NCBI GenBank assembly: GCA_047614125.1
Contig: JBLHHI010000002.1
Location: forward strand, 1 to 59,049
Length of the DNA: 59,049 bases
DNA from: Bacteroidia bacterium
Lineage (GTDB): Bacteria > Bacteroidota > Bacteroidia > NS11-12g > UBA9320
Direction of reading: 5' to 3'
A program made the translations under genes and the position numbers. Under the pieces are notes generated by a model that saw only the letters and a list, made by a program, of their open reading frames with translations, had not been told where the DNA came from and did no database searches. Shown in pieces: positions 1-59,049 of the stretch (position 1 is its first letter; every line of letters begins with the position of its first letter).

Positions 1-96
1 AAATCGGCATTGCAAGCTTACAGCCAGGTATGTATACCATTCATTTGGCATCCGACGGCATCATACGCAGATCAACCTTTATTGTTGCTCGATAAT

Positions 97-948
97 ATGG
101 TTAAGCGGATTCTGTTACTGATTCCGCTCATTATTCAAGGCCTTTGTTGCAATGCTCAATCGGATACGGTTCGAGTATACATCCAAGTTGGGAATGCTAC
201 CATGGTGGATGGCATTGAGATTAAAACCAAGAGCTTTACCACTTCAACTTCCTATAATTTTCAGAATCAGGTTATTTTCTTTAAATCAAATCAACCTACT
301 GTTCTGCGAATTATTAATGAAGACGTTATTGACCACACCTTACAATTTGGGCCATCATATAATTTCACGGTTTCAAGTCTTACAATCTTAGATACGAGCG
401 TAATATTTTTGACATCGGGTATCCTTGCCATTCACGATGTTAACAAAGTGGAACGCTATCTGGGTTTAGAAAGCATCTTGTCCTGCGCATCTTCAACGAC
501 CTTGAGTTATTTTTGGAACTTAAAAGAAATTCAATCCACTTTTAATGAGCAACTTTTTGATAACCAACTAGTTAGTTTCGATTCCTTTCGTCCAAACTAC
601 TTCCTTATAAACGGTTATAGCAATCCTGCATTGGCCAACGATACGCTTAGCAAGATTAGAGGAAGGGTTGGAGATACCTTGAGATTATACATCCACAATG
701 CCGGCAATTCGGTACACTCCCTTCACTTTCATGGCTATCATTTTACGGTTGAATCATCGAGTATTAAACCAGAATCGGTCGGTTGGATTAAAGACACCTA
801 TGCCGTATTGCCAAAAGAAAGTTTAAGCTTGATTATTGTTCCGGATAAGCCGGGAGAATACCCAGTTCATGATCACAACTTAGTTGCAGTTAGTGCTAAC
901 AGTTTCTATCCAAACGGCATGTTTACCACCATCGTTATAACCGAATGA
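97..948 (+). CDS. secreted cupredoxin / multicopper-oxidase-like protein lacking a type-1 Cu cysteine
   Basis: The ORF 10..948 (TTG start) is trimmed to the ATG at 97, which gives the signal peptide MVKRILLLIPLIIQGLCCNAQ. His motifs HSLHFHG and HDH lie 48 aa apart, with Asp where MCOs have the HCH cysteine. The C-terminal GMFTTIVI resembles the end of an MCO motif 4. The stop overlaps the next start (ATGA at 945). Confidence 0.6.
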   Translation: MVKRILLLIPLIIQGLCCNAQSDTVRVYIQVGNATMVDGIEIKTKSFTTSTSYNFQNQVIFFKSNQPTVLRIINEDVIDHTLQFGPSYNFTVSSLTILDTSVIFLTSGILAIHDVNKVERYLGLESILSCASSTTLSYFWNLKEIQSTFNEQLFDNQLVSFDSFRPNYFLINGYSNPALANDTLSKIRGRVGDTLRLYIHNAGNSVHSLHFHGYHFTVESSSIKPESVGWIKDTYAVLPKESLSLIIVPDKPGEYPVHDHNLVAVSANSFYPNGMFTTIVITE

Positions 949-2135
949 AATGGATTACCTCCATCTGCCTATTCCTGATTACGTGGAACTGCTACGGTCA
1001 AAATTCAACGTTGTTAATATCCAGAACAACGGGCACAAAAACCATGCACGATGGACGAGAAATTACCGTGTTCGGGTTCAGTCAAAAACTTTCTGAAAAT
1101 CCAGGAATACCTGGCCCAACTCTTGAATATTTCGAAGGCGATTCGGTTGTCATCGATCTATGGAACATTTCGCAATCATCTACGCATACCATCCACCTAC
1201 ATGGTTTAGACGTAAACCAAGAAAACGATGGCGTTCCGCACTTGTCGTTTGAAGTAGATCATATGGAGCATGGATTTTATCGCTTTATGGCACCGCACAG
1301 TGGAACTTATCTCTACCATTGTCATGTTGTTTCATCCATACATGTTCAGGCGGGTATGTATGGAATGCTCATCATTCACCCAAAAGATGAACCCAAAAAA
1401 ACTTGGAAAGATGGTTATTCCTATCGGAGCAGCTACAATTTCCTGTATTCCGAAATAGATTCAAAATGGCATACCGACAGTGTTTTAGAACATTCTCGCG
1501 ATCATTCAAAAGTGCGAATACCCCGCTACGATCCGGAATATTTTTTGGCAAACGGAAAAAGTGAAACCGAATGGGATAGCCTTGGATTTCCAACAAATGA
1601 AAACACCTACCTGCGATTGGCTAATCTGGGTTTTATGGGCAATCGAATAATATTCCCGTCAACGTTAAATGCAAAGCTCATTGATTCGGATGGAAGGCCA
1701 CTTCCAACGCCGATATTTAAGGATACCCTCTTTGTATATCCTGGTGAGCGCTACGGTGTGCTCCTGACTCCTACAAAAGATGAAAGTGGTGAAATTGACG
1801 TTTCATACCTTGATATGAATACGCATATAATTAAAAACTCTTCCGTTCAAAAATATGCAGCAACCCCCTTTATTGGCGTTGAGCAAACCCCAAACAACTT
1901 TCTATTGTATCCCAACCCAACCACTGGCGAATTGTACATATCAGCAGGAACACACAACATTTCCTTCATAGAAATTTGGAACGTGAATGGATGCAAAGTA
2001 CACAGTTTCAAAGTTGATAATCGTTCAGAAATCCACCTAAATGTAAGGTCTTTGCCCATGGGTGATGGCCTCTACCTGCTTAAAATTCTTACCGAAAACG
2101 GAGAAGTTAGTTGGCGAAAAGTTATAGTGTTATAG
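945..2135 (+). CDS. multicopper-oxidase-like protein with T9SS type A C-terminal sorting domain
   Basis: Signal peptide MKWITSICLFLITWNCYGQ. Copper motifs HTIHLHG and HCH-x5-H-x4-M (YHCHVVSSIHVQAGM). A second cupredoxin-like domain has no His motifs. The C-terminus LYPNPTTGELYIS...GLYLLKILTENGEVSWRKVIVL is typical of Por_Secre_tail domains. Confidence 0.75.
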   Translation: MKWITSICLFLITWNCYGQNSTLLISRTTGTKTMHDGREITVFGFSQKLSENPGIPGPTLEYFEGDSVVIDLWNISQSSTHTIHLHGLDVNQENDGVPHLSFEVDHMEHGFYRFMAPHSGTYLYHCHVVSSIHVQAGMYGMLIIHPKDEPKKTWKDGYSYRSSYNFLYSEIDSKWHTDSVLEHSRDHSKVRIPRYDPEYFLANGKSETEWDSLGFPTNENTYLRLANLGFMGNRIIFPSTLNAKLIDSDGRPLPTPIFKDTLFVYPGERYGVLLTPTKDESGEIDVSYLDMNTHIIKNSSVQKYAATPFIGVEQTPNNFLLYPNPTTGELYISAGTHNISFIEIWNVNGCKVHSFKVDNRSEIHLNVRSLPMGDGLYLLKILTENGEVSWRKVIVL

Positions 2136-2150
2136 CTTACGCTTCCTCTT

Positions 2151-2180
2151 TAAAAAAAATCCCGCTGGAGCGGGATTTAA
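2151..2180. terminator. bidirectional intrinsic terminator between convergent genes
   Basis: Stem ATCCCGC (2159-2165), loop TGGA, stem GCGGGAT (2170-2176). An A8 run precedes it, which reads as T8 on the minus strand, so it is strong for the 2199..6584 gene. TTT follows on the plus strand. Confidence 0.65.
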
Positions 2181-2198
2181 TTCAAATTGCTTAATGTT

Positions 2199-5100
2199 TT
2201 ATTGGATAATTAACCTTTTGGTAAACGAGCCTGTGAAACCTCTGTAAGTAACAAAGTAGATTCCTTTAGTAACGGGCCCCAAATTGATATTAATTTCTTC
2301 TGTACTGATTTCTGATTGATAAATGATTTGGCCAGTTGTGTTTTGAACAATCACTTGCATTCCTGTTTCAAGACCTGTTACGGCAAAACTGCCTTCCGAT
2401 GGATTTGGAAAAATGTTCCATACAATATTCTCATTCAGTTTTGCATCCAGTTTTATGGTTGAAGAATATTCAATGGATCCATCAAAATCTTGCTGCCGCA
2501 AACGGTAAAATCGAGTTTCATCTGGTAGGCAATTGTGATTATAAGCATAATTTGATATAGTGCTTTTGGATCCGTATCCATCCTGCCAAGAAACTTCAAA
2601 CCATTTGGTTGATCCTCGCTTGAATTCGATGCCGAATCCAGCATTTTTATTTTCGGATGCGGTTGACCAGGTTAAAACATCCTCATTTCCAATACGTTGA
2701 CCTTTAAACACAATCAGTTCTACAGGCAATGGGTTTATGTTGCTTCCTGTATTACCAATGGTAAAATCTCCAAATCCAGTTACCGTTGAAGAAGTAGATA
2801 CTGTACCTGAACTGGAAGTCCCAGATCCAGTGCCGGTTTCCTCTATCCAAGTAGAACCATTCCATCTTGCTGCTGTTAACTCGTTCACGTTTGCTGTATT
2901 TACTCCGCTGTTAGCGCCCCAACTCAAAGCAATACTGGCATCTGATGTTCCGGATAAACGACTCACATTAAAGTATTCAATTTGACTAACTTTGGTTAGC
3001 GGTGAGTTTATGGTAGACACATCTGTGTATGGCCTCTTAAAGTACTCCGCAGAATATTCTGTAGTGGACGAAGATGTGGGTGTAATGGTTACAGGTCTGT
3101 ATTCTCCATCTTTTCCAGTTGGGAGAATGAACCCTGAAGTAGATGAACTCGTTTTGGTTACTGGACCAGACAAATAGCTTTGATCGCTGGCACCGGAAAC
3201 GGTTGCGCTTGCGCCCAAATTAATTATATCAGAAGTGGTGGAATAAATGTTGCCATCCGTTAAAGTTAACCCTGACGTAACGCTAATTGGGTTATTCAAG
3301 GTTAAGCCAGTACTCGATGCATTGTTCATTATAAGTTTTCCAAAGATTGTTGCACCAGTTATACTTTGTGCAACACTTGCATCGAAAGAAACACCACCTG
3401 TACCAGATGTAAAAGTTCCATTGTTGGTCCAATTGCCATAAGTTGATAAAACATCTGAAGTGCTGATCACAACTGTGGCTCCAGATTCTATCGACATATC
3501 CTTACAAAGCGCACCACTTGCATCAATATCTGGCATGTTGGGTGCTATAGCAGGAATGTTTACATCGGTGGTTACAGTTGGAATGCCACCACACCAATTG
3601 GAGCTGGTAAACCAATCTGTATCAGTTGTTCCCAACCAGCTTCCGGGTTGCACAACAGTGACTGATGCAGTATTGGTTAACTCGGTTGGGCAAGCAGTTG
3701 GACTTGGGCCTGTTGCATAAATATTATATGTTTTGTTAGCAGTTAGATTACCGGTATTGAAGTTAATCGTCGAACCGGTGCCAATAACCGGGGAACCAAC
3801 GGGGCTGTCGTCTGAATCATCTCGGAGCTGATAGCTGTAACCACTTTCGGATCCTGCAATGCTAATAGTGCTGGATGATCCTGAGCAAATTGGGTTAATG
3901 GCCGAAACGGCCAACGACGAATCTGGAATTGGATTAACGGTAATAACAACACTGTCGGTGAGCGCAGATGTGCAGCTTGCAGGTGATAATTTAACGGCAT
4001 TTACGTCAAGTGTTGTGCTGGTTGAAATACTACCTGAAGTTAAGTATACATCCGCGCCGTTACCCAAAACCGAAGCGCCTGTCTTGCTTGCTCCATTGTA
4101 TAATTGATAGATAATTCCAGATTCAGAACTTATAACTCTAACATTAGAAACCACACTTCCTTCGCATATCGCAGTATCCGCAGGGTCTACGGTAAGCGAA
4201 GTACTTGGTGCAGTACAGGCCACTTCAACAGCTGAAGAAGGGCTGCTTTCGCAATTACCAGTAGAAGTAGCAGTTGCAGTAACATATCCAGAGGCATATA
4301 AGTCGTAACTCGCAATGTTGTTAACGGTCCAGACACCACCCGAAACTGTCGGCGTTGAACCAATTTGAACGCCATCAACATATAGAGTTATAACATCGGT
4401 ATTAGTTCCCGTTCCAATTACGGTGTCAACCCCTTCTGTGATAGGAGAAGAGGTAATGATTACTGAGTTGGTTGTTTTTGAACCAACAAATACTGAATCA
4501 GAGAAGGAACTTTGAACACCACCTGTTATGGTTGACTTGGCGGTAATTGTATCTCCACCTGTAAAGGTTGTGCTGGATATGGTTGCCGTCCAGCTGCCAT
4601 TTGAATTTACTGTGGTTGTTGGAGTTGTTGCAGAACCATTTTTGAAAACTTCTATTACAGTTCCAGAAGCTTCTGTTGAATATCCCGATATAACATTTAT
4701 TGTACCGGTTGAGCAATAAGTTCCTGTAAGTATCGGAGCCACTGAATTTCTTGATACTGTTTTGGAGGCAGAGGCTGCAGATAAGCATAGGCCACTCGTG
4801 CCAATTGCTTTGGCAGTTACAATCTGACCAAATGTAAAAGTCATGCTTACAATGCTCCAAATACCTGAACCATTTGCAGTTACTGAACCAACTCGTTCTC
4901 CATCCACATACAAAATTATGTTAGCATTTGCAACAGATGTTCCTTCCACGGTTGTTGTTGTAATTAATATTGTATCTGTAGTTATGGCCGGAGTTGCTGT
5001 TGCAGACCCTCCGCCAACGCAAACCCAAATTCCTGAAGATTCACACTGGCCAGACATGGTTGCCGTAACGCGGTGGGGGCCTTTATTTAGGCATTTAGCT

Positions 5101-6584
5101 CCTGCTGAGTTGCAATTTATAGAGGCACCATCCGCTGTACACTTCCATAAGAAATTATCGGTAGTAGGCGATAGGGCGCTTGGCAGGCTTGGCGCAGTGA
5201 TCGTATTTGGGGTTCCACTCGCAAAAGTAGTTCCACCACCGGCTGTTAACGGTGTTGTACTTGATCCTTCATACACTTTTATTACTACTCCAACCTCCGC
5301 AATGCCTTGTATACTTTTGCCGCAATGTGCTCCACTTATTGGATCATTTGAGCAAACGACACCAACAATTGTCAATCCACAATTATTTGTCGATTCTGAT
5401 TTCCCTGTTGCTATAGCAGATGCGCCAATAGTATCATCCGTCGTTAGTGCTGGGCTAATATCGTTTAATACCCAAGCCCCACTCAAAACGGTCGTGTCTC
5501 CAATAGAAATCCCGTTTTTATATACTGTAATGATGGTGCCATCAGCTGCTGCTGATGTTCCACTTACTGAGGTAGCTCCATTTGAAATGGGTCCCGTAAT
5601 CGTTGGGCAATCAGATCGAATTAATGAGGAAGCACATGCATTGGTTGCACAAGCGGGAGTAGATTTTTCTATAAGATTTAACAAGCATGATTCCCCGTCT
5701 CCACCGCAGATCGAATTGTCAACGCCAGCCATATCCGATCTTGAGCTTGCCGAGCCAATGCTCGACTTGCTCGCTGCCATATTGCTCATTACTGCCATTC
5801 GAAGTGGTGTTGACGTGGTTATACCAAAATCAGCAGCAATGTGTGCAAAGGGAACAAAAAAGTCGAGAAAATAGTCTGGGTTGTCACATTCGGCACTAAG
5901 AGCAATTGATTTTTGATAATTGGTTGTGCCATTATACGATCTAACAATGGTGGGACTTGCGGTACCGCGAGCGTCGTAAACATATACCCCAAACCAAGTG
6001 GCCAGCACAATTTCTATCTCAAAGCCTGGATTTCCAACCGTGTAATCCAGATCGGCATTGGGTCCACTGGAACCAAACTTTCCGTCTGTATCAATCATAA
6101 TGCTGTAACTCTTAGCGTTGGTAGCCACATTACCCATTCTCAAACGGAACATCCAGTTGTTCGAAGTATCTAGATAACGTTGAGCCGGGTCACGATCTCC
6201 TTCATCCACAAAATCCGTAAAACTACAACTGGGGCCACGATCTAAATCTCCATCGGGTTCGTTTGATGGAAAAGAAAGGCTGGTGTACGCAATTTCACTT
6301 TGGGTTTGATCATCGGTTGTGAACCCGGTAACGGATTGAGAAACCCATCCATCGGTATTGGGATCTAAAACAGCCTGGCCAGCACCCGTTGCAGGTTCGA
6401 AAATCATGCCCGGCGTTTGAGCCAAAACAGGATTGTACATAGAGCATAAAAAAATCAGTAAAATTAAGACATGAACCGTGTTGTCAATAATAACCGGATC
6501 ATCTTCTTTACACGATGAAAGGCTTATGCCAGAAACAACTGCCATAATCATTAATAGTTTGCTTGTTCTTTTCTTGAATATCAT
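2199..6584 (-). CDS. giant T9SS-secreted Ig-repeat surface protein (adhesin-like)
   Basis: 1461-aa ORF. It has at least four Ig-like modules with the pattern xx(V/L)(Y/F)x(N/D)G...G.W (ITVYKNGISIG, IILYVDGERVG, IEVFKNGSAT, ITLYVDGVQIG) and Cys-bracketed repeat modules. It also has an LPVELIVFKG...YRLRQQDFDGSIEYS module. The C-terminal IFPNPSEGSFAVTGL...FTKRLIIQ is a type A sorting domain. Confidence 0.8.
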   Translation of the reverse strand: MIFKKRTSKLLMIMAVVSGISLSSCKEDDPVIIDNTVHVLILLIFLCSMYNPVLAQTPGMIFEPATGAGQAVLDPNTDGWVSQSVTGFTTDDQTQSEIAYTSLSFPSNEPDGDLDRGPSCSFTDFVDEGDRDPAQRYLDTSNNWMFRLRMGNVATNAKSYSIMIDTDGKFGSSGPNADLDYTVGNPGFEIEIVLATWFGVYVYDARGTASPTIVRSYNGTTNYQKSIALSAECDNPDYFLDFFVPFAHIAADFGITTSTPLRMAVMSNMAASKSSIGSASSRSDMAGVDNSICGGDGESCLLNLIEKSTPACATNACASSLIRSDCPTITGPISNGATSVSGTSAAADGTIITVYKNGISIGDTTVLSGAWVLNDISPALTTDDTIGASAIATGKSESTNNCGLTIVGVVCSNDPISGAHCGKSIQGIAEVGVVIKVYEGSSTTPLTAGGGTTFASGTPNTITAPSLPSALSPTTDNFLWKCTADGASINCNSAGAKCLNKGPHRVTATMSGQCESSGIWVCVGGGSATATPAITTDTILITTTTVEGTSVANANIILYVDGERVGSVTANGSGIWSIVSMTFTFGQIVTAKAIGTSGLCLSAASASKTVSRNSVAPILTGTYCSTGTINVISGYSTEASGTVIEVFKNGSATTPTTTVNSNGSWTATISSTTFTGGDTITAKSTITGGVQSSFSDSVFVGSKTTNSVIITSSPITEGVDTVIGTGTNTDVITLYVDGVQIGSTPTVSGGVWTVNNIASYDLYASGYVTATATSTGNCESSPSSAVEVACTAPSTSLTVDPADTAICEGSVVSNVRVISSESGIIYQLYNGASKTGASVLGNGADVYLTSGSISTSTTLDVNAVKLSPASCTSALTDSVVITVNPIPDSSLAVSAINPICSGSSSTISIAGSESGYSYQLRDDSDDSPVGSPVIGTGSTINFNTGNLTANKTYNIYATGPSPTACPTELTNTASVTVVQPGSWLGTTDTDWFTSSNWCGGIPTVTTDVNIPAIAPNMPDIDASGALCKDMSIESGATVVISTSDVLSTYGNWTNNGTFTSGTGGVSFDASVAQSITGATIFGKLIMNNASSTGLTLNNPISVTSGLTLTDGNIYSTTSDIINLGASATVSGASDQSYLSGPVTKTSSSTSGFILPTGKDGEYRPVTITPTSSSTTEYSAEYFKRPYTDVSTINSPLTKVSQIEYFNVSRLSGTSDASIALSWGANSGVNTANVNELTAARWNGSTWIEETGTGSGTSSSGTVSTSSTVTGFGDFTIGNTGSNINPLPVELIVFKGQRIGNEDVLTWSTASENKNAGFGIEFKRGSTKWFEVSWQDGYGSKSTISNYAYNHNCLPDETRFYRLRQQDFDGSIEYSSTIKLDAKLNENIVWNIFPNPSEGSFAVTGLETGMQVIVQNTTGQIIYQSEISTEEININLGPVTKGIYFVTYRGFTGSFTKRLIIQ

Positions 6585-6786
6585 TTTCTCTTTCTTTTAT
6601 TGGTGCAAAGAGACAACGTTGATGTTACGGGAATGTTAAATCCAGCTTATCAAACTATGAAATCAAACACTTCGACCAATTAATTTTGACGTTATATGCC
6701 CTTATTTTACTTGTCATGCAGAGGAGTGTTGTGGCCAAATTATCGTTTATTTGATGTTTAATTTGCATTGTAAGCGTTTATAAACG

Positions 6787-6794
6787 TATCTTCG
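6787..6794 (+). promoter_or_regulatory. possible -7 promoter box (TATCTTCG, one mismatch to TAnnTTTG)
   Basis: It lies 75 nt upstream of the ATG at 6870 and directly abuts the perfect 12-bp palindrome CGTTTATAAACG (6775-6786). Confidence 0.25.
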
Positions 6795-6869
6795 CGTAAT
6801 TAAGAATTGCAATTGACCAATGTCAAGATTACCCAGACAGGGACGCAACTACTCTTTGTGCTTATCGAA

Positions 6870-8486
6870 ATGAAATTAAGACTTATTCTGCTGTATTTTC
6901 TTTCAGCGTGGATGATTTTGAGTGAAGAGGCCAATGCCCAGATCGCAATTTCAACCACCAAGCCGGTGATCACATCGTGCCAAGAGTCGGATTCAATCAT
7001 CGTAGTTCTCACCACCACCACCACCACCACCACCACCAACACCACCACCTCAGCTTCTTTAGACAGTATAGAGTATCAACCTTCACTGCCTACTAATGTA
7101 CATTATGTTGTTTCCAGCATGCGCATGTTTTCTGAGGAAAATAAATCCAACCTCAATCAGCCCATCTTTCGTTTCTCCAATTCACTTAGTGCCGGATCGA
7201 GTCTTCGTTTTTCCTATGTATTACGAGGCGGTTGTAGTTTGGATGATCAATATCCATTAATCACTCATATCCTGAATGCGTACAGCAGGAGTTTGAGCAC
7301 AAACCTTACACAAATTGATACCATACCTACGTTCATAACTCCAGATTTATCCCTCATTTCACAAACAGTTACCGGAGGGTTTTATACCAATATTGGAGAC
7401 ACCTTCCAACTCAATTTAATGGTTGGAAATAATGCTTTTGCCTCGGTCGAAAGCTTTCAACTAAAACTGGTAACCGGGAATAGCATCGTTCCATTAACCA
7501 TACGTGGAGCTTCTTTAAGCGTGAGCAATGACACCGCTACCTACCTATTTAGCAACAGCAAAACCAGCAAAAGCAATTTAATTAGTGGTATACCACTTCG
7601 AATGGATGGTTGTAATAATCACACATTAAAAATCATACTTCCATGGGGTTGCACCTCAAATTTATGCAACACGATTCACAAAAACATGGGCAGCGTTAAG
7701 AAGATTGATAATGCGAATCTCCAAACCAATACTTCCATTCTTGGAGCAAACGCTGCGGATGTAAGTTCTTGTAAATCGGATACCGTGCGGTACAACTGTA
7801 AAAACACGAGCACGGAACCCAACATTGTCGGTTCTGGAACTCTATGTAATCTGGTGTTGGGATTCGCCATCTACAATCAAGCCAAGTTTAAAGCAAATGG
7901 CATTGCGCGATACTCGCATCTCATAATTGGAACTACCACATTTAACTTCGACACCCTTCAGGCGATACGAAGCAACCGTATGGAATTGAACAATCTTTTC
8001 ACTTCCGACCCAGATGGAGACCGTGGTTTGATGGATGCGGATGGCGAAGAAGAAGTTGTAGTCTATCCAAACGATGGATCGTATATCACAACCTTAATTG
8101 CCACAAACCAATATGGATGTGCTGACACCAGTATATCATTCGATTCAATAACAACTAACCGAAAATTATTCATTGCAAATTCCTTCAGCCCGAACAACGA
8201 TGGGAACAACGATGATTTTGGTATTCGTGTAAATGGAAGTGTAAATGGATATGAACTGATAATTTCCAATCGTTGGGGAGAACAAATAATGGTGACCAAT
8301 GATCCTGAAGAACGTTGGGTTGGAGCGTATATGGGTGAAGACGTGGCAAGAAGGCATGTATTTCTACACCTTGTTTGTGGTTCAAGATGGAGGAATAATT
8401 GTTTCAAGAAAGGGTTAAATACGAGTATTACGATAAAGAAATTAGTCACAAGATGGCACAAGAAATCACCTGAAAGGGTTAGATAA
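6870..8486 (+). CDS. secreted protein with T9SS type B (CHU_C / gliding-motility C-terminal) sorting domain, disrupted at its 3' end (probable pseudogene or sequencing error)
   Basis: The ORF 6807..8486 is trimmed to the ATG at 6870, giving the signal peptide MKLRLILLYFLSAWMILSEEANAQ. The C-terminal region FIANSFSPNNDGNNDDFGIRV...LIISNRWGEQI...ERWVGAYMGEDV matches the type B CTD. It then leaves the conserved pattern. The +1 frame continues QEGMYFYTLFVVQDGGIIVSRKG-TAA-IRVLR-TAA, which looks like the expected end of the domain. Confidence 0.7.
   Translation: MKLRLILLYFLSAWMILSEEANAQIAISTTKPVITSCQESDSIIVVLTTTTTTTTTNTTTSASLDSIEYQPSLPTNVHYVVSSMRMFSEENKSNLNQPIFRFSNSLSAGSSLRFSYVLRGGCSLDDQYPLITHILNAYSRSLSTNLTQIDTIPTFITPDLSLISQTVTGGFYTNIGDTFQLNLMVGNNAFASVESFQLKLVTGNSIVPLTIRGASLSVSNDTATYLFSNSKTSKSNLISGIPLRMDGCNNHTLKIILPWGCTSNLCNTIHKNMGSVKKIDNANLQTNTSILGANAADVSSCKSDTVRYNCKNTSTEPNIVGSGTLCNLVLGFAIYNQAKFKANGIARYSHLIIGTTTFNFDTLQAIRSNRMELNNLFTSDPDGDRGLMDADGEEEVVVYPNDGSYITTLIATNQYGCADTSISFDSITTNRKLFIANSFSPNNDGNNDDFGIRVNGSVNGYELIISNRWGEQIMVTNDPEERWVGAYMGEDVARRHVFLHLVCGSRWRNNCFKKGLNTSITIKKLVTRWHKKSPERVR
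7011..7049 (+). repeat. (ACC)9-AAC-(ACC)3 trinucleotide microsatellite encoding T9-N-T3
   Basis: Read directly from the sequence: accaccaccaccaccaccaccaccaccaacaccaccacc. It is in frame within the 6870..8486 ORF, about 47 aa after the start. Confidence 0.95.
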
Positions 8487-8509
8487 GAGTGATTTAGTAG
8501 TTACTTATC

Positions 8510-8545
8510 GGAGTCCTGCGAGACGCAGGACTCCATTTTTGTTTC
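8510..8545 (+). terminator. intrinsic terminator
   Basis: 11-bp stem GGAGTCCTGCG (8510-8520), loop AGA, stem CGCAGGACTCC (8524-8534), followed by ATTTTTGTTT. Confidence 0.8.
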
Positions 8546-8649
8546 TGAATTTTACCGCGTTTGAGACTATTTGATTTAGATTCCGAGTTTGGTGCGGGGA
8601 ATGATGCGACCCCGCCGGGGTCAGAAATATCTATATTCATCGTTCTATA

Positions 8650-8810
8650 AACCTGAGTTCGATTAATCTTTTCAAATTCAGATTTGTATAGAACCCAAGT
8701 AGTAAGGCGAAAACAGGAAGGTTTATGTTTATAAACCGACTGATTTCAACGAAGCTAATAGGGTTTTATATACAAAAGTCCGCTTTACGCTTGTGAAAAG
8801 CGATTTTCAT
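8650..8810. mobile_element. truncated, diverged copy of the MITE-like repeat found intact at 31752..32072 (opposite orientation)
   Basis: By hand alignment, 8650-8718 matches the reverse complement of 32004-32072 at 62 of 69 positions. 8790-8810 is identical (21 nt) to the reverse complement of 31854-31874. The middle is shorter and diverged. The part corresponding to 31752-31853, including one terminal inverted repeat, is missing. Confidence 0.7.
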
Positions 8811-9107
8811 TATTGCGTTGGATGCGGAAATGGTATAATCTCCAATGTCTGTTCCATGTTGTGTTTCACAACCGGCGTAAGGCTTCCCATCTTTTAATGC
8901 GGTAAATTTTGCCACCGTGCTCGATGTATTTGCGCCAGTTGGGTCTGGATTGGATGTGATTTCAACAGCGGGATTGGTTGAATTTTAAAATACCGTCCAA
9001 GTCCAATCCGCGCAATTACCTGCTGATTCAAAATCGATGGGGGCTTTTTGTGCATTTCCTTGAAAAATAGAACAAGCTAAAAGGGTGCTTAGTAATTGTG
9101 CTTTCAT
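8811..9107 (-). pseudogene. remnant of a secreted-protein gene with an in-frame TAA, 3'-truncated at the repeat copy
   Basis: Minus-strand reading from the ATG at 9107 gives MKAQLLSTLLACSIFQGNAQKAPIDFESAGNCADWTWTVF-TAA(8985-8987)-NSTNPAVEITSNPDPTGANTSSTVAKFTALKDGKPYAGCETQHGTDIGDYTISASNA. The frame then runs into repeat sequence and stops at 8766-8768. It has a signal peptide followed by a pattern resembling N-termini of secreted carbohydrate-binding proteins. That resemblance comes from memory and is unverified. Confidence 0.5.
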
Positions 9108-9218
9108 TCGTAAATTTTTATCGAACATGCAACTTGTTGTATATTTTACCATAAATGGGTTTGCAAAAAATGCTTTTCAAGTTATTCGATCAATTTGGTT
9201 ATGAGATCTCTGCTTTCA

Positions 9219-10631
9219 TTAAAGTCGAATTAATATCTCCTGGCTGTTGGAGAGTTTAACAACATAGGAGCCAACCGGTAATTCCGAAATATCAATGTGC
9301 TTGTTCCAACTGGTGCCTTCTTGAATGCTTCTGCCGAATAAATCAAAAATAACATAGGCCAATGGCTCGGTAGAATCTACATATAGCAATTGGCCACTGC
9401 ATGGGTTTGGATAGATGGTTCGTCTTTTTATCATTGAGTACTCAATGGCCGCAGACTTTAAAAGCTCATATGCCCCAACATCCATTACTCCAGAAACGAC
9501 TCTCGAATCAAATTTGGCAGTATCGACATATTGCTGAGTCGGAATCAAACTAAAGCCCAACGGTTTGTTGTTCACTTCAACACCATTGTCAATACACGGA
9601 CTGGTATTCGTTGGCCGATAATCAAAGTTTAGCACATCTTTTAAATATGCGTTGGAAGGGTCATCAGAAATAAAGTTGTTTGATGAATCCAACCAAATCG
9701 GACTGCCTAAAAGCAATCCTCCAGTCTTTGCGCCAATTAATACGTTGTTCTTTACTAACAAAGTATCGGTATCGGTGTGTACTTGGATAAAGCTGCCTTT
9801 TATTTTCTTGTTAACAAAGGTGTTGTTCACCACCCAAATATTATGAGGTTTGTTGTTCGACAAGCCCTCCAAGCCATAACCAAGTAAATTACTATTTGCT
9901 GAATTCTCACCTTGTTCAATGATGTTTCCAAGAATGATGGCCGTTCCACCGTTTGGCAAGTCAATGTTTCGACTGTCGACCGAATTGAGGCTTGCCAAAT
10001 AATTGTATCGAATGATGTTAACATGTGCTCTACTTTTTAGTTCGTGTCCTTCGGCTATGGCATCAGCTGTAAAATTATATTGAAAAAAAAGCGTATCAAT
10101 GTGATTAATGTAAACGTTGTGTTGGAATCCTGGGTTGGAGGGACTTCCATTTCCAGTAAATACAGAATGCTCAATGGTAACGTTGCATTGGGAATAATTG
10201 CCACCGAGTATGCCCATTTCATTGCCTATAAAAGTGCAGTATCGGATAGAGAGAGGGCACCCTTCTTGACGGATTCCAGCTCCATTTCGATCCGGAACCC
10301 GTGCATTGGCAAATTCAATGTTTTCCACCAAACAATTTGATCCACCCAAAACCAAAATGGCCTTTCCGTTTGATTTAGCCGCTAGGTTTGCTCCGGCTTC
10401 AAGTCGTGGTCGACCATTTACTCCCTTGATTACTAAGTTGTTCTGGCCTAAATATACCTGAGGATGAGTGATGTACGTTGCTGCCTCAATAAGGATCGTA
10501 TCACCGTCATCAACCAATCCTTGCACGGAACTCAAGGTTTTATAAACGCCATTGGGGTTTACGCTCAACGTGGTAGCATGAGCTGATTGAACGATGAATA
10601 TTGTACCTATTAAACGTATTAAAACTCGCAT
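9219..10631 (-). CDS. right-handed parallel beta-helix repeat protein with T9SS type A sorting domain
   Basis: The ORF 9219..10712 is trimmed to the ATG at 10631 (MRVLIRLIGTIFIVQSAHA signal), which lies downstream of a perfect -7 box. Repeated GN/NN-containing beta-helix turns are present (FTGNGS, IEFANA, ILGNIIEQG, VVNNTFVN, VKNNVLIG). The C-terminal IYPNPCSGQLLYVDS...VVKLSNSQEILIRL is a type A sorting domain. Confidence 0.75.
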   Translation of the reverse strand: MRVLIRLIGTIFIVQSAHATTLSVNPNGVYKTLSSVQGLVDDGDTILIEAATYITHPQVYLGQNNLVIKGVNGRPRLEAGANLAAKSNGKAILVLGGSNCLVENIEFANARVPDRNGAGIRQEGCPLSIRYCTFIGNEMGILGGNYSQCNVTIEHSVFTGNGSPSNPGFQHNVYINHIDTLFFQYNFTADAIAEGHELKSRAHVNIIRYNYLASLNSVDSRNIDLPNGGTAIILGNIIEQGENSANSNLLGYGLEGLSNNKPHNIWVVNNTFVNKKIKGSFIQVHTDTDTLLVKNNVLIGAKTGGLLLGSPIWLDSSNNFISDDPSNAYLKDVLNFDYRPTNTSPCIDNGVEVNNKPLGFSLIPTQQYVDTAKFDSRVVSGVMDVGAYELLKSAAIEYSMIKRRTIYPNPCSGQLLYVDSTEPLAYVIFDLFGRSIQEGTSWNKHIDISELPVGSYVVKLSNSQEILIRL

Positions 10632-10646
10632 ATGAATAAAATTTAT

Positions 10647-10654
10647 CAAAGATA
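10647..10654 (-). promoter_or_regulatory. -7 promoter box TATCTTTG (perfect TAnnTTTG) for the beta-helix gene
   Basis: The plus strand reads CAAAGATA at 10647-10654, 16 nt upstream of the ATG at 10631. This matches the established Bacteroidota sigma-A -7 consensus. Confidence 0.5.
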
Positions 10655-10898
10655 AGGGTTTGTTTAAAGCCACAATTACGGGTTTGTACCCATTTGAAAT
10701 AATTCGACACAATAATCACAAAGCATCCTCAAATATTCTTCAACTCACCTACGCCACGATTCCTTCAACTTCAACCAGCCTACGCAAGCTACAGCCTGCG
10801 GCGTACAGGTTCGGCTGGCGCGGCTTTAACTTAAAAAGGATTACTCCGTGATCCTCTTTAAGCCGTGAATGGAATCAAAAGTTGCGCTGTCGCGCCTC

Positions 10899-10956
10899 GG
10901 GCTTTTTTTGACCCAAAAACTCAAGCAAGCTTGGTTTTTGGTCACAAAAAAAGCCC
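10899..10956. other. long imperfect palindrome (back-to-back hairpins) centred on CAAGCTTG
   Basis: Left arm GGGCTTTTTTTGACCCAAAAAC and right arm GTTTTTGGTCACAAAAAAAGCCC pair with a small bulge. The centre TCAAGCAAGCTTG contains the palindrome CAAGCTTG. Confidence 0.5.
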
Positions 10957-10972
10957 GGCACTTCGTGCCGAG
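10944..10972 (-). terminator. intrinsic terminator downstream of tRNA-Arg
   Basis: The minus strand reads CTCGGCAC-GAAG-TGCCGGGC followed by T7. On the plus strand this is aaaaaaagcccggcacttcgtgccgag. Confidence 0.7.
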
Positions 10973-10987
10973 CTTTTGATCATCAAG

Positions 10988-11061
10988 TGCACCCGAGAGG
11001 GTTCGAACCTCTAACCACCAGAGCCGAAATCTGGTATTCTATCCAGTTGAACTACGGGTGC
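10988..11061 (-). tRNA. tRNA-Arg (anticodon UCG)
   Basis: The reverse complement folds as a cloverleaf. Acceptor GCACCCG/CGGGTGC, D arm GTTC-AACTGGATA-GAAT, anticodon arm CCAGA-TTTCGGC-TCTGG (anticodon TCG), T arm AGAGG-TTCGAAC-CCTCT, discriminator A. No CCA is encoded. Length 74 nt. Confidence 0.9.
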
Positions 11062-11110
11062 TTTTTTGCAGCCGCGAATATACACGTAACTTTATTTTAC
11101 TAAAGTTCTT

Positions 11111-12493
11111 TTAATCAAAAATCTTACCCGGATTCATAATGCCGTTTGGATCAAAAACGGCCTTAATTCCTCTAAACAAAGTAAAATGAGCATCTTTCAT
11201 TACTTCGTTCATAAAACCTTTTTGCACATAGCCAATGCCATGTTCACCGCTAATGGTTCCACCCAAACGCTTACACAGCTGAAATATCTTGCGTATGCCT
11301 TGATCCAAATGTTCCCCGTTCCAAGCTTCATCCGACATATTGTTCTTCAAAATGTTCACATGCAAATTACCATCTCCGGCGTGTCCATAACAAACCGACT
11401 CAAAACCATACTCTGCTCCTATTTCCTTAACTCCAGCCATTAGCTCGGGCAGAGAAGCTCTTTTTACTACCGTATCTTCTTCTTTGTAAATGGAATGCGC
11501 CTTAACAATTTCACCAATGCTTTTGCGAAGTTTCCACCAGCTTTCCTTTTGTGCCGAAGTATCTCCAAAACGTACATCCAAAACATTATAATCTTCTAAA
11601 ATGCCGTTAATGAGCTCAGCATCAGCGAACAATAAATCCATATTGTTGCCATCTAATTCTATTAATAAGCTGGCTTCCGAATCAATTGGCATTGGATGTG
11701 GAAGGTTGAGCATTTCAGCCGCCAACTCAATTCCTTTGCGTTCCATGAGCTCGAGTCCTGAAGGTACTACCCCACTTTTCATCACTTCCGATACTGCCTT
11801 GCATGCATCGATGGCGTTCGAAAAGCTGGCCCAAAGCAGTACATCACATTTGGGCTTTGCAATCAACTTAACCACAATCTTAGTTATAACACCCAACGTC
11901 CCCTCACTCCCAATCATTAGATGCGTGAGACTGTATCCTGTCGAATTTTTCAGTGTATCAGAGCCCGTCCAAATTACCTCACCATTTGGCAAAACCACTT
12001 CTAGATTTAATATGTAGTCTCTTGTTACTCCATATTTTACGGCTTTGGGTCCACCACTGTTATGTGCAACATTTCCACCCAAAAAACAAGAGCCTCTGCT
12101 GGCTGGGTCTGGAGGATAAAACAAGCCCAGAAGCTCCACCTCATTGCGGAATACTTCGTTTATTACTCCAGGTTCCACAACTGCTTGAAGATTATCAACG
12201 TCAACTTTTAAGATTTTATCAAAGGCTTCCATACTCAATGAAATGCCTCCAGAAATGGGCAAACAAGCTCCGCTCAACCCGGTACCTGCACCTCTTGGAC
12301 TGACTGGTATTTTGTTTGCGTTGCAAAATTTGAGAATGCTGGAAACATCTTGAACCGATTTGGGTATTACAACCACGTCGGGCTTGAAAATCAAATCTTC
12401 CGTTTGATCCTGCCCATATTTAAGCAGCGAAGCATCGTCCTCATAAATGAGGTCTCGGTCGATAATAGCAGAAAGCTGAGTTTTTAGATTCAA
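11111..12493 (-). CDS. FAD-linked oxidase (GlcD / D-lactate dehydrogenase family)
   Basis: 460-aa ORF with a TTG start. N-terminal PCMH-type FAD-binding region (VVIPKSVQDVSSILKFCNANKIPVSPRGAGTGLSGA). C-terminal FAD-oxidase region (GHAGDGNLHVNI, SGEHGIGYVQKGF). Confidence 0.8.
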   Translation of the reverse strand: MNLKTQLSAIIDRDLIYEDDASLLKYGQDQTEDLIFKPDVVVIPKSVQDVSSILKFCNANKIPVSPRGAGTGLSGACLPISGGISLSMEAFDKILKVDVDNLQAVVEPGVINEVFRNEVELLGLFYPPDPASRGSCFLGGNVAHNSGGPKAVKYGVTRDYILNLEVVLPNGEVIWTGSDTLKNSTGYSLTHLMIGSEGTLGVITKIVVKLIAKPKCDVLLWASFSNAIDACKAVSEVMKSGVVPSGLELMERKGIELAAEMLNLPHPMPIDSEASLLIELDGNNMDLLFADAELINGILEDYNVLDVRFGDTSAQKESWWKLRKSIGEIVKAHSIYKEEDTVVKRASLPELMAGVKEIGAEYGFESVCYGHAGDGNLHVNILKNNMSDEAWNGEHLDQGIRKIFQLCKRLGGTISGEHGIGYVQKGFMNEVMKDAHFTLFRGIKAVFDPNGIMNPGKIFD

Positions 12494-12571
12494 AGTGATT
12501 GTACTTTAGACCAACGAAGTAATGAAAGATGGCCAACATTTTTCTTATTATTGAAGCGAAATTTGAAATCA

Positions 12572-14758
12572 ATGAAAAAAGTATATACATTATCAATTTT
12601 ACTCCTGACTTCATGCATGGCATTTGCCGATGCACGTGTACATATTAGTTTGGAAGATATTTGGAGCAAAAGAATCTTTAATCCAACAACCATAAGTGGT
12701 TTTACCAACTTAAACGACGGAACGAGCTACTGCAAGTTGGAACAGGATGAAAACAAAAATTCAGTAGTTAATATCTATAACTATGCTTCGGGCGAAAAAA
12801 CGGGTTTGCTTATTGATGGAGCTGCCATTGCCAAAATAAATGGATTCAAGAGTTTTGGATTCGGTTCTTTCGAGCTGTCAGCCGATGAACAAGTCGCAAT
12901 TATTCCCACAGCCGTTGAAGGCATTTATCGGCACTCAACCCGATCGTTGGTATACATTTGGGATCGCAAAACCAACAAGCTCACCTTGATAGATAAAGAC
13001 AAAGTGATGTATGCAACCTTAAACAAACATGCTACACACATCGCATATGTTAAAGCTAACAACCTCTATATAAGAAACTTAGTTAAAGGAAAAACCAAAC
13101 AAGTCACCAAGGATGGGAAGCATGGCTCCATTATCAATGGGGGAGTTGACTGGGTATATGAAGAAGAATTTTCGATGAGCAGAGGTTTTGAATGGAATGA
13201 GGATGGGACTAAAATTGCCTATTACCGATTTGATGAAACACGCGTAAAAATGTGGGACATGGAAATCTTTGGACAGCTGTACCCGTTTCACGATCAGTTT
13301 AAATATCCAAAAGCTGGAGAGCAGAATTCGGTTGTTGATGTGTACATCTGTGATTTGAAAGGAAAGAGCAAGAAGTTAGAATTGGGTTCAGAAAACGACC
13401 AATACTTGCCTAGAATTAAATGGACTAAAGATCCAAATTCGTTATCGGTACAACGTCTCAACCGATTGCAAAACCACCTTGAGTTACTCATTGTGGATGC
13501 CAGTTCTGGAAAATCGTTTGTTAGTTTGGATGAGCGCAACAACTACTATATTGATATTACCGATGATTTTATTTTTCTTGAAGATAAGCGACATTTTATC
13601 ATAAAAAGTGAACGCGAAGGATATTGGCATTTGTATATGCATAAGATTGAAGGCCCATTGGTATTCGAAATAACTCGAGGCAATTTCGAAGTTGACAAGT
13701 TGCTAGGCGTGGATGAGAAGAATCAAAAAGTGTATTTCACCTCAACCGAAAAATCGTCCATTGAAAGACATATTTACATGGCGGATATAGACGGTCGAAA
13801 CCGAAAGAGGATTACTAATAAAAATGGCAATCACGATGCGGTTTTTAGCAAGGACTTTTCTTTGTTTTTACACACATACTCCACTGTTAATGAGTCTCTT
13901 AGATACACTATCAACGACAATACGGGCAAAGAAGTGCGCGTTATTGAAGACAATGCTGTTTTTAACAAAACATTGAGTCGGTACATAATGGGGGCCTTAG
14001 AATTTGAGAAAATAAAAGTTTCGACAGGTTCTGAGTTAAATGCCTATACCATTAAGCCCGCTAACTTCGACAGCAGTAAAACCTATCCTCTTTTAATGTT
14101 TGTTTACGGTGGTCCCGGTTCGCAACAGGTAGAAGACAAGTTTTTATGGAGCAATTATTTTTGGCATCAAATGCTGGCAAATCGGCACGGCTACATCATA
14201 GCATGTGTTGATAACCGAGGCACTGGTGGTAGAGGTGAAGAGTTCAAAAAATCAACATATTTGAAATTGGGTAAGTACGAAACGGAAGATCAAATTGCAG
14301 CTGCTCAATATTTTGGAAACTTGCCGTACATAGATGTAAGCAGAATTGGCATTTGGGGTTGGAGCTATGGTGGCTATATGAGCAGTTTGTGTATTGCTAA
14401 AGGAAATGAGACCTTTAAGATGGCTATTGCCGTTGCACCAGTTACCAACTGGCGTTATTACGACAACATTTATACGGAGCGATTCATGCGTACCCCTGCA
14501 GAAAATGCTGGTGGGTATGATGATAATTCTCCCATTAATCATGTTGATAAAATTAAAGGTAATTACCTGATTGTTCACGGATTAGCAGATGATAACGTTC
14601 ATTTCCAAAATACGGCTGAGATGATTAACAGCATGGTTAACAACAACGTCTCCTTTGATTCTGAAATCTATCCAAACAAAAACCACGGAATTTATGGTGG
14701 CAACACTCGATTGCACTTGTTTACCAAGATGACGAATTACATTTTGGAGAATTTGTAA
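12572..14758 (+). CDS. dipeptidyl-peptidase IV (S9B prolyl oligopeptidase family)
   Basis: The ORF is trimmed to the ATG at 12572, giving the signal MKKVYTLSILLLTSCMAFA. It has an N-terminal beta-propeller-type region. The catalytic triad context is GWSYGGY (Ser), GLADDNVHF (Asp) and NKNHGI (His). Confidence 0.85.
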   Translation: MKKVYTLSILLLTSCMAFADARVHISLEDIWSKRIFNPTTISGFTNLNDGTSYCKLEQDENKNSVVNIYNYASGEKTGLLIDGAAIAKINGFKSFGFGSFELSADEQVAIIPTAVEGIYRHSTRSLVYIWDRKTNKLTLIDKDKVMYATLNKHATHIAYVKANNLYIRNLVKGKTKQVTKDGKHGSIINGGVDWVYEEEFSMSRGFEWNEDGTKIAYYRFDETRVKMWDMEIFGQLYPFHDQFKYPKAGEQNSVVDVYICDLKGKSKKLELGSENDQYLPRIKWTKDPNSLSVQRLNRLQNHLELLIVDASSGKSFVSLDERNNYYIDITDDFIFLEDKRHFIIKSEREGYWHLYMHKIEGPLVFEITRGNFEVDKLLGVDEKNQKVYFTSTEKSSIERHIYMADIDGRNRKRITNKNGNHDAVFSKDFSLFLHTYSTVNESLRYTINDNTGKEVRVIEDNAVFNKTLSRYIMGALEFEKIKVSTGSELNAYTIKPANFDSSKTYPLLMFVYGGPGSQQVEDKFLWSNYFWHQMLANRHGYIIACVDNRGTGGRGEEFKKSTYLKLGKYETEDQIAAAQYFGNLPYIDVSRIGIWGWSYGGYMSSLCIAKGNETFKMAIAVAPVTNWRYYDNIYTERFMRTPAENAGGYDDNSPINHVDKIKGNYLIVHGLADDNVHFQNTAEMINSMVNNNVSFDSEIYPNKNHGIYGGNTRLHLFTKMTNYILENL

Positions 14759-14804
14759 CCAATTTTTTCATATTTTCGACCCACATTTTTTTTAAGAAAT
14801 ATTT

Positions 14805-16751
14805 ATGAGTAGTTCAAAACACCCTAAAGGCTTATACGTCCTGTTTATTACAGAGATGTGGGAACGCTTTAGCTATTATGGCATGCGAGCCATCTTTATT
14901 CTCTACATGACCAAGGCTTTGTTGTTCGACAAAGAACTTGCAGCCTTCTTATATGGGAACTATACGAGCTTGGTGTATCTCACACCGCTTATTGGTGGGT
15001 ACGTTGCCGATCGTTACTGGGGGAACCGAAAATCGATATTTTGGGGAGGTATATTAATGGCCCTTGGGCAATTTCTTCTTTTCTTTAGTGCATTGAACTA
15101 TACCCAAATTGCAGAAAATCCAGAAACGTTGAGCATGGCCAAAATGGCCTTTTATGCTGGACTGGGCTTCTTGATTTTTGGTAATGGTTTCTTTAAACCC
15201 AATATTTCAACAATGGTTGGACAACTCTATCCAAAAGGGGATACGCGGCTGGACAGTGCCATGACCATTTTCTATATGGGAATAAACCTTGGGGCCTTTA
15301 TAGCACCGCTGGTTGCAGGTGGTTTTGGCGATACTGGTTGTCCCGAAGATTTTAAATGGGGTTTCTTAGCCTCTGCTATAGGGATGATCATTTCCATTGT
15401 TTTCTTTGAACTCTTTAAGAACAAATACATTGTTACTCATGAAGGAGAACCAGTTGGTATGGCTCCAACCAAAGCCGAAGTGGTTAAGATGACTACCGAT
15501 GGAAACATCGATACTCCTGAGGAGGTGAAGAAAGGCTTCGACATAGTAGAATTACTTAAATACCTTGGCCTATTCGCCATACTTTTTACCGGATTCTATT
15601 TCTGGCTCCAGGACATCGTAGGAGCAGTGCTTTACTCTTTGGTAATCGTAGCACCGCTTAGCATAATTATGGATAAGTCGCTATCACGTATTGAAAAGGA
15701 ACGAATTGGCGTAATTTACATATGTGCTGGCTTTGTGATCTTTTTCTGGTCGGCTTTCGAACAAGCTGGTGCCTCCCTTACCTTTTTTGCAGACGAGCAA
15801 ACCAATAGAGACATAGGTGGATGGACGATGCCGGCATCATTCTTTCAATCGTTTAATGCTTTGTTCATCGTGGTCTTTGCCCCTATAATGGCTTGGTTAT
15901 GGACGTATTTAGATAAAAAAGGAAAAGAGCCTGCTTCCCCTTATAAACAGGCCATGGGTCTTTTCTTGCTTGCACTTGGTTACTTATTTATAGCCTTTTT
16001 TGTTAAGGGCATTGACCCAAATTCGAAGGTTACGATGTTTGCATTAATTGGCTTATACTGGTTACATACCATGGGCGAATTATCACTATCGCCAATTGGT
16101 TTGTCGATGGTAGTTAAGCTTTCGCCGGTTAAGTTTACCAGTCTTTTAATGGGCGTTTGGTTTTTATCTATGGCCACAAGTAATAAACTCGCAGGAGTAT
16201 TGAGTGGTTTGTACCCTGAAGATCAATCCAAAGAATTGGTCGCCAGCTTTGATGTTGCCCAACTCCCCGATTCCGTTTCGTGGTATTCGAATGCGGTATC
16301 TGAAGTAACCGAACAAAACTGGGAGGTTGAAACTCAAAAGGTTTTGAAAGAAGGTGACAAAGATTCGTCAATGGTTATTTCGAAATTTGCGTTGAGCCCA
16401 GAGTCGAGTGATTTTCCGGATTTAAAAGCGAAACGAATTTTAATCTCTTCAAAATTCTTTGTTGAAGCATCTGCTGATGAGGCCAAGGTTTGTAATGCAA
16501 CTGTTGCTGCAGATCGATTCTTATATGGAGCAAATGGGGCTAAAAACGAGTTTTACCTCATTAAAGAAGGAAAGAAGAAAACAGTGATGGAGGTTTGGAA
16601 CTTAAAACCAGAACGACCCACTTTCTTGGGTAAATCAATTGAAACCTTGTACGATTTCTTTATGATATTCGTAGGAATGGCAGGAGCCGCTTCGGTAATA
16701 TTGTTCTTGTTAAGCAAGAAACTAGTTCGAATGATGAACGGAGTTCGGTAA
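14805..16751 (+). CDS. proton-dependent oligopeptide (POT/PTR2) transporter
   Basis: ExxERFxYY motif (EMWERFSYYGMRA), the GGYVADRYWG signature and FYMGINLGAF. There are many hydrophobic helices. A hydrophilic insertion of about 140 aa precedes the last helix. Confidence 0.85.
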   Translation: MSSSKHPKGLYVLFITEMWERFSYYGMRAIFILYMTKALLFDKELAAFLYGNYTSLVYLTPLIGGYVADRYWGNRKSIFWGGILMALGQFLLFFSALNYTQIAENPETLSMAKMAFYAGLGFLIFGNGFFKPNISTMVGQLYPKGDTRLDSAMTIFYMGINLGAFIAPLVAGGFGDTGCPEDFKWGFLASAIGMIISIVFFELFKNKYIVTHEGEPVGMAPTKAEVVKMTTDGNIDTPEEVKKGFDIVELLKYLGLFAILFTGFYFWLQDIVGAVLYSLVIVAPLSIIMDKSLSRIEKERIGVIYICAGFVIFFWSAFEQAGASLTFFADEQTNRDIGGWTMPASFFQSFNALFIVVFAPIMAWLWTYLDKKGKEPASPYKQAMGLFLLALGYLFIAFFVKGIDPNSKVTMFALIGLYWLHTMGELSLSPIGLSMVVKLSPVKFTSLLMGVWFLSMATSNKLAGVLSGLYPEDQSKELVASFDVAQLPDSVSWYSNAVSEVTEQNWEVETQKVLKEGDKDSSMVISKFALSPESSDFPDLKAKRILISSKFFVEASADEAKVCNATVAADRFLYGANGAKNEFYLIKEGKKKTVMEVWNLKPERPTFLGKSIETLYDFFMIFVGMAGAASVILFLLSKKLVRMMNGVR

Positions 16752-16790
16752 TTCTATCGTAATAATAATCAAGGTCTAATATTTTTAAAA

Positions 16791-16827
16791 AGTCCGAGTA
16801 TTTTAATTAATACTCGGACTTTTTATT
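16791..16827 (+). terminator. intrinsic terminator after the POT gene
   Basis: Stem AGTCCGAGTATT, loop TTAATT, stem AATACTCGGACT, followed by TTTTATT. Confidence 0.75.
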
Positions 16828-16860
16828 GAAAATAATATAGGTATGTTAAATTGGTAACGT

Positions 16861-16868
16861 TAAATTTG
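16861..16868 (+). promoter_or_regulatory. -7 promoter box TAAATTTG (perfect TAnnTTTG) at the head of the polysaccharide locus
   Basis: It lies 28 nt upstream of the GTG at 16896 and downstream of the TTG at 16851. This argues for the shorter Wza start. Confidence 0.5.
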
Positions 16869-16895
16869 TCCTCACAAAAATTAGAAGAGAGAAAA

Positions 16896-17645
16896 GTGCG
16901 AATTGGACCCATTCTGATCTTATTATTTGCGGTGGTTTTATCTGGCTGTGGTAGTAAATTTATTTATTTCCAACAAAAAGAAACAAGCAAAAATACCTTC
17001 CAAAACATTGAGGTTACCCCTAAAGCGGATGTACGATTGCACATCATTACTGAAGGTGACGTAATTAAACTAAACGTTCACAGTTATGACGCTTCGGTAA
17101 CCGAAGAATTTAACGCTGTAGTTAGTAGTGGCGACAATATAACAGGGTATCAGGTAAACGGAACTGGCCAACTATTTCTTCCCTACATCGGCGGTCTTAA
17201 AGTAAAAGATTTAACCATTGAACAAGCGGAGGATTTGATTAGAGATACCTTATCAACCTATCTTGTAAACGTTAAGGTTGCCTTAGAACTCACGGCCTTT
17301 GAAATTAAGGTTCTTGGAGAAGTTGCAAAACCTGGAATTATTTTAGTACCCTTCGATCACGGTACCATTTTAGATGCCATTGCCTTATGTGGTGATGTAA
17401 CCTTCAACGGAAATCCAATAAACGTAAAACTCATCCGCGAAACCGATGGGAAAACAGAAAATCACTTCTTAGATTTAACAGATGTAGATATTTTTCGAAG
17501 CCCATACTACCAACTAAAGAGCAAAGATATACTCTATGTTGAAACGTTGAAGAGACAAATTGTTCGTGAGAATCTAACATTCATAAGCATATTTTCTTCA
17601 CTCTTGAGCACAGCGACCATAATAATAACCCTGAGCCGGAGATGA
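16896..17645 (+). CDS. wza: polysaccharide export outer-membrane lipoprotein (Wza family)
   Basis: The ORF 16851..17645 is trimmed to the GTG at 16896, giving M-RIGPILILLFAVVLSGC with a lipobox. It has a Poly_export-like region (GYQVNGTGQLFLPYIGGLKVKDLTIEQAE) and an SLBB-like region (IKVLGEVAKPGIILVP). Its stop overlaps the wzc start (ATGA). Confidence 0.75.
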   Translation: MRIGPILILLFAVVLSGCGSKFIYFQQKETSKNTFQNIEVTPKADVRLHIITEGDVIKLNVHSYDASVTEEFNAVVSSGDNITGYQVNGTGQLFLPYIGGLKVKDLTIEQAEDLIRDTLSTYLVNVKVALELTAFEIKVLGEVAKPGIILVPFDHGTILDAIALCGDVTFNGNPINVKLIRETDGKTENHFLDLTDVDIFRSPYYQLKSKDILYVETLKRQIVRENLTFISIFSSLLSTATIIITLSRR

Positions 17646-20059
17646 TAGAGGATCGAAAATCGTATATAGAAGAGGAAAATGAGGGATTTAACATTCATTC
17701 CATTCTTCTCATTGCTCGCGTTTATTGGCATTTATTTTTCATATCCATCCTGGTTGCCCTGTGCGCGGCTTATCTGATTAACCGCTACACCACACCCAAA
17801 TATTTGATTAAAGCTCAAGTATTGCTCAGCAACGAAAAAAAAGGTGCGGATGGTATGGAACTATTAGGCGGACCCGCCTCTGCTGGCTTTAACCCGTGGG
17901 ATCCAACCTTTGTTAATGACAAAATTCAAATTATTAAGTCGTTCAATTTCCTAGAACCGGTAGTTGATTCATTAAATTTTATGGACATCTACTTTCAACA
18001 AGGTGATGTTCAAGCTACTGAGCTCTACAAGGAAATTCCATACGATATCCATTTCACAAAACTGAGCAAACATATTGAAGGTGCTGAGTTTAAGCTGGAT
18101 TTCTTAAAAGATGGTGTTAACTTAAAAGTGGAATCGGGTAAAAAAGTTTACTTCGATCAAAACATTAAACAGAACGAACAAGTTAATCACGCCTATTTTA
18201 ACTTTTCCATTGGCCTAAGCCCCAACTTTGTTGAGAAGAAAGGTGAATGGAAAGATTTGGCAGGACAGAATCACGTCTTCATTAATCAATCAAAGGATGC
18301 GATTATATCCCAATACGCCAATCGAATATCCATCCAACAGGTTAAAAACACAAAGTCGCTCGAAATGGCGATTATTGAGGAAAATGTTGATAAAGGCATT
18401 GATTTTATTAACACCGTTTCGCAAGCTTTTGTTCAAAAGGGACTGGATGACAAAAACGGATTTTACTCAAATTCGCTCACTTTTATTAACCAAAAATTGT
18501 TGGAGGTTGTTGGCTCACTAGACAGCTTGGAGTTGGACATGCAATTGTTCAAAAAGGTTAAAGGTGTAATTGCTTTGGATGAGCAAGTTAGTGCAAAAAT
18601 TGAAGAGGTTTCGGATTTAGAAAGCCAGAAATACGCACTTCAGTTGTCACTTCAGAGTATTAATTCGATGGAGAACTATATGCAAATGCATACAGATCTT
18701 TCCAACTTGGCACCAGCTACTTCAGGAATTACGGAGCCCTTACTTTTGCCTTTGATAAATGACGTGATCACCGCATACCGTCAATTTGAACTTGTGTCGA
18801 AAGCGTTCACACCAAATCATCCCACCTACGTAAAATTTGAACAATTACTTAAAAATGCCCGAAGGGCCTTGCTGGAAAATACCAGAAATATTAAAACAGA
18901 AATTCAAGCTAGAATTACTGAGTTTAGTCAGAAAATTAGCAGCTTCGACGAAGAGCTAAAATCCGTACCAGAAATCAAGCGGGTTTACATTGGCCTGGAG
19001 CGAAAGGCCAATGTTCAGGAAAAGATCTACCTCCTCATGCTGGAGAAGAAGTTTGAATATGAAATTGGAAAATCAGGAAACACCAGCGATTACTCAATCT
19101 TAAATGAAGCTTATGTTGTTCAACGCACCTCTCCTAAATCGAATCGAAACTATTCCGTAGCCATTATTTGTGCTTTGCTATTTCCCTCCTTGTTTTTATT
19201 TCTAAAGATCTTTTTTGACAATAAAATACGAAGCCGAGAGCAAATAGAACAAAAATCTAAAGTTCCATTTTTGGCAGCCATCCCTCATTACACCGGAGAT
19301 AATCAACTGGTTTTTAAGAAAAATTCAAAATCCATCATTGCAGAATCGTACCGCAATCTTCGTACCTCCATAAGTTATCTCTTACCCAATGACGATGAAC
19401 CGAAAATAATTTTGGTTACAAGTACGATCAGTGGAGAAGGAAAGACCTTTTGCACATTAAACCTAGCACATGTTTTAAGCCTAAGTGATAAAAAAGTAAT
19501 CCTTCTGGGTCTGGATCTGCGCAAGCCTAAACTTCATCTTGAGTTCGACATATCTAATTCAACAGGGTTGAGCAATTGTTTGGTTGGCAAAGCTGCATTA
19601 AAAGATGTAATACTTCCTAGCGGCATTAATAACATCGACATTATTCCATCTGGTCCCATTCCTCCAAACCCCTCAGAGCTCATTTTGAGTGATAAAATGT
19701 TGGAAGTTCTTAATACGTTAAAAAAAGATTACGATTACATCATCTTAGACTCTGCACCTTTGGGTCTTGTTACGGATGCGGTTGATTTAATGCGCCATTG
19801 CGATCTTTGCGTATACATCATGCGTGAAGCGTATACACATGTTAATGCCGTCACCTTCCTGAATGAATTCTACAATAAAAAAGAATTTAACAAACTGGGT
19901 GTTGTTCTAAACGACAGCTCGTATTCCGGAATTAAATACGGTTATGGAGGCCGGGGTAGTTATGGATATGGATATGGATATGGCTATGGCTATGGCTATT
20001 ATTCTGAAGATGCCGAAACCAAAAAGCCATGGTATAAGAAAATGTTGAAAAGAAAATAA
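17642..20059 (+). CDS. wzc: polysaccharide co-polymerase / BY-kinase (Wzc family)
   Basis: 805 aa with an N-terminal Wzz-like domain carrying two TM segments. Walker A TSTISGEGKT, Walker A' LLGLDLRKP, Walker B IILDSAP. The C-terminal Tyr cluster is YGYGGRGSYGYGYGYGYGYGYY. Confidence 0.85.
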   Translation: MIEDRKSYIEEENEGFNIHSILLIARVYWHLFFISILVALCAAYLINRYTTPKYLIKAQVLLSNEKKGADGMELLGGPASAGFNPWDPTFVNDKIQIIKSFNFLEPVVDSLNFMDIYFQQGDVQATELYKEIPYDIHFTKLSKHIEGAEFKLDFLKDGVNLKVESGKKVYFDQNIKQNEQVNHAYFNFSIGLSPNFVEKKGEWKDLAGQNHVFINQSKDAIISQYANRISIQQVKNTKSLEMAIIEENVDKGIDFINTVSQAFVQKGLDDKNGFYSNSLTFINQKLLEVVGSLDSLELDMQLFKKVKGVIALDEQVSAKIEEVSDLESQKYALQLSLQSINSMENYMQMHTDLSNLAPATSGITEPLLLPLINDVITAYRQFELVSKAFTPNHPTYVKFEQLLKNARRALLENTRNIKTEIQARITEFSQKISSFDEELKSVPEIKRVYIGLERKANVQEKIYLLMLEKKFEYEIGKSGNTSDYSILNEAYVVQRTSPKSNRNYSVAIICALLFPSLFLFLKIFFDNKIRSREQIEQKSKVPFLAAIPHYTGDNQLVFKKNSKSIIAESYRNLRTSISYLLPNDDEPKIILVTSTISGEGKTFCTLNLAHVLSLSDKKVILLGLDLRKPKLHLEFDISNSTGLSNCLVGKAALKDVILPSGINNIDIIPSGPIPPNPSELILSDKMLEVLNTLKKDYDYIILDSAPLGLVTDAVDLMRHCDLCVYIMREAYTHVNAVTFLNEFYNKKEFNKLGVVLNDSSYSGIKYGYGGRGSYGYGYGYGYGYGYYSEDAETKKPWYKKMLKRK
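19961..20002 (+). repeat. (TATGGA)3(TATGGC)3TATTAT hexanucleotide repeat encoding the (YG)6YY tyrosine cluster
   Basis: Read directly from the sequence: tatggatatggatatggatatggctatggctatggctattat. Confidence 0.95.
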
Positions 20060-20091
20060 TCACCTCCTCTCCCACTTCTGTCATTTAACAG

Positions 20092-20099
20092 TATCTTTG
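20092..20099 (+). promoter_or_regulatory. -7 promoter box TATCTTTG (perfect TAnnTTTG), internal to the locus
   Basis: It lies in the 68-nt gap after the wzc stop, 29 nt upstream of the GTG at 20128. A 7-bp hairpin (CTCAGTC 20113-20119 / GACTGAG 20130-20136) spans the start codon. Confidence 0.5.
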
Positions 20100-20127
20100 A
20101 GTAATAATTGTACTCAGTCTGTGATAT

Positions 20128-20721
20128 GTGACTGAGGTGGCGAAGCTCCGTAACGCGGGCACATTCCTTTCAAATCTACGCTTCTTGTTAGAATCTCTCA
20201 TTACCTCCAAAACCCGCATAAAGCTGCTCGTTCGACTTTTCCTTAACCCAAACACCAAGGGCTATTTGCGAGGTTTAGCTGAAGAATTCTCGGAAAGCAC
20301 AAATTCAGTTCGCATAGAATTGAACAGGTTGGAGGCTGCCGGAATGTTGAGCAGCGAATTGAGTGGAAATCGAAAGCTCTTCCGTGCAAATACCAAACAT
20401 CCCCTATTTCCAGAAATTCACAACATTTTGAAAAAAATGATTGGCATTGATGAGATTATTTCCAGAGTGTTAAGCCGTCTGGGTGGGCTTGATTCTGCCT
20501 ATTTAACCGGTCAGTTGGCCGAAGGAAGGGATCAAGATCTTATTGACCTTGTTTTAGTAGGCACTGAGATTAATACGGATTACTTACACGACTTGGTGAG
20601 AAAAGGAGAAGGCATTATTAAGCGCCGAATACGAACCATTTGCATGAGTTTAGAAGAATTTGAGGTTTGGAAACTCACGTGGTCGGAAAATTTATTGTTG
20701 CTTTGGCAATCGAGTACATAA
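20128..20721 (+). CDS. winged-helix (ArsR-like) DNA-binding protein with an uncharacterised C-terminal domain
   Basis: The N-terminal LITSKTRIKLLVRLFLNPNTKGYLRGLAEEFSESTNSVRIELNRLEAAGML fits a wHTH. The C-terminal half (LTGQLAEGRDQDLIDLVLVG...) faintly resembles a minimal nucleotidyltransferase fold. The GTG start is uncertain. Confidence 0.6.
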   Translation: MTEVAKLRNAGTFLSNLRFLLESLITSKTRIKLLVRLFLNPNTKGYLRGLAEEFSESTNSVRIELNRLEAAGMLSSELSGNRKLFRANTKHPLFPEIHNILKKMIGIDEIISRVLSRLGGLDSAYLTGQLAEGRDQDLIDLVLVGTEINTDYLHDLVRKGEGIIKRRIRTICMSLEEFEVWKLTWSENLLLLWQSST

Positions 20722-20750
20722 AATCACAAAGCTGATAAGAAAAATGTAAT

Positions 20751-22034
20751 ATGATACAGGCTCCTAAAATTACTTTAATCGGGTTGGGATATGTTGGCCT
20801 TCCTTTGGCAGTTGAATTTTCGAAGAAATTTCCGGTAGTCGGCTTCGACATTAACCCAGACCGAATTGCACAATTAAATCAGGGTGAGGACAAGACACTT
20901 GAAGTAGATTCGGAACACTTAAAAAGTGTTTTGGTTAAATCACATTCGGGTGGATTGGGACTCATCTGTTCCAACGAGTTGGACGCTATTCAAGATTCGA
21001 ATGTCTACATTATTACCGTTCCAACGCCGGTTGATCAATTTCATAAACCGGATTTAACGCCGCTCATTAAGGCCAGCGAAACCGTAGGCAAAGTTTTAAC
21101 CAAGGGAGACGTTGTGATTTATGAATCAACGGTTTATCCGGGTGCTACGGAAGAAGACTGCATTCCAATTTTAGAAAAAGTAAGTGGATTTACGTACAAC
21201 GTCGATTTTTTTGCTGGATATTCGCCGGAGCGAATCAATCCGGGCGACAAAGAGCATACGGTTACTAAAATCAAGAAGGTTACGAGTGGTTCAACACCCG
21301 AAGCCGGACAATTTGTTAACAATTTATATGCTTCCATCATCGTTGCCGGTACGCACCTTGCTCCTACCATTCGAGTTGCAGAAGCCGCCAAAGTAATTGA
21401 AAATAGTCAGCGCGATATAAACATTGCCTTTGTAAACGAACTGGCAAAGATTTTTAATCGCATGGACATCGATACGCATGCCGTACTGGAAGCTGCCGGA
21501 ACCAAATGGAACTTTTTAGCATTTAAACCCGGATTAGTGGGCGGGCATTGCATTGGCGTTGACCCATACTACTTGGCTCAAAAAGCCGAGCAAGTGGGGT
21601 ATCACCCCGAAATCATTTTGGCTGGTAGGCGATTAAACGACAGCATGGGTGGATATGTGGCATCTGAAACGGTTAAACTCATGATCAAAAAGGGTATTAC
21701 CATCAAAGACTCAAAAGTTTTGATGTTGGGAATAACATTCAAAGAGAATTGTCCGGATATACGCAATACGCGTGCCATCGACATCTATGAGGAACTTACC
21801 GACTATGGACTAATTGTGGATGTTTATGACCCATGGGCATCGGCAACGGAAGTAAAACACGAATACAATTTAGACATGTTGCCGAACAAACCAAATGCCC
21901 TTGATTATCAATGTATTATACTTGCAGTAGCCCACAAAGAATTTGCTGAATTTCCACTTGTGAAATCTGAAACTCGCGTGATATACGATGTTAAAGCAAT
22001 ACTGGATCGCTCGCAAGTGGATGGGCGGTTGTAA
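20751..22034 (+). CDS. nucleotide-sugar 6-dehydrogenase, TviB/WbpO-like (UDP-N-acetylhexosamine dehydrogenase type)
   Basis: Rossmann motif [10 protein letters not shown], catalytic Cys context [13 protein letters not shown], 427 aa. The overall N-terminal pattern ([21 protein letters not shown]) is as I recall for the TviB/WbpO/CapL subgroup. Confidence 0.75.
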
Positions 22035-22076
22035 CCCCATTTTTCACTTTTAGCCTATTTAAAAAAGAAAAAAGTA

Positions 22077-23126
22077 ATGAAGGTATTAGTTACTGGTACA
22101 GCAGGATTCATAGGGTTTCATGTGGCAAACCGTTTGATTAAAGAAGGGTATGATGTGGTTGGTCTTGATTCCATAAATGACTACTATGATGTAGACTTAA
22201 AGCTGAATCGACTAAAAAACGCTGGTATTGACGTTCTTCCGGTGGTTTGGAATGAAATATTAGAAAGTTCATTGCATCCCAATTATCGCTTCATCCGAAT
22301 GAAGATGGAAGACAAAACGGCGATGAATGAGCTGTTTGAGCGAGAAAAATTTGATGTAGTGATCAACTTGGCAGCACAAGCTGGGGTTCGTTTTTCACTC
22401 ACAAATCCACATGCGTATTTAGAAAGCAATATGTTGGGATTCTTAAACATCTTAGAAGCCAGCCGCTATTCAGAAGTAAAACATTTAATTTATGCATCCA
22501 GTTCTTCGGTCTACGGATTAAACACGAATGTTCCTTTTTCTGTGCAAGAATCTGTTGATCATCCAATTAGCTTATACGCCGCAAGCAAAAAGAGCAACGA
22601 ATTAATGGCACATACCTACAGTCATTTGTTTGGCCTACCAACAACAGGACTTCGGTTCTTTACAGTTTATGGTCCGTGGGGAAGACCCGATATGGCCTTG
22701 TTCATTTTTGCCAAAGCCATGTTGGCCGACGAAGAATTTGAAGTATACAACTACGGCGATATGAGTCGAGATTTTACGTACATCGACGACATCGTGGAAA
22801 GCATAAAACGCTTAATACCCAAGGCACCTAAACCCAATCCAAACTACGATCATTCCAAGCCAAACCCCGCTGAAAGTTCAGCGCCTTATCAGTTATTTAA
22901 CATTGGCAACAACAGTCCCGTCTCCTTAATGGAGTTTATTGAGGCCATCGAAAAAAGCTTGGGAAAGAAAGGACGCCGAAAAATGATGCCCTTGCAAGCG
23001 GGAGATGTAACCAAAACCTATGCTCAAGTGCAAAGCTTGTTCGATTACGTCGATTTCAAACCAAATACGAAAATTGAAGACGGCATTGAACAATTTATGA
23101 AATGGTATAAAAATTATTATAAATAA
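22077..23126 (+). CDS. NAD-dependent nucleotide-sugar (uronate) 4-epimerase, TviC/CapI-like extended SDR
   Basis: GTAGFIGFH Rossmann motif, SSSSVYG, YAASK (YxxxK). The N-terminal pattern GLDSINDYYDVDLKLNRL is typical of UDP-glucuronate / GlcNAcA 4-epimerases. Confidence 0.7.
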   Translation: MKVLVTGTAGFIGFHVANRLIKEGYDVVGLDSINDYYDVDLKLNRLKNAGIDVLPVVWNEILESSLHPNYRFIRMKMEDKTAMNELFEREKFDVVINLAAQAGVRFSLTNPHAYLESNMLGFLNILEASRYSEVKHLIYASSSSVYGLNTNVPFSVQESVDHPISLYAASKKSNELMAHTYSHLFGLPTTGLRFFTVYGPWGRPDMALFIFAKAMLADEEFEVYNYGDMSRDFTYIDDIVESIKRLIPKAPKPNPNYDHSKPNPAESSAPYQLFNIGNNSPVSLMEFIEAIEKSLGKKGRRKMMPLQAGDVTKTYAQVQSLFDYVDFKPNTKIEDGIEQFMKWYKNYYK

Positions 23127-23129
23127 AAC

Positions 23130-24128
23130 ATGAATTCACTCAAAAATTCAAAAATATTAGTCATCGGTGGAGCCGGTTTTATTGGCGGCTTTGTAGTATC
23201 TGAACTTCTTAAGTACCCCGTTAAAGAAGTTATTATATACGACAACTTCGCAAGAGGCAAGATGGAAAACATAGAAGCCTCGCTTCAAGATGAACGGTGC
23301 AGCATTTATCCTTTTGGTGGTGATGTGCGCGAAATTGACATCTTAAATTCCGCGATGGAAGGTGTTGACTACGTCTTTCATTTAGCAGCCATGTGGTTGC
23401 TCCATTGTAAAGATTTTCCAAGAACCGCCTTTGATGTTAATATCAACGGCACCTTTAACGTTTTGGAAGCGTGCGTTAAAAACAAGGTTAAAAAACTCAT
23501 TTACTCTTCATCAGCGTCTGTTTATGGTGATGCGATTGAAGTACCAATGACCGAAGACCACCCATTCAATAATCGGAATTTTTACGGATCTACAAAAATC
23601 GCTGGCGAAACCATGTGCACAGCCTTTAATGACCGCTATGGTTTGGAGGTAATAGGTTTAAGATACATGAATGTGTATGGACCAGGCCAAGATCAACATG
23701 CTGTTTACAGTGGTGTTGTACCCATAATGCTCAACAAAATTGAAGCAAACGAACAGCCCGTAATTAACGGAGATGGCAGCCAAGCGTACGACTTTATTTA
23801 TGTTGAAGACGTTGCCCGCTGCAACATTGCTGCCTTAGAAAGCAGCACGAAGTTTGGGTATTACAATGTAGGAACAGAGGTGCAAACTACCATCAAACAA
23901 CTTTGCGACACCATTCTTTTGCTTAAGTCGTCGGAATTGGAAGTAAAATATGTTCCATATAGTGAAGATGACGCGCGACAGTTGGTGCAAAACCGAATTG
24001 GTTCTCGTAAAAAAGCAGAAGAGGAAATTGACTTTTTATACAAGTATTCGCTCGAACAAGGTCTTCAGAAACTAATTGATTGGCGCATTTCGATGGGTAT
24101 AGATCAAGCTGTTGAACAAGCCATTTAA
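23130..24128 (+). CDS. NAD-dependent epimerase/dehydratase (extended SDR)
   Basis: GGAGFIGG, SSSASVYG and YGSTK motifs. The specificity cannot be called from the sequence. Confidence 0.7.
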   Translation: MNSLKNSKILVIGGAGFIGGFVVSELLKYPVKEVIIYDNFARGKMENIEASLQDERCSIYPFGGDVREIDILNSAMEGVDYVFHLAAMWLLHCKDFPRTAFDVNINGTFNVLEACVKNKVKKLIYSSSASVYGDAIEVPMTEDHPFNNRNFYGSTKIAGETMCTAFNDRYGLEVIGLRYMNVYGPGQDQHAVYSGVVPIMLNKIEANEQPVINGDGSQAYDFIYVEDVARCNIAALESSTKFGYYNVGTEVQTTIKQLCDTILLLKSSELEVKYVPYSEDDARQLVQNRIGSRKKAEEEIDFLYKYSLEQGLQKLIDWRISMGIDQAVEQAI

Positions 24129-24169
24129 TTCGTAACCATCTCAGAAACTACCTAAGAGCTTTTAGTAAT

Positions 24170-25309
24170 ATGGAAAAAAGAAACATACCCATTTCTTTAC
24201 CAGTAACTGGTGAAGAAGAATGGCATGCGGCCAAAGAACCATTAATGACCGGTTGGTTGACCAGCGGACCGAAGGTTCGAGAATTTGAAGAAAACTTTGC
24301 AAAACGACATGGTGTTAAACACGCACTTGCCGTAACCAGTGCCACCACTGCGCTACACTTAGCATGTGTTGCACTAAACGTTGGTCCTGGTGATGAGGTA
24401 ATTGTACCGGCGTTTACGTGGGTTTCTACCGCAAATGTAGTATTGTACTGTGGTGCCACTGTTGTGTTTGCGGATGTAGATCCAAAAACATTTAACATAG
24501 ATCCACAAGATCTTGCAAAACGCATTACGCCTAAAACCAAGGCCATTATTCCGGTACATCTATTTGGATTATGTGCCAACATGGATGACATTAAAAAAGT
24601 AGCTGGAAACATTCCACTTATTGAAGATGGAGCCTGTGCAGCAGGTGCGTCTTACAAGGGGGTTTCTGCCGGCGCTTTGGGCGATATTGGTTGCTTTTCC
24701 TTCCATCCAAGAAAATCTATAACCACCGGAGAAGGTGGAATGATTACCACCAACAACGACGCATTGGCAGAACACATGGGTATGCTTCGAAATCACGGAG
24801 CCTCCATATCTGAAGAGCAAAGACATCATGGCCCTCGGCCGTACATCTTGGCAGATTTCAATATGATGGGCTTCAACTACCGAATGACGGATATGCAAGG
24901 AGCCATCGGCGTGGTTCAATTGTCGAAATTGGATACCTTCATTAATGAGCGCGATAAGTGGGCCAATTTTTACAAGAAAGAATTGGCAGATTTGGATTGG
25001 CTTCAATTGCCAACTTTTGGTTCTGATTATAAACACGGATGGCAATCGTTTGTATGTTTAGTGGATGAAGAAAAGGCGCCAATGAGCCGAAACGACTTGA
25101 TGGAATACTTACAAGAGTGTGGTATTTCCACACGCCCTGGAACGCATGCCGTTCACATGCTTAACTTTTATAAGGATTTATACAACATCCAACCATCCGA
25201 CTATCCTGGGGCGCAAATTGCCAATGATCGATCGATGGCCATTCCATTACACAATCGAATGGTAGAGGAAGATTATCTATATGTAGTTGCTAAATTAAAG
25301 ATGATTTAG
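24170..25309 (+). CDS. DegT/DnrJ/EryC1/StrS-family PLP-dependent sugar aminotransferase
   Basis: The PLP-lysine context FSFHPRKSITTGEGG. The N-terminal LTSGPKVREFEENFA pattern is also present. Confidence 0.85.
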   Translation: MEKRNIPISLPVTGEEEWHAAKEPLMTGWLTSGPKVREFEENFAKRHGVKHALAVTSATTALHLACVALNVGPGDEVIVPAFTWVSTANVVLYCGATVVFADVDPKTFNIDPQDLAKRITPKTKAIIPVHLFGLCANMDDIKKVAGNIPLIEDGACAAGASYKGVSAGALGDIGCFSFHPRKSITTGEGGMITTNNDALAEHMGMLRNHGASISEEQRHHGPRPYILADFNMMGFNYRMTDMQGAIGVVQLSKLDTFINERDKWANFYKKELADLDWLQLPTFGSDYKHGWQSFVCLVDEEKAPMSRNDLMEYLQECGISTRPGTHAVHMLNFYKDLYNIQPSDYPGAQIANDRSMAIPLHNRMVEEDYLYVVAKLKMI

Positions 25310-25345
25310 TAATGTTTGAAACCAAAATTTTAGCTTTAGCAAAAA

Positions 25346-27238
25346 ATGTGTGGTTTAGCCGGTATATATAATTTAGATGGGCAATCGGTTAATTCCGATG
25401 TGCTCGAAAAAATGAGCCTAAAGTTGGCGCATCGAGGACCGGACGATCACGATCTCTATGCTTCGGATGAAGTTGGGCTGGCGCATCGCAGACTTTCAAT
25501 CTTAGATTTAAGTGAAAAAGGGAAGCAACCTATGACATCTTCCAATGGGAAATGGATCGTTGTTTTTAATGGTTGCATTTACAATTACAAGGAGCTAAAG
25601 AAAGAACTTGAAAAAACAGGTATTCAATTCAAATCAACCACTGATACCGAAGTTATTTGCGAGGGTTTAAACGCATATGGACCGGATATTATAAAGCGAT
25701 TTAACGGAATGTTTGCTATTGCTGCATGGAATACGGAAGAAAAAACGTTGCTTTTGGCGCGTGATCGGTTTGGAGTAAAACCGCTTTACTACTTCTTTAA
25801 TGGTAAATCATTGCTGTTTGCATCCGAGATAAAAGCAATTATGGAACATCCCAGCTATAAAATTGGGGTGGATACAAATGCGCTAAACGAATATTTTTCG
25901 TTTCAAAACATGTTCACGTACCGTACGCTTTTTAAAGGAATTACGATGCTCCCTCCCGCAAATACGATAACCATGAATCGGGAAAGTGCTTTTGTAAAAC
26001 ATCAAAGTTGGTGGGATTACAATTACACGCAAACCGATGAAAACATGTCGTTTAAAGACGCGGTGAGTGAAACAAAGCGGCTTTTCGAACAAGCGGTTGA
26101 ACGTCAAATGGTGGCTGATGTTCCGGTGGGTTCATACTTATCTGGCGGAATGGACTCCGGTTCAATAACGGCTGTAGCTTCAAAGCACATACCTCGAATG
26201 ACCACTTTTACGTGTGGTTTCGATATGAGTGAGGTAACGGGAGTTGAAGCAAACTACGATGAGCGAAGAGATGCAGAACTCATGGCCAATCACTTTAAAA
26301 CCGAGCATTATGAGCAAATAATTAATGCAGGAGATTTGGGATGGTCGCTTCCTCGAGTGGTATACCATTTGGAAGACTTGCGCGTAGGCATGTCTTACCC
26401 CAACTATTACATCTCTCGACTTGCTAGCAAATTTGTAAAAGTTTGTTTGCAAGGCACAGGTGGCGATGAGCTCTTTGGTGGATATCCATGGCGCTACTAC
26501 CGCGTTTTCAAGTCGTTGAATCAAAAAGAATTTTTCGACAGCTATTATGGCTTTTGGCAACGATTGGTTCAAGACGAGGATAAGTCTTCTCTATTCCAAT
26601 CATCTGTACTAAATAAAGTGGATCTTCAAGAACCCAGAAAGGTTTTTGAGCGTGTTTTTACCTTTAACGAAACGTTAAACTACGCAAGTCCAGAAGACCA
26701 CATAAACAATTCATTGTACTTCGAAAGTAAGACCTTCCTTCCTGGACTCCTTCTAGTTGGAGACAAGCTTTCTATGGCCAATGGGTTGGAGGAGCGTTTC
26801 CCCTTCCTTGACAATGACCTAGTTGATTTTGCACAAACCATTCCGGTGAGGCACAAACTTGGTAATTTGGAGCAGCAGTTGCGTGTAGACGAGAATGAAT
26901 TTCGCAATAAACAGCGTGTTTATCAAGAATTTAACGACGGGAAAAATGTGCTTAGAAAGGCCATGAAGTCGTTCATACCTGAACGCATCATCAATCGAAA
27001 AAAACAAGGGTTTTCGGCTCCTGACGCAAGCTGGTACCGAGGTGAAAACTCGAACTATATAAAAGATCTTTTGTTGCAGAAGAACACAGTGAGTTCCGAG
27101 TTTATTTCACCCAAGTTTGTTGAAAAAATTGTAGATGAACACATCAATCAAAAGATTAACCATCGCCTTCTCATTTGGAGCTTAATGAACTTTGAATGGT
27201 GGTGTAGAATTTTCTTAAATGGCGAATCAGTTGAATAA
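25346..27238 (+). CDS. asnB: glutamine-hydrolysing asparagine-synthase-family amidotransferase
   Basis: Ntn nucleophile MCGLAGI (Cys2), RDRFGVKPLYY and the PP-loop SGGMDSGS. 630 aa. Confidence 0.85.
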   Translation: MCGLAGIYNLDGQSVNSDVLEKMSLKLAHRGPDDHDLYASDEVGLAHRRLSILDLSEKGKQPMTSSNGKWIVVFNGCIYNYKELKKELEKTGIQFKSTTDTEVICEGLNAYGPDIIKRFNGMFAIAAWNTEEKTLLLARDRFGVKPLYYFFNGKSLLFASEIKAIMEHPSYKIGVDTNALNEYFSFQNMFTYRTLFKGITMLPPANTITMNRESAFVKHQSWWDYNYTQTDENMSFKDAVSETKRLFEQAVERQMVADVPVGSYLSGGMDSGSITAVASKHIPRMTTFTCGFDMSEVTGVEANYDERRDAELMANHFKTEHYEQIINAGDLGWSLPRVVYHLEDLRVGMSYPNYYISRLASKFVKVCLQGTGGDELFGGYPWRYYRVFKSLNQKEFFDSYYGFWQRLVQDEDKSSLFQSSVLNKVDLQEPRKVFERVFTFNETLNYASPEDHINNSLYFESKTFLPGLLLVGDKLSMANGLEERFPFLDNDLVDFAQTIPVRHKLGNLEQQLRVDENEFRNKQRVYQEFNDGKNVLRKAMKSFIPERIINRKKQGFSAPDASWYRGENSNYIKDLLLQKNTVSSEFISPKFVEKIVDEHINQKINHRLLIWSLMNFEWWCRIFLNGESVE

Positions 27239-28265
27239 ACACTCGGTCGACTTTCGGAACAAACGTGCCCTTTCAATCTGCAAAAAGGCCGTTGACGAAC
27301 TTAAATTGGATTTATCTGGTCAAACCGTTCTAACCGAAATTGGATCAAATTTTTATTTATATCTCCCAGTAATTGCCCTTCTTGCCAATGCAAAAAAGGT
27401 AATTGCTTGGTGTAAAGACTCCTCTTATGGCTCGGCAAGTGATATCATTTCTGATTTCAAAGCGCTTGACCTATCTGCAAAACAAATGAATGCCATTGTT
27501 TTTCGAGCAAACGAATGCAGCCACTTAGATATTGAAGAAAGCACAATTATCACCAACAGCGAGGCTTTACGACCATTAAATGAAAACTTTCTGTCTAAAA
27601 TTAAAAACGACCAGACCGTTATTTCATTAATGTACGAGGCTTGGGAAATACGGAGAGAAGACATAGACATTGAGTACTGCAAACAAAAAGATCTAAGAGT
27701 AGCTGGAACCAATGAAAACCATCCGCTACTGCGGGTTTTTGAATACGGCGGTCCACTGGCTTGTAAAATGAGTTTTGAAGCTGGTTATGAGGTGTTTAGA
27801 AATAATATAATGGTTTGGTCGGATGATGAATTTGGCCAAGTTGCCACTAAGGCATTTAAGGCAATGGGCGCGAGCAGCGTTGTTAGCACCACCAATGTTG
27901 ATGCGTTTTATGAAGCATTGCCAGCACTCGACTTCATTTATTTGTGCAATTACCACGAGAAACGCGATTACATAAGCAATAAGACCGGTAGCGTCTTTAA
28001 TTTGACTCAAATTTTGGATAAAAATCCAAACCTAGGAATTGTTCATTTGTATGGCACGCTCAACAGTGAAAACTTGTTGGCTGCAGGACTCAATGTACAT
28101 CCAGCAAAAAATGGAAGGGCCATGTTCATGACAAACACACTGGGATACGCCGGTTTAAATCCAATCATATACCTTCAAGCTGCAGGACTTAAGGTGGCAG
28201 AAGAAATGATTGCTGGCAAATTCAGCACCATTAGTCAGCCCATATCTGGTTATTCAAAAAACTAG
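27219..28265 (+). CDS. hypothetical protein (no motif recognised)
   Basis: 348-aa ORF whose ATG overlaps the asnB 3' end by 20 nt and which ends 3 nt before the next start. It shows coding-like composition. No catalytic motif is recognisable by eye. Confidence 0.6.
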   Translation: MANQLNKHSVDFRNKRALSICKKAVDELKLDLSGQTVLTEIGSNFYLYLPVIALLANAKKVIAWCKDSSYGSASDIISDFKALDLSAKQMNAIVFRANECSHLDIEESTIITNSEALRPLNENFLSKIKNDQTVISLMYEAWEIRREDIDIEYCKQKDLRVAGTNENHPLLRVFEYGGPLACKMSFEAGYEVFRNNIMVWSDDEFGQVATKAFKAMGASSVVSTTNVDAFYEALPALDFIYLCNYHEKRDYISNKTGSVFNLTQILDKNPNLGIVHLYGTLNSENLLAAGLNVHPAKNGRAMFMTNTLGYAGLNPIIYLQAAGLKVAEEMIAGKFSTISQPISGYSKN

Positions 28266-28268
28266 TAC

Positions 28269-29216
28269 GTGAAACAGAATAAAATAAAAATAGCAATCAT
28301 TGGACGAAGCGAACTGCTTTTTAAAACAGCCATCTCGATAAAGGAAATGGGGTTTGAAATTCCATTAGTAGTGACGGCTAAGGAGGCACCTGAATACAAA
28401 GTAAAATCATCAGATTTTAAAAATTTTGCGGACAAATGCAATGCAACATTCATTCATACGGCCAAAATAAATAAAGCGGAATACATTGAGCAAATTAAAG
28501 CATGTGGCCCAATTGATATTGCTGTGAGCATAAATTACAACGGCATCATTGCTCAAGAAGTAATTGACTTGTTTCCTTTGGGAATTCTAAATGCTCATGG
28601 TGGAGACCTCCCTCGATACCGAGGAAACGCTTGCCAAGCTTGGGCCATAATTAATGGCGAAGAAAAAATAGGAATGTGCATTCATAAAATGCGTGGAGGT
28701 GAATTGGATAACGGTGACATTATTGCACGAGGTTATTATCAATTGTTGGATACCACTAGAATTGTCGAAGTGTATGATTGGATGGAAACCTGTATTCCGG
28801 AACTCATGAGCAGCGCCATTGATTCCATATCAAAGAATACCAATTTCATTCTAGATAAACAGTCGGAAGACCCCAAAGATACCTTACGATGTTATCCAAG
28901 AAACCAAGACGACGGAAAGATAGATTGGAACAAATCAGCAGTGGGAATTGATCGATTAATTCGAGCCTCTAGCGAACCTTTTAGTGGCGCATTTTGCTAT
29001 TTGGATGAGCAAAAGTTAACCATATGGAGGGCACAATTGGTTTATGACGAAGAGATTTATTTATCGTCGGTTGGTCAAGTTGCAGGAATTAGTTCAACCG
29101 GAATAGAAGTCATTACCTCATCTGGAAAATTACGGTTGTTAGAAATTGAGTACAACGGTGTGCGAACTACAGAACCTAACCAGATTATTAAATCAATACG
29201 GAAAAGACTAAAATGA
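28269..29216 (+). CDS. Fmt/ArnA-like formyltransferase (probable sugar N-formyltransferase)
   Basis: GTG start. It carries the formyl_trans_N signature with the catalytic N-x-H (ILNAHGGDLPRYRG) and Asp (ELDNGDII), plus a C-terminal Fmt-like domain. Its stop overlaps the next start (ATGA). Confidence 0.75.
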   Translation: MKQNKIKIAIIGRSELLFKTAISIKEMGFEIPLVVTAKEAPEYKVKSSDFKNFADKCNATFIHTAKINKAEYIEQIKACGPIDIAVSINYNGIIAQEVIDLFPLGILNAHGGDLPRYRGNACQAWAIINGEEKIGMCIHKMRGGELDNGDIIARGYYQLLDTTRIVEVYDWMETCIPELMSSAIDSISKNTNFILDKQSEDPKDTLRCYPRNQDDGKIDWNKSAVGIDRLIRASSEPFSGAFCYLDEQKLTIWRAQLVYDEEIYLSSVGQVAGISSTGIEVITSSGKLRLLEIEYNGVRTTEPNQIIKSIRKRLK

Positions 29217-30358
29217 GCAATAAACAAATTTGTACACGATGCATTTACGATACAAGCGTGCCGAAAATTACGTTCAACGCCGATGGCATCTGCAATTACT
29301 GTGAAATGTCTGACAATCTAAAAGCCCAATACCATACTGGTGACGACGAGGGAATGCGGATATGGTTGGCACATGTTGTAGACATTAAAAAAGCTGGAAA
29401 AGGTAAAAAATACGATTGTGTAATTGGTGTGAGCGGAGGTGTAGACTCTTCCTACATGCTGCACTATGCTATTGAACTTGGTTTGAGGCCTTTAGCTGTT
29501 CATTACGACAATACATGGAACTCGGCCATCGCAACTGAAAATATACGAAAAGTTACCGATGCTCTGAAGATCGATCTTTTTACTCATGTGGTTGATAATC
29601 GAGAATCGGATGATATTTTTAAGAGTTTCTTCTACGCTGGGGTTCCTGAAATAGATGCCCCCACCGATTTAGGTTTTGCAGAAACACATTTTCGTGCTGC
29701 GTCGAAATACGGAATTAAATATGTTTTGGAAGGTCATACCTTTATGCAAGAAGGCGTTTCGCCACTATCCACTATGTATTTTGATGGCAAATACATATCA
29801 TCCATTCATAAAAAGTTTGGGAAAAAGAAAATGAAAACCTATCCACTCATGAATTTCACTGCATTTATGAAATGGTCTATCATAAAGAATATCAAAAAGA
29901 TAAGACCATACTGGTACATTCATTACACCAAACAAGATGCAATTAAACTTTTGACCGAAAAATACGGTTGGGAATATTATGGAGGACATCATTTAGAAAA
30001 CCGCATGTCGGCCTTTATGCACAGCGTATATCTTCCAAATAAATTTAAAATCGATCAAAGAAACAATACGCTTTCAGCCTTGTCGCGAAATGGTTTTATG
30101 GAACGCGATGCAGCCTTGGTTGAATATGCCAAACCTCCCTTTGTTGAAAAGGAATTGGTGGAGTACTTCAAAAAACGATTAAACCTAACTGACGAAGAAT
30201 ACTCCAAGGTTATGACGGACGAACCGAAGTATTTCGAATCGTATCCAACCTATAAAAAACGTTTTGAGCGCTTGAGACCCTTGTTCTTCATTTTGGCCAA
30301 ATCAAATTTAGTACCAATGAGTTTCTATTTAAAATATTGCTTCCCAATTCAGAAATAA
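29213..30358 (+). CDS. N-acetyl-sugar amidotransferase (WbuX/WbpG/PseA-like PP-loop ATPase)
   Basis: N-terminal zinc ribbon CTRC...CNYC, then the PP-loop GVSGGVDSS. 381 aa. Confidence 0.8.
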   Translation: MSNKQICTRCIYDTSVPKITFNADGICNYCEMSDNLKAQYHTGDDEGMRIWLAHVVDIKKAGKGKKYDCVIGVSGGVDSSYMLHYAIELGLRPLAVHYDNTWNSAIATENIRKVTDALKIDLFTHVVDNRESDDIFKSFFYAGVPEIDAPTDLGFAETHFRAASKYGIKYVLEGHTFMQEGVSPLSTMYFDGKYISSIHKKFGKKKMKTYPLMNFTAFMKWSIIKNIKKIRPYWYIHYTKQDAIKLLTEKYGWEYYGGHHLENRMSAFMHSVYLPNKFKIDQRNNTLSALSRNGFMERDAALVEYAKPPFVEKELVEYFKKRLNLTDEEYSKVMTDEPKYFESYPTYKKRFERLRPLFFILAKSNLVPMSFYLKYCFPIQK

Positions 30359-30364
30359 AAATTC

Positions 30365-30982
30365 TTGAGCGTAATAACCATAATTGATTACGGTATGGGC
30401 AATTTGGGCTCCGTTCAAAACATGTTTAAATACATTGGTGTAAAAAGCCAAATTAGTTCTGACATAAAAGAAATAAAAGCAGCGGAGAAGTTGCTACTAC
30501 CGGGTGTTGGATCTTTTGATGCCGCAATGCAACGGTTAAACGATTTAGGATTGTCTGAACTACTCACTCAAAAAGTTGTTCAGGATAAAACACCAACACT
30601 AGGCATATGTTTAGGCATGCAGTTGTTAACAAATGGAAGCGATGAAGGCAAACTAGCTGGTTTGGGCTGGATTGATGCCTATACGCACAAGTTCGAATCT
30701 GAGCCCGGTCGAAAAATACCGCACATGGGTTGGAGTCAAGTACATATTAAAAAAGAATCTTTGCTTTCAAAATCCATTAGTGAAGAGTCTAAATTCTACT
30801 TCGTTCACTCGTACTATGTGAAGGTTAAAGATGAAGAAAATGCCATGTTAACCACTAAGTATGGTTCAACAATCTTCGATTCTGCGATTCAAAACGAACA
30901 TATTTTCGGTGCTCAATTTCACCCTGAGAAAAGTCATAAACACGGCATGGCATTGCTAAAAAGTTTCGCAGATTATCAATGA
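30365..30982 (+). CDS. HisH-like glutamine amidotransferase subunit (WbuY-like)
   Basis: TTG start giving MSVITIIDYGMGNLGSV, catalytic Cys GICLGMQLL, His/Glu FHPEKS. It overlaps the next gene (ATGA). Confidence 0.85.
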   Translation: MSVITIIDYGMGNLGSVQNMFKYIGVKSQISSDIKEIKAAEKLLLPGVGSFDAAMQRLNDLGLSELLTQKVVQDKTPTLGICLGMQLLTNGSDEGKLAGLGWIDAYTHKFESEPGRKIPHMGWSQVHIKKESLLSKSISEESKFYFVHSYYVKVKDEENAMLTTKYGSTIFDSAIQNEHIFGAQFHPEKSHKHGMALLKSFADYQ

Positions 30983-31746
30983 TCGCAGCTCGAATAATTC
31001 CTTGTTTACAATTGATTGACGATGCATTGGTAAAATGCGTTAAATTTAAAAACCCAAGCTACATCGGCGATCCCATTAACACAGTTCGCATTTTCAATGA
31101 ATTGGAAGTAGATGAGCTTTGCTTTTTAGATATACGAGCAACTAAAGAAAAAAGAGCACCCAACCTACAAATTCTACGCGACATTGCCAATGAGTGCTTT
31201 ATGCCGCTCTCGTATGGTGGTGGCGTAAAAGACGCAACGACTGCATTGAACATCTTATCGATCGGCTTTGAAAAAATAGTCTTTAACACGGCACTCTTCG
31301 AACATCCCGAGGTTATTACAGAATTGGCTAAAGTGGCTGGTAATCAAAGCGTTATTGCTTCAATCGATGTCAAGAAAAATCTTTGGGGCAAGTACGAAGT
31401 GTACTCGCACGATGGAAATAAGAAACAAAAACTTTCTGCCGTAGAATGCGCAAAGCGCGCGGAAAATTTGGGTGCCGGCGAGCTGTTAATTACCTCCATG
31501 AATAACGAAGGAAGCTGGCAAGGCTTTGATATTGACTTGTGCAAAATGATCAATGAATCCGTATCAATACCCGTTATCGCCAACGCTGGAGCAGGAAACA
31601 TCAACCACATTGGCGAAGTAATTTCTCAGGCCAATGTTTCGGGGGTTGCTTTGGGTAGTATGGTAGTTTATCAAAAACAAGGAATGGGTGTTTTAGTAAA
31701 CTTTCCAGATAAAAGTCTCTTAAAAGAAAAACTCAAAACTTTTTAA
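30979..31746 (+). CDS. HisF-like cyclase/synthase subunit (WbuZ-like)
   Basis: RIIPCLQL...DELCFLDI...GGGV...ADKV-type TIM-barrel pattern of HisF. Its location inside a polysaccharide locus next to the WbuX-like gene supports the call. Confidence 0.85.
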   Translation: MIAARIIPCLQLIDDALVKCVKFKNPSYIGDPINTVRIFNELEVDELCFLDIRATKEKRAPNLQILRDIANECFMPLSYGGGVKDATTALNILSIGFEKIVFNTALFEHPEVITELAKVAGNQSVIASIDVKKNLWGKYEVYSHDGNKKQKLSAVECAKRAENLGAGELLITSMNNEGSWQGFDIDLCKMINESVSIPVIANAGAGNINHIGEVISQANVSGVALGSMVVYQKQGMGVLVNFPDKSLLKEKLKTF

Positions 31747-31751
31747 GTAGT

Positions 31752-32072
31752 AACTTGAGTTCGATTCATATTTTGAATTCAGAACGCTAGTGAACAGTGA
31801 GTTTCGAGTAAAAATTTCGAAGACAGGGCGGGCCCTTTCGAGTAATTTTTACGATGAAAATCGCTTTTCACAAGTGAAATTCGAGCTTTTGTATTAGCCT
31901 GAATTTCTAATTTGAATCTTGCTTGATTAAGAAAGAGAAAGTCCGAATCAGGTTATAAGGCTTTATCCTTTGAGTTCCAATGGTTCACTTCCTCTTTCTC
32001 TCATCCTGTTTTCGACTCACTACTTGGCACCTATCCAAATCTGAATTTTAAAAGATTAATCGAACTCAGGTT
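31752..32072. mobile_element. MITE-like non-coding element with ~32-nt imperfect terminal inverted repeats
   Basis: The left TIR is AACTTGAGTTCGATTCATATTTTGAATTCAGA (31752-31783). The reverse complement of the right TIR (32040-32072) is AACCTGAGTTCGATTAATCTTTTAAAATTCAGA. They agree in 28 of 33 columns. There is no ORF. A second, truncated copy lies at 8650..8810. The element starts 5 nt after the HisF-like stop. Confidence 0.7.
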
Positions 32073-32104
32073 CGTAATTCAAATCCTTACTAAAATCAGT
32101 TACC

Positions 32105-32833
32105 ATGCTTAATAAAACAAAAAAGAACATTAAAAAGTTCCTCTTAACCAAGCTGCTTAATGGAACAAACGTCCAATGCAATATTTGTAACAAGGGCTTT
32201 TCCACTTATTTGTCGTATCTCGACCGGCTTAATGCAAAGTGCCCAAATTGCGAATCAATTGAAAGAACAAGACTAGTTTGGCATTTTATTACGGACAAAA
32301 AGCTAATAGGCGCAGATGCCATTGTATTGCACGTTGCTCCGGAGAAAGCGTTGTTTGACAAATTAAAAAATGCTACAAAGCGTTATTTGCCTATAGACAA
32401 ATTTGAGGAAGGCTACTCCTATCCTTCGATTACTAAGGAAATGGATGTAACCGATCTAAAATTGGAAAACGAACAAGTGGATGGTATAATTTGTATGCAC
32501 GTTTTGGAACATGTTTTGGAAGACCGAAAAGCGCTTTCTGAATTTTATCGTGTTTTAAAACCCGGCGGGTGGGCCATTATACAAGTGCCTTTTGAAGAAG
32601 ATCGAGAAGTAACTTATGAAGACCCAAGCATACTGTCAAAAGCGGAACGCAAAGCGCATTTTGGCCAAACAGATCATGTTCGTGTGTATGGCACAGATTA
32701 CTTAAAACGATTTGTAGAACCAGGGTTTGTGATCGAAGAGCTGAATTATGAAAAATCGATTAGTGATGAGATTAAATTTAAGCTCCAATTAAAAAAAGAG
32801 AACATCTTTTTAATGCGCAAGCCGAAGGCGTAG
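32105..32833 (+). CDS. class I SAM-dependent methyltransferase with N-terminal zinc ribbon
   Basis: CNICNKG...CPNCES double CxxC motif, followed by ICMHVLEHVLEDRKALSEFYRVLKPGGWAIIQVP (Methyltransf_11-like). Confidence 0.75.
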   Translation: MLNKTKKNIKKFLLTKLLNGTNVQCNICNKGFSTYLSYLDRLNAKCPNCESIERTRLVWHFITDKKLIGADAIVLHVAPEKALFDKLKNATKRYLPIDKFEEGYSYPSITKEMDVTDLKLENEQVDGIICMHVLEHVLEDRKALSEFYRVLKPGGWAIIQVPFEEDREVTYEDPSILSKAERKAHFGQTDHVRVYGTDYLKRFVEPGFVIEELNYEKSISDEIKFKLQLKKENIFLMRKPKA

Positions 32834-32881
32834 CATTGATTCTTCAAAAATGTTCAATTGTCGTAATCTAATACCAACCCT

Positions 32882-34366
32882 TTGTCGATAGCCAAAAAAG
32901 CTGCAAACGGCTTTGCTCAGTTTCTGGGTAGAAACATGCTTAGTAAGGTAATGGGCCTTGGTGCAATGGTTATTCTAGCGCGAGAACTCAGCCCACACGA
33001 TTTTGGGATCGTGAGCATTACGCAAGTTCTGCTGGTTATCATAGCCTCCTTTGCGACAACCGGCATTAGCGAATTTCTGCTATCCTACCAAAAGAAAGAC
33101 GTTGATACGATCTTTCAAGCCACTTTCTGGTTCAACCTTGCGCTTACTACTGTAGTTTCCATTCTTGCCCTCATCATCCTTCCATTTTGGACAGACACCT
33201 ATAAGGATGAGCGAATTTATGAATTGGGTATCCTGGTAGTTATATCCTTCATTTTCATGCAACTGAAGATGACACCTAAAACGTATTTATCTAAAAATCT
33301 TGAGTTTTCTAAGCAAATAAAAGTAGAGTCGATATTCATAATCATAGTTCCCATTTTAAAAGTAGCGGCCGTTCTTACTGGCTTTGGGGTATATAGTCTT
33401 GTTTTACCCACGGTGATTATGTTACCCATTGAAACCTTTTTTTTATACAGAGCAGCTGGCTTTAAAATTAAATTCAATCTATATGTTGAACGCTGGCTCG
33501 AAATATTCAGATTTACAAAACATTTAATTGGCAGTTCGATACTCGGAATGGCATCTTCGGAAGGTGACAAACTAATTATTGGCAAGTTTGTTTCGCTCGA
33601 GGCTTTAGGAATTTATAACCTTGCGTATCAGTTGGCCAACTTTTTCAGCACGAATGTAGTAGGTGTTACCACAAATATTTTAAGCGCAACCCTACCCAAG
33701 TTACGGCACGACATGCCTCAATTGCGCGAGCGATATTTTCAATTCCTAAAATCAATTTTCATCGCTGTTGGTCCTTTACTCATCTTGTTTGCCTTAGGTG
33801 CCAGCGAATTGTTAAATGTAGTGTATGGCAATAAGTGGGATGCTGCCGTGTTGCCGCTTCAAATACTCATCGTTTATGCATTTTTTAGAGCACTTACCTC
33901 ATCCTATGGCAGTATAATGAATACCATGCATCTGCCTAGAAAATCGTTGATAATGAATGCATTTTATACTCCTTGCCATATCATTGGTTCTCTTATTGGT
34001 GTTCAATTTGGTGTAATCGGATTGGCGGCATCTGTAACCATTGTTAAATTAATTTTTGTTCAATGGGGCATTTTACAATCTATGGAGGCCATTGGTTTAA
34101 AATTCGCTTCCTTCTACCAAAAACTTGCTCGGTTTTTTGTTATGGCAATCATCGCCATTCTGTCAACCCTGGTCGTTAAGTTATTCTTGGTTCACCAATT
34201 CGAAAATAAATGGCTCGTTCTTTGTCTAACAAGCGTTTCCTTTGCCTTTTTCTTCTGGGGTGCACAGCGCCAATTTAATAAAGTTGGCATGATGACTATA
34301 TCTGATTTCTTAGGCAAGATGAACGTAAAACTTCAATTATATTTTAACAAAGTATTCGTCGCATGA
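32882..34366 (+). CDS. wzx: Wzx-type polysaccharide flippase (MOP superfamily)
   Basis: 494-aa polytopic membrane protein. The N-terminal ILARELSPHDFG pattern is typical of polysaccharide-biosynthesis (PST) flippases. TTG start. Confidence 0.75.
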   Translation: MSIAKKAANGFAQFLGRNMLSKVMGLGAMVILARELSPHDFGIVSITQVLLVIIASFATTGISEFLLSYQKKDVDTIFQATFWFNLALTTVVSILALIILPFWTDTYKDERIYELGILVVISFIFMQLKMTPKTYLSKNLEFSKQIKVESIFIIIVPILKVAAVLTGFGVYSLVLPTVIMLPIETFFLYRAAGFKIKFNLYVERWLEIFRFTKHLIGSSILGMASSEGDKLIIGKFVSLEALGIYNLAYQLANFFSTNVVGVTTNILSATLPKLRHDMPQLRERYFQFLKSIFIAVGPLLILFALGASELLNVVYGNKWDAAVLPLQILIVYAFFRALTSSYGSIMNTMHLPRKSLIMNAFYTPCHIIGSLIGVQFGVIGLAASVTIVKLIFVQWGILQSMEAIGLKFASFYQKLARFFVMAIIAILSTLVVKLFLVHQFENKWLVLCLTSVSFAFFFWGAQRQFNKVGMMTISDFLGKMNVKLQLYFNKVFVA

Positions 34367-35583
34367 AAAGAGTAGCACTCATTGGCAACATGAACAACAA
34401 CTTCTTTGCCATTACACGCCTGTTAAGAGACAAAGGCTACGACGCGCATCTTTATTACAGATCTTTATCTGAACACTTCCAGCCAAAGAGCGATACCTTT
34501 TCACTCAATTTTTACGACTATTGCCATCCCATTGATTGGCTGGATAAATCGTTTGAGTTGGCTGATTTTGGACGCATCAAAAAAGAAGTGGCTGGATTCG
34601 ACTTTTACATTGGCCAGGGCGATGAGGCTGCCTTTGCGAAGCGGGCAGGCATTAACTTTAATCTATACTACCCGTACGGTTCCGATTTTTACAAATACGC
34701 GTATTTGCCTTCTAAAAATTCATGGAAAGAACGGGTGTATATGGCATTGGTAAAAGGCATTCCATTATCGAAATCTAGGAATGGAACCGTGCATAAATAT
34801 ATTCGTAAAGTAATTGTAGACGCGGAGAATGTATTTCTGGACTTGACAAACCCAGAATATGATCAAAAATTATTCGACCTCAATTTGAAAGGGGAATTTG
34901 AAGCGCTTCCTATGCCTTTCATTTATCCCGACGAATATTTAAATAGAACGGATTGGGATACGCATTGGAAAAGCAGCATCGATGCACTCCGCCATGAAAA
35001 TGAATTCATCGTACTCTATCACGGCAGACAAGAATGGAAGAAGGCCTTAGAGTATTCAGGAAATTCATTTACAAATAAAAATACACACCATCTCATCATC
35101 GGATTTTCAAAATTCGTGGAGAAATATCCAAACATCAAAGCTCAATTGCTAATGTTAGATTATGGTGGAGATGTTGCAAATAGCAAGAATCTTATTGAAG
35201 AGTTGAATATTTCCAACCGGGTAACATGGTTTCCTAAAATGTACCGTAAAGACCTCATGTATTTAATTAACAACGTGGACTTATGTTCCGGTGAGTTTGG
35301 TAAAAGTTATTTAACTTTTGGAACCATTATCGAAGCTATGTTAATGGGCAAACCCATTGTACATCATCGTATTGATGAATATTACTCGAAAAAATACAGC
35401 GAACTGTACCCCATGTACAATGCCCGCAGCCCAGAAGAAATAGGAAATGCAATAATCAATGCCTATGAGGACCCGGATGCGCGATTACAAACAGGTAAAA
35501 AGGCTCAAGAATGGGTGCTTAAGTACTTCATAGACAATCCATTAAACGAGTTAAGAAAATTAATCGATAAAACAAATGACTAA
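34363..35583 (+). CDS. glycosyltransferase (GT-B fold, GT4-like)
   Basis: ATGA overlap with wzx. The C-terminal half has a GT-B-like pattern (LMLDYGGDV...LCSGEFGKSYLTFGTIIEAMLMGKPIV). This call is less certain than those for the other GTs. Confidence 0.55.
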   Translation: MKRVALIGNMNNNFFAITRLLRDKGYDAHLYYRSLSEHFQPKSDTFSLNFYDYCHPIDWLDKSFELADFGRIKKEVAGFDFYIGQGDEAAFAKRAGINFNLYYPYGSDFYKYAYLPSKNSWKERVYMALVKGIPLSKSRNGTVHKYIRKVIVDAENVFLDLTNPEYDQKLFDLNLKGEFEALPMPFIYPDEYLNRTDWDTHWKSSIDALRHENEFIVLYHGRQEWKKALEYSGNSFTNKNTHHLIIGFSKFVEKYPNIKAQLLMLDYGGDVANSKNLIEELNISNRVTWFPKMYRKDLMYLINNVDLCSGEFGKSYLTFGTIIEAMLMGKPIVHHRIDEYYSKKYSELYPMYNARSPEEIGNAIINAYEDPDARLQTGKKAQEWVLKYFIDNPLNELRKLIDKTND

Positions 35584-35629
35584 ATATTTGTCCTGCGTTA
35601 ACTATAAATATTGATTAAGAAATAGCAAA

Positions 35630-36325
35630 ATGGCAACAGCAATTACCGTAGAGTTTTACAAGCAATATCCGCATCTATTGAAATCTCCTTTTTTGGAAAT
35701 CGGTTCACTTATTGATTCCTCCTACATTCAATACTCTCCAAGAGATATGCAGCATGTAGCTGACGAAGATGAGTATCTGGGTATTGACATTTTTGATGGA
35801 GAAGGGGTTGACTTAGTCTTAGATTTAGCTAAGGCAAGTTTTGAAGATTTAAAGCAATACAAAAACAAGTTCAATACGGTTCACATTCACTATGTTATGG
35901 AACACGTGCTAGATGTTTTTAAAATTGCTCAAAACATTGATTACATTACTAAACCTGGGGGAACCGTGTGTTTGAGTGTGCCATTTGTTTGGAGATTACA
36001 CAGAATACCTGTTGATATGTGGCGTCTCACTCCTCAAAGTGTTGACTATCTCTTCCCAAATTATAACTTTAAAGATGAAAACTGCGGATGGAGCACAAGA
36101 AGACATAAAATCCTTCCAATCAATGAGGTTTATGAGCTGGACTTAGGAAGCGGACTAGAGAAACTTAATCCCATTATGCGCAATACCATTAAGCTATTTC
36201 GAAAGTTCAAATTGGATCATAACTTTTTTTCCGAACGTGCTCTGATTCCAGAACTTAACTTGATGATGATTGGTATCAAACAAGAAACTGCTACCTATAA
36301 TTTCATCCCAGCACAATATTTATAA
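35630..36325 (+). CDS. class I SAM-dependent methyltransferase
   Basis: HIHYVMEHVLDVFKIAQNIDYITKPGGTVCLSVPF fits the Methyltransf_11/23 post-I to motif III region. Confidence 0.65.
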   Translation: MATAITVEFYKQYPHLLKSPFLEIGSLIDSSYIQYSPRDMQHVADEDEYLGIDIFDGEGVDLVLDLAKASFEDLKQYKNKFNTVHIHYVMEHVLDVFKIAQNIDYITKPGGTVCLSVPFVWRLHRIPVDMWRLTPQSVDYLFPNYNFKDENCGWSTRRHKILPINEVYELDLGSGLEKLNPIMRNTIKLFRKFKLDHNFFSERALIPELNLMMIGIKQETATYNFIPAQYL

Positions 36326-36347
36326 AAACAATTTCATCCTAATCCAG

Positions 36348-37439
36348 ATGAAGAATATCTTATTCACCATACCAAATTTCAAAACCGCCGGAAGTGGCCG
36401 TGAAATGTTTAATATAGTTGAACACCTAGATTCACGAAAATTTACGGCAATTATTTGTGTAAATACTCCTGGAGGTAAGCTGTTTGACGAGATTCAAAGC
36501 AAAGGGTATGAAATAATTGTCCGCCGGCATCAGTTTGGTTTAAACGCAACAGGTTTTTTAAACTTAATTCGGAGTATTTCATTTTTTCGAAAGCTCAAAA
36601 TTGATGTGTGGCAATCGTTCGATTGGAGCAGTGATTTTACACAGGCATTGCTGGCAAGACTCAGCGGAACGAAGTTCGTTTACGTGAAAAAAAACATGAA
36701 CAGTGATCGTAAGGCTTGGTTCATCAAATTTCGTTTGTGCTCGCATATAATTGCTCGAAACACCACAATGGTTGAGACGTTTTTAACCAAATACTTGCAC
36801 AAGACCACTAGGATTCCAGGTGGTGTAGATTTAAATCGATTTACGTATCAAGAAGGAAGTTCAAAGACAACTTCAACTGTTTTTCGAAAAAACCCGAACA
36901 AAAAAGTCATCGTTTGCATGGCCCAAATTAGTCGAGTGAAAGGCCAACATTTAATTGTTCAAGCTTGCCAAGGTCTCGATAATGTTGAGATTTGGTTGCC
37001 CGGAGCTGTTCGCGATGAAGGTTATAAGGAAGAAATTTCGAAACTGGCTGCTGATTTAGAAATGAAAGAACACGTAATTTTCTGGGGTTCTGTTTCAGAG
37101 GTTACAACCATGTTAAAGGAAGCCGATGTTTTCGTACTTCCAACAACGTATTTCGACAATCACCAAGAAGGTTGTCCGGTAGCACTTATGGAAGCGCTGT
37201 CATCTGGCTTAATATGCATTGCCAGCGACGTTGCTGGGAACAAGGATCTTATCCTAGACGGTAAAACCGGATATTTATTTGAAGCCGAAAACCCATCCAG
37301 CTTAAAAAGTAAATTAGAGTTGGCATTCGCAAACAACAACATTCCCAAAATGCGCTCTGCAGCGCTGTCAAGTATTTTAGCTGATCATACCTTGCCGTAC
37401 GAGAGCAAGCAATTTGCGGCAGTTTATGAGTCCCTTTAA
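36348..37439 (+). CDS. GT4-family glycosyltransferase
   Basis: The ORF 36270..37439 is trimmed to the ATG at 36348 (MKNILFTIPNFKTAGSGREM). The C-terminal part has the E-x7-E-type region QEGCPVALMEALSSGLICIASDVAGNKDLILDGKTGYLF. Confidence 0.8.
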   Translation: MKNILFTIPNFKTAGSGREMFNIVEHLDSRKFTAIICVNTPGGKLFDEIQSKGYEIIVRRHQFGLNATGFLNLIRSISFFRKLKIDVWQSFDWSSDFTQALLARLSGTKFVYVKKNMNSDRKAWFIKFRLCSHIIARNTTMVETFLTKYLHKTTRIPGGVDLNRFTYQEGSSKTTSTVFRKNPNKKVIVCMAQISRVKGQHLIVQACQGLDNVEIWLPGAVRDEGYKEEISKLAADLEMKEHVIFWGSVSEVTTMLKEADVFVLPTTYFDNHQEGCPVALMEALSSGLICIASDVAGNKDLILDGKTGYLFEAENPSSLKSKLELAFANNNIPKMRSAALSSILADHTLPYESKQFAAVYESL

Positions 37440-37478
37440 ATTTTATAGAGTGAAAATAATTTCAAAAAGAAAAAGTAT

Positions 37479-38312
37479 ATGTTACCACTAATAAAATTGC
37501 TCAGAGCATATCGCTTAAAATGGTTTGGAGCCAAATACCCAGTTAAACAAATTCAATTTATGAACAAGTCGTATTGGGTTACGGAAGGGGCAGTTCGGCC
37601 AAAAGCAGATCAAGGAGATGCCTGGTATTTTGAGCTGTGCTTAAACGCACATTCAATTTTCGACATAGGTGCCAACACCGGAGCCACCGGCATTTTGGCC
37701 TTGCAGAACAAGAACCTAAAGCGACTTACTTTGGTGGATCCAAACCCACTGGCTTTAACGCAGGCGGCTGGCAACCTGATCCGAAATGGTATTAGTCCTA
37801 AGGTAAACTTCGTAAATGCCTTTGTTGGTGAGGAAGATGGTGCCAGTGTTAAATTTTATACTCTGGGAACTGGCGAAGCAGGCAGTTTCCTGCCTGGTCA
37901 TGCTCAAAGCGCCAGTGCCTCCAATTCATTTTACTACGTACCATCAAGAACAATTGATTCGATTGTTGACGAAGTTGGTTTTATACCTGACTTCGCCAAA
38001 ATTGATGTAGAAGGAGCCGAGAATTTGGTTCTAAAAGGATCTACGGGACTGGCTGCGAAGCAAAGCACGCTGTTTATGGTTGAGCTTCACTCTCCCCCGG
38101 AATTGCCAATGGTAGAAAATGCAACCTTCGTCATCAACTGGTGTAAAGAAAATAAATACACCCCCTGGTACCTGCGAGATAAGGTTGTTCTTAAAACTTC
38201 AGATCAAGTAGCTGATCGCGGCAAATGTCATATATTATTAGTGCCGGAAGGAAAAGAGTTCCCTTCCTATTTATCAAACATTCAAGAAAGAGCCGCTTTC
38301 AGTAACTCGTAG
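37479..38312 (+). CDS. FkbM-family methyltransferase
   Basis: FDIGANTGATG and KIDVEGAENLVLKG motifs. Confidence 0.8.
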   Translation: MLPLIKLLRAYRLKWFGAKYPVKQIQFMNKSYWVTEGAVRPKADQGDAWYFELCLNAHSIFDIGANTGATGILALQNKNLKRLTLVDPNPLALTQAAGNLIRNGISPKVNFVNAFVGEEDGASVKFYTLGTGEAGSFLPGHAQSASASNSFYYVPSRTIDSIVDEVGFIPDFAKIDVEGAENLVLKGSTGLAAKQSTLFMVELHSPPELPMVENATFVINWCKENKYTPWYLRDKVVLKTSDQVADRGKCHILLVPEGKEFPSYLSNIQERAAFSNS

Positions 38313-38314
38313 TT

Positions 38315-40072
38315 ATGTCGGCCTTTGTTGACATATCCATTACCAACAAAACGAAGCCATTGAAACGGGTTCGCATTTTTAATAAACCTTGGGTAGCAAG
38401 CGATGGATATGCTTATTCATTGCCTCATCAAATCTCCAAATCAGCAACTGGCCAAACTTTTAAAGCTTTAGAAAGCGATGAACTTACCATTCTTGTATTG
38501 GGTCAGTTTAACACTCTTGTTTCAGACGCTGAATTAATATACCTGCTTGAAAGTTCTGTTTTAAAGATAAAGCCATTTAAAGATCCACCCGGACAATGGT
38601 TAATTTTATGCTTCGAGAAAAAAACACATAATTGGCATGTATTTACGGATCGATTTGGAACTGAAAAAGCCTATCACCGTAGTGGAGATCATGCAGCAAT
38701 ATCAACCTACTTTGGTTCCATTCTTGATGATTTTGATATTAAAAACTTTGATCAAACTGGATTTACATGCTTTGTTGGGAACGGATTCTTCCCTGAAGAC
38801 CTAACATACCATTCAGATGTCAAAGTATTGAAGCCAGCTTCTCATTACATCTTTAACGAATCACTTGCACTGCAAGAGATTTCTAGGTATTGGAATTGGG
38901 AACATAGTCCCGATCAATCTTTATCGATGGATAAGGCGTTGGCTGAATTTCACCACCTCATTATTAACGTTGTAGGACAGGCAGTACAAAACAAACGAGT
39001 GGCTCTCCCACTTTCTGGAGGTTTGGATTCAAGAACCTTAGCGGGTGTTCTAACTCATAAAGACTTTAAACAAAGATTTCCAAAAAGCGGCGCCATCACA
39101 AGTTTTTCGTACGAATATGCAAACGGTCTTCCAGAAGCACAAATCTCTTCTAAGATTGCTGCAACCTTGAATCTACCGTTTAAAAAATTTATTGTTCCGA
39201 ACTATCTCTTTAACAAAATGGCTGTTGTTGAAGATAGTGTTGAGATGTTTCAAACCATAGATGGTACCCGCCAAATTATGGTTGGCGATTGGTTGGCGGA
39301 GAATTCTGATGTTGTACTTGGGGGCCATTGGGGAGATGTATGGTTGGATGCATCCAATGAAATATCAGAAACAGACCTCCTCCCTACTTATCAAAAAAAA
39401 ATGAATAAGAGAGGTCGAGAAATCCTTTTTGACCTTTTGCACAACTTCATCGTTGACGATCCTCAAAATGCCTTAGATGACTACTTTACTAAGGCCATTG
39501 AAGCATACCAGCACATAAAAGACAGCGATTTTAGAATGAAAGCTTTTAAAACAGACCAATGGTCGTTTAGATGGACCTTGGCAAGTATAAAAGCTTATCA
39601 GGCGGGTGCGTATCCGGTTCTCCCTTTTTACGACGGAAGAATGGCCGATTTTTTTGAAAAAATCCCAACCGCGTGGCTGGTCAATCGCAAGTTTCAGGTG
39701 GAATACTTAAAAAAGTTTCATCCCGATTTGGCCCGAATTACATGGCAAGAATATGGAGCCAATCTGTTTTTATATCCATACGTAAACAACAGACAGCTAT
39801 GGTATCGAGTGATATCTAAACTAAGAAGAATGCTCACCTTTAAGAAATTTACCTACCGCAATTGGGAAGTGTTTTATTTAAACACTGAAGGAAGGCGGTC
39901 TCTGGAAAAGGATGTATACAAGCATCAATGGCTAGTTGAGAAAATAGGCAAGGAACGACTTGACGCTTTTTTCGCTGCGTTTTACGCCAATCCAAAAGCC
40001 GACAATGGCTATGCCATGTGCCACTTACACACCTTTTCCCGTTTCATCAACAAGTACTGCCCAGAAGGATGA
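38315..40072 (+). CDS. asparagine-synthase-like PP-loop amide ligase lacking the N-terminal Cys nucleophile
   Basis: PP-loop ALPLSGGLDSRT. The N-domain relic FTDRFGTEKAYH is comparable with RDRFGVKPLYY of the AsnB at 25346. The N-terminus is MSAFVDI, with no Cys2. Confidence 0.7.
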   Translation: MSAFVDISITNKTKPLKRVRIFNKPWVASDGYAYSLPHQISKSATGQTFKALESDELTILVLGQFNTLVSDAELIYLLESSVLKIKPFKDPPGQWLILCFEKKTHNWHVFTDRFGTEKAYHRSGDHAAISTYFGSILDDFDIKNFDQTGFTCFVGNGFFPEDLTYHSDVKVLKPASHYIFNESLALQEISRYWNWEHSPDQSLSMDKALAEFHHLIINVVGQAVQNKRVALPLSGGLDSRTLAGVLTHKDFKQRFPKSGAITSFSYEYANGLPEAQISSKIAATLNLPFKKFIVPNYLFNKMAVVEDSVEMFQTIDGTRQIMVGDWLAENSDVVLGGHWGDVWLDASNEISETDLLPTYQKKMNKRGREILFDLLHNFIVDDPQNALDDYFTKAIEAYQHIKDSDFRMKAFKTDQWSFRWTLASIKAYQAGAYPVLPFYDGRMADFFEKIPTAWLVNRKFQVEYLKKFHPDLARITWQEYGANLFLYPYVNNRQLWYRVISKLRRMLTFKKFTYRNWEVFYLNTEGRRSLEKDVYKHQWLVEKIGKERLDAFFAAFYANPKADNGYAMCHLHTFSRFINKYCPEG

Positions 40073-41211
40073 AAAACGTTCTTTTAGTGATGCATTCATA
40101 CCCCAGTAACTCATCTTTTTTGATGAACAAATTTTTGAGATTAGAAAAACATTTCAAGATAAAACTCTTGGTATGGAGTAAAGCATCCAAGGTGGGTAAC
40201 AATGTTTATACCGGCCTCACCGACCTTTCTGTAGTGGCTTTGTTAATAACCGGTCTACAAGCCTTAACTACATTTGTATCGAAACCGAAACAGTCTCTGT
40301 TGTTTTGTAGGAAGTTAGGCATTAAGAAATTTTTTAAAGGACATTATTTCATTCGAAAATATTTCGACGTCATCCATTTCGAATTTGGCACACTGGCTAT
40401 TGAATGGATGAAACTAAAAACGGTTTGCAAGAGTCGTATTGTGGTTAGTTTTCGAGGCTACGACTTGAATTACTTTAAGCTTGGCAACGATGAAACCTAT
40501 TCTGCGGTTTGGCAAAACGCAGATGCCTTTCATTTTCTTGGAAGAGATTTGTATAACCGAGCCCTAAAAAGAGGATACAGCAGCAACAAAGCCAACTTTT
40601 TTATCAGTCCCGCAATCGACTTAAATTTATTTAAGCCAAATGAAAACAAGACCTACTTATCCAATGGCGTTTTACAACTGGTAAGCGTAGGTCGTTTGGT
40701 ATGGAAAAAAGGGATCGAATACGGTTTAAAAGCGGTTCAACTTTTAGATCAAAAAGGCATCCCAGTGCACTACACCATTATTGGTGATGGTGAAAACAAA
40801 CAGGCAATCGAATTTTGCATACGCGAATTAGACTTAACACATTGTATTACAATGACTTACCACTTGAATCAACCCAAAACAGTTGAAATTCTCAAAAGCA
40901 TGGACTTGTTTTTGCATCCGGCCATCAGCGAAGGATTCTGCAATGCTGTTGTTGAGGCTCAGGCTATGAAACTACCTGTTGTATGCACAACCGCAGATGG
41001 CTTACAAGAAAACATAGAAGAAGGCAAGACGGGTTTTGCCGTGGATATTTATGATGCACTAAAACTGGCAAACCAAATAGAATACTTCTTTAACAACAAA
41101 ATCAAACTCTCCGAATTTGGAGAATGTGGAAGAAAACGTGCGGAGGAACATTACAAAATTGAAGATCAAATAGACAAGTTCGTTAAGTTGTATAATGAAG
41201 TCTCGGAATAG
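40069..41211 (+). CDS. GT4-family glycosyltransferase
   Basis: The ORF is trimmed to the ATG at 40069 (ATGA overlap with the previous stop). It contains SEGFCNAVVEAQAMKLPVVCTTADGLQENIEEGKTGF. Confidence 0.8.
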   Translation: MKNVLLVMHSYPSNSSFLMNKFLRLEKHFKIKLLVWSKASKVGNNVYTGLTDLSVVALLITGLQALTTFVSKPKQSLLFCRKLGIKKFFKGHYFIRKYFDVIHFEFGTLAIEWMKLKTVCKSRIVVSFRGYDLNYFKLGNDETYSAVWQNADAFHFLGRDLYNRALKRGYSSNKANFFISPAIDLNLFKPNENKTYLSNGVLQLVSVGRLVWKKGIEYGLKAVQLLDQKGIPVHYTIIGDGENKQAIEFCIRELDLTHCITMTYHLNQPKTVEILKSMDLFLHPAISEGFCNAVVEAQAMKLPVVCTTADGLQENIEEGKTGFAVDIYDALKLANQIEYFFNNKIKLSEFGECGRKRAEEHYKIEDQIDKFVKLYNEVSE

Positions 41212-41249
41212 AGAAGAAATTGTAACATAAAAGGTAGGAAGATCGCAGC

Positions 41250-42131
41250 ATGAATATAACAAAAAAGGTGGATCAAAAAGGTGCTAAGCTTATTGTAATA
41301 TGGGATTACGATACGCCTATTTCTAGAATAACCGCCACAAAACCTTATAAGTACCAGTTTGATAAATGCTTACAAGAAGAGAAAAATGTAGCAAAAATCT
41401 TGGAAGTGGCAGAGGAGTTTGAAGCGGAAATGACCTTTGCTGTGGTAGGTTATGGGGCAGAACAAAGTGTTTATCCGTTCGATGTTCGGCATGTAATCAA
41501 GCAAATTCGTGATAAAGGTCATGAGGTGGCTTCTCATTCTTGGAAGCACGAGTGGTTTCCTTACTTGACCAAATATCAAATTGAACATACCTTAAAGCGC
41601 AGCAAACTGATCATTGAGCAAACCATCGGAGAAGGTCATGTTACGGGCTTTGTTCCTCCACATGACAAGCCGTACAGTTGGTTGTCAAAATTTGCCTGGA
41701 GTAAGGGCGATCGGGCGCTTTACCCCTTCCACCCAGGTGCGGATATTGGATACATTGCAGGTGAATTAAATCGGCAAAATTACACTTGGTACCGCGTTCG
41801 ATTCAGAAGTATTTGGAATAAATTAGTAGATTGGGAAGGCATCAAACTCGAAAAGAGATTAACCCGTCCTTGGATTAAACACAAGGGAACCATATGCTTT
41901 AATGCCACCTACAATGGCTTCGACGAAAGAGCGCTGCAATTAATGGATCAGGCCGTTAAAACCAACGCGGTAATAGTTGTTGTTGGGCACCCAGCGGCAT
42001 TATCGTGGAAAGGGCCGGAAAGCATGGATTGTTTTCAAAAGTTGATGGAACATGCATCATCCTATAAGAAGGATGGAAAACTCGAATTCTTTACGGTTCA
42101 AGATTATATCAACGAATACATTAATCAATGA
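41250..42131 (+). CDS. polysaccharide deacetylase (CE4 / NodB homology)
   Basis: IWDYDTP (Asp-Asp-type motif 1), HEVASHSWKHEW (HxxxH metal motif) and VVVGHPAAL. Confidence 0.7.
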   Translation: MNITKKVDQKGAKLIVIWDYDTPISRITATKPYKYQFDKCLQEEKNVAKILEVAEEFEAEMTFAVVGYGAEQSVYPFDVRHVIKQIRDKGHEVASHSWKHEWFPYLTKYQIEHTLKRSKLIIEQTIGEGHVTGFVPPHDKPYSWLSKFAWSKGDRALYPFHPGADIGYIAGELNRQNYTWYRVRFRSIWNKLVDWEGIKLEKRLTRPWIKHKGTICFNATYNGFDERALQLMDQAVKTNAVIVVVGHPAALSWKGPESMDCFQKLMEHASSYKKDGKLEFFTVQDYINEYINQ

Positions 42132-43174
42132 GAATCGATCGATTGCAAAATATAGCCAAAAAGAAGGTGAGCACGCTAAAACCTCCCTTGCTTAATTCGC
42201 ACAGTGCATTCGTTGAAAAAGCTTGGGGTTTAACGTCTATACGTAAAGATTACAACTTCTTACAGTGGAAGTTCAAATCAGCAGACCCACACAACATTGC
42301 TGGGCTTCTTGTGTATGTGGAAAACGAAGAAGTGCAAGGCCAATTGGGCGTTATACCCGATAAAGTTAAAATCGATGGTCAAGTACACGCTTGCCAATGG
42401 GGATGTAATTTTAAGTGTCTTCCTGAGTACGAGGGCAGCGGAATAGGTGCCTTGCTGGATATTGCCTCGCTAGAAAAAACAGAGATAACTTTTGGCGTTA
42501 GCCCTACCAAACAATCAGAAGACATCAAACGAAGGTTGGGGTTCACCTTGCTTGAAGGTCCACGTGTATTAATGTACCCGGTCGATTTTTATCATCTCAT
42601 TTCGCTTAAACTGCCACCGAAATTGAGATTTAGCCGGGTCGCTTTCAAAGCCCTATTCCAAGCTGTTTACAAAATAATATTCAATAAGATTCAACGAAAA
42701 TCCATTAGCCAAATCGATGTATTTGAGGGTGATTGGAAGGATATTTTTTCGTTTCTCAAGAAGGCTCGGGCAAAAATTAGCATTCCGCATGTAGTTCACG
42801 ATGAGCAATTTATGCACTGGCGTTGCGATGAGTTGCCAAAGTATAGATCTTCTGCACTCTCCTTGTATACAAATTTGGGCAGCTTTGTAGTTTGTAATGT
42901 TGGCAACCCATATTTGATGATAAACGAATATAACTTTGTGAACCGCAATGAAGGTGTTGAATTATTAAAAAAATGTTTTCAAAAAGCAAAAGAAATGGGT
43001 GCTAGAACCTTAAAAGTTTACGCAAACAACAGCGATCAAGAGAGCCTGTTTTCTAGTTTAGGATTTATTCCTTTGAGACATCGTGTAACCGTTTACGCCC
43101 ACACAAACAACAGCAATATAAATTTGGGTCGTAAGTTTCATTACGATGGCTATGATGGAGAAAGTAATTTGTAG
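42128..43174 (+). CDS. tandem GNAT-fold acyltransferase-like protein
   Basis: ATGA overlap with the deacetylase. GNAT motif A-like EYEGSGIGALLD in the first half. The second half ends ...ESLFSSLGFIP, which is typical of a GNAT C-terminus. Confidence 0.5.
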   Translation: MRIDRLQNIAKKKVSTLKPPLLNSHSAFVEKAWGLTSIRKDYNFLQWKFKSADPHNIAGLLVYVENEEVQGQLGVIPDKVKIDGQVHACQWGCNFKCLPEYEGSGIGALLDIASLEKTEITFGVSPTKQSEDIKRRLGFTLLEGPRVLMYPVDFYHLISLKLPPKLRFSRVAFKALFQAVYKIIFNKIQRKSISQIDVFEGDWKDIFSFLKKARAKISIPHVVHDEQFMHWRCDELPKYRSSALSLYTNLGSFVVCNVGNPYLMINEYNFVNRNEGVELLKKCFQKAKEMGARTLKVYANNSDQESLFSSLGFIPLRHRVTVYAHTNNSNINLGRKFHYDGYDGESNL

Positions 43175-43177
43175 ATT

Positions 43178-44188
43178 ATGGTTAGTGAAATAAAAGCAAT
43201 TAGCTACTACCTTCCGGAAGACGTATTAAGCAATCAAGCGCTAGTAGAACAATTTCCGGAATGGTCAATTCAAAAAATTGAGGACAAAACAGGCATCAAG
43301 CAACGTCATATTTCTGCAGATGATGAATTGGCATCTGACATGGCGGTGAAGGCAGCCGAGAAACTCTTTGAAGAATATGCCATCGATCGATCAATCATCG
43401 ATTTTGTTATCCTGTGTACACAAAGTCCCGATTATTATTTGCCTACAACGGCTTGTATCATCCAAAACAAGCTCGGTTTATCAACGAGTACCGGCGCTTT
43501 TGATATCAACCTTGGATGTTCTGGTTTTGTATACTCATTGGGTATTTGCCGAGGTCTTATCGAATCAAATCAGGCCAAAAACATTCTCTTGCTTACCTCC
43601 GAAACGTACAGCAAGTTTATTGATCCGAGAGATAAGAGCATTCGAACACTCTTTGGTGACGCAGCCTGTGCTACGCTCGTTTCGGCGGCCGACGGAAGTT
43701 CTAAAATTGAAAACTTTGTTTATGGAACAGATGGCGCAGGTGCAGAGCATCTCATCGTAAAAAGAAACAGCCTGCGAATTAACGATCATGCAAAAACCGA
43801 AGAAATGATCGAAGATGAATATGGTAATAAACGCAAAATGGGAGATCTATTCATGAATGGCGCTGAAGTGTTTAACTTTTCAATAAAGTCTGTACCCGTA
43901 CTCATTAAGCAAACGCTTGAAAAAAATAATATGGAAATGGAAGATGTAGATTACTTTGTATTACACCAGCCCAATAAGTTTATGTTGGATGGGCTTCAAA
44001 GACGGTCTAAAATTCCGAAAGAGAAATTTTTAACCTATTATGAGCAGTGCGGAAATACCGTATCCTCAACCATTCCCATCGTTTTGAAAGAATCCATGAA
44101 AAGCGGAATTCTTAAAAAAGGTAATCGAGTTTTACTTGCCGGCTTTGGCGTTGGATATTCTTGGGCCGGATGCATTCTAACACTCTAA
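43178..44188 (+). CDS. KAS III (FabH-like) beta-ketoacyl-ACP synthase / acyltransferase
   Basis: Cys-His-Asn triad contexts NLGCSGFVYSL, VLHQPNKFM and CGNTVSSTIP. 336 aa. Confidence 0.85.
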   Translation: MVSEIKAISYYLPEDVLSNQALVEQFPEWSIQKIEDKTGIKQRHISADDELASDMAVKAAEKLFEEYAIDRSIIDFVILCTQSPDYYLPTTACIIQNKLGLSTSTGAFDINLGCSGFVYSLGICRGLIESNQAKNILLLTSETYSKFIDPRDKSIRTLFGDAACATLVSAADGSSKIENFVYGTDGAGAEHLIVKRNSLRINDHAKTEEMIEDEYGNKRKMGDLFMNGAEVFNFSIKSVPVLIKQTLEKNNMEMEDVDYFVLHQPNKFMLDGLQRRSKIPKEKFLTYYEQCGNTVSSTIPIVLKESMKSGILKKGNRVLLAGFGVGYSWAGCILTL

Positions 44189-44198
44189 AATTAGTACA

Positions 44199-44420
44199 AT
44201 GGATTTTGAAACTTTTAAAAACAACTTTGAAACGCAGCTTGAAGAAGCTCCCGAAACAGCTCTTACCCAGGACACTTTATTTAAAAACCTACCTACATGG
44301 GATTCTATGACCGCATTAATGGTTATTGACATGTTTGATGCCGATTATGGTAAAACCATTTCAAACGAGCACATTAAAACCTGCAAAACCTTAGGAGATT
44401 TGTTTGAACTTGCCAAGTAA
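44199..44420 (+). CDS. acyl carrier protein
   Basis: 73 aa, acidic, with phosphopantetheine-serine context LPTWDSMTALMVID. Confidence 0.75.
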   Translation: MDFETFKNNFETQLEEAPETALTQDTLFKNLPTWDSMTALMVIDMFDADYGKTISNEHIKTCKTLGDLFELAK

Positions 44421-44517
44421 TTTAATTGCCAACCAGCAGTGAGGTTTATTTTTTGTAAATCTGCATTTCCCAGCGTTTGACTTACACTCAATACATTAAA
44501 CGCGCAAAACAAAACTA

Positions 44518-46068
44518 TTGAACATCGATTTAATCCTTTTCTCATCAAAAGCAGCCATGGATTGGCCATTGGGCAAGCTGTGCATCATTAACCATAACTT
44601 TGCTGATATTCAACCCTTTGTTGCTGAATCTACGAGCGATTTTATTTTATTTTGGGATGCAAATAACCCATTGCCCAGTTCAGATTTACTGGCCGAGATT
44701 ACCTCTCGTCCGGGTGATATTTGGCACGCCGGACTTCGCTTTGGGTTGCAAGGCCTTCCCGAAAAAATTAACTTTGTCCATCCAACTTGGATGTACAACT
44801 GTGATGGGAATCCAAGTGTAAACACCACATCTTTCCGACTGAGTTTTAAGGCAATGATCGGAAAGACTTCGGTGCTTCAACAAGTTGAGATTTATGACCA
44901 ATCGTACACCTCTATTTCCTATGCCGGAATAGATCTCGGCTATCGCTTGATGCGATCTGGCGCCATCATTCGATACGACACCGATTTAATCGTTGATCCA
45001 GTTCGTAATTCTTTAAAGTCCAACCAAGTAAACTTGCATGATGAATGGTACTTTATCTGTAAATACTTTTCGAACAAGTGGCGAAAATGGACCTTACTAA
45101 GGAGCTTTGCAAAAGAAGGTGCATTGGTGAAAAATCTACAGATGTACACTAAATTTAAGAGCGTTCCTAAACACAAGTTCGAATTTATCCATCAAGAAAT
45201 ACGTCTCGAATCGGGAGCCTTGGATAAGTACAAAAACAACATTTCTGTGCTGGCGCCCACACTCAATAGATACAGCTATTTGGAGGCAGAGTACCAACAA
45301 TTAGCAAAACAAAGCATCTTGCCGTTGGAGGCTTTAACAACCGACCAAACCAGCCTTGAGCAGCGTGAAGAAATAAAGGTAGACAAGTATCCTCCGCTTC
45401 GAATTAGAACTTTTGTGCAGGAAGAGAAAGGTCAATGTGTTGCTTGGAATAAGCTCCTGGAAGAATCGAAAGGTGAATACGTTTTCTTTCTAGGAGATGA
45501 TGCTGACGACATTCATCCCGACTTTATCGAAAGAATGTGCTCAACCATGGAAAAACACAAGGTAGACATGGTTGCCACCAATGTGATTGAAGCGGGCAAC
45601 TGCAATACCATTGATACCGACTATACCTGCATTGCCGAGACATTTCCGATCACATTAATTAAAAAAAAGGTGGTGATGGATGCCGGGGCAATGGACATGT
45701 TGTTCAATAAAGGCATTCGAGCCGACGGTGATTTAGCCATGAGATGTTACCTCAATGGTGCAACTTTCTTATTTGACTCTTCACTTAGAATATTTCACCA
45801 TCGAGCCCCGGTTGGCGGTTTGAGAAGTTTAAAGCAACGAGTGATAACCAATCATATGACTAAAACTCAGATTATGAAGTTTACCTCACCAACGGCAACT
45901 GAGAAAATTATTATGTCGAGGTACTTTAGTAAATCGCAGATCAAAGAAGAAATGTTGATGCGTAAGATGTCGGCATTAAGTATAAATGGACCGGTTTGGA
46001 GAAAAATTGTCAAATTATTTGTTGGCTGTGGCTGGTTGTTGTTGAACGGAAGAAAGTACAAGGTTTAA
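44518..46068 (+). CDS. GT2-family glycosyltransferase with an extra degenerate N-terminal GT2-like domain
   Basis: The C-terminal half has ISVLAPTLNR...VFFLGDDADDIHPDF (DxD). The N-terminal ~230 aa looks like a second GT-A-like domain without a DxD. The start is uncertain (TTG at 44518 or ATG at 44557). Confidence 0.65.
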   Translation: MNIDLILFSSKAAMDWPLGKLCIINHNFADIQPFVAESTSDFILFWDANNPLPSSDLLAEITSRPGDIWHAGLRFGLQGLPEKINFVHPTWMYNCDGNPSVNTTSFRLSFKAMIGKTSVLQQVEIYDQSYTSISYAGIDLGYRLMRSGAIIRYDTDLIVDPVRNSLKSNQVNLHDEWYFICKYFSNKWRKWTLLRSFAKEGALVKNLQMYTKFKSVPKHKFEFIHQEIRLESGALDKYKNNISVLAPTLNRYSYLEAEYQQLAKQSILPLEALTTDQTSLEQREEIKVDKYPPLRIRTFVQEEKGQCVAWNKLLEESKGEYVFFLGDDADDIHPDFIERMCSTMEKHKVDMVATNVIEAGNCNTIDTDYTCIAETFPITLIKKKVVMDAGAMDMLFNKGIRADGDLAMRCYLNGATFLFDSSLRIFHHRAPVGGLRSLKQRVITNHMTKTQIMKFTSPTATEKIIMSRYFSKSQIKEEMLMRKMSALSINGPVWRKIVKLFVGCGWLLLNGRKYKV

Positions 46069-46069
46069 G

Positions 46070-47167
46070 ATGGATTTGAAGAAGAAGGTTGTACTCTTTA
46101 CACCGGAATTTCCTCCCTTTCGCGACTCCGGAGGCATTGGAAATCATGCACTTAACTTAGCAAAACAATTAACGGCGCAAGGCCACGCAGTTACGGTTGT
46201 AACCGAAACTCGCCACCTAAAAGAAAATCCTTATTCCAACTCTGGCATGCGGGTTGTTTTTGTTCCAAGAAAATCGAACATTGTTTTTACCATTATTGGC
46301 CGACTCAATAAGCTGCTCAGTGTATCAAAAAAAAATGATTTGGTGATTTGTTCCGGCAAGTTCCCACTGTGGACAGCACCCATTCTTCGATTTCGTTTTT
46401 CAAAAAAAAAGTACATAGCCATTTTGCATGGTACCGAATTAGATGCTCGAAATCCAGTCAAAAAATGGTATACCAATTATTGTCTTACTCTTTTCGATAA
46501 ATTAGTATCTGTTTCTGGCTATACCGCTCAATTTATTCCAAAAAAATTATTAGATAAAGTAACAATCATACCCAACGGCGTTGATTTAGAGGTAGATAAG
46601 ACACATCAGCTCATTCAAGACAAAATCTTAACCGTTGGATCAACCAGCCAACGAAAAGGGCAGTTGAATGTGGTTCACGCACTTCCATCCTTGCTAAAGT
46701 CATATCCTAACGCACATTACTACATGATTGGATTGGAAGGGTATAAGGAGAAAATTGCGTCCAAAGCCGAATTGCTGTACATTCCCGATCATTGCCACCT
46801 GCTTGGTAAGTTGAGCGATGCAGAAATGTACGAACAATATCGTCAAACTGAAGTATATATGCTTCTTTCCGAACACACATCAGACGGAGACTTTGAAGGC
46901 TTTGGCATTTCGGTGCTCGAAGCCAATTACTTTGGGGTTCCGGCCATTGGTTCAAAAAATTCTGGAATTGAAGATGCCATTGAAGATGGTAAGACGGGAA
47001 TTTTAGTCGACCCGCATCAACCCGAACAAATTTTGTTAGCTTATAAAACTATTAAAGAAAACTACAACTTCTTTTCAGAAAATGCCTTGAACTGGGCCGA
47101 GAAGCATCATTGGTGCAAAATTGTAAATCGGTATCAAGAAGTGATCGAATCGCTTTATTCAAGATAA
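46070..47167 (+). CDS. GT4-family glycosyltransferase
   Basis: GGIGNHALNLAKQLTAQGHAVTVVT at the N-terminus. FEGFGISVLEANYFGVPAIGSKNSGIEDAIEDGKTGILV at the C-terminus. Confidence 0.85.
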   Translation: MDLKKKVVLFTPEFPPFRDSGGIGNHALNLAKQLTAQGHAVTVVTETRHLKENPYSNSGMRVVFVPRKSNIVFTIIGRLNKLLSVSKKNDLVICSGKFPLWTAPILRFRFSKKKYIAILHGTELDARNPVKKWYTNYCLTLFDKLVSVSGYTAQFIPKKLLDKVTIIPNGVDLEVDKTHQLIQDKILTVGSTSQRKGQLNVVHALPSLLKSYPNAHYYMIGLEGYKEKIASKAELLYIPDHCHLLGKLSDAEMYEQYRQTEVYMLLSEHTSDGDFEGFGISVLEANYFGVPAIGSKNSGIEDAIEDGKTGILVDPHQPEQILLAYKTIKENYNFFSENALNWAEKHHWCKIVNRYQEVIESLYSR

Positions 47168-47171
47168 TAAT

Positions 47172-48863
47172 ATGAGTTATTTTGTTGGAATATCTTCCCT
47201 TGATTGTGACTCAACCGTCTCGATAATAAAAGATGGCAAAATTGTGTATTCCGCTCAAGAAGAGCGATTTAGCCGAATAAAACAACAAAGCGGTTTCCCA
47301 TACAAAGCCATACAGAACGGCTTTGATTACTTAAAAATAACGGTTGCTGATGTTGCCAGTATTTCACATGGATGGTTTACTCCAGATGAAGAAATCAAAA
47401 TGTACAAAAAGAGCGGGCACTCGGTGTTGAAATCGACCGGTTGGACCAAACGCCCTTTTCTTCCTACGCTGTTAAACCAACTAAACTTTAGACGCAGAGC
47501 TCAATATAAAAATCCTCAAACCTTTATAAGGTCTGAAAGAGATCTACAAAAAGGTTTGACGGATATAGGATACGAGAAGCCCGTGGCACGATTTCATCAT
47601 CAAGATTGTCACGCCGCATCTGCATACTACACCTCTGGCCACGATCGAACACTTATTTTTACCCTGGATGGATACGGTTCGGGTTCTTGTGGCGGTGTAT
47701 TTATTGGAGAAAACATGGAAGTAAAACCTTTGCACTATGTGAAGAGTCCTCAATCGCTTGGGAACATGTATGCACGGGTAACAAAGGCCTTGGGTTTTAC
47801 TCCCAACAGACATGAGGGTAAGGTTCTTGGTTTAGCGGCCTATGGCAACGCAGATGCACATTACGAGGAAATCATGCAAGACTTTGAGCTAACACCGGAT
47901 GGATATACCTATCACAACTCATTAAATCCGTGGATCTATAGAAAGATGTTTGAAACAGGTAAACGGGAAGATTTGGCTGCCTCATTTCAAAAAGTTTTAG
48001 AAACGGTTGTGGTTCACTTGGTTAAGCTATATGTTCAGAAAACGGGAGTTAGCAAAGTGTGCTTAGCCGGTGGAGTTGCCGCTAATGTTAAAATGAATCA
48101 ACGAGTTTTAGAAATTGATGATGTGTCTGAGCTTTATATTCACCCCGGAATGTCGGACGTTGGCTTAGGAACGGGCTCTGCCTTTTTAGATGCAGCCACT
48201 CATTACACCATAACACCCTATACGCTTACCGATGTTTACTTGGGTCCTAGCTTCAGCCAAAAAGAAGTTCAACACGCCATTGATCAATTTGATTTTGACT
48301 ATGAACAGCAGTCCAACATCGAAGAGCGAATTGCAGAATTGCTCGCCGAAGGCAAGGTTGTAGGAAGATTTATAGGTAGAATGGAATACGGCCCTCGAGC
48401 CTTGTGCAATCGAAGCATCTATGCTTCTGCACAAGATCCTGATATTAACTCATGGCTGAACGAGCGATTAAATCGAACGGAATTCATGCCCTTTGCCCCA
48501 GTTACCTTACAAAGCGAAGCGAATAACATGTACCATAACATCGATAAGGCTCAATACACCTCGCAATTCATGACAACAACTTTAGATTGTACGGATGACA
48601 TGAAGAAAATTTCTCCAGCGGCTGTGCACGTTGATGGCACAGCGCGACCACAATTGATAAATGCTACCAACAACCCGAGTGCACATAAAGTATTAACGCA
48701 TTATTTCAAATTAACCGGTATTCCCAATATTATAAATACCAGCTACAACATGCACGAAGAACCCATAATATGCACACCATACGATGCACTAAAAGCATTT
48801 GGCGAGGGACGATTGGAGTATTTAGCCTTGGATGATTTCTTGTTAAAATCAAAAGATATTTGA
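47172..48863 (+). CDS. NodU/CmcH-family carbamoyltransferase
   Basis: The N-terminal GISSLDCDSTVSIIKDGKIVYSAQEERFSRIK and the C-terminal YrdC/Kae1-like region (NTSYNMHEEPIICTP) are typical of O-carbamoyltransferases. 563 aa. Confidence 0.8.
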   Translation: MSYFVGISSLDCDSTVSIIKDGKIVYSAQEERFSRIKQQSGFPYKAIQNGFDYLKITVADVASISHGWFTPDEEIKMYKKSGHSVLKSTGWTKRPFLPTLLNQLNFRRRAQYKNPQTFIRSERDLQKGLTDIGYEKPVARFHHQDCHAASAYYTSGHDRTLIFTLDGYGSGSCGGVFIGENMEVKPLHYVKSPQSLGNMYARVTKALGFTPNRHEGKVLGLAAYGNADAHYEEIMQDFELTPDGYTYHNSLNPWIYRKMFETGKREDLAASFQKVLETVVVHLVKLYVQKTGVSKVCLAGGVAANVKMNQRVLEIDDVSELYIHPGMSDVGLGTGSAFLDAATHYTITPYTLTDVYLGPSFSQKEVQHAIDQFDFDYEQQSNIEERIAELLAEGKVVGRFIGRMEYGPRALCNRSIYASAQDPDINSWLNERLNRTEFMPFAPVTLQSEANNMYHNIDKAQYTSQFMTTTLDCTDDMKKISPAAVHVDGTARPQLINATNNPSAHKVLTHYFKLTGIPNIINTSYNMHEEPIICTPYDALKAFGEGRLEYLALDDFLLKSKDI

Positions 48864-49807
48864 AAAAGAACTACTTCAGACTGCGCAAATGGACTGGATT
48901 GGACCGGCTTTCTGAACTAGGGCTGGCGAACTGTTTACCCTTTGTTTTGTGTTATCATGAGGTAGATCAAAAACAGCTGAAAAAACAAATCGAATATTTA
49001 AATCAGAACATAAGGGCCGTTCATATCGGTGAGATTTTGTCGGCAGCCAAAGGCACGTATGCGGTAACTGTGGATGATTGCATCCATAAAGACGTGACAG
49101 ATTCCGCTTCGGTTTTTATTGAAAATCAAACTTCAGCATCGTACTACCTGCCTTATGATTATACAGATGGAAAATCTACCCTTTGGCATATTAAGCTTCT
49201 ACAGCTTTGCAATCATTTAACTTCAATGGAAGTAGACTCGGTGATTTACGTGATGCAAACAAAAAAACAAAAACGGAAGGCATTTGATCGGTTAAATCAA
49301 GTTTTTTATAACTCTGGAATGCAACCGCAAGATTTGCAAAAAAAAATCAAAAATCTTGCCATTGAGCATAATTATACTATGGATTTGATTACTCCGGATG
49401 AGATGGTAATCAGTAGGGATCAAATCCGAACTCTATCATCCAATCCGCTCTTAAACTTCGAGTCACACACGTTGTCACACCCCTTCCTTCATAGATGTAC
49501 TGAACAAGAAATAGCTCGAGAATTGGAAGGTTCTAAAACAAAAATTGAAGCACTCACACAGCAAAGTGTTCGTTCGTTGAGTTATCCATATGGCTCGCTT
49601 GATATAATTGGTAATAAAGCTCCACAAATCGCTACTAAGTTTTATTCAAACGCAGTGACACTTGTTGGAGGGGTGATCACCAATCGCACTATGCCATTTT
49701 TAATACCAAGAATTGCCATTTACCCAAAAGATGATTTGAATGTGTTTAAATCCAAAATATTTCATTATCAAAACCTTGCAAGAGCCAATGCCCTTTTCGG
49801 AAGATAA
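48860..49807 (+). CDS. polysaccharide deacetylase (CE4-like)
   Basis: TTGA overlap with the previous stop. It contains YAVTVDDC (TxDD-type motif) and FESHTLSHPFL (HxxxH). Confidence 0.65.
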   Translation: MKKNYFRLRKWTGLDRLSELGLANCLPFVLCYHEVDQKQLKKQIEYLNQNIRAVHIGEILSAAKGTYAVTVDDCIHKDVTDSASVFIENQTSASYYLPYDYTDGKSTLWHIKLLQLCNHLTSMEVDSVIYVMQTKKQKRKAFDRLNQVFYNSGMQPQDLQKKIKNLAIEHNYTMDLITPDEMVISRDQIRTLSSNPLLNFESHTLSHPFLHRCTEQEIARELEGSKTKIEALTQQSVRSLSYPYGSLDIIGNKAPQIATKFYSNAVTLVGGVITNRTMPFLIPRIAIYPKDDLNVFKSKIFHYQNLARANALFGR

Positions 49808-49821
49808 TTTCCAATCAAAAC

Positions 49822-50967
49822 ATGGTAACTAAATTGCTCATTATTTCTCATACTCCACATTATTTAGAAAACGATGTGGCGGTTGGTTGGGGCCCTACAA
49901 TTAATGAGATTAATTTTCTTTCCAATACGTTTACATCAATTACCCATGTTGCCTGTTTATTTAAAAACGTTGACGCGGCGGCTGGCAGCGTTGCCTATGT
50001 TACATCAAATGTGACCTTTAAAGCCATCCCCCCTTTTGGTGGAGAAAAAATAGTTGACAAACTTCGAATCTTTACCCTACTGCCAAAGATTCTTCGGGTC
50101 ATTAACAAAGAATTAAAAACGGCAACCCATGTACAAGTTCGTTTGCCAATGGGCCTTGGCAACCTCCTACTTCCCTACTTAACCTTCAAGAAGCGACGCT
50201 TCTTACTTTGGTTTAAATATGCTGGAAATTGGGATTACCCCAACGCTCCTTTGGGGTATCGCTTTCAAAAATGGTGGCTAAGCAATAACCTTTGTCGAGC
50301 TAAAGTTACTTTAAACGGGTTTTGGGAAAAGCAGCCGGAGCATTGCTACAGCTTTGAAAATCCAAGCTTGACAGACCTAGACATACAGAATGGAAAGAAG
50401 AATCTAGAAATGCTAGATTTCCAGCCACCGTATCGTTTCATTTTTGTTGGAAGGCTAATTCCATCAAAGGGCGTAGATCGAATCATTGAAGCCCTCAAAA
50501 CTGTTGATTTACAACATGTTGCTCAGATTACCTTCGTAGGAAACGGACCGGATGCAAATCGATATAAGGAAGAAACATCTTTTTTGAAAGACAAAGTGAA
50601 TTTTCCGGGATTTTTGCACAAAGATGCGATTCACGCATTACTGCGTAAAAGTCACTTTCTTTTGCTCCCTTCAGATTCTGAAGGCTTTCCGAAAGTAGTA
50701 ACCGAGGCGGCGTGCTATGGCTGTTTATCTCTTGTAACATCAGTTTCTGCCATTCCGCATTATGTAAAACACCAGATAAATGGCTTTCTATGGGATATGA
50801 ACAACGGAGCAAATTTTGGCACACTCATCAATCTGGCTATGCAATCGGATTCGAAAGACTTAAAAGAAATGTCTCAAAACGCGCATACTATGAGTACGTC
50901 GTTTACTTTTGAAAATTACCATCGCAAGCTGGAGGAAGAAATCTTTGCGAATAACACAATAAAATAG
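49822..50967 (+). CDS. GT4-family glycosyltransferase
   Basis: FIFVGRLIPSKGVD...SEGFPKVVTEAACYGCLSLVTSVSAIPHYVKHQINGFL. Confidence 0.8.
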   Translation: MVTKLLIISHTPHYLENDVAVGWGPTINEINFLSNTFTSITHVACLFKNVDAAAGSVAYVTSNVTFKAIPPFGGEKIVDKLRIFTLLPKILRVINKELKTATHVQVRLPMGLGNLLLPYLTFKKRRFLLWFKYAGNWDYPNAPLGYRFQKWWLSNNLCRAKVTLNGFWEKQPEHCYSFENPSLTDLDIQNGKKNLEMLDFQPPYRFIFVGRLIPSKGVDRIIEALKTVDLQHVAQITFVGNGPDANRYKEETSFLKDKVNFPGFLHKDAIHALLRKSHFLLLPSDSEGFPKVVTEAACYGCLSLVTSVSAIPHYVKHQINGFLWDMNNGANFGTLINLAMQSDSKDLKEMSQNAHTMSTSFTFENYHRKLEEEIFANNTIK

Positions 50968-50971
50968 AAAA

Positions 50972-52372
50972 TTGTTAAGGGATTATTTATATCAAAAATT
51001 TGAATATCTGATTGTTTTTCACGCAATCTTAGGAGGTTTGATCTTTTTATTTCCGGTATTAGGTACGGTGTATTCCATTCTTATTTTCTTTGTGTTTCTT
51101 GGCTTGATTCTGAACTCACCCAAGCCCGTTGCGCATCATTATGCGGGATATTTGGTTGCGGCGGAAATTCTCTTCAGGGTTTCGCGTTCAAGTATATTCT
51201 ACGAATTCGGAAAATACTCGTGCATAGTCGTGCTTTTGGCCGGAGTCATTAAAAGTAAAATTTACAAACGTAAAAATTTCACCTTCATTTTCATACTATT
51301 TCTATTCGTTCCTTCACTGTTGATCAGCGATTTGTCAACCTTTTCGAGGCATTTAGATCAAATTTCTTTCTACTTTTCTGGAATTTTGTTGTTGATTATT
51401 TCGGTTGCTTACTTTAGAAGCATAGCACTGGAACCTAGGGATTTTCAGACCCTGTTGCGCTTTATGATCTTACCTTATATATCTACAGTGGTGTACTTAT
51501 TCTTAAGTTCAAGCAGCATTATTGATATGGAGTTTACCTTGGGGGCCTCCGCGGAAGCTTCGGGTGGGTTTGGGCCAAATCAGGTGAGTACCTCACTTGG
51601 TTTGGGTGCAATTGTTGCCTTTCTTCTTTTTCGAGATAAAATCACGATCTTTAATTCCAAAAACTTCATTTTAATCATCATAGCGCTCATCGCCTTACGT
51701 GGATTAATAACTTTTTCTAGGGGTGGGATGTTGGGTGCCGTTGGAGCTTTTGCGCTGGTTTTGTTCATGGGAAGATCTTTTACCCGAAAAAGGAAAAGCC
51801 AAATCAAAATACTCCCGGCCATTCTATTTGTTACTGTTCTTGGAGCCATTACCTATTATGTGAATGACCAAACGGGTGGCTTGTTGAGTCTCCGCTATCA
51901 AGGCGAAACCGTGGATCACTTCTACTACGGCACAAATAAAGGCCCTAATATGTTTACAGGTCGGGATATAATATGGCAGCAGGAATGGGATATTTTCCTC
52001 GATAACCCAATATTGGGAGCCGGAGTCGGCATGAGCAGTTTCATTCGGTCAACGGATGGGTTTTCATCCGCTTCGCATACTGAGTATTCTCGGCTCATTG
52101 CAGAACATGGAATGGTTGGTTTGTTAATGAATTTTTTGCTGATTATGCTTCCAGTTAGTCGTTATCTGTATTTCAGGAAAAGAAAATATCGGTCAGACTT
52201 ACTGGTTGCCTTTGCCTTTTTAGCCTTGTTTACAATGGGCCATAGTGCCATGAGATTGTCGATACCCGGCTTTCTATTTGGACTCTCTCAAGTCGTTTTT
52301 CTCCCAACAGTTGCTGCTTCCATTGAACCAGAGCCTAGCGAATCTTCAGAACAAGTGCCAATAACAACCTAA
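50972..52372 (+). CDS. O-antigen polymerase/ligase-family membrane protein (Wzy-like)
   Basis: 466-aa polytopic protein. It has the Wzy_C-type loop ...RGGMLGAVGAF... and a periplasmic loop SASHTEYSRLIAEHGMVG. Confidence 0.7.
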   Translation: MLRDYLYQKFEYLIVFHAILGGLIFLFPVLGTVYSILIFFVFLGLILNSPKPVAHHYAGYLVAAEILFRVSRSSIFYEFGKYSCIVVLLAGVIKSKIYKRKNFTFIFILFLFVPSLLISDLSTFSRHLDQISFYFSGILLLIISVAYFRSIALEPRDFQTLLRFMILPYISTVVYLFLSSSSIIDMEFTLGASAEASGGFGPNQVSTSLGLGAIVAFLLFRDKITIFNSKNFILIIIALIALRGLITFSRGGMLGAVGAFALVLFMGRSFTRKRKSQIKILPAILFVTVLGAITYYVNDQTGGLLSLRYQGETVDHFYYGTNKGPNMFTGRDIIWQQEWDIFLDNPILGAGVGMSSFIRSTDGFSSASHTEYSRLIAEHGMVGLLMNFLLIMLPVSRYLYFRKRKYRSDLLVAFAFLALFTMGHSAMRLSIPGFLFGLSQVVFLPTVAASIEPEPSESSEQVPITT

Positions 52373-52376
52373 CCAA

Positions 52377-53399
52377 ATGACCAATTCTGCTGTAATAGCT
52401 GGTAACTTCTTTGTAGGAAAAAATAATGTTTTGACCCAAGGTCAAATATTGGCAGAAGCGTTAGCAAAAAAAGGGGTTCAAGTATATGTGGTGTCTAAGG
52501 TTAAACGTAAAATTTTAAGATTATGTGATTTCTTTTTCAAGATCGTCTTATATCGTTTTAAAACAAAGACCATTGTTGTACAGATGTACAGCGGGCCAAG
52601 TTTAATTCAACAATATGTGGTGATTCTTTGTTCAAGAATGCTAAATTACAGAGTTTCCGCAACCTTACACGGAGGTGCTTTTCCTCAAAGGATGAACATA
52701 CATCCAAAACGATATCGATTCATTTTAGGCCTTTGCCATGAACTTACCGTGCCCTCTGGATTTATTCAAGACTTTCTTAAAGGTCATCAATTAAGTGCTC
52801 AGGTGATTCCGAACATAATAAACCTTTCAGATTATCCATTTAAAGCAAATGAAAGTCAAAAATCGAGACAGATCTGGTGGATGCGAGCATATCATGACAT
52901 TTACAATCCAGCCTTGGCTGTGGACGTTTTAGAGGCTTTAAACAAATCGAGTGATGTGAAATTCAAAATGGTAATGTGCGGTCCGGACTTAGGGGAATAT
53001 AACGCAATTAGTAAACGCATTGAAGCCAAAAAATTAACCAGTTTCATTTCACAATTACAACGAATCGAATTGGATCAAAAAATTAAGCTTGCAGAAGCAA
53101 GCGACCTGTATTTATGCACAAATCGTATTGACAATGCTCCGGTATCCTTAGTGGAAATGATGGCGCTTGGTTTGCCTGTAATCTCAACCAAGGTAGGTGG
53201 GATTCCATTTTTAGTACAACACAAAGTATCGGCTATGTTGGCCATAGAATCAGCTGAAGAATTGGCGAATTGTATTTTAGAGCTTTACGCCAATGAGGAG
53301 CTCTGGGAAAATTTGAGAACGAATGGCTTGCTGATTGCACAAAAACACGATGAGGAACAAGTGGTTGAACAATGGTTAAACCTTTTTTCAGCTCAATAA
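52377..53399 (+). CDS. GT4-family glycosyltransferase
   Basis: The C-terminal part is DNAPVSLVEMMALGLPVISTKVGGIPFLVQHKVSAML. 340 aa. Confidence 0.75.
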   Translation: MTNSAVIAGNFFVGKNNVLTQGQILAEALAKKGVQVYVVSKVKRKILRLCDFFFKIVLYRFKTKTIVVQMYSGPSLIQQYVVILCSRMLNYRVSATLHGGAFPQRMNIHPKRYRFILGLCHELTVPSGFIQDFLKGHQLSAQVIPNIINLSDYPFKANESQKSRQIWWMRAYHDIYNPALAVDVLEALNKSSDVKFKMVMCGPDLGEYNAISKRIEAKKLTSFISQLQRIELDQKIKLAEASDLYLCTNRIDNAPVSLVEMMALGLPVISTKVGGIPFLVQHKVSAMLAIESAEELANCILELYANEELWENLRTNGLLIAQKHDEEQVVEQWLNLFSAQ

Positions 53400-54797
53400 A
53401 TGAGTGGATTGTCTAAGCTTTACGGGAAACTGCCGGTTTGGATTCAAAACCTGGGTATATCAGCATACGGCCTCTATTGGAAACACCGAAGATTTGGTGG
53501 AACTTTTAAGAAACAATGTAAAGATTGCACACAGCGTGAAACATTTAGTCATCAAGAATGGCGGTCTTATCAGACAACAGAATTGCAAAAAATGCTCAAA
53601 CACGCCTTTGAACACGTACCATTTTACAGCAATTCACTAACCGCTGCAGGATACTCGCTTGATAAACTTTCATCTTTGAAATTAAACGAGATCGCAAAAC
53701 TTCCTTATCTTGAAAAACATGATCTTAGAAAATATGGTAAAACAACCCTACTTGCCGATAATCTAGATAAAAATGGTTCGTTTTATTCGAGCAGCGGAAG
53801 TTCCGGAACACCTACGCAAATCTATTATTCAAAAACCATGCATCGAGCTTGGTCTGCTATTTTCGAGGCACGCATTCGCTTTTGGGCTGGGATTACAAGA
53901 TTTTCAAGTCGAGGAACCATTGGAGGTAGAAGGGTTGTAGAAGAAGGGCCGAGTTCCGGTCCATTTTATCGATTTAACTTGGTTGAAAAACAAGCGTACT
54001 TCTCGGCATACCATATTGCACCTCAGAACATTCCAGATTATATAGAAGGCATAAAAAAGCACGAGCTTAGCTACATGACTGGCTACGCCATGAGTAACTT
54101 CATCCTGGCCCGCTTTATTGAAGATGCGGGGTTAAAGGCTCCCAGATTGAAAGCTGTTATCACTTCAAGTGAAAAACTCACAACCGAAATGCGCGATACT
54201 TTCAAACGTGTATATGAATGTAAGACCTATGATTCTTATAGCGGTGTTGAAGCATGTGGCCTTATTTCGGAGTGTGAACACGGTAGGTTGCATGTTTCTC
54301 CAGATGCTGGAATAATTGAAATTATTAAAGATAACGGAAAAAGTGCGCAACCTGGTGAATCGGGTGAAGCTATCTGTACCGGAATTCTCAACTTCGATCA
54401 ACCGTTGATCAGATACCGAATTGGCGATTTTGTAAGACTCGCTAAAGATCAGACATGTCCCTGCGCTCGAAACATGCCCATTATTGATGAAATTATAGGG
54501 AGAACCGAAGACATCGTTACTGGACCTGATGGAAGGCAGATGGTTCGATTTCATAACATTTTCACCAACCTAGATTCGATTATAGAAGGTCAGATAATTC
54601 AAGAAACAGCCTCCGATTTTGAAGTGAAGGTCGTTACATCCGGAGAGTTGACTGAAGCAGTTAGCGCGGAACTCACTAATAGAATGAAATCACAACTTGG
54701 GGATGTTTCCATTAAAATTGTTCCTGTTGAACTCATTCCGCGCAACATAAATGGGAAATTTAAAGCCGTTATTTCACATCTAAACAAAAAGAATTAA
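53400..54797 (+). CDS. PaaK / coenzyme-F390-synthetase-like adenylate-forming enzyme (CapK-like)
   Basis: Adenylation motif SSSGSSGTPTQIYYS with the overall PaaK-like layout. It starts 1 nt after the preceding stop. Confidence 0.7.
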   Translation: MSGLSKLYGKLPVWIQNLGISAYGLYWKHRRFGGTFKKQCKDCTQRETFSHQEWRSYQTTELQKMLKHAFEHVPFYSNSLTAAGYSLDKLSSLKLNEIAKLPYLEKHDLRKYGKTTLLADNLDKNGSFYSSSGSSGTPTQIYYSKTMHRAWSAIFEARIRFWAGITRFSSRGTIGGRRVVEEGPSSGPFYRFNLVEKQAYFSAYHIAPQNIPDYIEGIKKHELSYMTGYAMSNFILARFIEDAGLKAPRLKAVITSSEKLTTEMRDTFKRVYECKTYDSYSGVEACGLISECEHGRLHVSPDAGIIEIIKDNGKSAQPGESGEAICTGILNFDQPLIRYRIGDFVRLAKDQTCPCARNMPIIDEIIGRTEDIVTGPDGRQMVRFHNIFTNLDSIIEGQIIQETASDFEVKVVTSGELTEAVSAELTNRMKSQLGDVSIKIVPVELIPRNINGKFKAVISHLNKKN

Positions 54798-54816
54798 AGA
54801 CACAAACTGCCTTGAA

Positions 54817-55896
54817 ATGAAAAATATTATTACCGTAGTTGGAGCTCGACCACAGTTTGTTAAAGCTGCCGCGCTGTCTCGTGAGTTTAAAAAGCATTCG
54901 AGCATTGAGGAACTGATTATACACACTGGCCAACATTTTGATAAAAATATGTCCGAGGTGTTTTTTGAAGAAATGGACATTCCAAAGCCCGCCTTTCAGC
55001 TCGCCGTAAACAACGCCACCCATGGCGCCATGACGGGTAGAATGCTCATCGAAATTGAACACGTATTGCTGGATCAAAAACCAGATGTTGTTTTGGTGTA
55101 CGGCGACACGAATTCAACGCTTGCAGGAGCATTAGCTGCGCGAAAATTACACATTCCTTTAGCCCACGTTGAAGCCGGATTACGCAGCTTTAACATGGCC
55201 ATGCCCGAAGAAGTAAATCGCATCCTAACCGACCGGATAAGCAACCTTTTGTTTTGCCCAACGGATCATGCCGTGAATAACTTGAAAAAAGAAGGCTTTG
55301 CAGACTTTGACTCTCAAATTGTAAAATCGGGTGATGTGATGGAAGATGCGGTTCAATTCTATAAACAGAAAGCCTTATCAACTTCTCAGGTCTTAGCCAA
55401 AAATGGTCTGAAAGAGAACGATTATATATTAGGAACCATTCATCGAGCTGAAAATACCGACGATCAAAACCGATTGTTGGGCATATTAAACGCCTTTGAA
55501 GAAATGACTTCAGAACTGCCTGTGGTAATTCCAATACACCCAAGAACTCGAAAAATATTAGAGGGTTTGGGAAAAAACTGGAACATTCAATTCATTGACC
55601 CTGTGGGTTATTTCGACATGTTGGCACTCTTGAATCATTGCTCCATTGTGGTAACCGACAGCGGTGGACTTCAAAAAGAAGCCTTTTTTATGCGGAAGTT
55701 TTGTGTTACTACCCGAGATCAAACCGAATGGCTTGAATTGGTTGAAGAAGGATACAACTTTGTAGCAGGAGCTGATACTGACATAATTACAAATAATATT
55801 AAACGTTGCTTACAAAGCAAGTATCCATCTATTCAAAACTTATACGGCAATGGCCAAGCTTCCAGCATCATTTGCAACACCTTGTTAGCGCAATGA
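54817..55896 (+). CDS. wecB: non-hydrolysing UDP-N-acetylglucosamine 2-epimerase family (WecB/FnlC type)
   Basis: MKNIITVVGARPQFVKAAAL..., HTGQHFD, GDTNSTLAGALAA, HVEAGLRS, DSGGLQKEA. Confidence 0.85.
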   Translation: MKNIITVVGARPQFVKAAALSREFKKHSSIEELIIHTGQHFDKNMSEVFFEEMDIPKPAFQLAVNNATHGAMTGRMLIEIEHVLLDQKPDVVLVYGDTNSTLAGALAARKLHIPLAHVEAGLRSFNMAMPEEVNRILTDRISNLLFCPTDHAVNNLKKEGFADFDSQIVKSGDVMEDAVQFYKQKALSTSQVLAKNGLKENDYILGTIHRAENTDDQNRLLGILNAFEEMTSELPVVIPIHPRTRKILEGLGKNWNIQFIDPVGYFDMLALLNHCSIVVTDSGGLQKEAFFMRKFCVTTRDQTEWLELVEEGYNFVAGADTDIITNNIKRCLQSKYPSIQNLYGNGQASSIICNTLLAQ

Positions 55897-57128
55897 GAAT
55901 TACCATCTTAACACAATACTTCCCGCCCGAGACAGGTGCTCCGCAAAACCGACTCTTTTCGTTGGCTGGACATCTGCAAGCTGAAGGCAACGAAGTTCAT
56001 GTGCTCACTGCAATGCCCAACTATCCTCAAATGATCATTGCAGAAGGATATAAGGGCGCATTTTATCGAACGGAAATATTAGACAACATCCAAGTTACTC
56101 GTTCGTGGATTTATGTAACAACGAGCAAGAGCATTTTACCGCGCTTATTAAATTACTTCTCTTTTGTAATTTCGTCATTCTTTGCTGGGTTATTTGCTCG
56201 GCGAAAAGCCGATCTCATCATCTGTGAATCTCCACCGCTCTTTCTTGGAATAACAGCAGTGGCATTAAAATGGATAAAACGATCTAAGTTGGTGATGAAC
56301 ATTTCAGACCTTTGGCCCGAAAGTGCGGAAAAACTAGGTTTGGTAAAGAATAAAATGATGTTGGACCTCTCCTATTCGCTTGAGGCGTGGCTGTATCGAA
56401 AATCTGCTCTCGTTTCTTGTCAAACAAAAGGAATTGCATCCAATATAACCCATCGATTCCCAACCATTAAAACGCATTGGCTTCCAAACGGCATTGACTT
56501 CAACCAATTTAATTTGAACGCTTCCGGAGTCCCCTTTCGAGAAAAACTTAAACTTAAAAAAAGTGATTTCGTGCTCTTATATGCAGGAATTATTGGGCAC
56601 GCGCAAGGATTAGAAGTAATTCTACATGCGGCTTCGAAGTTAAAAATACACCACAACATTCATTTCGTACTCGTTGGAGATGGACCCGTAAAACCCGCAC
56701 TTGAACAGCTAAATAGCCATTTGAGGCTTAGCAACGTGCACTTTGTGGGCAATGTTCCAAGAGATCAGATGAGTGAAGTAGTTGCAGCATGCGATGCATA
56801 CATTGTGCCGTTGAAAAAGAGTGACCTTTTTTTAGGGGCTGTGCCATCCAAACTTTTTGAACCATTGGCTTTGCAAAAACCCATTTTGCTAGGGGTTGAT
56901 GGCGAGGCACGCGAACTTTTCATAGAAGCAGCCAAAGCAGGCCTATTCTTTGAGCCAGAAAATTTTGAAGAACTTTCAAAGCAAATTACCGTCCTCTTCA
57001 ACAATGAAGATCTCCGAAAAGAAATGGGAAAGAGCGGACTAGATTTCATATCCAAAAAGTTCAATCGAGAAACGATTGCCCTAGATTTCAACAGTAAACT
57101 CATAGAATTGTGCTCCATTGAAAAATAA
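55893..57128 (+). CDS. WbuB/WcaI-like GT4 glycosyltransferase
   Basis: The ORF 55806..57128 is trimmed to the ATG at 55893 (ATGA overlap with the wecB stop). The N-terminus MRITILTQYFPPETGAPQNRLFSLAGHLQAEGNEVHVLTAMPNYP is characteristic of WbuB-type transferases. Confidence 0.8.
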   Translation: MRITILTQYFPPETGAPQNRLFSLAGHLQAEGNEVHVLTAMPNYPQMIIAEGYKGAFYRTEILDNIQVTRSWIYVTTSKSILPRLLNYFSFVISSFFAGLFARRKADLIICESPPLFLGITAVALKWIKRSKLVMNISDLWPESAEKLGLVKNKMMLDLSYSLEAWLYRKSALVSCQTKGIASNITHRFPTIKTHWLPNGIDFNQFNLNASGVPFREKLKLKKSDFVLLYAGIIGHAQGLEVILHAASKLKIHHNIHFVLVGDGPVKPALEQLNSHLRLSNVHFVGNVPRDQMSEVVAACDAYIVPLKKSDLFLGAVPSKLFEPLALQKPILLGVDGEARELFIEAAKAGLFFEPENFEELSKQITVLFNNEDLRKEMGKSGLDFISKKFNRETIALDFNSKLIELCSIEK

Positions 57129-57834
57129 TCGACAACTTTTAAGTCATATTATCGAATGGGACGTGGCCAATTGGTCAGAATCCATAAAGTTTTGGGAGCA
57201 ACACGTACCAAATCCATCCAATCCAAGCCAAGCTAAAGTTTTAGCCCTTGGTGAGCGAAACGGCGGCTTAAGTTTATGGCTTGGTTTAAAAGGGTATAAC
57301 GTTGTATGCTCTGATTACGAGGGAGTTACTCAAGAGTGTAAAGAAATGCATGCCAAATATGGCGTTGAAAATTTAATGACGTATCAAAACATTGACATTT
57401 ACGACATACCCTTTGAGGACAATACCTTCGATTTAGTGATTTGTAAATCTGTGATTGGTGGATTGAAGCTTAGCCACCACGATAAAACAACGCGAACCTT
57501 AAACAACCAACAATTGGCTGTTAACGAGATAAAGCGAGTTTTGAAACCCGAAGCAGCTTTTTTTGGTGCCGAAAATATGCGCGGTTCACGCCTCCTGCAT
57601 CAAATGAGAACCCGATACAAAAAAGGAAACATCGGATGGCGCCACTTTAAAGTTGACGAGTTGAAAGGCCTTTTTAACGACTATTCAACCAAAAGCTTTG
57701 CTTTCTTTGGTTTAGCGCCTGGTTTAACTAATAACACCTTGATTAATAAGTGCATCTACTTATTTAATAAGGTCTTAGACAAGATCACACCAAAATCGTT
57801 GAAATACATAGCGTTTATAATTGCCAAAAAATGA
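57118..57834 (+). CDS. class I SAM-dependent methyltransferase
   Basis: VLALGERNGGLS (motif I-like), FDLVICKSVIGG and IKRVLKPEAAFFGAEN. The TTG start overlaps the previous gene by 11 nt and is uncertain. Confidence 0.6.
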   Translation: MKNNRQLLSHIIEWDVANWSESIKFWEQHVPNPSNPSQAKVLALGERNGGLSLWLGLKGYNVVCSDYEGVTQECKEMHAKYGVENLMTYQNIDIYDIPFEDNTFDLVICKSVIGGLKLSHHDKTTRTLNNQQLAVNEIKRVLKPEAAFFGAENMRGSRLLHQMRTRYKKGNIGWRHFKVDELKGLFNDYSTKSFAFFGLAPGLTNNTLINKCIYLFNKVLDKITPKSLKYIAFIIAKK

Positions 57835-59042
57835 AAATGAACATTCCATTCTCTCCCCCTTACATCGACGCATCTGTTGAAGCCGAAGTACTCGATTCAC
57901 TGCGATCTGGTTGGATAACCAGTGGCCCTAAGGTTCAGGCCCTAGAAAGAGCTGTTGAAGCCTATATGGGCATTGATGCTTGTGCCTGCGTTAACAGCTG
58001 GACATCGGGCGCCATAATGATGTTGCGATGGTTTGGTATTGGAGCCGGTGACGAAGTAATTGTACCCGCTTACACGTACGCTGCTACTGCGTTGGCGGTA
58101 TTACATGCTGGGGCAACGCCAGTTATGGTGGATGTTACCGAAGATTTCATCATGGATCCTTCTAAGGTAGAAGCGGCAATAACAGGTAAAACAAAGGCCA
58201 TCTTACCGGTGGATATTGGAGGTTGGCCAGCTGATTATGAGGCGATTCGTGCACTTTGTGAGTCAAACAGCGCAAAATTTGTAGCCCGCACCGAAATTCA
58301 AAAAAAGCTTGGAAGAATATTAATTATTTCGGATGCGGCACATTCATTTGGGGCCATTACCAACGGGCAAAAGTTTAACCCATTTGCCGACGTCGTAATC
58401 TATTCTTTCCATGCCGTTAAGAACTTAACCACCGCTGAAGGTGGAGCAATTTGTTTGAATTTGCCAGCTCCCTTTAATAATATCGAATTGAAACCACTGA
58501 TTAAACGTTACGCACTAAACGGCCAAACCAAAGATGCATTGGCTAAATCACAAGCTGGAAGTTGGCGGTACGATATTGTTGAACTTGGCTTTAAATACAA
58601 TATGCCAGACGTTTGTGCAGCCATTGGACTGGCTCAAATTGGCAATTACGATGAACTCCTGCAGAAGCGAGCAGCTGTTTTTAAACATTATCAAACTTGC
58701 TTTAAATTACACGAATGGGCAATTCCCCCAGCCTATAAAAATGAGACTAAAGAGAGTTCGTATCATTTGTACATGTTGCGAATAAAAGACATTACTGAAG
58801 ATCAGCGAGATGCTATCATTTCCACCATCTCGGCAAACGGTGTTTCAGTAAATGTTCACTTTATCCCAATGCCTATGCTAACCCTATTTAAATCAATGGG
58901 TTACCGTATTAATGATTATCCGTCAACCTATCAAAACTACGCTTGCGAAATTTCACTTCCCATCTATCCTCAACTCACGGAAGTAGAACTTGAATATATT
59001 TGCAAAACCGTAATTGAAGCAGTCAAAAAAATTACTAAATAA
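57831..59042 (+). CDS. DegT/DnrJ/EryC1/StrS-family PLP-dependent sugar aminotransferase
   Basis: ATGA overlap with the previous gene. PLP-lysine context YSFHAVKNLTTAEGG and N-terminal ITSGPKVQALERAV. The window ends 7 nt after its stop. Confidence 0.85.
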   Translation: MKMNIPFSPPYIDASVEAEVLDSLRSGWITSGPKVQALERAVEAYMGIDACACVNSWTSGAIMMLRWFGIGAGDEVIVPAYTYAATALAVLHAGATPVMVDVTEDFIMDPSKVEAAITGKTKAILPVDIGGWPADYEAIRALCESNSAKFVARTEIQKKLGRILIISDAAHSFGAITNGQKFNPFADVVIYSFHAVKNLTTAEGGAICLNLPAPFNNIELKPLIKRYALNGQTKDALAKSQAGSWRYDIVELGFKYNMPDVCAAIGLAQIGNYDELLQKRAAVFKHYQTCFKLHEWAIPPAYKNETKESSYHLYMLRIKDITEDQRDAIISTISANGVSVNVHFIPMPMLTLFKSMGYRINDYPSTYQNYACEISLPIYPQLTEVELEYICKTVIEAVKKITK

Positions 59043-59049
59043 TTGACTT

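Follow-up and report, generated by a model that had tools for sequence, protein, structure and literature searches.

The formyltransferase and the WbuX/HisH/HisF amidine module that stand side by side in this window (the whole stretch of 59,049 nucleotides analysed here, from contig JBLHHI010000002.1 of the Bacteroidia bacterium assembly GCA_047614125.1) belong to two independently mobile tailoring modules and probably install separate groups, one formamido and one acetamidino. We propose that the genes came to be adjacent when both modules were added behind a single conserved sugar-nucleotide cassette, at its 3' end. Across related loci, the formyltransferase does not depend on WbuX, and WbuX does not depend on the formyltransferase.

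The four genes lie on the forward strand at 28269-29216 (Fmt), 29213-30358 (WbuX), 30365-30982 (HisH-like) and 30979-31746 (HisF-like), within a large surface-polysaccharide locus that encodes at least seven glycosyltransferases. The ATGA in which the Fmt stop overlaps the WbuX start (29213-29216), reported in the initial annotation, can be read directly in the sequence, as can a second ATGA joining HisH to HisF (30979-30982). The HisH/HisF pair had been described as also overlapping, which holds for the junction between the two genes but not for that with WbuX, which ends at 30358 and leaves a 6-nt gap before HisH at 30365. Such 4-nt overlaps are not special to these four genes, and unrelated genes of the same locus are joined likewise, at 34363 (flippase/glycosyltransferase), 42128, 48860 and 57831.

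The first gene starts with GTG and encodes an Fmt/ArnA-N-like sugar formyltransferase of 315 residues, with an N-terminal catalytic domain (PF00551, 1.1e-19, 71.4 bits against a gathering score of 26.1) and a C-terminal Fmt-type domain (PF02911, 2.1e-16, 60.3 bits against 21.1). Its best solved relative is the formyltransferase domain of ArnA (1.8e-25), to whose catalytic N102, H104 and D140 its residues N108, H110 and D147 align. This triad and the surrounding motif are invariant among 31 homologues from many phyla, which bears out the earlier reading of conserved N-x-H and Asp catalytic residues. The protein falls under the NCBIfam equivalog cut-offs for ArnA (144.6 against 777), PRK06988 (138 against 316) and fmt (121.7 against 201.5); judged from its sequence it belongs to a separate lineage, neither an ArnA nor a methionyl-tRNA formyltransferase (Fmt) equivalog. 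Housekeeping fmt was considered as the identity of 28269-29216 and rejected, the genome having a second Fmt-like gene on another contig that is 26% identical to the one in the window.

The second gene encodes a WbuX-type N-acetyl-sugar amidotransferase (NASAT) of 381 residues, which matches TIGR03573 above its cut-off (208.8 bits against 203.2, residues 5-334), with the same match in a whole-genome search. The NASAT family is defined by the motifs SGGxDS and CxxCxn[GN]xCxxC; little is known of its function, and no member has a biochemically defined substrate (PMC10607449). Both motifs are present in the window protein, the first as S74-G-G-V-D-S79 within the PP-loop G72-V-S-G-G-V-D-S-S80, and the second as a Cys4 zinc motif, C7-x2-C10...G25-I-C27-x2-C30. 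Residues S74, G75, G76, D78 and S79, the four cysteines and G25 are invariant among 36 homologues, and the identification of a PP-loop amidotransferase homologue with a zinc ribbon and GVSGGVDSS is thus upheld. The HisH-like protein that follows (205 residues, TTG start) is a class-I glutaminase subunit that matches TIGR01855 (240.7 bits against 105.4) and PF00117, and its GICLGMQ and FHPE motifs account for a Cys-His-Glu triad. The last gene encodes a HisF2/AglZ-like (beta/alpha)8 barrel of 255 residues, presumably the ammonia conduit, which exceeds the cut-off of NF038364 (AglZ/HisF2; 335.2 bits against 310) and falls under that of hisF (211.5 against 294.55), setting it apart from housekeeping HisF. 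In an alignment to HisF, position 11 is Gln where HisF has a cyclase Asp, while R5, E46, K99 and E168 (HisF E167) are kept. These family assignments support the general role proposed earlier for the WbuX/HisH/HisF set, ATP-dependent amidine formation with glutamine-derived ammonia.

Upstream, on the same strand, a TviB-like UDP-GlcNAc 6-dehydrogenase (20751-22034; NF011729, 551 bits, cut-off 592; TIGR03026, 389 bits) would provide entry to the uronic-acid branch. The extended SDR that follows (SDR1, 22077-23126; PF01370, 5e-52) lies outside the conserved core and gives only cross-hits in related loci. The core cassette begins with a second extended SDR of the WbpP/WbgU-like kind (SDR2, 23130-24128; PDB 6dnt, 1.5e-47; WbpP, 1.7e-40), which is found at 50-84% identity in most related loci. 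It continues with a DegT-family aminotransferase of the C4 type (24170-25309; PF01041, 5.9e-118), whose nearest solved relatives are perosamine synthase (1.5e-75) and ArnB (4.5e-75), and with a glutamine-dependent AsnB-type amidotransferase presumed to form a uronamide (25346-27238; TIGR01536, 442.9 bits; GATase_7 and Asn_synthase domains), kept beside SDR2 and DegT in related loci. Between AsnB and Fmt stands Unk348 (27219-28265), a 348-residue protein that is the usual partner upstream of this Fmt lineage. Profile searches gave no Pfam or NCBIfam match for it, and its predicted fold is of a two-lobed Rossmann type (pLDDT 93), dehydrogenase/AdoHcy-hydrolase-like. No acetyltransferase is encoded in the window cassette.

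The comparison set of about 240 related loci allows the two modules to be followed separately. Orthologous Fmt genes, at 45-63% identity and from many phyla, occur in 79 species-level loci including the window. The WbuX triad adjoins them in 6 of the 78 other loci (7 of 79 with the window) and is absent from the remaining 72. This absence, together with the 4-nt overlaps that join unrelated genes, argues against taking the tight coupling of Fmt and WbuX as a sign that both act on the same nitrogen, as had been suggested. Instead, one of two partners nearly always precedes Fmt: the gene just upstream is a WbmS-like deacetylase (PF22537) in 43 loci, and in 23 of the 78 others (24 of 79 with the window) an Unk348 homologue stands immediately before the Fmt orthologue or close upstream. 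Both partner types are scattered over the Fmt tree, on which they change at least 14 times, and the acyltransferase that comes after either of them is of one of two kinds, the window-type Fmt or a long LpxD-like hexapeptide protein. They are not strictly interchangeable, as one locus (L197) has both together. Loci of the Unk348 type lack a further acyltransferase that could serve the DegT amine.

The same independence is seen from the WbuX side. Among 97 non-redundant close WbuX genes (48-74% identity), most of which stand in the order DegT-AsnB-acyltransferase-WbuX, the preceding gene is a hexapeptide acetyltransferase in about 55 cases, a formyltransferase of other lineages in 20, a window-type Fmt in 6 and neither in about 10. 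The pairing of the window-type Fmt with WbuX is thus neither obligate nor enriched, accounting for 6 of 78 Fmt loci and 6 of 97 WbuX genes. On the WbuX tree the acyltransferase partner switches type 20 times or more; in one pair of loci (L106 and L114) a formyltransferase has been exchanged for an acetyltransferase directly upstream of the same WbuX, with 93-95% DNA identity on both sides of the one-gene swap. We found no WbuX residues that track the type of the upstream acyltransferase. Four loci (L091, L094, L104 and L149) carry WbuX with neither core SDR2/DegT orthologues visible nor an acyltransferase just upstream; WbuX directly follows AsnB in three of them (L091, L094 and L149), and the AsnB of L104 is 50% identical by tblastn. 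In 26 of the 97 loci the gene immediately preceding WbuX encodes a formyltransferase, which belongs to any of three lineages, an observation that we count against separate groups.

An unbiased sample chosen by SDR2 alone (54 informative loci) gave a similar picture: WbuX is present in 15 of 21 loci with an acetyltransferase after AsnB and in all 4 with a short formyltransferase, hence in 19 of 25 loci with either in the slot, compared with 1 of 10 loci of the Unk348 type. In 400 genomes of the phylum we found three orthologues of the short formyltransferase, one of which adjoins WbuX; two further loci (L008 and L186) have this formyltransferase and lack WbuX.

On the gene identities, catalytic motifs and modular distribution described above, the sugar, step order and regiochemistry that we infer are as follows. 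By family resemblance, the TviB-like dehydrogenase, the WbpP-like SDR, the C4-type DegT and AsnB would yield a UDP-2-acetamido-4-amino-2,4-dideoxy-hexuronamide. The first module, Unk348 with Fmt, would use N10-formyl-tetrahydrofolate to formylate a free sugar amine, either made by DegT or freed by de-N-acetylation. In the second module, WbuX would activate an N-acyl carbonyl oxygen with ATP at its PP-loop and HisH would hydrolyse glutamine; the ammonia would pass through the HisF-like barrel, in which one cyclase aspartate is lost, to WbuX, where AMP is displaced and the amidine formed. WbuX would most likely act on an acetamido group, in the simplest case the C2 N-acetyl that comes from UDP-GlcNAc. 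C2 acetamidino groups on uronic acids and 6-deoxy sugars have been described in L-GalNAmA, L-FucNAm and GalNAm3NAcA (PMC3210612). In that case the formamido and acetamidino groups of the polymer would be distinct, whether they sit on two nitrogens of a single residue or on different residues. Further considerations weigh against separate groups: the window cassette has no acetyltransferase, and if Unk348 and Fmt swap the C2 acetyl for a formyl, no acetamido is left on that sugar for WbuX; and one locus (L122), with WbuX after a slot formyltransferase, a deacetylase and a long LpxD-like acyltransferase, likewise leaves it no obvious acetamido group.

A second explanation, which we consider unlikely, is that Fmt and WbuX work successively on one nitrogen: the amine would be formylated, and adenylation and amidation of the resulting formamide would give an N-formimidoyl (formamidino) group. 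The missing acetyltransferase fits this explanation, since the cassette may add formyl and no other acyl group, and so does the L122 arrangement. If the acyltransferase slot feeds WbuX, as gene order suggests, the 26 loci with a formyltransferase slot would all make formamidines; the WbpG of P. aeruginosa O5 is credited with modifying the acetamido group made by its pathway's own aminotransferase and acetyltransferase. Near-identical WbuX proteins behind formyl- or acetyltransferases fit an enzyme that accepts both, formyl being the smaller. The distribution, however, speaks against it: the window-type Fmt mostly lacks WbuX, the Unk348-type cassette rarely has it in the unbiased sample, and even the short formyltransferase is not tied to it. 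WbuX also persists in L091 and L094 despite the missing aminotransferase and slot acyltransferase, and it has no partner-specific residues. The step from tight coupling to action on one nitrogen thus finds no support, as the closest WbuX genes stand mostly behind an acetyltransferase and WbuX sequence does not follow acyltransferase type. That the module makes an N-formimidoyl amino-uronamide, here and wherever a formyltransferase fills the slot (about a quarter of related WbuX loci), is unlikely. Among the matches listed by a full-text literature search, none described a glycan with a formamidino or formimidoyl group.

It is also possible, with a similarly low probability, that the locus supplies two sugar pools: in one hexosaminuronamide pool Unk348 and Fmt would replace the C2 acetyl by formyl, WbuX would amidate the C2 acetyl of another, and the repeat unit would hold two different residues. 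This is a special case of separate groups, and its probability is counted within that given above. P. aeruginosa O6 has such a pair, GalNAcAN beside GalNFmA, and the number of glycosyltransferases in the locus would allow it. The 43 Fmt orthologues partnered with a deacetylase, which probably replace a C2 acetyl by formyl, include loci without DegT, and Unk348 precedes the same two acyltransferase kinds as the deacetylase does. WbuX kept with AsnB in L091 and L094, where the SDR2/DegT/acyltransferase segment of sister loci is missing, points to C2. On the other hand, the fold predicted for Unk348 is not a known deacetylase fold, L197 has Unk348 and the WbmS-like gene together, and the lack of another acyltransferase in Unk348-type loci fits action of Fmt on the DegT amine.

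That the Fmt-like protein is not a sugar N-formyltransferase at all (inactive, using another acyl donor or acting on a non-sugar substrate, the module then being silent on formyl) is very improbable: its scores lie far below every NCBIfam equivalog cut-off and to our knowledge its orthologous group has no characterised member, but the triad with its flanking motif is invariant, in the Fmt loci L001-L080 its gene has SDR, aminotransferase, AsnB, deacetylase and further sugar-tailoring genes around it, and tRNA formylation can be served by the genome's other Fmt-like gene.

Amidino and formamido groups alter the charge and antigenicity of bacterial surface sugars. The analysis places the window genes in a widespread, uncharacterised tailoring system of hundreds of species in many phyla, in which the SDR-aminotransferase-AsnB core is fixed, the N-acyl slot can be swapped and the amidine module is optional; the analysis also gives the Unk348 family a first functional context and provides clean natural swap pairs for testing the real substrate of the amidotransferase. 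Were the formamidine to prove true, the formamidino amino-uronamide would be a glycan decoration not described so far, a new chemical group for bacterial glycans, and one-gene swaps of formyl- and acetyltransferases before the same WbuX would switch the surface antigen between formamidino and acetamidino forms. The step that this would require, from formamide to formamidine with ATP and ammonia drawn from glutamine, has its chemical precedent in PurL, the FGAR amidotransferase, which makes FGAM in purine synthesis; its fold and ATP chemistry (PurM-type, ADP-forming) are unrelated to WbuX, and its substrate is a ribotide, not a glycan.

Several known systems resemble parts of the locus. The catalytic Asn-His-Asp is common to ArnA and the sugar N-formyltransferases WbtJ, VioF, WbkC, WlaRD and FdtF/QdtF, and the ArnB-like aminotransferase upstream of the window Fmt, whose best solved match is the ArnA N-domain, parallels ArnB/ArnA. 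Unlike ArnA, the window Fmt is free-standing, has an Fmt-type C-terminal domain, scores far under the equivalog cut-offs, and has as conserved partner a deacetylase or Unk348 rather than a decarboxylase. The Bordetella wbm locus, with its WbmS-like gene, and the GalNFmA of P. aeruginosa O6 suggest tailoring by deacetylation and subsequent reacylation. The 43 related loci with Fmt directly after a WbmS-like deacetylase share this arrangement, and three of them (L051, L061 and L079) are minimal sets of a 4-epimerase-like SDR (SDR2), AsnB, deacetylase and Fmt, without DegT or WbuX; the window differs from the wbm type in having Unk348 in place of the WbmS-like gene.

The amidine module shares its PP-loop SGGxDS and Cys4 motifs with the WbuX/WbuY/WbuZ set of E. 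coli O145 (L-FucNAm), where HisH and HisF paralogues likewise follow the amidotransferase, and with LpNASAT of Legionella pneumophila (PDB 8WEX), on which the definition of the NASAT family is based. The window WbuX is only a remote relative of the solved LpNASAT (E 2.4e-4 across 80 residues), its clade carries Val in the PP-loop where relatives carry Thr, and its triad, unlike that of O145, is attached to a uronamide/4-aminotransferase cassette and not to FnlABC genes. In P. aeruginosa O5 (WbpG with HisH2/HisF2, ManNAc3NAmA) and Methanococcus maripaludis (AglX/Y/Z) an amidotransferase with HisH/HisF tailors an N-acyl diamino uronic acid, the archaeal sugar being also amide-linked at its C6 carboxyl, and the window HisF-like protein falls in the AglZ/HisF2 family of these systems. 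Their second amine is introduced at C3 through a Gfo/Idh/MocA oxidase, WbpE and WbpD, whereas the window has an SDR with a C4-type aminotransferase, and a formyltransferase without a hexapeptide acetyltransferase.

The four genes belong to a + strand polysaccharide locus of about 40 kb, which opens with Wzc and includes Wzx, Wzy, numerous glycosyltransferases and tailoring genes. The ArnA/Fmt-like formyltransferase gene, here Fmt (28269-29216, + strand, GTG start), encodes 315 aa with domains PF00551 and PF02911, and its closest solved structure is the formyltransferase domain of ArnA (1.8e-25). Residues N108, H110 and D147, invariant across 31 homologues, align with the catalytic N102, H104 and D140 of ArnA, as expected from the N-x-H and Asp residues noted in the initial annotation. 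The protein scores far under the equivalog cut-offs of ArnA, PRK06988 and tRNA Fmt; a second Fmt-like gene on another contig of the same genome, 26% identical to it, can be taken as the housekeeping candidate.

The N-acetyl-sugar amidotransferase (NASAT) homologue WbuX (29213-30358, +) indeed overlaps Fmt in an ATGA at 29213, and passes the WbuX profile (208.8 against a cut-off of 203.2 bits). Its Cys4 motif (C7, C10, G25, C27, C30) and PP-loop (S74-G-G-V-D-S79) are the defining marks of the NASAT family (PMC10607449), confirming the predicted PP-loop enzyme with a zinc ribbon. The only solved NASAT is too distant to place this protein relative to characterised enzymes (WbuX of O145, WbpG, PseA, AglX), and the control genomes contained no NASAT over the cut-off. 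Next come a HisH-like gene (30365-30982, +), which starts at TTG and encodes Cys and His-Pro-Glu motifs, and a HisF-like gene (30979-31746, +) of the AglZ/HisF2 family (335 vs 310 bits). These two share an ATGA at 30979, as had been described, but the overlap claimed between WbuX and HisH is a gap of 6 nt; the annotation of the four genes was otherwise right. Aligned to HisF, the HisF-like protein retains R5, E46, K99 and E168 (HisF E167), the residues of the ammonia gate of HisF, and the cyclase Asp11 is replaced by Gln. This Gln-bearing copy is the only strong HisF-like gene of the genome, and no hisF exceeded the family cut-off in the 94%-complete assembly; the organism may be without histidine synthesis, or its hisF may be in a part of the genome missing from the assembly.

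Upstream of Fmt are five recognisable genes with family matches and one 348-aa ORF without any family (Unk348, 27219-28265), which ends 3 nt before Fmt. The five encode a TviB-like UDP-GlcNAc 6-dehydrogenase (551 bits), two extended SDRs, the second of which (SDR2) is closest to the UDP-GlcNAc 4-epimerases WbpP and WbgU, a DegT aminotransferase closest to the C4 enzymes perosamine synthase and ArnB, and a full AsnB-type amidotransferase. Because of these enzyme families, we infer a UDP-2-acetamido-4-amino-2,4-dideoxy-hexuronamide scaffold. Literature searches on the PDB entries nearest SDR2 and DegT, and on WbmS function, found nothing usable. The core of SDR2, DegT and AsnB directly follows a Wzm/Wzt ABC exporter in many comparison loci from other genomes (L235:7838-9991, L240:7824-9967 and about 12 other SDR2 loci), whereas the window uses Wzx/Wzy/Wzc; therefore one sugar cassette serves both assembly routes. 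A gene of about 430 aa upstream of SDR2 in relatives, considered as a second amidotransferase, is the Wzt ATPase of this exporter.

Judging from these families, UDP-GlcNAc would be oxidized to the uronic acid, C4 converted to an amine and C6 amidated. Fmt, which has the appropriate motifs, would then transfer a formyl group from N10-formyl-THF to its predicted substrate. WbuX, whose motifs are likewise present, would adenylate an amide oxygen by the chemistry of the PP-loop family (PMC10607449), and ammonia from HisH would pass through the HisF-like barrel and displace AMP.

Co-occurrence was followed in three sets of 80 loci each, drawn from one-genome-per-species contigs and selected by Fmt, by WbuX and by the core SDR; every ORF of the fetched loci was annotated against the window proteins, and representatives were Pfam-checked. 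Counts are given without a statistical test because related genomes are non-independent. Fmt orthologues (45-63% identity) occur in Bacteroidota, Ignavibacteriota, Verrucomicrobiota, Campylobacterota, Pseudomonadota and others. The pairing of Fmt with WbuX, for which the initial annotation had proposed this check, proved infrequent: of the 78 loci other than the window, six (L002, L004, L017, L075, L035 and L036) have the WbuX triad next to Fmt. None of the loci with the order Unk348-Fmt-WbuX came from a cultured strain.

What is conserved is the gene directly 5' of Fmt: 43 loci have a WbmS-like polysaccharide deacetylase (PF22537) there, and 24, including the window, an Unk348 homologue. The two partner types are interspersed on the Fmt tree, with at least 14 changes, so that Fmt forms a single orthologous group which can pair with either. 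Deacetylase-type loci with DegT usually have another acyltransferase after AsnB (a second formyltransferase, a FemAB/GNAT or a hexapeptide protein), and Unk348-type loci of the Fmt-centred set have DegT and no other acyltransferase. Three loci (L051, L061 and L079) consist only of SDR-AsnB-deacetylase-Fmt, without DegT; there the formyl acceptor can only be the amine freed by de-N-acetylation.

Unk348 is always followed by an N-acyltransferase (window, L169, L208, L237, L197, L222, L122, L150), either Fmt, a long LpxD-like hexapeptide protein (about 300 aa) or a GNAT. Since the same Fmt or the same long hexapeptide protein also follows the WbmS-like deacetylases, gene order suggests that Unk348 may take the deacetylase's place. 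Two findings count against this: L197 carries both genes together, and the fold of Unk348 resembles AdoHcy hydrolase and 2-hydroxyacid dehydrogenases, its dinucleotide motif being degenerate. Assigning a function from the fold was abandoned, as the matches were only generic two-lobed Rossmann proteins (AdoHcy hydrolase, D-2-hydroxyacid dehydrogenases, DpaA; TM 0.4-0.6).

Seen from the amidotransferase, the closest WbuX genes (60-74% identity) almost all lie downstream of the core, or of a Gfo-SDR-DegT cassette that lacks AsnB, and are followed by HisH and HisF. About 55 of 97 non-redundant WbuX genes stand behind a short hexapeptide acetyltransferase, for which profiles leave N- versus O-specificity undecided, 20 behind formyltransferases of two other lineages (about 260-280 and 350 aa), 6 behind the window-type Fmt, 2 behind a FemAB-like protein and about 10 behind none. 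The core-centred set is unbiased for the slot, the N-acyltransferase position after AsnB. Here WbuX is found in 21 of 54 informative loci; by first gene after AsnB, it accompanies the hexapeptide acetyltransferase in 15/21, the short formyltransferase in 4/4, Unk348 in 1/10, FemAB in 1/8 and others in 0/11. The sole Unk348 locus with WbuX is the nearest relative of the window.

Several loci vary the amidine module. In L084 (2189-3154) and about 35 others, a SAM methyltransferase of about 320 aa lies between the slot acyltransferase and WbuX; it also occurs in loci lacking WbuX. Legionella has N-methylated acetimidoyl groups, so N-methylation of the amidine or of an amine is a possibility for this enzyme. 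In L150 (11148-12754) the module is interrupted: between WbuX and HisH lie genes for a WbmS-like deacetylase and for a long hexapeptide acyltransferase of the LpxD-like type. In L235 (16745-18034) a 429-aa protein with no NCBIfam match, which could be an unrecognised amidotransferase type, directly precedes the HisH/HisF pair at the usual WbuX position.

The initial annotation had speculated that Fmt and WbuX may act on the same nitrogen, so that the Fmt product would be amidated to a formamidine. Its argument from tight coupling was dropped, because 4-nt overlaps also join the flippase/glycosyltransferase and three other pairs in the locus. Should Unk348 have the role of the deacetylase, Fmt would formylate the C2 nitrogen, and a C2-acting WbuX would meet a formamide or need a second sugar pool. 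A formamidine again results if Fmt, as the slot enzyme, acylates the DegT amine and the acyl group added there is what WbuX uses. Clean separation of the two groups comes only from the combination of Fmt on N4 and WbuX on N2. Locus L122, with a slot formyltransferase, then a deacetylase and a long LpxD-like acyltransferase, then WbuX, also points towards a formamidine. Against it, Fmt of the window type shows, if anything, a depletion among loci with WbuX. A link between the short formyltransferase lineage and WbuX was rejected as well: the lineage is rare, with three orthologues in 400 genomes of the phylum, of which one has WbuX as a neighbour, and L008 and L186 also lack WbuX. A literature search for a formamidino or formimidoyl glycan found nothing usable. 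We consider a formamidine unlikely, a minority possibility.

On the WbuX tree (77 tips), the partner switches between formyl- and acetyltransferase at least 20 times. Two Campylobacter assemblies (L106 and L114) share 93-95% DNA identity for about 5.8 kb to either side of a single exchanged gene, their sole difference. This gene, immediately upstream of the same WbuX/HisH/HisF, encodes a short formyltransferase in one (L106:9228-9998) and a hexapeptide acetyltransferase in the other (L114:9389-9955). L110/L133 and L125/L139 repeat this pattern; these natural one-gene replacements look like serotype-type variation of one N-acyl group. No column of the WbuX alignment separates the partner classes: columns 188, 266 and 341, considered as markers, are common to basal acetyltransferase-partnered lineages and hence phylogenetic. 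The only changes specific to the small clade of the window are T77V and L155F; residue 77 (29441-29443), in the PP-loop (SGGVDS), is Val in the window, L002 and L017 and Thr in 51/51 acetyltransferase-partnered relatives.

WbuX either acts on a group untouched by the slot enzyme or takes both acyl groups. In four loci (L091, L094, L104 and L149) WbuX is retained, and the fetched stretch shows neither orthologues of the core SDR2 and DegT nor an acyltransferase in the slot; L091 and L094 are sisters of loci in which all three are present. These loci speak for a WbuX target distinct from the acyl group of the slot, the simplest choice being the N-acetyl at C2. Amidines in this position have been described in L-GalNAmA, L-FucNAm and GalNAm3NAcA (PMC3210612).

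What the first reader, a model, noticed from the sequence alone, without database searches (positions are those of the whole stretch)
41250..44420. CE4 deacetylase - tandem GNAT - KASIII - ACP cassette: LpxC/LpxD-like 'deacetylate then re-acylate' logic on a polysaccharide sugar
Four consecutive, tightly packed genes (ATGA overlap at 42128, gaps of 3 and 10 nt) make up the cassette. They encode a NodB-type deacetylase (HSWKH), a two-GNAT-domain protein (EYEGSGIGALLD), a FabH-like enzyme with an intact Cys-His-Asn triad, and a 73-aa ACP (WDSM). No ketoreductase, dehydratase or enoyl reductase is present in the window. By analogy with lipid A biosynthesis, an N-acetyl sugar may be deacetylated and its amine re-acylated from an ACP-bound short (beta-keto or hydroxy) acyl chain made by the KASIII. 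In lipid A, LpxC deacetylates and LpxD then N-acylates from acyl-ACP. Alternatively the KASIII homologue may itself be the acyltransferase, as in KASIII-like enzymes such as CerJ. Carrier-protein-dependent acylation of surface polysaccharides is poorly characterised, and this four-gene arrangement may be an undescribed tailoring system.
Basis: inference. Interest (0 to 1): 0.7.

Follow-up and report, generated by a model that had tools for sequence, protein, structure and literature searches.

The report
Sugar de-acetylate/re-acylate cassette with ACP
Four adjacent genes in a Bacteroidota surface-polysaccharide locus appear built to remove the acetyl group from an amino sugar and replace it with a short acyl chain made on a dedicated carrier protein; this is a new combination of parts for a kind of sugar tailoring already known from Nod factors and the Porphyromonas Vim pathway.

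Summary
Four tightly packed + strand genes encode an intact NodB-type CE4 deacetylase, a two-domain GNAT (AF2 pLDDT 94.5; Eis/NMT-like fold), a FabH-type KASIII with Cys-His-Asn, and a divergent 73-aa ACP. All four recur together in three different gene orders in five or six independent loci, so they form a functional unit.

The four genes are not the basic unit, though. Across about 25 loci (GC 0.28-0.67) the conserved core is CE4 plus this unannotated tandem GNAT, usually with the neighbouring GT2 (44518-46068). KASIII plus ACP is an add-on in two branches. It is orthologous to a widespread Bacteroidota acyl-supply module that normally pairs with a DegT aminotransferase and a PglD-like transferase (the F. 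psychrophilum wfpC-G type, already predicted in the literature).

The "deacetylate, then N-acylate from acyl-ACP" reading is the best-supported one but remains inferred. With one KAS and no KR, I predict a C4 acyl group (acetoacetyl or 3-hydroxybutanoyl).

Closer precedents than LpxC/LpxD are NodB/NodA/NodF/NodE, VimE/VimA, and TunE/TunC/TunK. I rate it a new variant of a known kind, of moderate interest.

The parts
41250..42131 (+). CE4 (NodB-type) metal-dependent deacetylase, cytoplasmic (no signal peptide evident); proposed to expose a sugar amine
   Evidence: PF01522, E 1e-15. The best curated family is TIGR03006 (XrtA-locus deacetylase), but at 50 bits against a cutoff of 276. D19/D21, H96/H100 (HSWKH), R140-P141 and H247 are conserved in at least 90% of 15 relatives. 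It lies directly beside the GNAT gene in about 20 loci.
42128..43174 (+). Tandem-GNAT protein of an unannotated family; proposed N-acyltransferase that takes the acyl group from the ACP
   Evidence: Only 3 word-index relatives. The exhaustive profile search finds 343 cluster representatives at E<1e-3 and 100 at E<1e-10. PF13527 hits 51 of 59 members. AF2 pLDDT 94.5. Foldseek matches Eis-like GNATs and NMTs over about 330 columns. Motif A (R/E-x-x-G-x-G/A) is conserved, and the C-terminus is fixed as D-S-D-x-N-[LI]-COOH in 57 of 59 members. No NCBIfam family matches, including TIGR03019.
43178..44188 (+). FabH-type KASIII with Cys-His-Asn; proposed to make a 3-oxoacyl (C4) chain on the dedicated ACP
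   Evidence: NF006829, 288 bits against a cutoff of 249. 3GWA at E 9e-106 with active-site motifs aligned. About 60% identical to the KASIII of ACP/KR/PglD-like cassettes in Flavobacterium, Pedobacter and Aestuariivivens.
44199..44420 (+). Dedicated acyl carrier protein (acidic, pI 4.3; Ser36 in W-D-S-M)
   Evidence: The profile of 4 clade members hits FAS ACPs (2ehs, E 0.0013) with Ser36 on the phosphopantetheine serine. PF00550 hits 4 of 4 members. 34-38% identical to the 75-76-aa ORFs beside KASIII in isolate genomes. pI.
44518..46068 (+). GT2-domain glycosyltransferase (cluster c2) with an uncharacterised ~240-aa N-terminal region; conserved partner of the CE4-GNAT pair
   Evidence: PF00535 at residues 243-372. 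Homologues lie within 3 kb of the GNAT gene, mostly directly adjacent, in 17 loci. Only weak PDB GT2 hits.
38315..40072 (+). AsnB-like protein without an N-terminal Cys (cluster c5); recurrent member of the same locus type, loosely associated
   Evidence: PF00733, E 1.9e-5. TIGR03108 (XrtA-system amidotransferase), E 5e-6, sub-threshold. Recurs in 10 loci.

Best explanation
This is an N-acyl exchange module for an amino sugar of a Wzx/Wzy-type polysaccharide in a Bacteroidota (probably Cytophagales) genome. The proposed steps are:

1. The CE4 enzyme removes the N-acetyl group from a HexNAc-type sugar in the cytoplasm. It could act on the nucleotide sugar, as proposed for VimE, or after the neighbouring GT2 has added the sugar to the lipid-linked repeat. 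The data cannot say which.
2. The dedicated ACP is phosphopantetheinylated and malonylated by housekeeping enzymes (AcpS, FabD).
3. The KASIII condenses a short acyl-CoA, probably acetyl-CoA, with malonyl-ACP to give 3-oxobutanoyl-ACP. Housekeeping FabG may reduce this to 3-hydroxybutanoyl-ACP.
4. The tandem GNAT binds the pantetheine arm in its N-terminal domain and transfers the acyl group to the freed amine. It probably uses an NMT/Eis-like mechanism in which the strictly conserved C-terminal carboxylate acts as the base.

Shown here: the gene content, intact catalytic motifs, the protein folds, and conserved but permuted linkage.
Inferred: every chemical step, the acceptor, and the chain length.
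For: 1. Linkage of all four genes in three orders:
- CE4-GNAT-KAS-ACP in the window and the P0001 contig.
- CE4-KAS-ACP-GNAT in L003 and L004.
- ACP-KAS-CE4-GNAT in the distant L020, which stands alone outside any GT cluster.
- KAS-ACP-GNAT in L001/L002, where the contig ends before any CE4.

2. CE4 is directly adjacent to the GNAT gene, on either side, in every locus with about 1 kb of flank on both sides, across GC 0.28-0.67. The GT2 is close by in 17 loci.

3. All catalytic signatures are intact: the CE4 Asp/His set, GNAT motif A and the fixed C-terminus, the KASIII Cys-His-Asn triad and the ACP serine.

4. The KASIII+ACP pair is orthologous to modules that sit beside sugar N-acyltransferases (PglD-like or a small GNAT) and DegT aminotransferases in glycan loci. 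Pedobacter has just transferase + ACP + KASIII with no KR, like the window.

5. Published precedents for the logic:
- VimE (CE4) then VimA (N-acyltransferase), with a GT and an AsnB-like enzyme, in Bacteroidota (PMC7468200).
- NodB then NodA using acyl-ACP, with a dedicated KAS and ACP (PMC5080398).
- wfpC-G (PMC6519341).
- TunE/TunC/TunK (PMC6965331).

6. The window contains no other candidate acyltransferase (no LbH/PglD-like or Acyl_transf_3 gene) and no paralogues of the four proteins.
Against: - There is no biochemical or structural evidence for any step, and the polymer structure is unknown.
- Most members of the GNAT family work without a linked KASIII/ACP. The family's default donor is therefore something else (acyl-CoA, housekeeping acyl-ACP or an aminoacyl donor), and ACP use in this clade is only inferred from linkage.
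- No sequence or charge signature separates the ACP-linked clades from the rest. The whole family is basic (pI about 9.4). The window clade's R102E change in motif A is not shared by L020.
- The acceptor position is unknown. The window also encodes two DegT aminotransferases (24170-25309, 57831-59042) whose amino sugars also need N-acylation, so the GNAT's acceptor need not be the CE4 product.
- Chain length and oxidation state are guesses based on the absence of a KR and a second KAS.
- Whether FabD, FabG and AcpS accept this divergent ACP is untested.
Confidence: 0.55

Rival explanations
1. Vim-like aminoacylation or acyl-CoA use. The CE4-GNAT pair deacetylates and then adds an amino acid or a CoA-derived acyl group, as proposed for VimE/VimA. 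The KASIII/ACP pair serves a different acceptor, for example an amino sugar made by one of the DegT aminotransferases, or a transferase encoded outside the window.
For: Most CE4-GNAT loci lack KASIII/ACP. The VimE/VimA precedent adds Ser or Gly. Elsewhere the KASIII/ACP module works with DegT and PglD-like enzymes. The window has two DegT genes, and the last one sits at the window edge.
Against: In L003 and L004, KASIII and ACP are inserted between the CE4 and GNAT genes, and the ACP ORF overlaps the GNAT start. L020 is a self-contained ACP-KAS-CE4-GNAT operon with no DegT, PglD-like gene or GT within 5-8 kb. The window has no PglD-like or other acyltransferase. None of the 59 family members matches the VimA family TIGR03019.
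Confidence: 0.17
2. The KASIII does not act as a condensing enzyme. Either it loads the ACP from an acyl-CoA (acyl-CoA:ACP transacylase), or it is itself the acyltransferase onto the sugar (CerJ/ChlB6-like), leaving the GNAT with another job.
For: FabH enzymes have intrinsic transacylase activity, and KASIII-like acyltransferases exist (established knowledge). No KR, DH or ER is encoded nearby.
Against: The Cys-His-Asn triad and the overall FabH profile are intact and above the NCBIfam cutoff. Known KASIII-like acyltransferases typically have Asp in place of Asn, or Ser in place of Cys (from memory). Its orthologues sit with a KR and a second KAS in cassettes that the literature interprets as building a 3,5-dihydroxyhexanoyl chain.
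Confidence: 0.1
3. The ACP is loaded by the locus's CapK/PaaK-like adenylate-forming enzyme (53400-54797) with an unusual carboxylic acid. The KASIII then extends it, so the transferred group is not a simple C4 unit.
For: The c9 protein has the SSGSSGTP adenylation motif. It co-occurs in the window, the P0001 contig, L003 and L004, all of which carry KAS/ACP.
Against: It lies 9 kb away with GT and Wzy genes in between. It is also present in L022, which lacks KAS/ACP, and is absent from L020 and from the isolate KAS/ACP cassettes. The co-occurrence may only reflect shared ancestry of these Cytophagales loci.
Confidence: 0.06
4. CE4 and GNAT do not act in sequence on the same nitrogen. For example, the CE4 leaves a free amine (a GlcN-type residue) or removes an O-acetyl group, and the GNAT acylates a different position.
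For: No data define the acceptor. CE4 enzymes include O-deacetylases, and many polysaccharides keep free amines (established knowledge).
Against: The very tight CE4-GNAT adjacency, often with overlapping stop and start codons, holds over wide phylogenetic distance and in both orders. That is what one expects for consecutive steps, and three characterised systems use exactly this sequence.
Confidence: 0.1

Closest known systems
Nod factor N-acylation: NodB / NodA / NodF / NodE (rhizobia)
   Same: A CE4 deacetylase (NodB is the founding member of the family) frees one sugar amine. An N-acyltransferase then adds an acyl group taken from an acyl carrier protein, and a dedicated KAS plus ACP make the special acyl chain (PMC5080398). 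The four roles are the same as in this cassette.
   Different: The transferase is NodA, a separate family; no member of the GNAT family here hit PF02474. NodE is a KAS I/II-type enzyme that makes long polyunsaturated chains, not a KASIII. The acceptor is a free chito-oligosaccharide, not a Wzx/Wzy polysaccharide unit.
Wbp/Vim pathway: VimE / VimA / VimF / WbpS (Porphyromonas gingivalis, Tannerella forsythia)
   Same: It is in the same phylum. A cytoplasmic CE4 (VimE) is proposed to remove the 2-N-acetyl group of a UDP-sugar. An adjacent N-acyltransferase (VimA) refills the amine. A GT and an AsnB-like amidotransferase are associated, and vimA-vimE adjacency is seen in many genomes (PMC7468200). 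This mirrors the GT2 + CE4 + GNAT (+ AsnB-like) core found here.
   Different: VimA matches TIGR03019 (FemAB-like), whereas 0 of 59 members of this family do. The group VimA adds is Ser or Gly, with no KASIII or ACP. I could not obtain VimE or VimA sequences for a direct comparison.
F. psychrophilum O-antigen wfpC-G type cassette (ACP + two KAS + KR + PglD-like transferase), common in Bacteroidota
   Same: The window's KASIII and ACP are orthologue-level relatives (about 60% and 34-38% identity) of those in such cassettes in Flavobacterium, Pedobacter and Aestuariivivens. The published prediction is ACP-dependent N-acylation of a sugar amine (PMC6519341).
   Different: There the amine comes from a DegT/PglE aminotransferase at C4 of a 6-deoxy sugar, and the transferase is a left-handed beta-helix PglD homologue. 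Here the amine is exposed by a CE4 and the transferase is a tandem GNAT. The window also lacks the second KAS and the KR.
Tunicamycin TunD / TunE / TunC / TunK
   Same: A GT, an N-deacetylase, an acetyltransferase-family N-acyltransferase of about 320-330 aa and a dedicated ACP, plus a KS-like TunP in Rathayibacter (PMC6965331).
   Different: It is a nucleoside antibiotic, not a polysaccharide. TunE is a 230-aa non-CE4 deacetylase and the acyl chains are long. Homology between TunC and this GNAT was not tested.
   Same: Deacetylation of a UDP-GlcNAc derivative followed by N-acylation from acyl-ACP.
   Different: The folds are unrelated: LpxC is not a CE4 and LpxD is a left-handed beta-helix. 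They use housekeeping AcpP and long 3-hydroxyacyl chains. No LpxC or Hexapep hit was found in the cassette.
Eis-like acetyltransferases and N-myristoyltransferases (structural neighbours)
   Same: Two fused GNAT domains with the donor site in the N-terminal one. They are the best Foldseek matches (E 1e-15 to 1e-12). This family has a conserved hydrophobic C-terminal residue, which recalls the catalytic C-terminal carboxylate of NMT and Eis (from memory).
   Different: Sequence identity is only 9-15% and TM about 0.5-0.6. There is no third (SCP2-like) domain as in Eis. The acceptors of those enzymes are aminoglycosides or proteins, not sugars.

Membership tests
CE4 / NodB-homology deacetylases (PF01522) | Profile match above Pfam's gathering score | tested here: met
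   58.2 bits against a cutoff of 23.1, E 1e-15.
CE4 / NodB-homology deacetylases (PF01522) | Asp-Asp (motif 1), His-x-x-x-His metal ligands (motif 2), Arg-Pro (motif 3) and the catalytic His (motif 5) | tested here: met
   D19/D21, H96/H100 (HSWKH), R140-P141 and H247 are conserved in at least 90% of 15 family members. The window protein has K140 where the family has R140.
XrtA/PEP-CTERM-locus deacetylase (TIGR03006) | Score above the equivalog cutoff | tested here: not met
   It is the best NCBIfam hit, but at 50.2 bits against a cutoff of 276.2.
GNAT superfamily | GNAT fold with the beta4-alpha3 motif A (R/Q-x-x-G-x-G/A) pantetheine-pyrophosphate site | tested here: met
   PF13527 hits 51 of 59 members and PF00583 hits 44 of 59. 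In the family, G105 is present in 52 of 59 and G/A107 in 55 of 59; position 102 is R in 45 of 59 and E in the window clade. AF2 plus Foldseek give probability 1.00 to GNAT enzymes. The window protein alone is sub-threshold in Pfam.
Eis-like three-domain acetyltransferases | Third, SCP2-like C-terminal domain after the two GNAT domains | tested here: not met
   The protein is 348 aa against about 385-400 aa. The model's secondary structure ends after the second GNAT domain. PF17668 hits only 1 of 59 members. Eis NF002368 hits 1 of 59 at E 9e-4.
VimA / FemAB-related PEP-CTERM family (TIGR03019) | Profile match | tested here: not met
   0 of 59 members match at E<=0.01, and the window protein has no NCBIfam hit at E<=1.
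NodA N-acyltransferase (PF02474) | Profile match | tested here: not met
   It is not among the Pfam families matched by any of the 59 members at E<=0.01.
FabH / KASIII condensing enzymes | Profile match above the curated cutoff | tested here: met
   NF006829 at 287.6 bits against a cutoff of 249. The narrower TIGR00747 fabH model scores 258.3 against a cutoff of 292.1 and is not met, consistent with a paralogous subfamily.
FabH / KASIII condensing enzymes | Cys-His-Asn catalytic triad | tested here: met
   NLGCSGF, LHQPNKF and CGNTVSS align to the same motifs in the solved FabH paralogue 3GWA. Assigning these motifs to the triad rests on established FabH knowledge.
KASIII-like acyltransferases (CerJ / DpsC type) | Altered triad (Asp replacing Asn, and/or Ser replacing Cys) | tested here: not met
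   Asn and Cys are retained. The defining feature itself is recalled from the literature, not re-verified here.
Acyl carrier proteins (PF00550) | Four-helix carrier domain with a D-S-[LM] phosphopantetheine serine | tested here: inconclusive
   The window protein scores 15.7 bits against a cutoff of 20.8. However, 4 of 4 clade members hit PF00550 (best 5e-7), and the clade profile aligns Ser36 to the attachment serine of 2ehs and 2fq0 ACPs (E 0.0013).
wfpC-G-type ACP-dependent sugar N-acylation cassette | Orthologous KASIII and ACP | tested here: met
   The KASIII is 60-61% identical and the ACP 34-38% identical (E 1e-14 to 1e-18) to those of the Flavobacterium, Pedobacter and Aestuariivivens cassettes.
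wfpC-G-type ACP-dependent sugar N-acylation cassette | PglD-like (LbH) transferase, KR and second KAS adjacent to the module | tested here: not met
   None is present in the window. The Pedobacter cassette also lacks the KR and second KAS.
LpxC/LpxD system | LpxC-fold deacetylase and LbH LpxD acyltransferase | tested here: not met
   No LpxC or Hexapep Pfam hits were found for the cassette proteins. The folds found are CE4 and GNAT.
Any of the above as a working acyl-ACP:sugar N-acyltransferase system | Demonstrated transfer from acyl-ACP to a de-N-acetylated sugar | not testable with these tools
   This requires enzymology or analysis of the polymer structure.

The most novel reading that the evidence does not exclude
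The unannotated tandem-GNAT family (about 340 cluster representatives, with no Pfam or NCBIfam model of its own) is a new class of sugar N-acyltransferase. Together with its obligate CE4 partner and a dedicated GT2, it would form a general 'N-acyl swapping' system for HexNAc residues of exopolysaccharides across several phyla. It would use an NMT-like C-terminal-carboxylate mechanism, and in at least two lineages it would have independently recruited a KASIII+ACP module so that the donor is a purpose-built acyl-ACP.
Probability: 0.35. Interest if true: 0.65.

Novelty: new variant of a known kind. Interest (0 to 1): 0.5.

Why it matters
Non-acetyl N-acyl groups on surface sugars shape antigenicity, phage and lectin recognition and polymer properties, yet the enzymes that install them at C2 of HexNAc-derived residues are mostly unknown.

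If the model holds, it would do three things:
- Assign a function to an unannotated GNAT family and its CE4 and GT2 partners, which recur in exopolysaccharide loci of very different bacteria.
- Show that the Bacteroidota KASIII+ACP acyl-supply module is portable between unrelated transferases (PglD-like, small GNAT, tandem GNAT) and between different ways of generating the amine (transamination or deacetylation).
- Provide a compact four-gene toolkit for replacing N-acetyl with designed short acyl groups on glycans.

It would not overturn any concept, because the logic is already established for Nod factors, tunicamycin and the Vim pathway.

Tried and rejected
- AF2 from the 4-sequence alignment gave pLDDT 56 and was unusable. 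It was replaced by a model from the 59-sequence alignment.
- A PDB sequence search with the shallow profile gave only spurious ubiquitin/NEDD8 hits.
- The search for related loci with the 59-sequence alignment failed because no stretch was conserved enough. I redid it with a 16-sequence alignment.
- Literature on 3GWA, the closest solved KASIII, shows only a structural-genomics FabH paralogue with no known function.
- A full-text search for a described CE4/GNAT/KASIII/ACP cassette found nothing relevant. The first two O-antigen/FabH searches also gave no relevant hits.
- I looked for a charge or residue signature that separates ACP-linked GNAT clades from the rest. None was convincing: four shared positions of unclear meaning, and pI about 9.4 throughout the family.
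- A promoter/terminator scan of the cassette found nothing above the shuffled expectation.
- A check for paralogues of the cassette proteins in the window found none. The second CE4 and the other 348-aa ORF are unrelated at BLAST level.
- Some ORF clusters (c16, c25, c26) turned out to be spurious reverse-strand ORFs in high-GC loci and were discarded.
- I could not obtain VimA, VimE, TunC or wfp protein sequences, so homology to them is argued only through NCBIfam/Pfam models and the papers' statements.
- I considered and rejected filing the GNAT as FemAB-like, NodA-like or Eis-like (see the membership table).

Full report
**1. Observation**

The ATGA overlap at 42128-42131 was read directly from the sequence. 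The quoted motifs HSWKH, EYEGSGIGALLD and WDSM are present.

The cassette lies inside a roughly 40-kb co-directional Wzx/Wzy polysaccharide locus. The locus contains:
- Wza at 16851 and Wzc at 17642;
- sugar-nucleotide enzymes, two DegT aminotransferases, an AsnB, a formyltransferase and WbuX/HisH/HisF-like genes;
- Wzx at 32882, Wzy at 50972 and many GT4 genes;
- a carbamoyltransferase and a second CE4.

Upstream genes carry T9SS sorting domains, so the organism is in Bacteroidota. The nearest relatives of the cassette are in Cyclobacteriaceae and Flammeovirgaceae MAGs.

**2. The four proteins**

*CE4.* PF01522 matches well above threshold. The NodB catalytic and metal constellation is intact and conserved in the family.

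*KASIII.* It scores above the NCBIfam FabH-subfamily cutoff. It aligns at E 9e-106 to the uncharacterised B. pseudomallei FabH paralogue 3GWA, with the Cys, His and Asn motifs in register.

*ACP.* It is divergent and sub-threshold on its own. A profile of its clade aligns Ser36 to the phosphopantetheine serine of FAS ACPs, and all four clade members hit PF00550. It is acidic, with pI 4.3.

*"Tandem GNAT".* This is the least annotated part.
- It has only sub-threshold Pfam hits, no NCBIfam hit, and three relatives in the word-index search.
- An exhaustive profile search found a modest family: 343 representatives at E<1e-3 and 100 at E<1e-10, all about 330-355 aa.
- 51 of 59 members hit the GNAT model PF13527.
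- With the 59-sequence alignment, AF2 gave a confident model (pLDDT 94.5, pTM 0.91).
- Its best structural matches, over about 330 columns, are two-GNAT-domain enzymes: Eis-like proteins and N-myristoyltransferases.
- The N-terminal domain keeps the pantetheine-pyrophosphate motif A.
- 57 of 59 members end at the same alignment column in D-S-D-x-N-[L/I] with an invariant Asp. This recalls the catalytic C-terminal carboxylate of NMT and Eis, which I cite from memory.

**3. Is the cassette a unit?**

Yes. All four genes recur together at 37-57% identity, in several orders:
- The same order in a different Wzy-type locus, on the P0001 contig.
- CE4-KAS-ACP-GNAT in two Cytophagales MAGs.
- KAS-ACP-GNAT in short metagenome contigs, which end before any CE4.
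- ACP-KAS-CE4-GNAT as a stand-alone operon in an AT-rich genome whose GNAT is only 25% identical (L020).

Three gene orders with overlapping or near-abutting ORFs argue for selection on linkage.

**4. It is not the basic unit**

I scanned 31 fetched loci, spanning GC 0.28-0.67, with local HMMs.
- A CE4 homologue lies directly beside the GNAT gene, upstream or downstream, in every locus that has about 1 kb of flank on both sides.
- A homologue of the window's GT2 protein (44518-46068) lies within 3 kb, usually adjacent, in 17 loci.
- An AsnB-like gene, GT4 genes, Wzy and a CapK/PaaK-like adenylating enzyme also recur.
- KASIII and ACP are linked in only two branches of the GNAT tree: the window's clade and L020.

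The conserved core is therefore GT2 + CE4 + tandem GNAT, and KASIII/ACP is an accessory donor-supply module.

**5. Origin of the accessory module**

The KASIII has thousands of relatives in Bacteroidota at about 60% identity. I looked at its context in three isolate genomes:
- Flavobacterium sp. CLA17: ACP - KASIII - Rieske - KR - KASIII - PglD-like transferase, next to a DegT gene and GTs.
- Pedobacter hiemivivus: only PglD-like transferase - ACP - KASIII, with no KR.
- Aestuariivivens: GT2 - ACP - small GNAT - KASIII - KR - KASIII ... DegT.

The 75-76-aa ORFs in these loci are clear homologues of the window's ACP. This is the cassette type described for the F. psychrophilum O-antigen (wfpC-G). 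There the authors predict ACP-based synthesis of a 3,5-dihydroxyhexanoyl group and its transfer to UDP-Qui2NAc4N by a PglD homologue (PMC6519341).

The window has the KAS type that sits next to the transferase. It lacks the second KAS and the KR. That is why I predict a single condensation product: 3-oxobutanoyl, or 3-hydroxybutanoyl if housekeeping FabG acts on it.

**6. Mechanism**

The best-supported model has four steps. The CE4 exposes the amine of a HexNAc-type sugar in the cytoplasm. The dedicated ACP is malonylated by FabD. The KASIII makes the C4 3-oxoacyl-ACP. The tandem GNAT transfers the acyl group to the amine, and the GT2 installs the sugar either before or after this modification.

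All chemical steps are inferred. What is shown is gene content, intact motifs, folds and conserved linkage.

The main weakness is that most family members lack KASIII/ACP, so ACP use by this clade rests on synteny alone. I found no sequence signature for it. Rival explanations are listed separately in the report sections.

**7. Comparison with known systems**

LpxC/LpxD shares only the abstract logic. Closer systems are:
- Nod factor synthesis: NodB (CE4), NodA (acyl-ACP-dependent N-acyltransferase) and NodE/NodF (KAS + ACP) (PMC5080398).
- The Bacteroidota Wbp/Vim pathway: VimE (CE4) then VimA (N-acyltransferase adding Ser or Gly), with the VimF GT and the AsnB-like WbpS. vimA-vimE adjacency is widespread (PMC7468200).
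- Tunicamycin: TunD, TunE, TunC and TunK (PMC6965331).
- The wfp-type cassettes described above.

Membership tests show that the GNAT is not in the VimA (TIGR03019), NodA or Eis families. The CE4 is nearest to the XrtA-locus deacetylase TIGR03006 but falls far below its cutoff.

**8. Verdict**

This is a real, conserved and biochemically uncharacterised cassette. It combines known kinds of parts in a combination not found described in the searched literature: CE4 + a new tandem-GNAT family + a wfp-type KASIII/ACP. I rate it a new variant of a known kind and of moderate interest.

The more general and arguably more interesting result is the widely distributed GT2-CE4-tandem-GNAT triad, whose chemistry is unknown.

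Noticed in passing
window 47172-48863 and 48860-49807: A NodU/CmcH-type carbamoyltransferase (PF02543 + PF16861) overlaps by 4 nt the start of a second, unrelated CE4 deacetylase. This may be a second 'deacetylate, then modify' pair in the same locus. In Nod factor synthesis, carbamoylation is reported only after deacetylation (PMC5080398).
   Followed up: partly
window 53400-54797: A 465-aa protein with no Pfam hit carries the SSGSSGTP motif and a C-terminal NGKFK, typical of PaaK/CapK adenylate-forming enzymes. Homologues (cluster c9) recur in L003, L004 and L022, and the P0001 contig has a CapK_C protein. It could amidate a uronic acid or load a carrier protein.
   Followed up: partly
window 38315-40072: An AsnB-like protein that lacks the N-terminal Cys nucleophile (it starts MSAFVD) recurs in 10 loci of this type (cluster c5). 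A second, complete AsnB with a GATase domain is at 25346-27238. This parallels WbpS in the Vim pathway.
   Followed up: partly
L020:3473-6743 (Ga0233432_10001217, GC 0.29): A stand-alone ACP-KASIII-CE4-GNAT operon with no glycosyltransferase within 5-8 kb. The four genes may therefore act on a soluble precursor such as a nucleotide sugar rather than on a lipid-linked repeat.
   Followed up: partly
window 42128-43174 (family alignment A2): 57 of 59 members of the GNAT family end at the same column with Leu or Ile, after an invariant Asp (D343). The window's clade alone replaces the motif A Arg with Glu (E102).
   Followed up: partly
window 28269-31746: A sugar N-formyltransferase-like gene (PF00551 + PF02911) is followed by a PAPS_reduct-like gene, a HisH-like gene and a HisF-like gene. 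This resembles a WbuX/WbuY/WbuZ-type set, which suggests acetamidino or other N-modified amino sugars in the same polymer.
   Followed up: no
window 27219-28265 and 20128-20721: Two ORFs in the locus (348 aa and 197 aa) have no Pfam hit. The first overlaps the end of the AsnB gene by 20 nt and is unrelated to the 348-aa GNAT.
   Followed up: partly
window 945-10712: A cluster of T9SS cargo proteins (Por_Secre_tail or CHU_C domains), including a 1461-aa protein on the - strand and split multicopper-oxidase ORFs at 10-948 and 945-2135.
   Followed up: no
window 44518-46068: The conserved GT2 partner has an N-terminal region of about 240 aa with no detectable family. Its start codon is ambiguous (TTG at 44518 or ATG at 44557), which leaves a 97-136-nt gap after the ACP gene, the only sizeable gap in the cassette region.
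   Followed up: no
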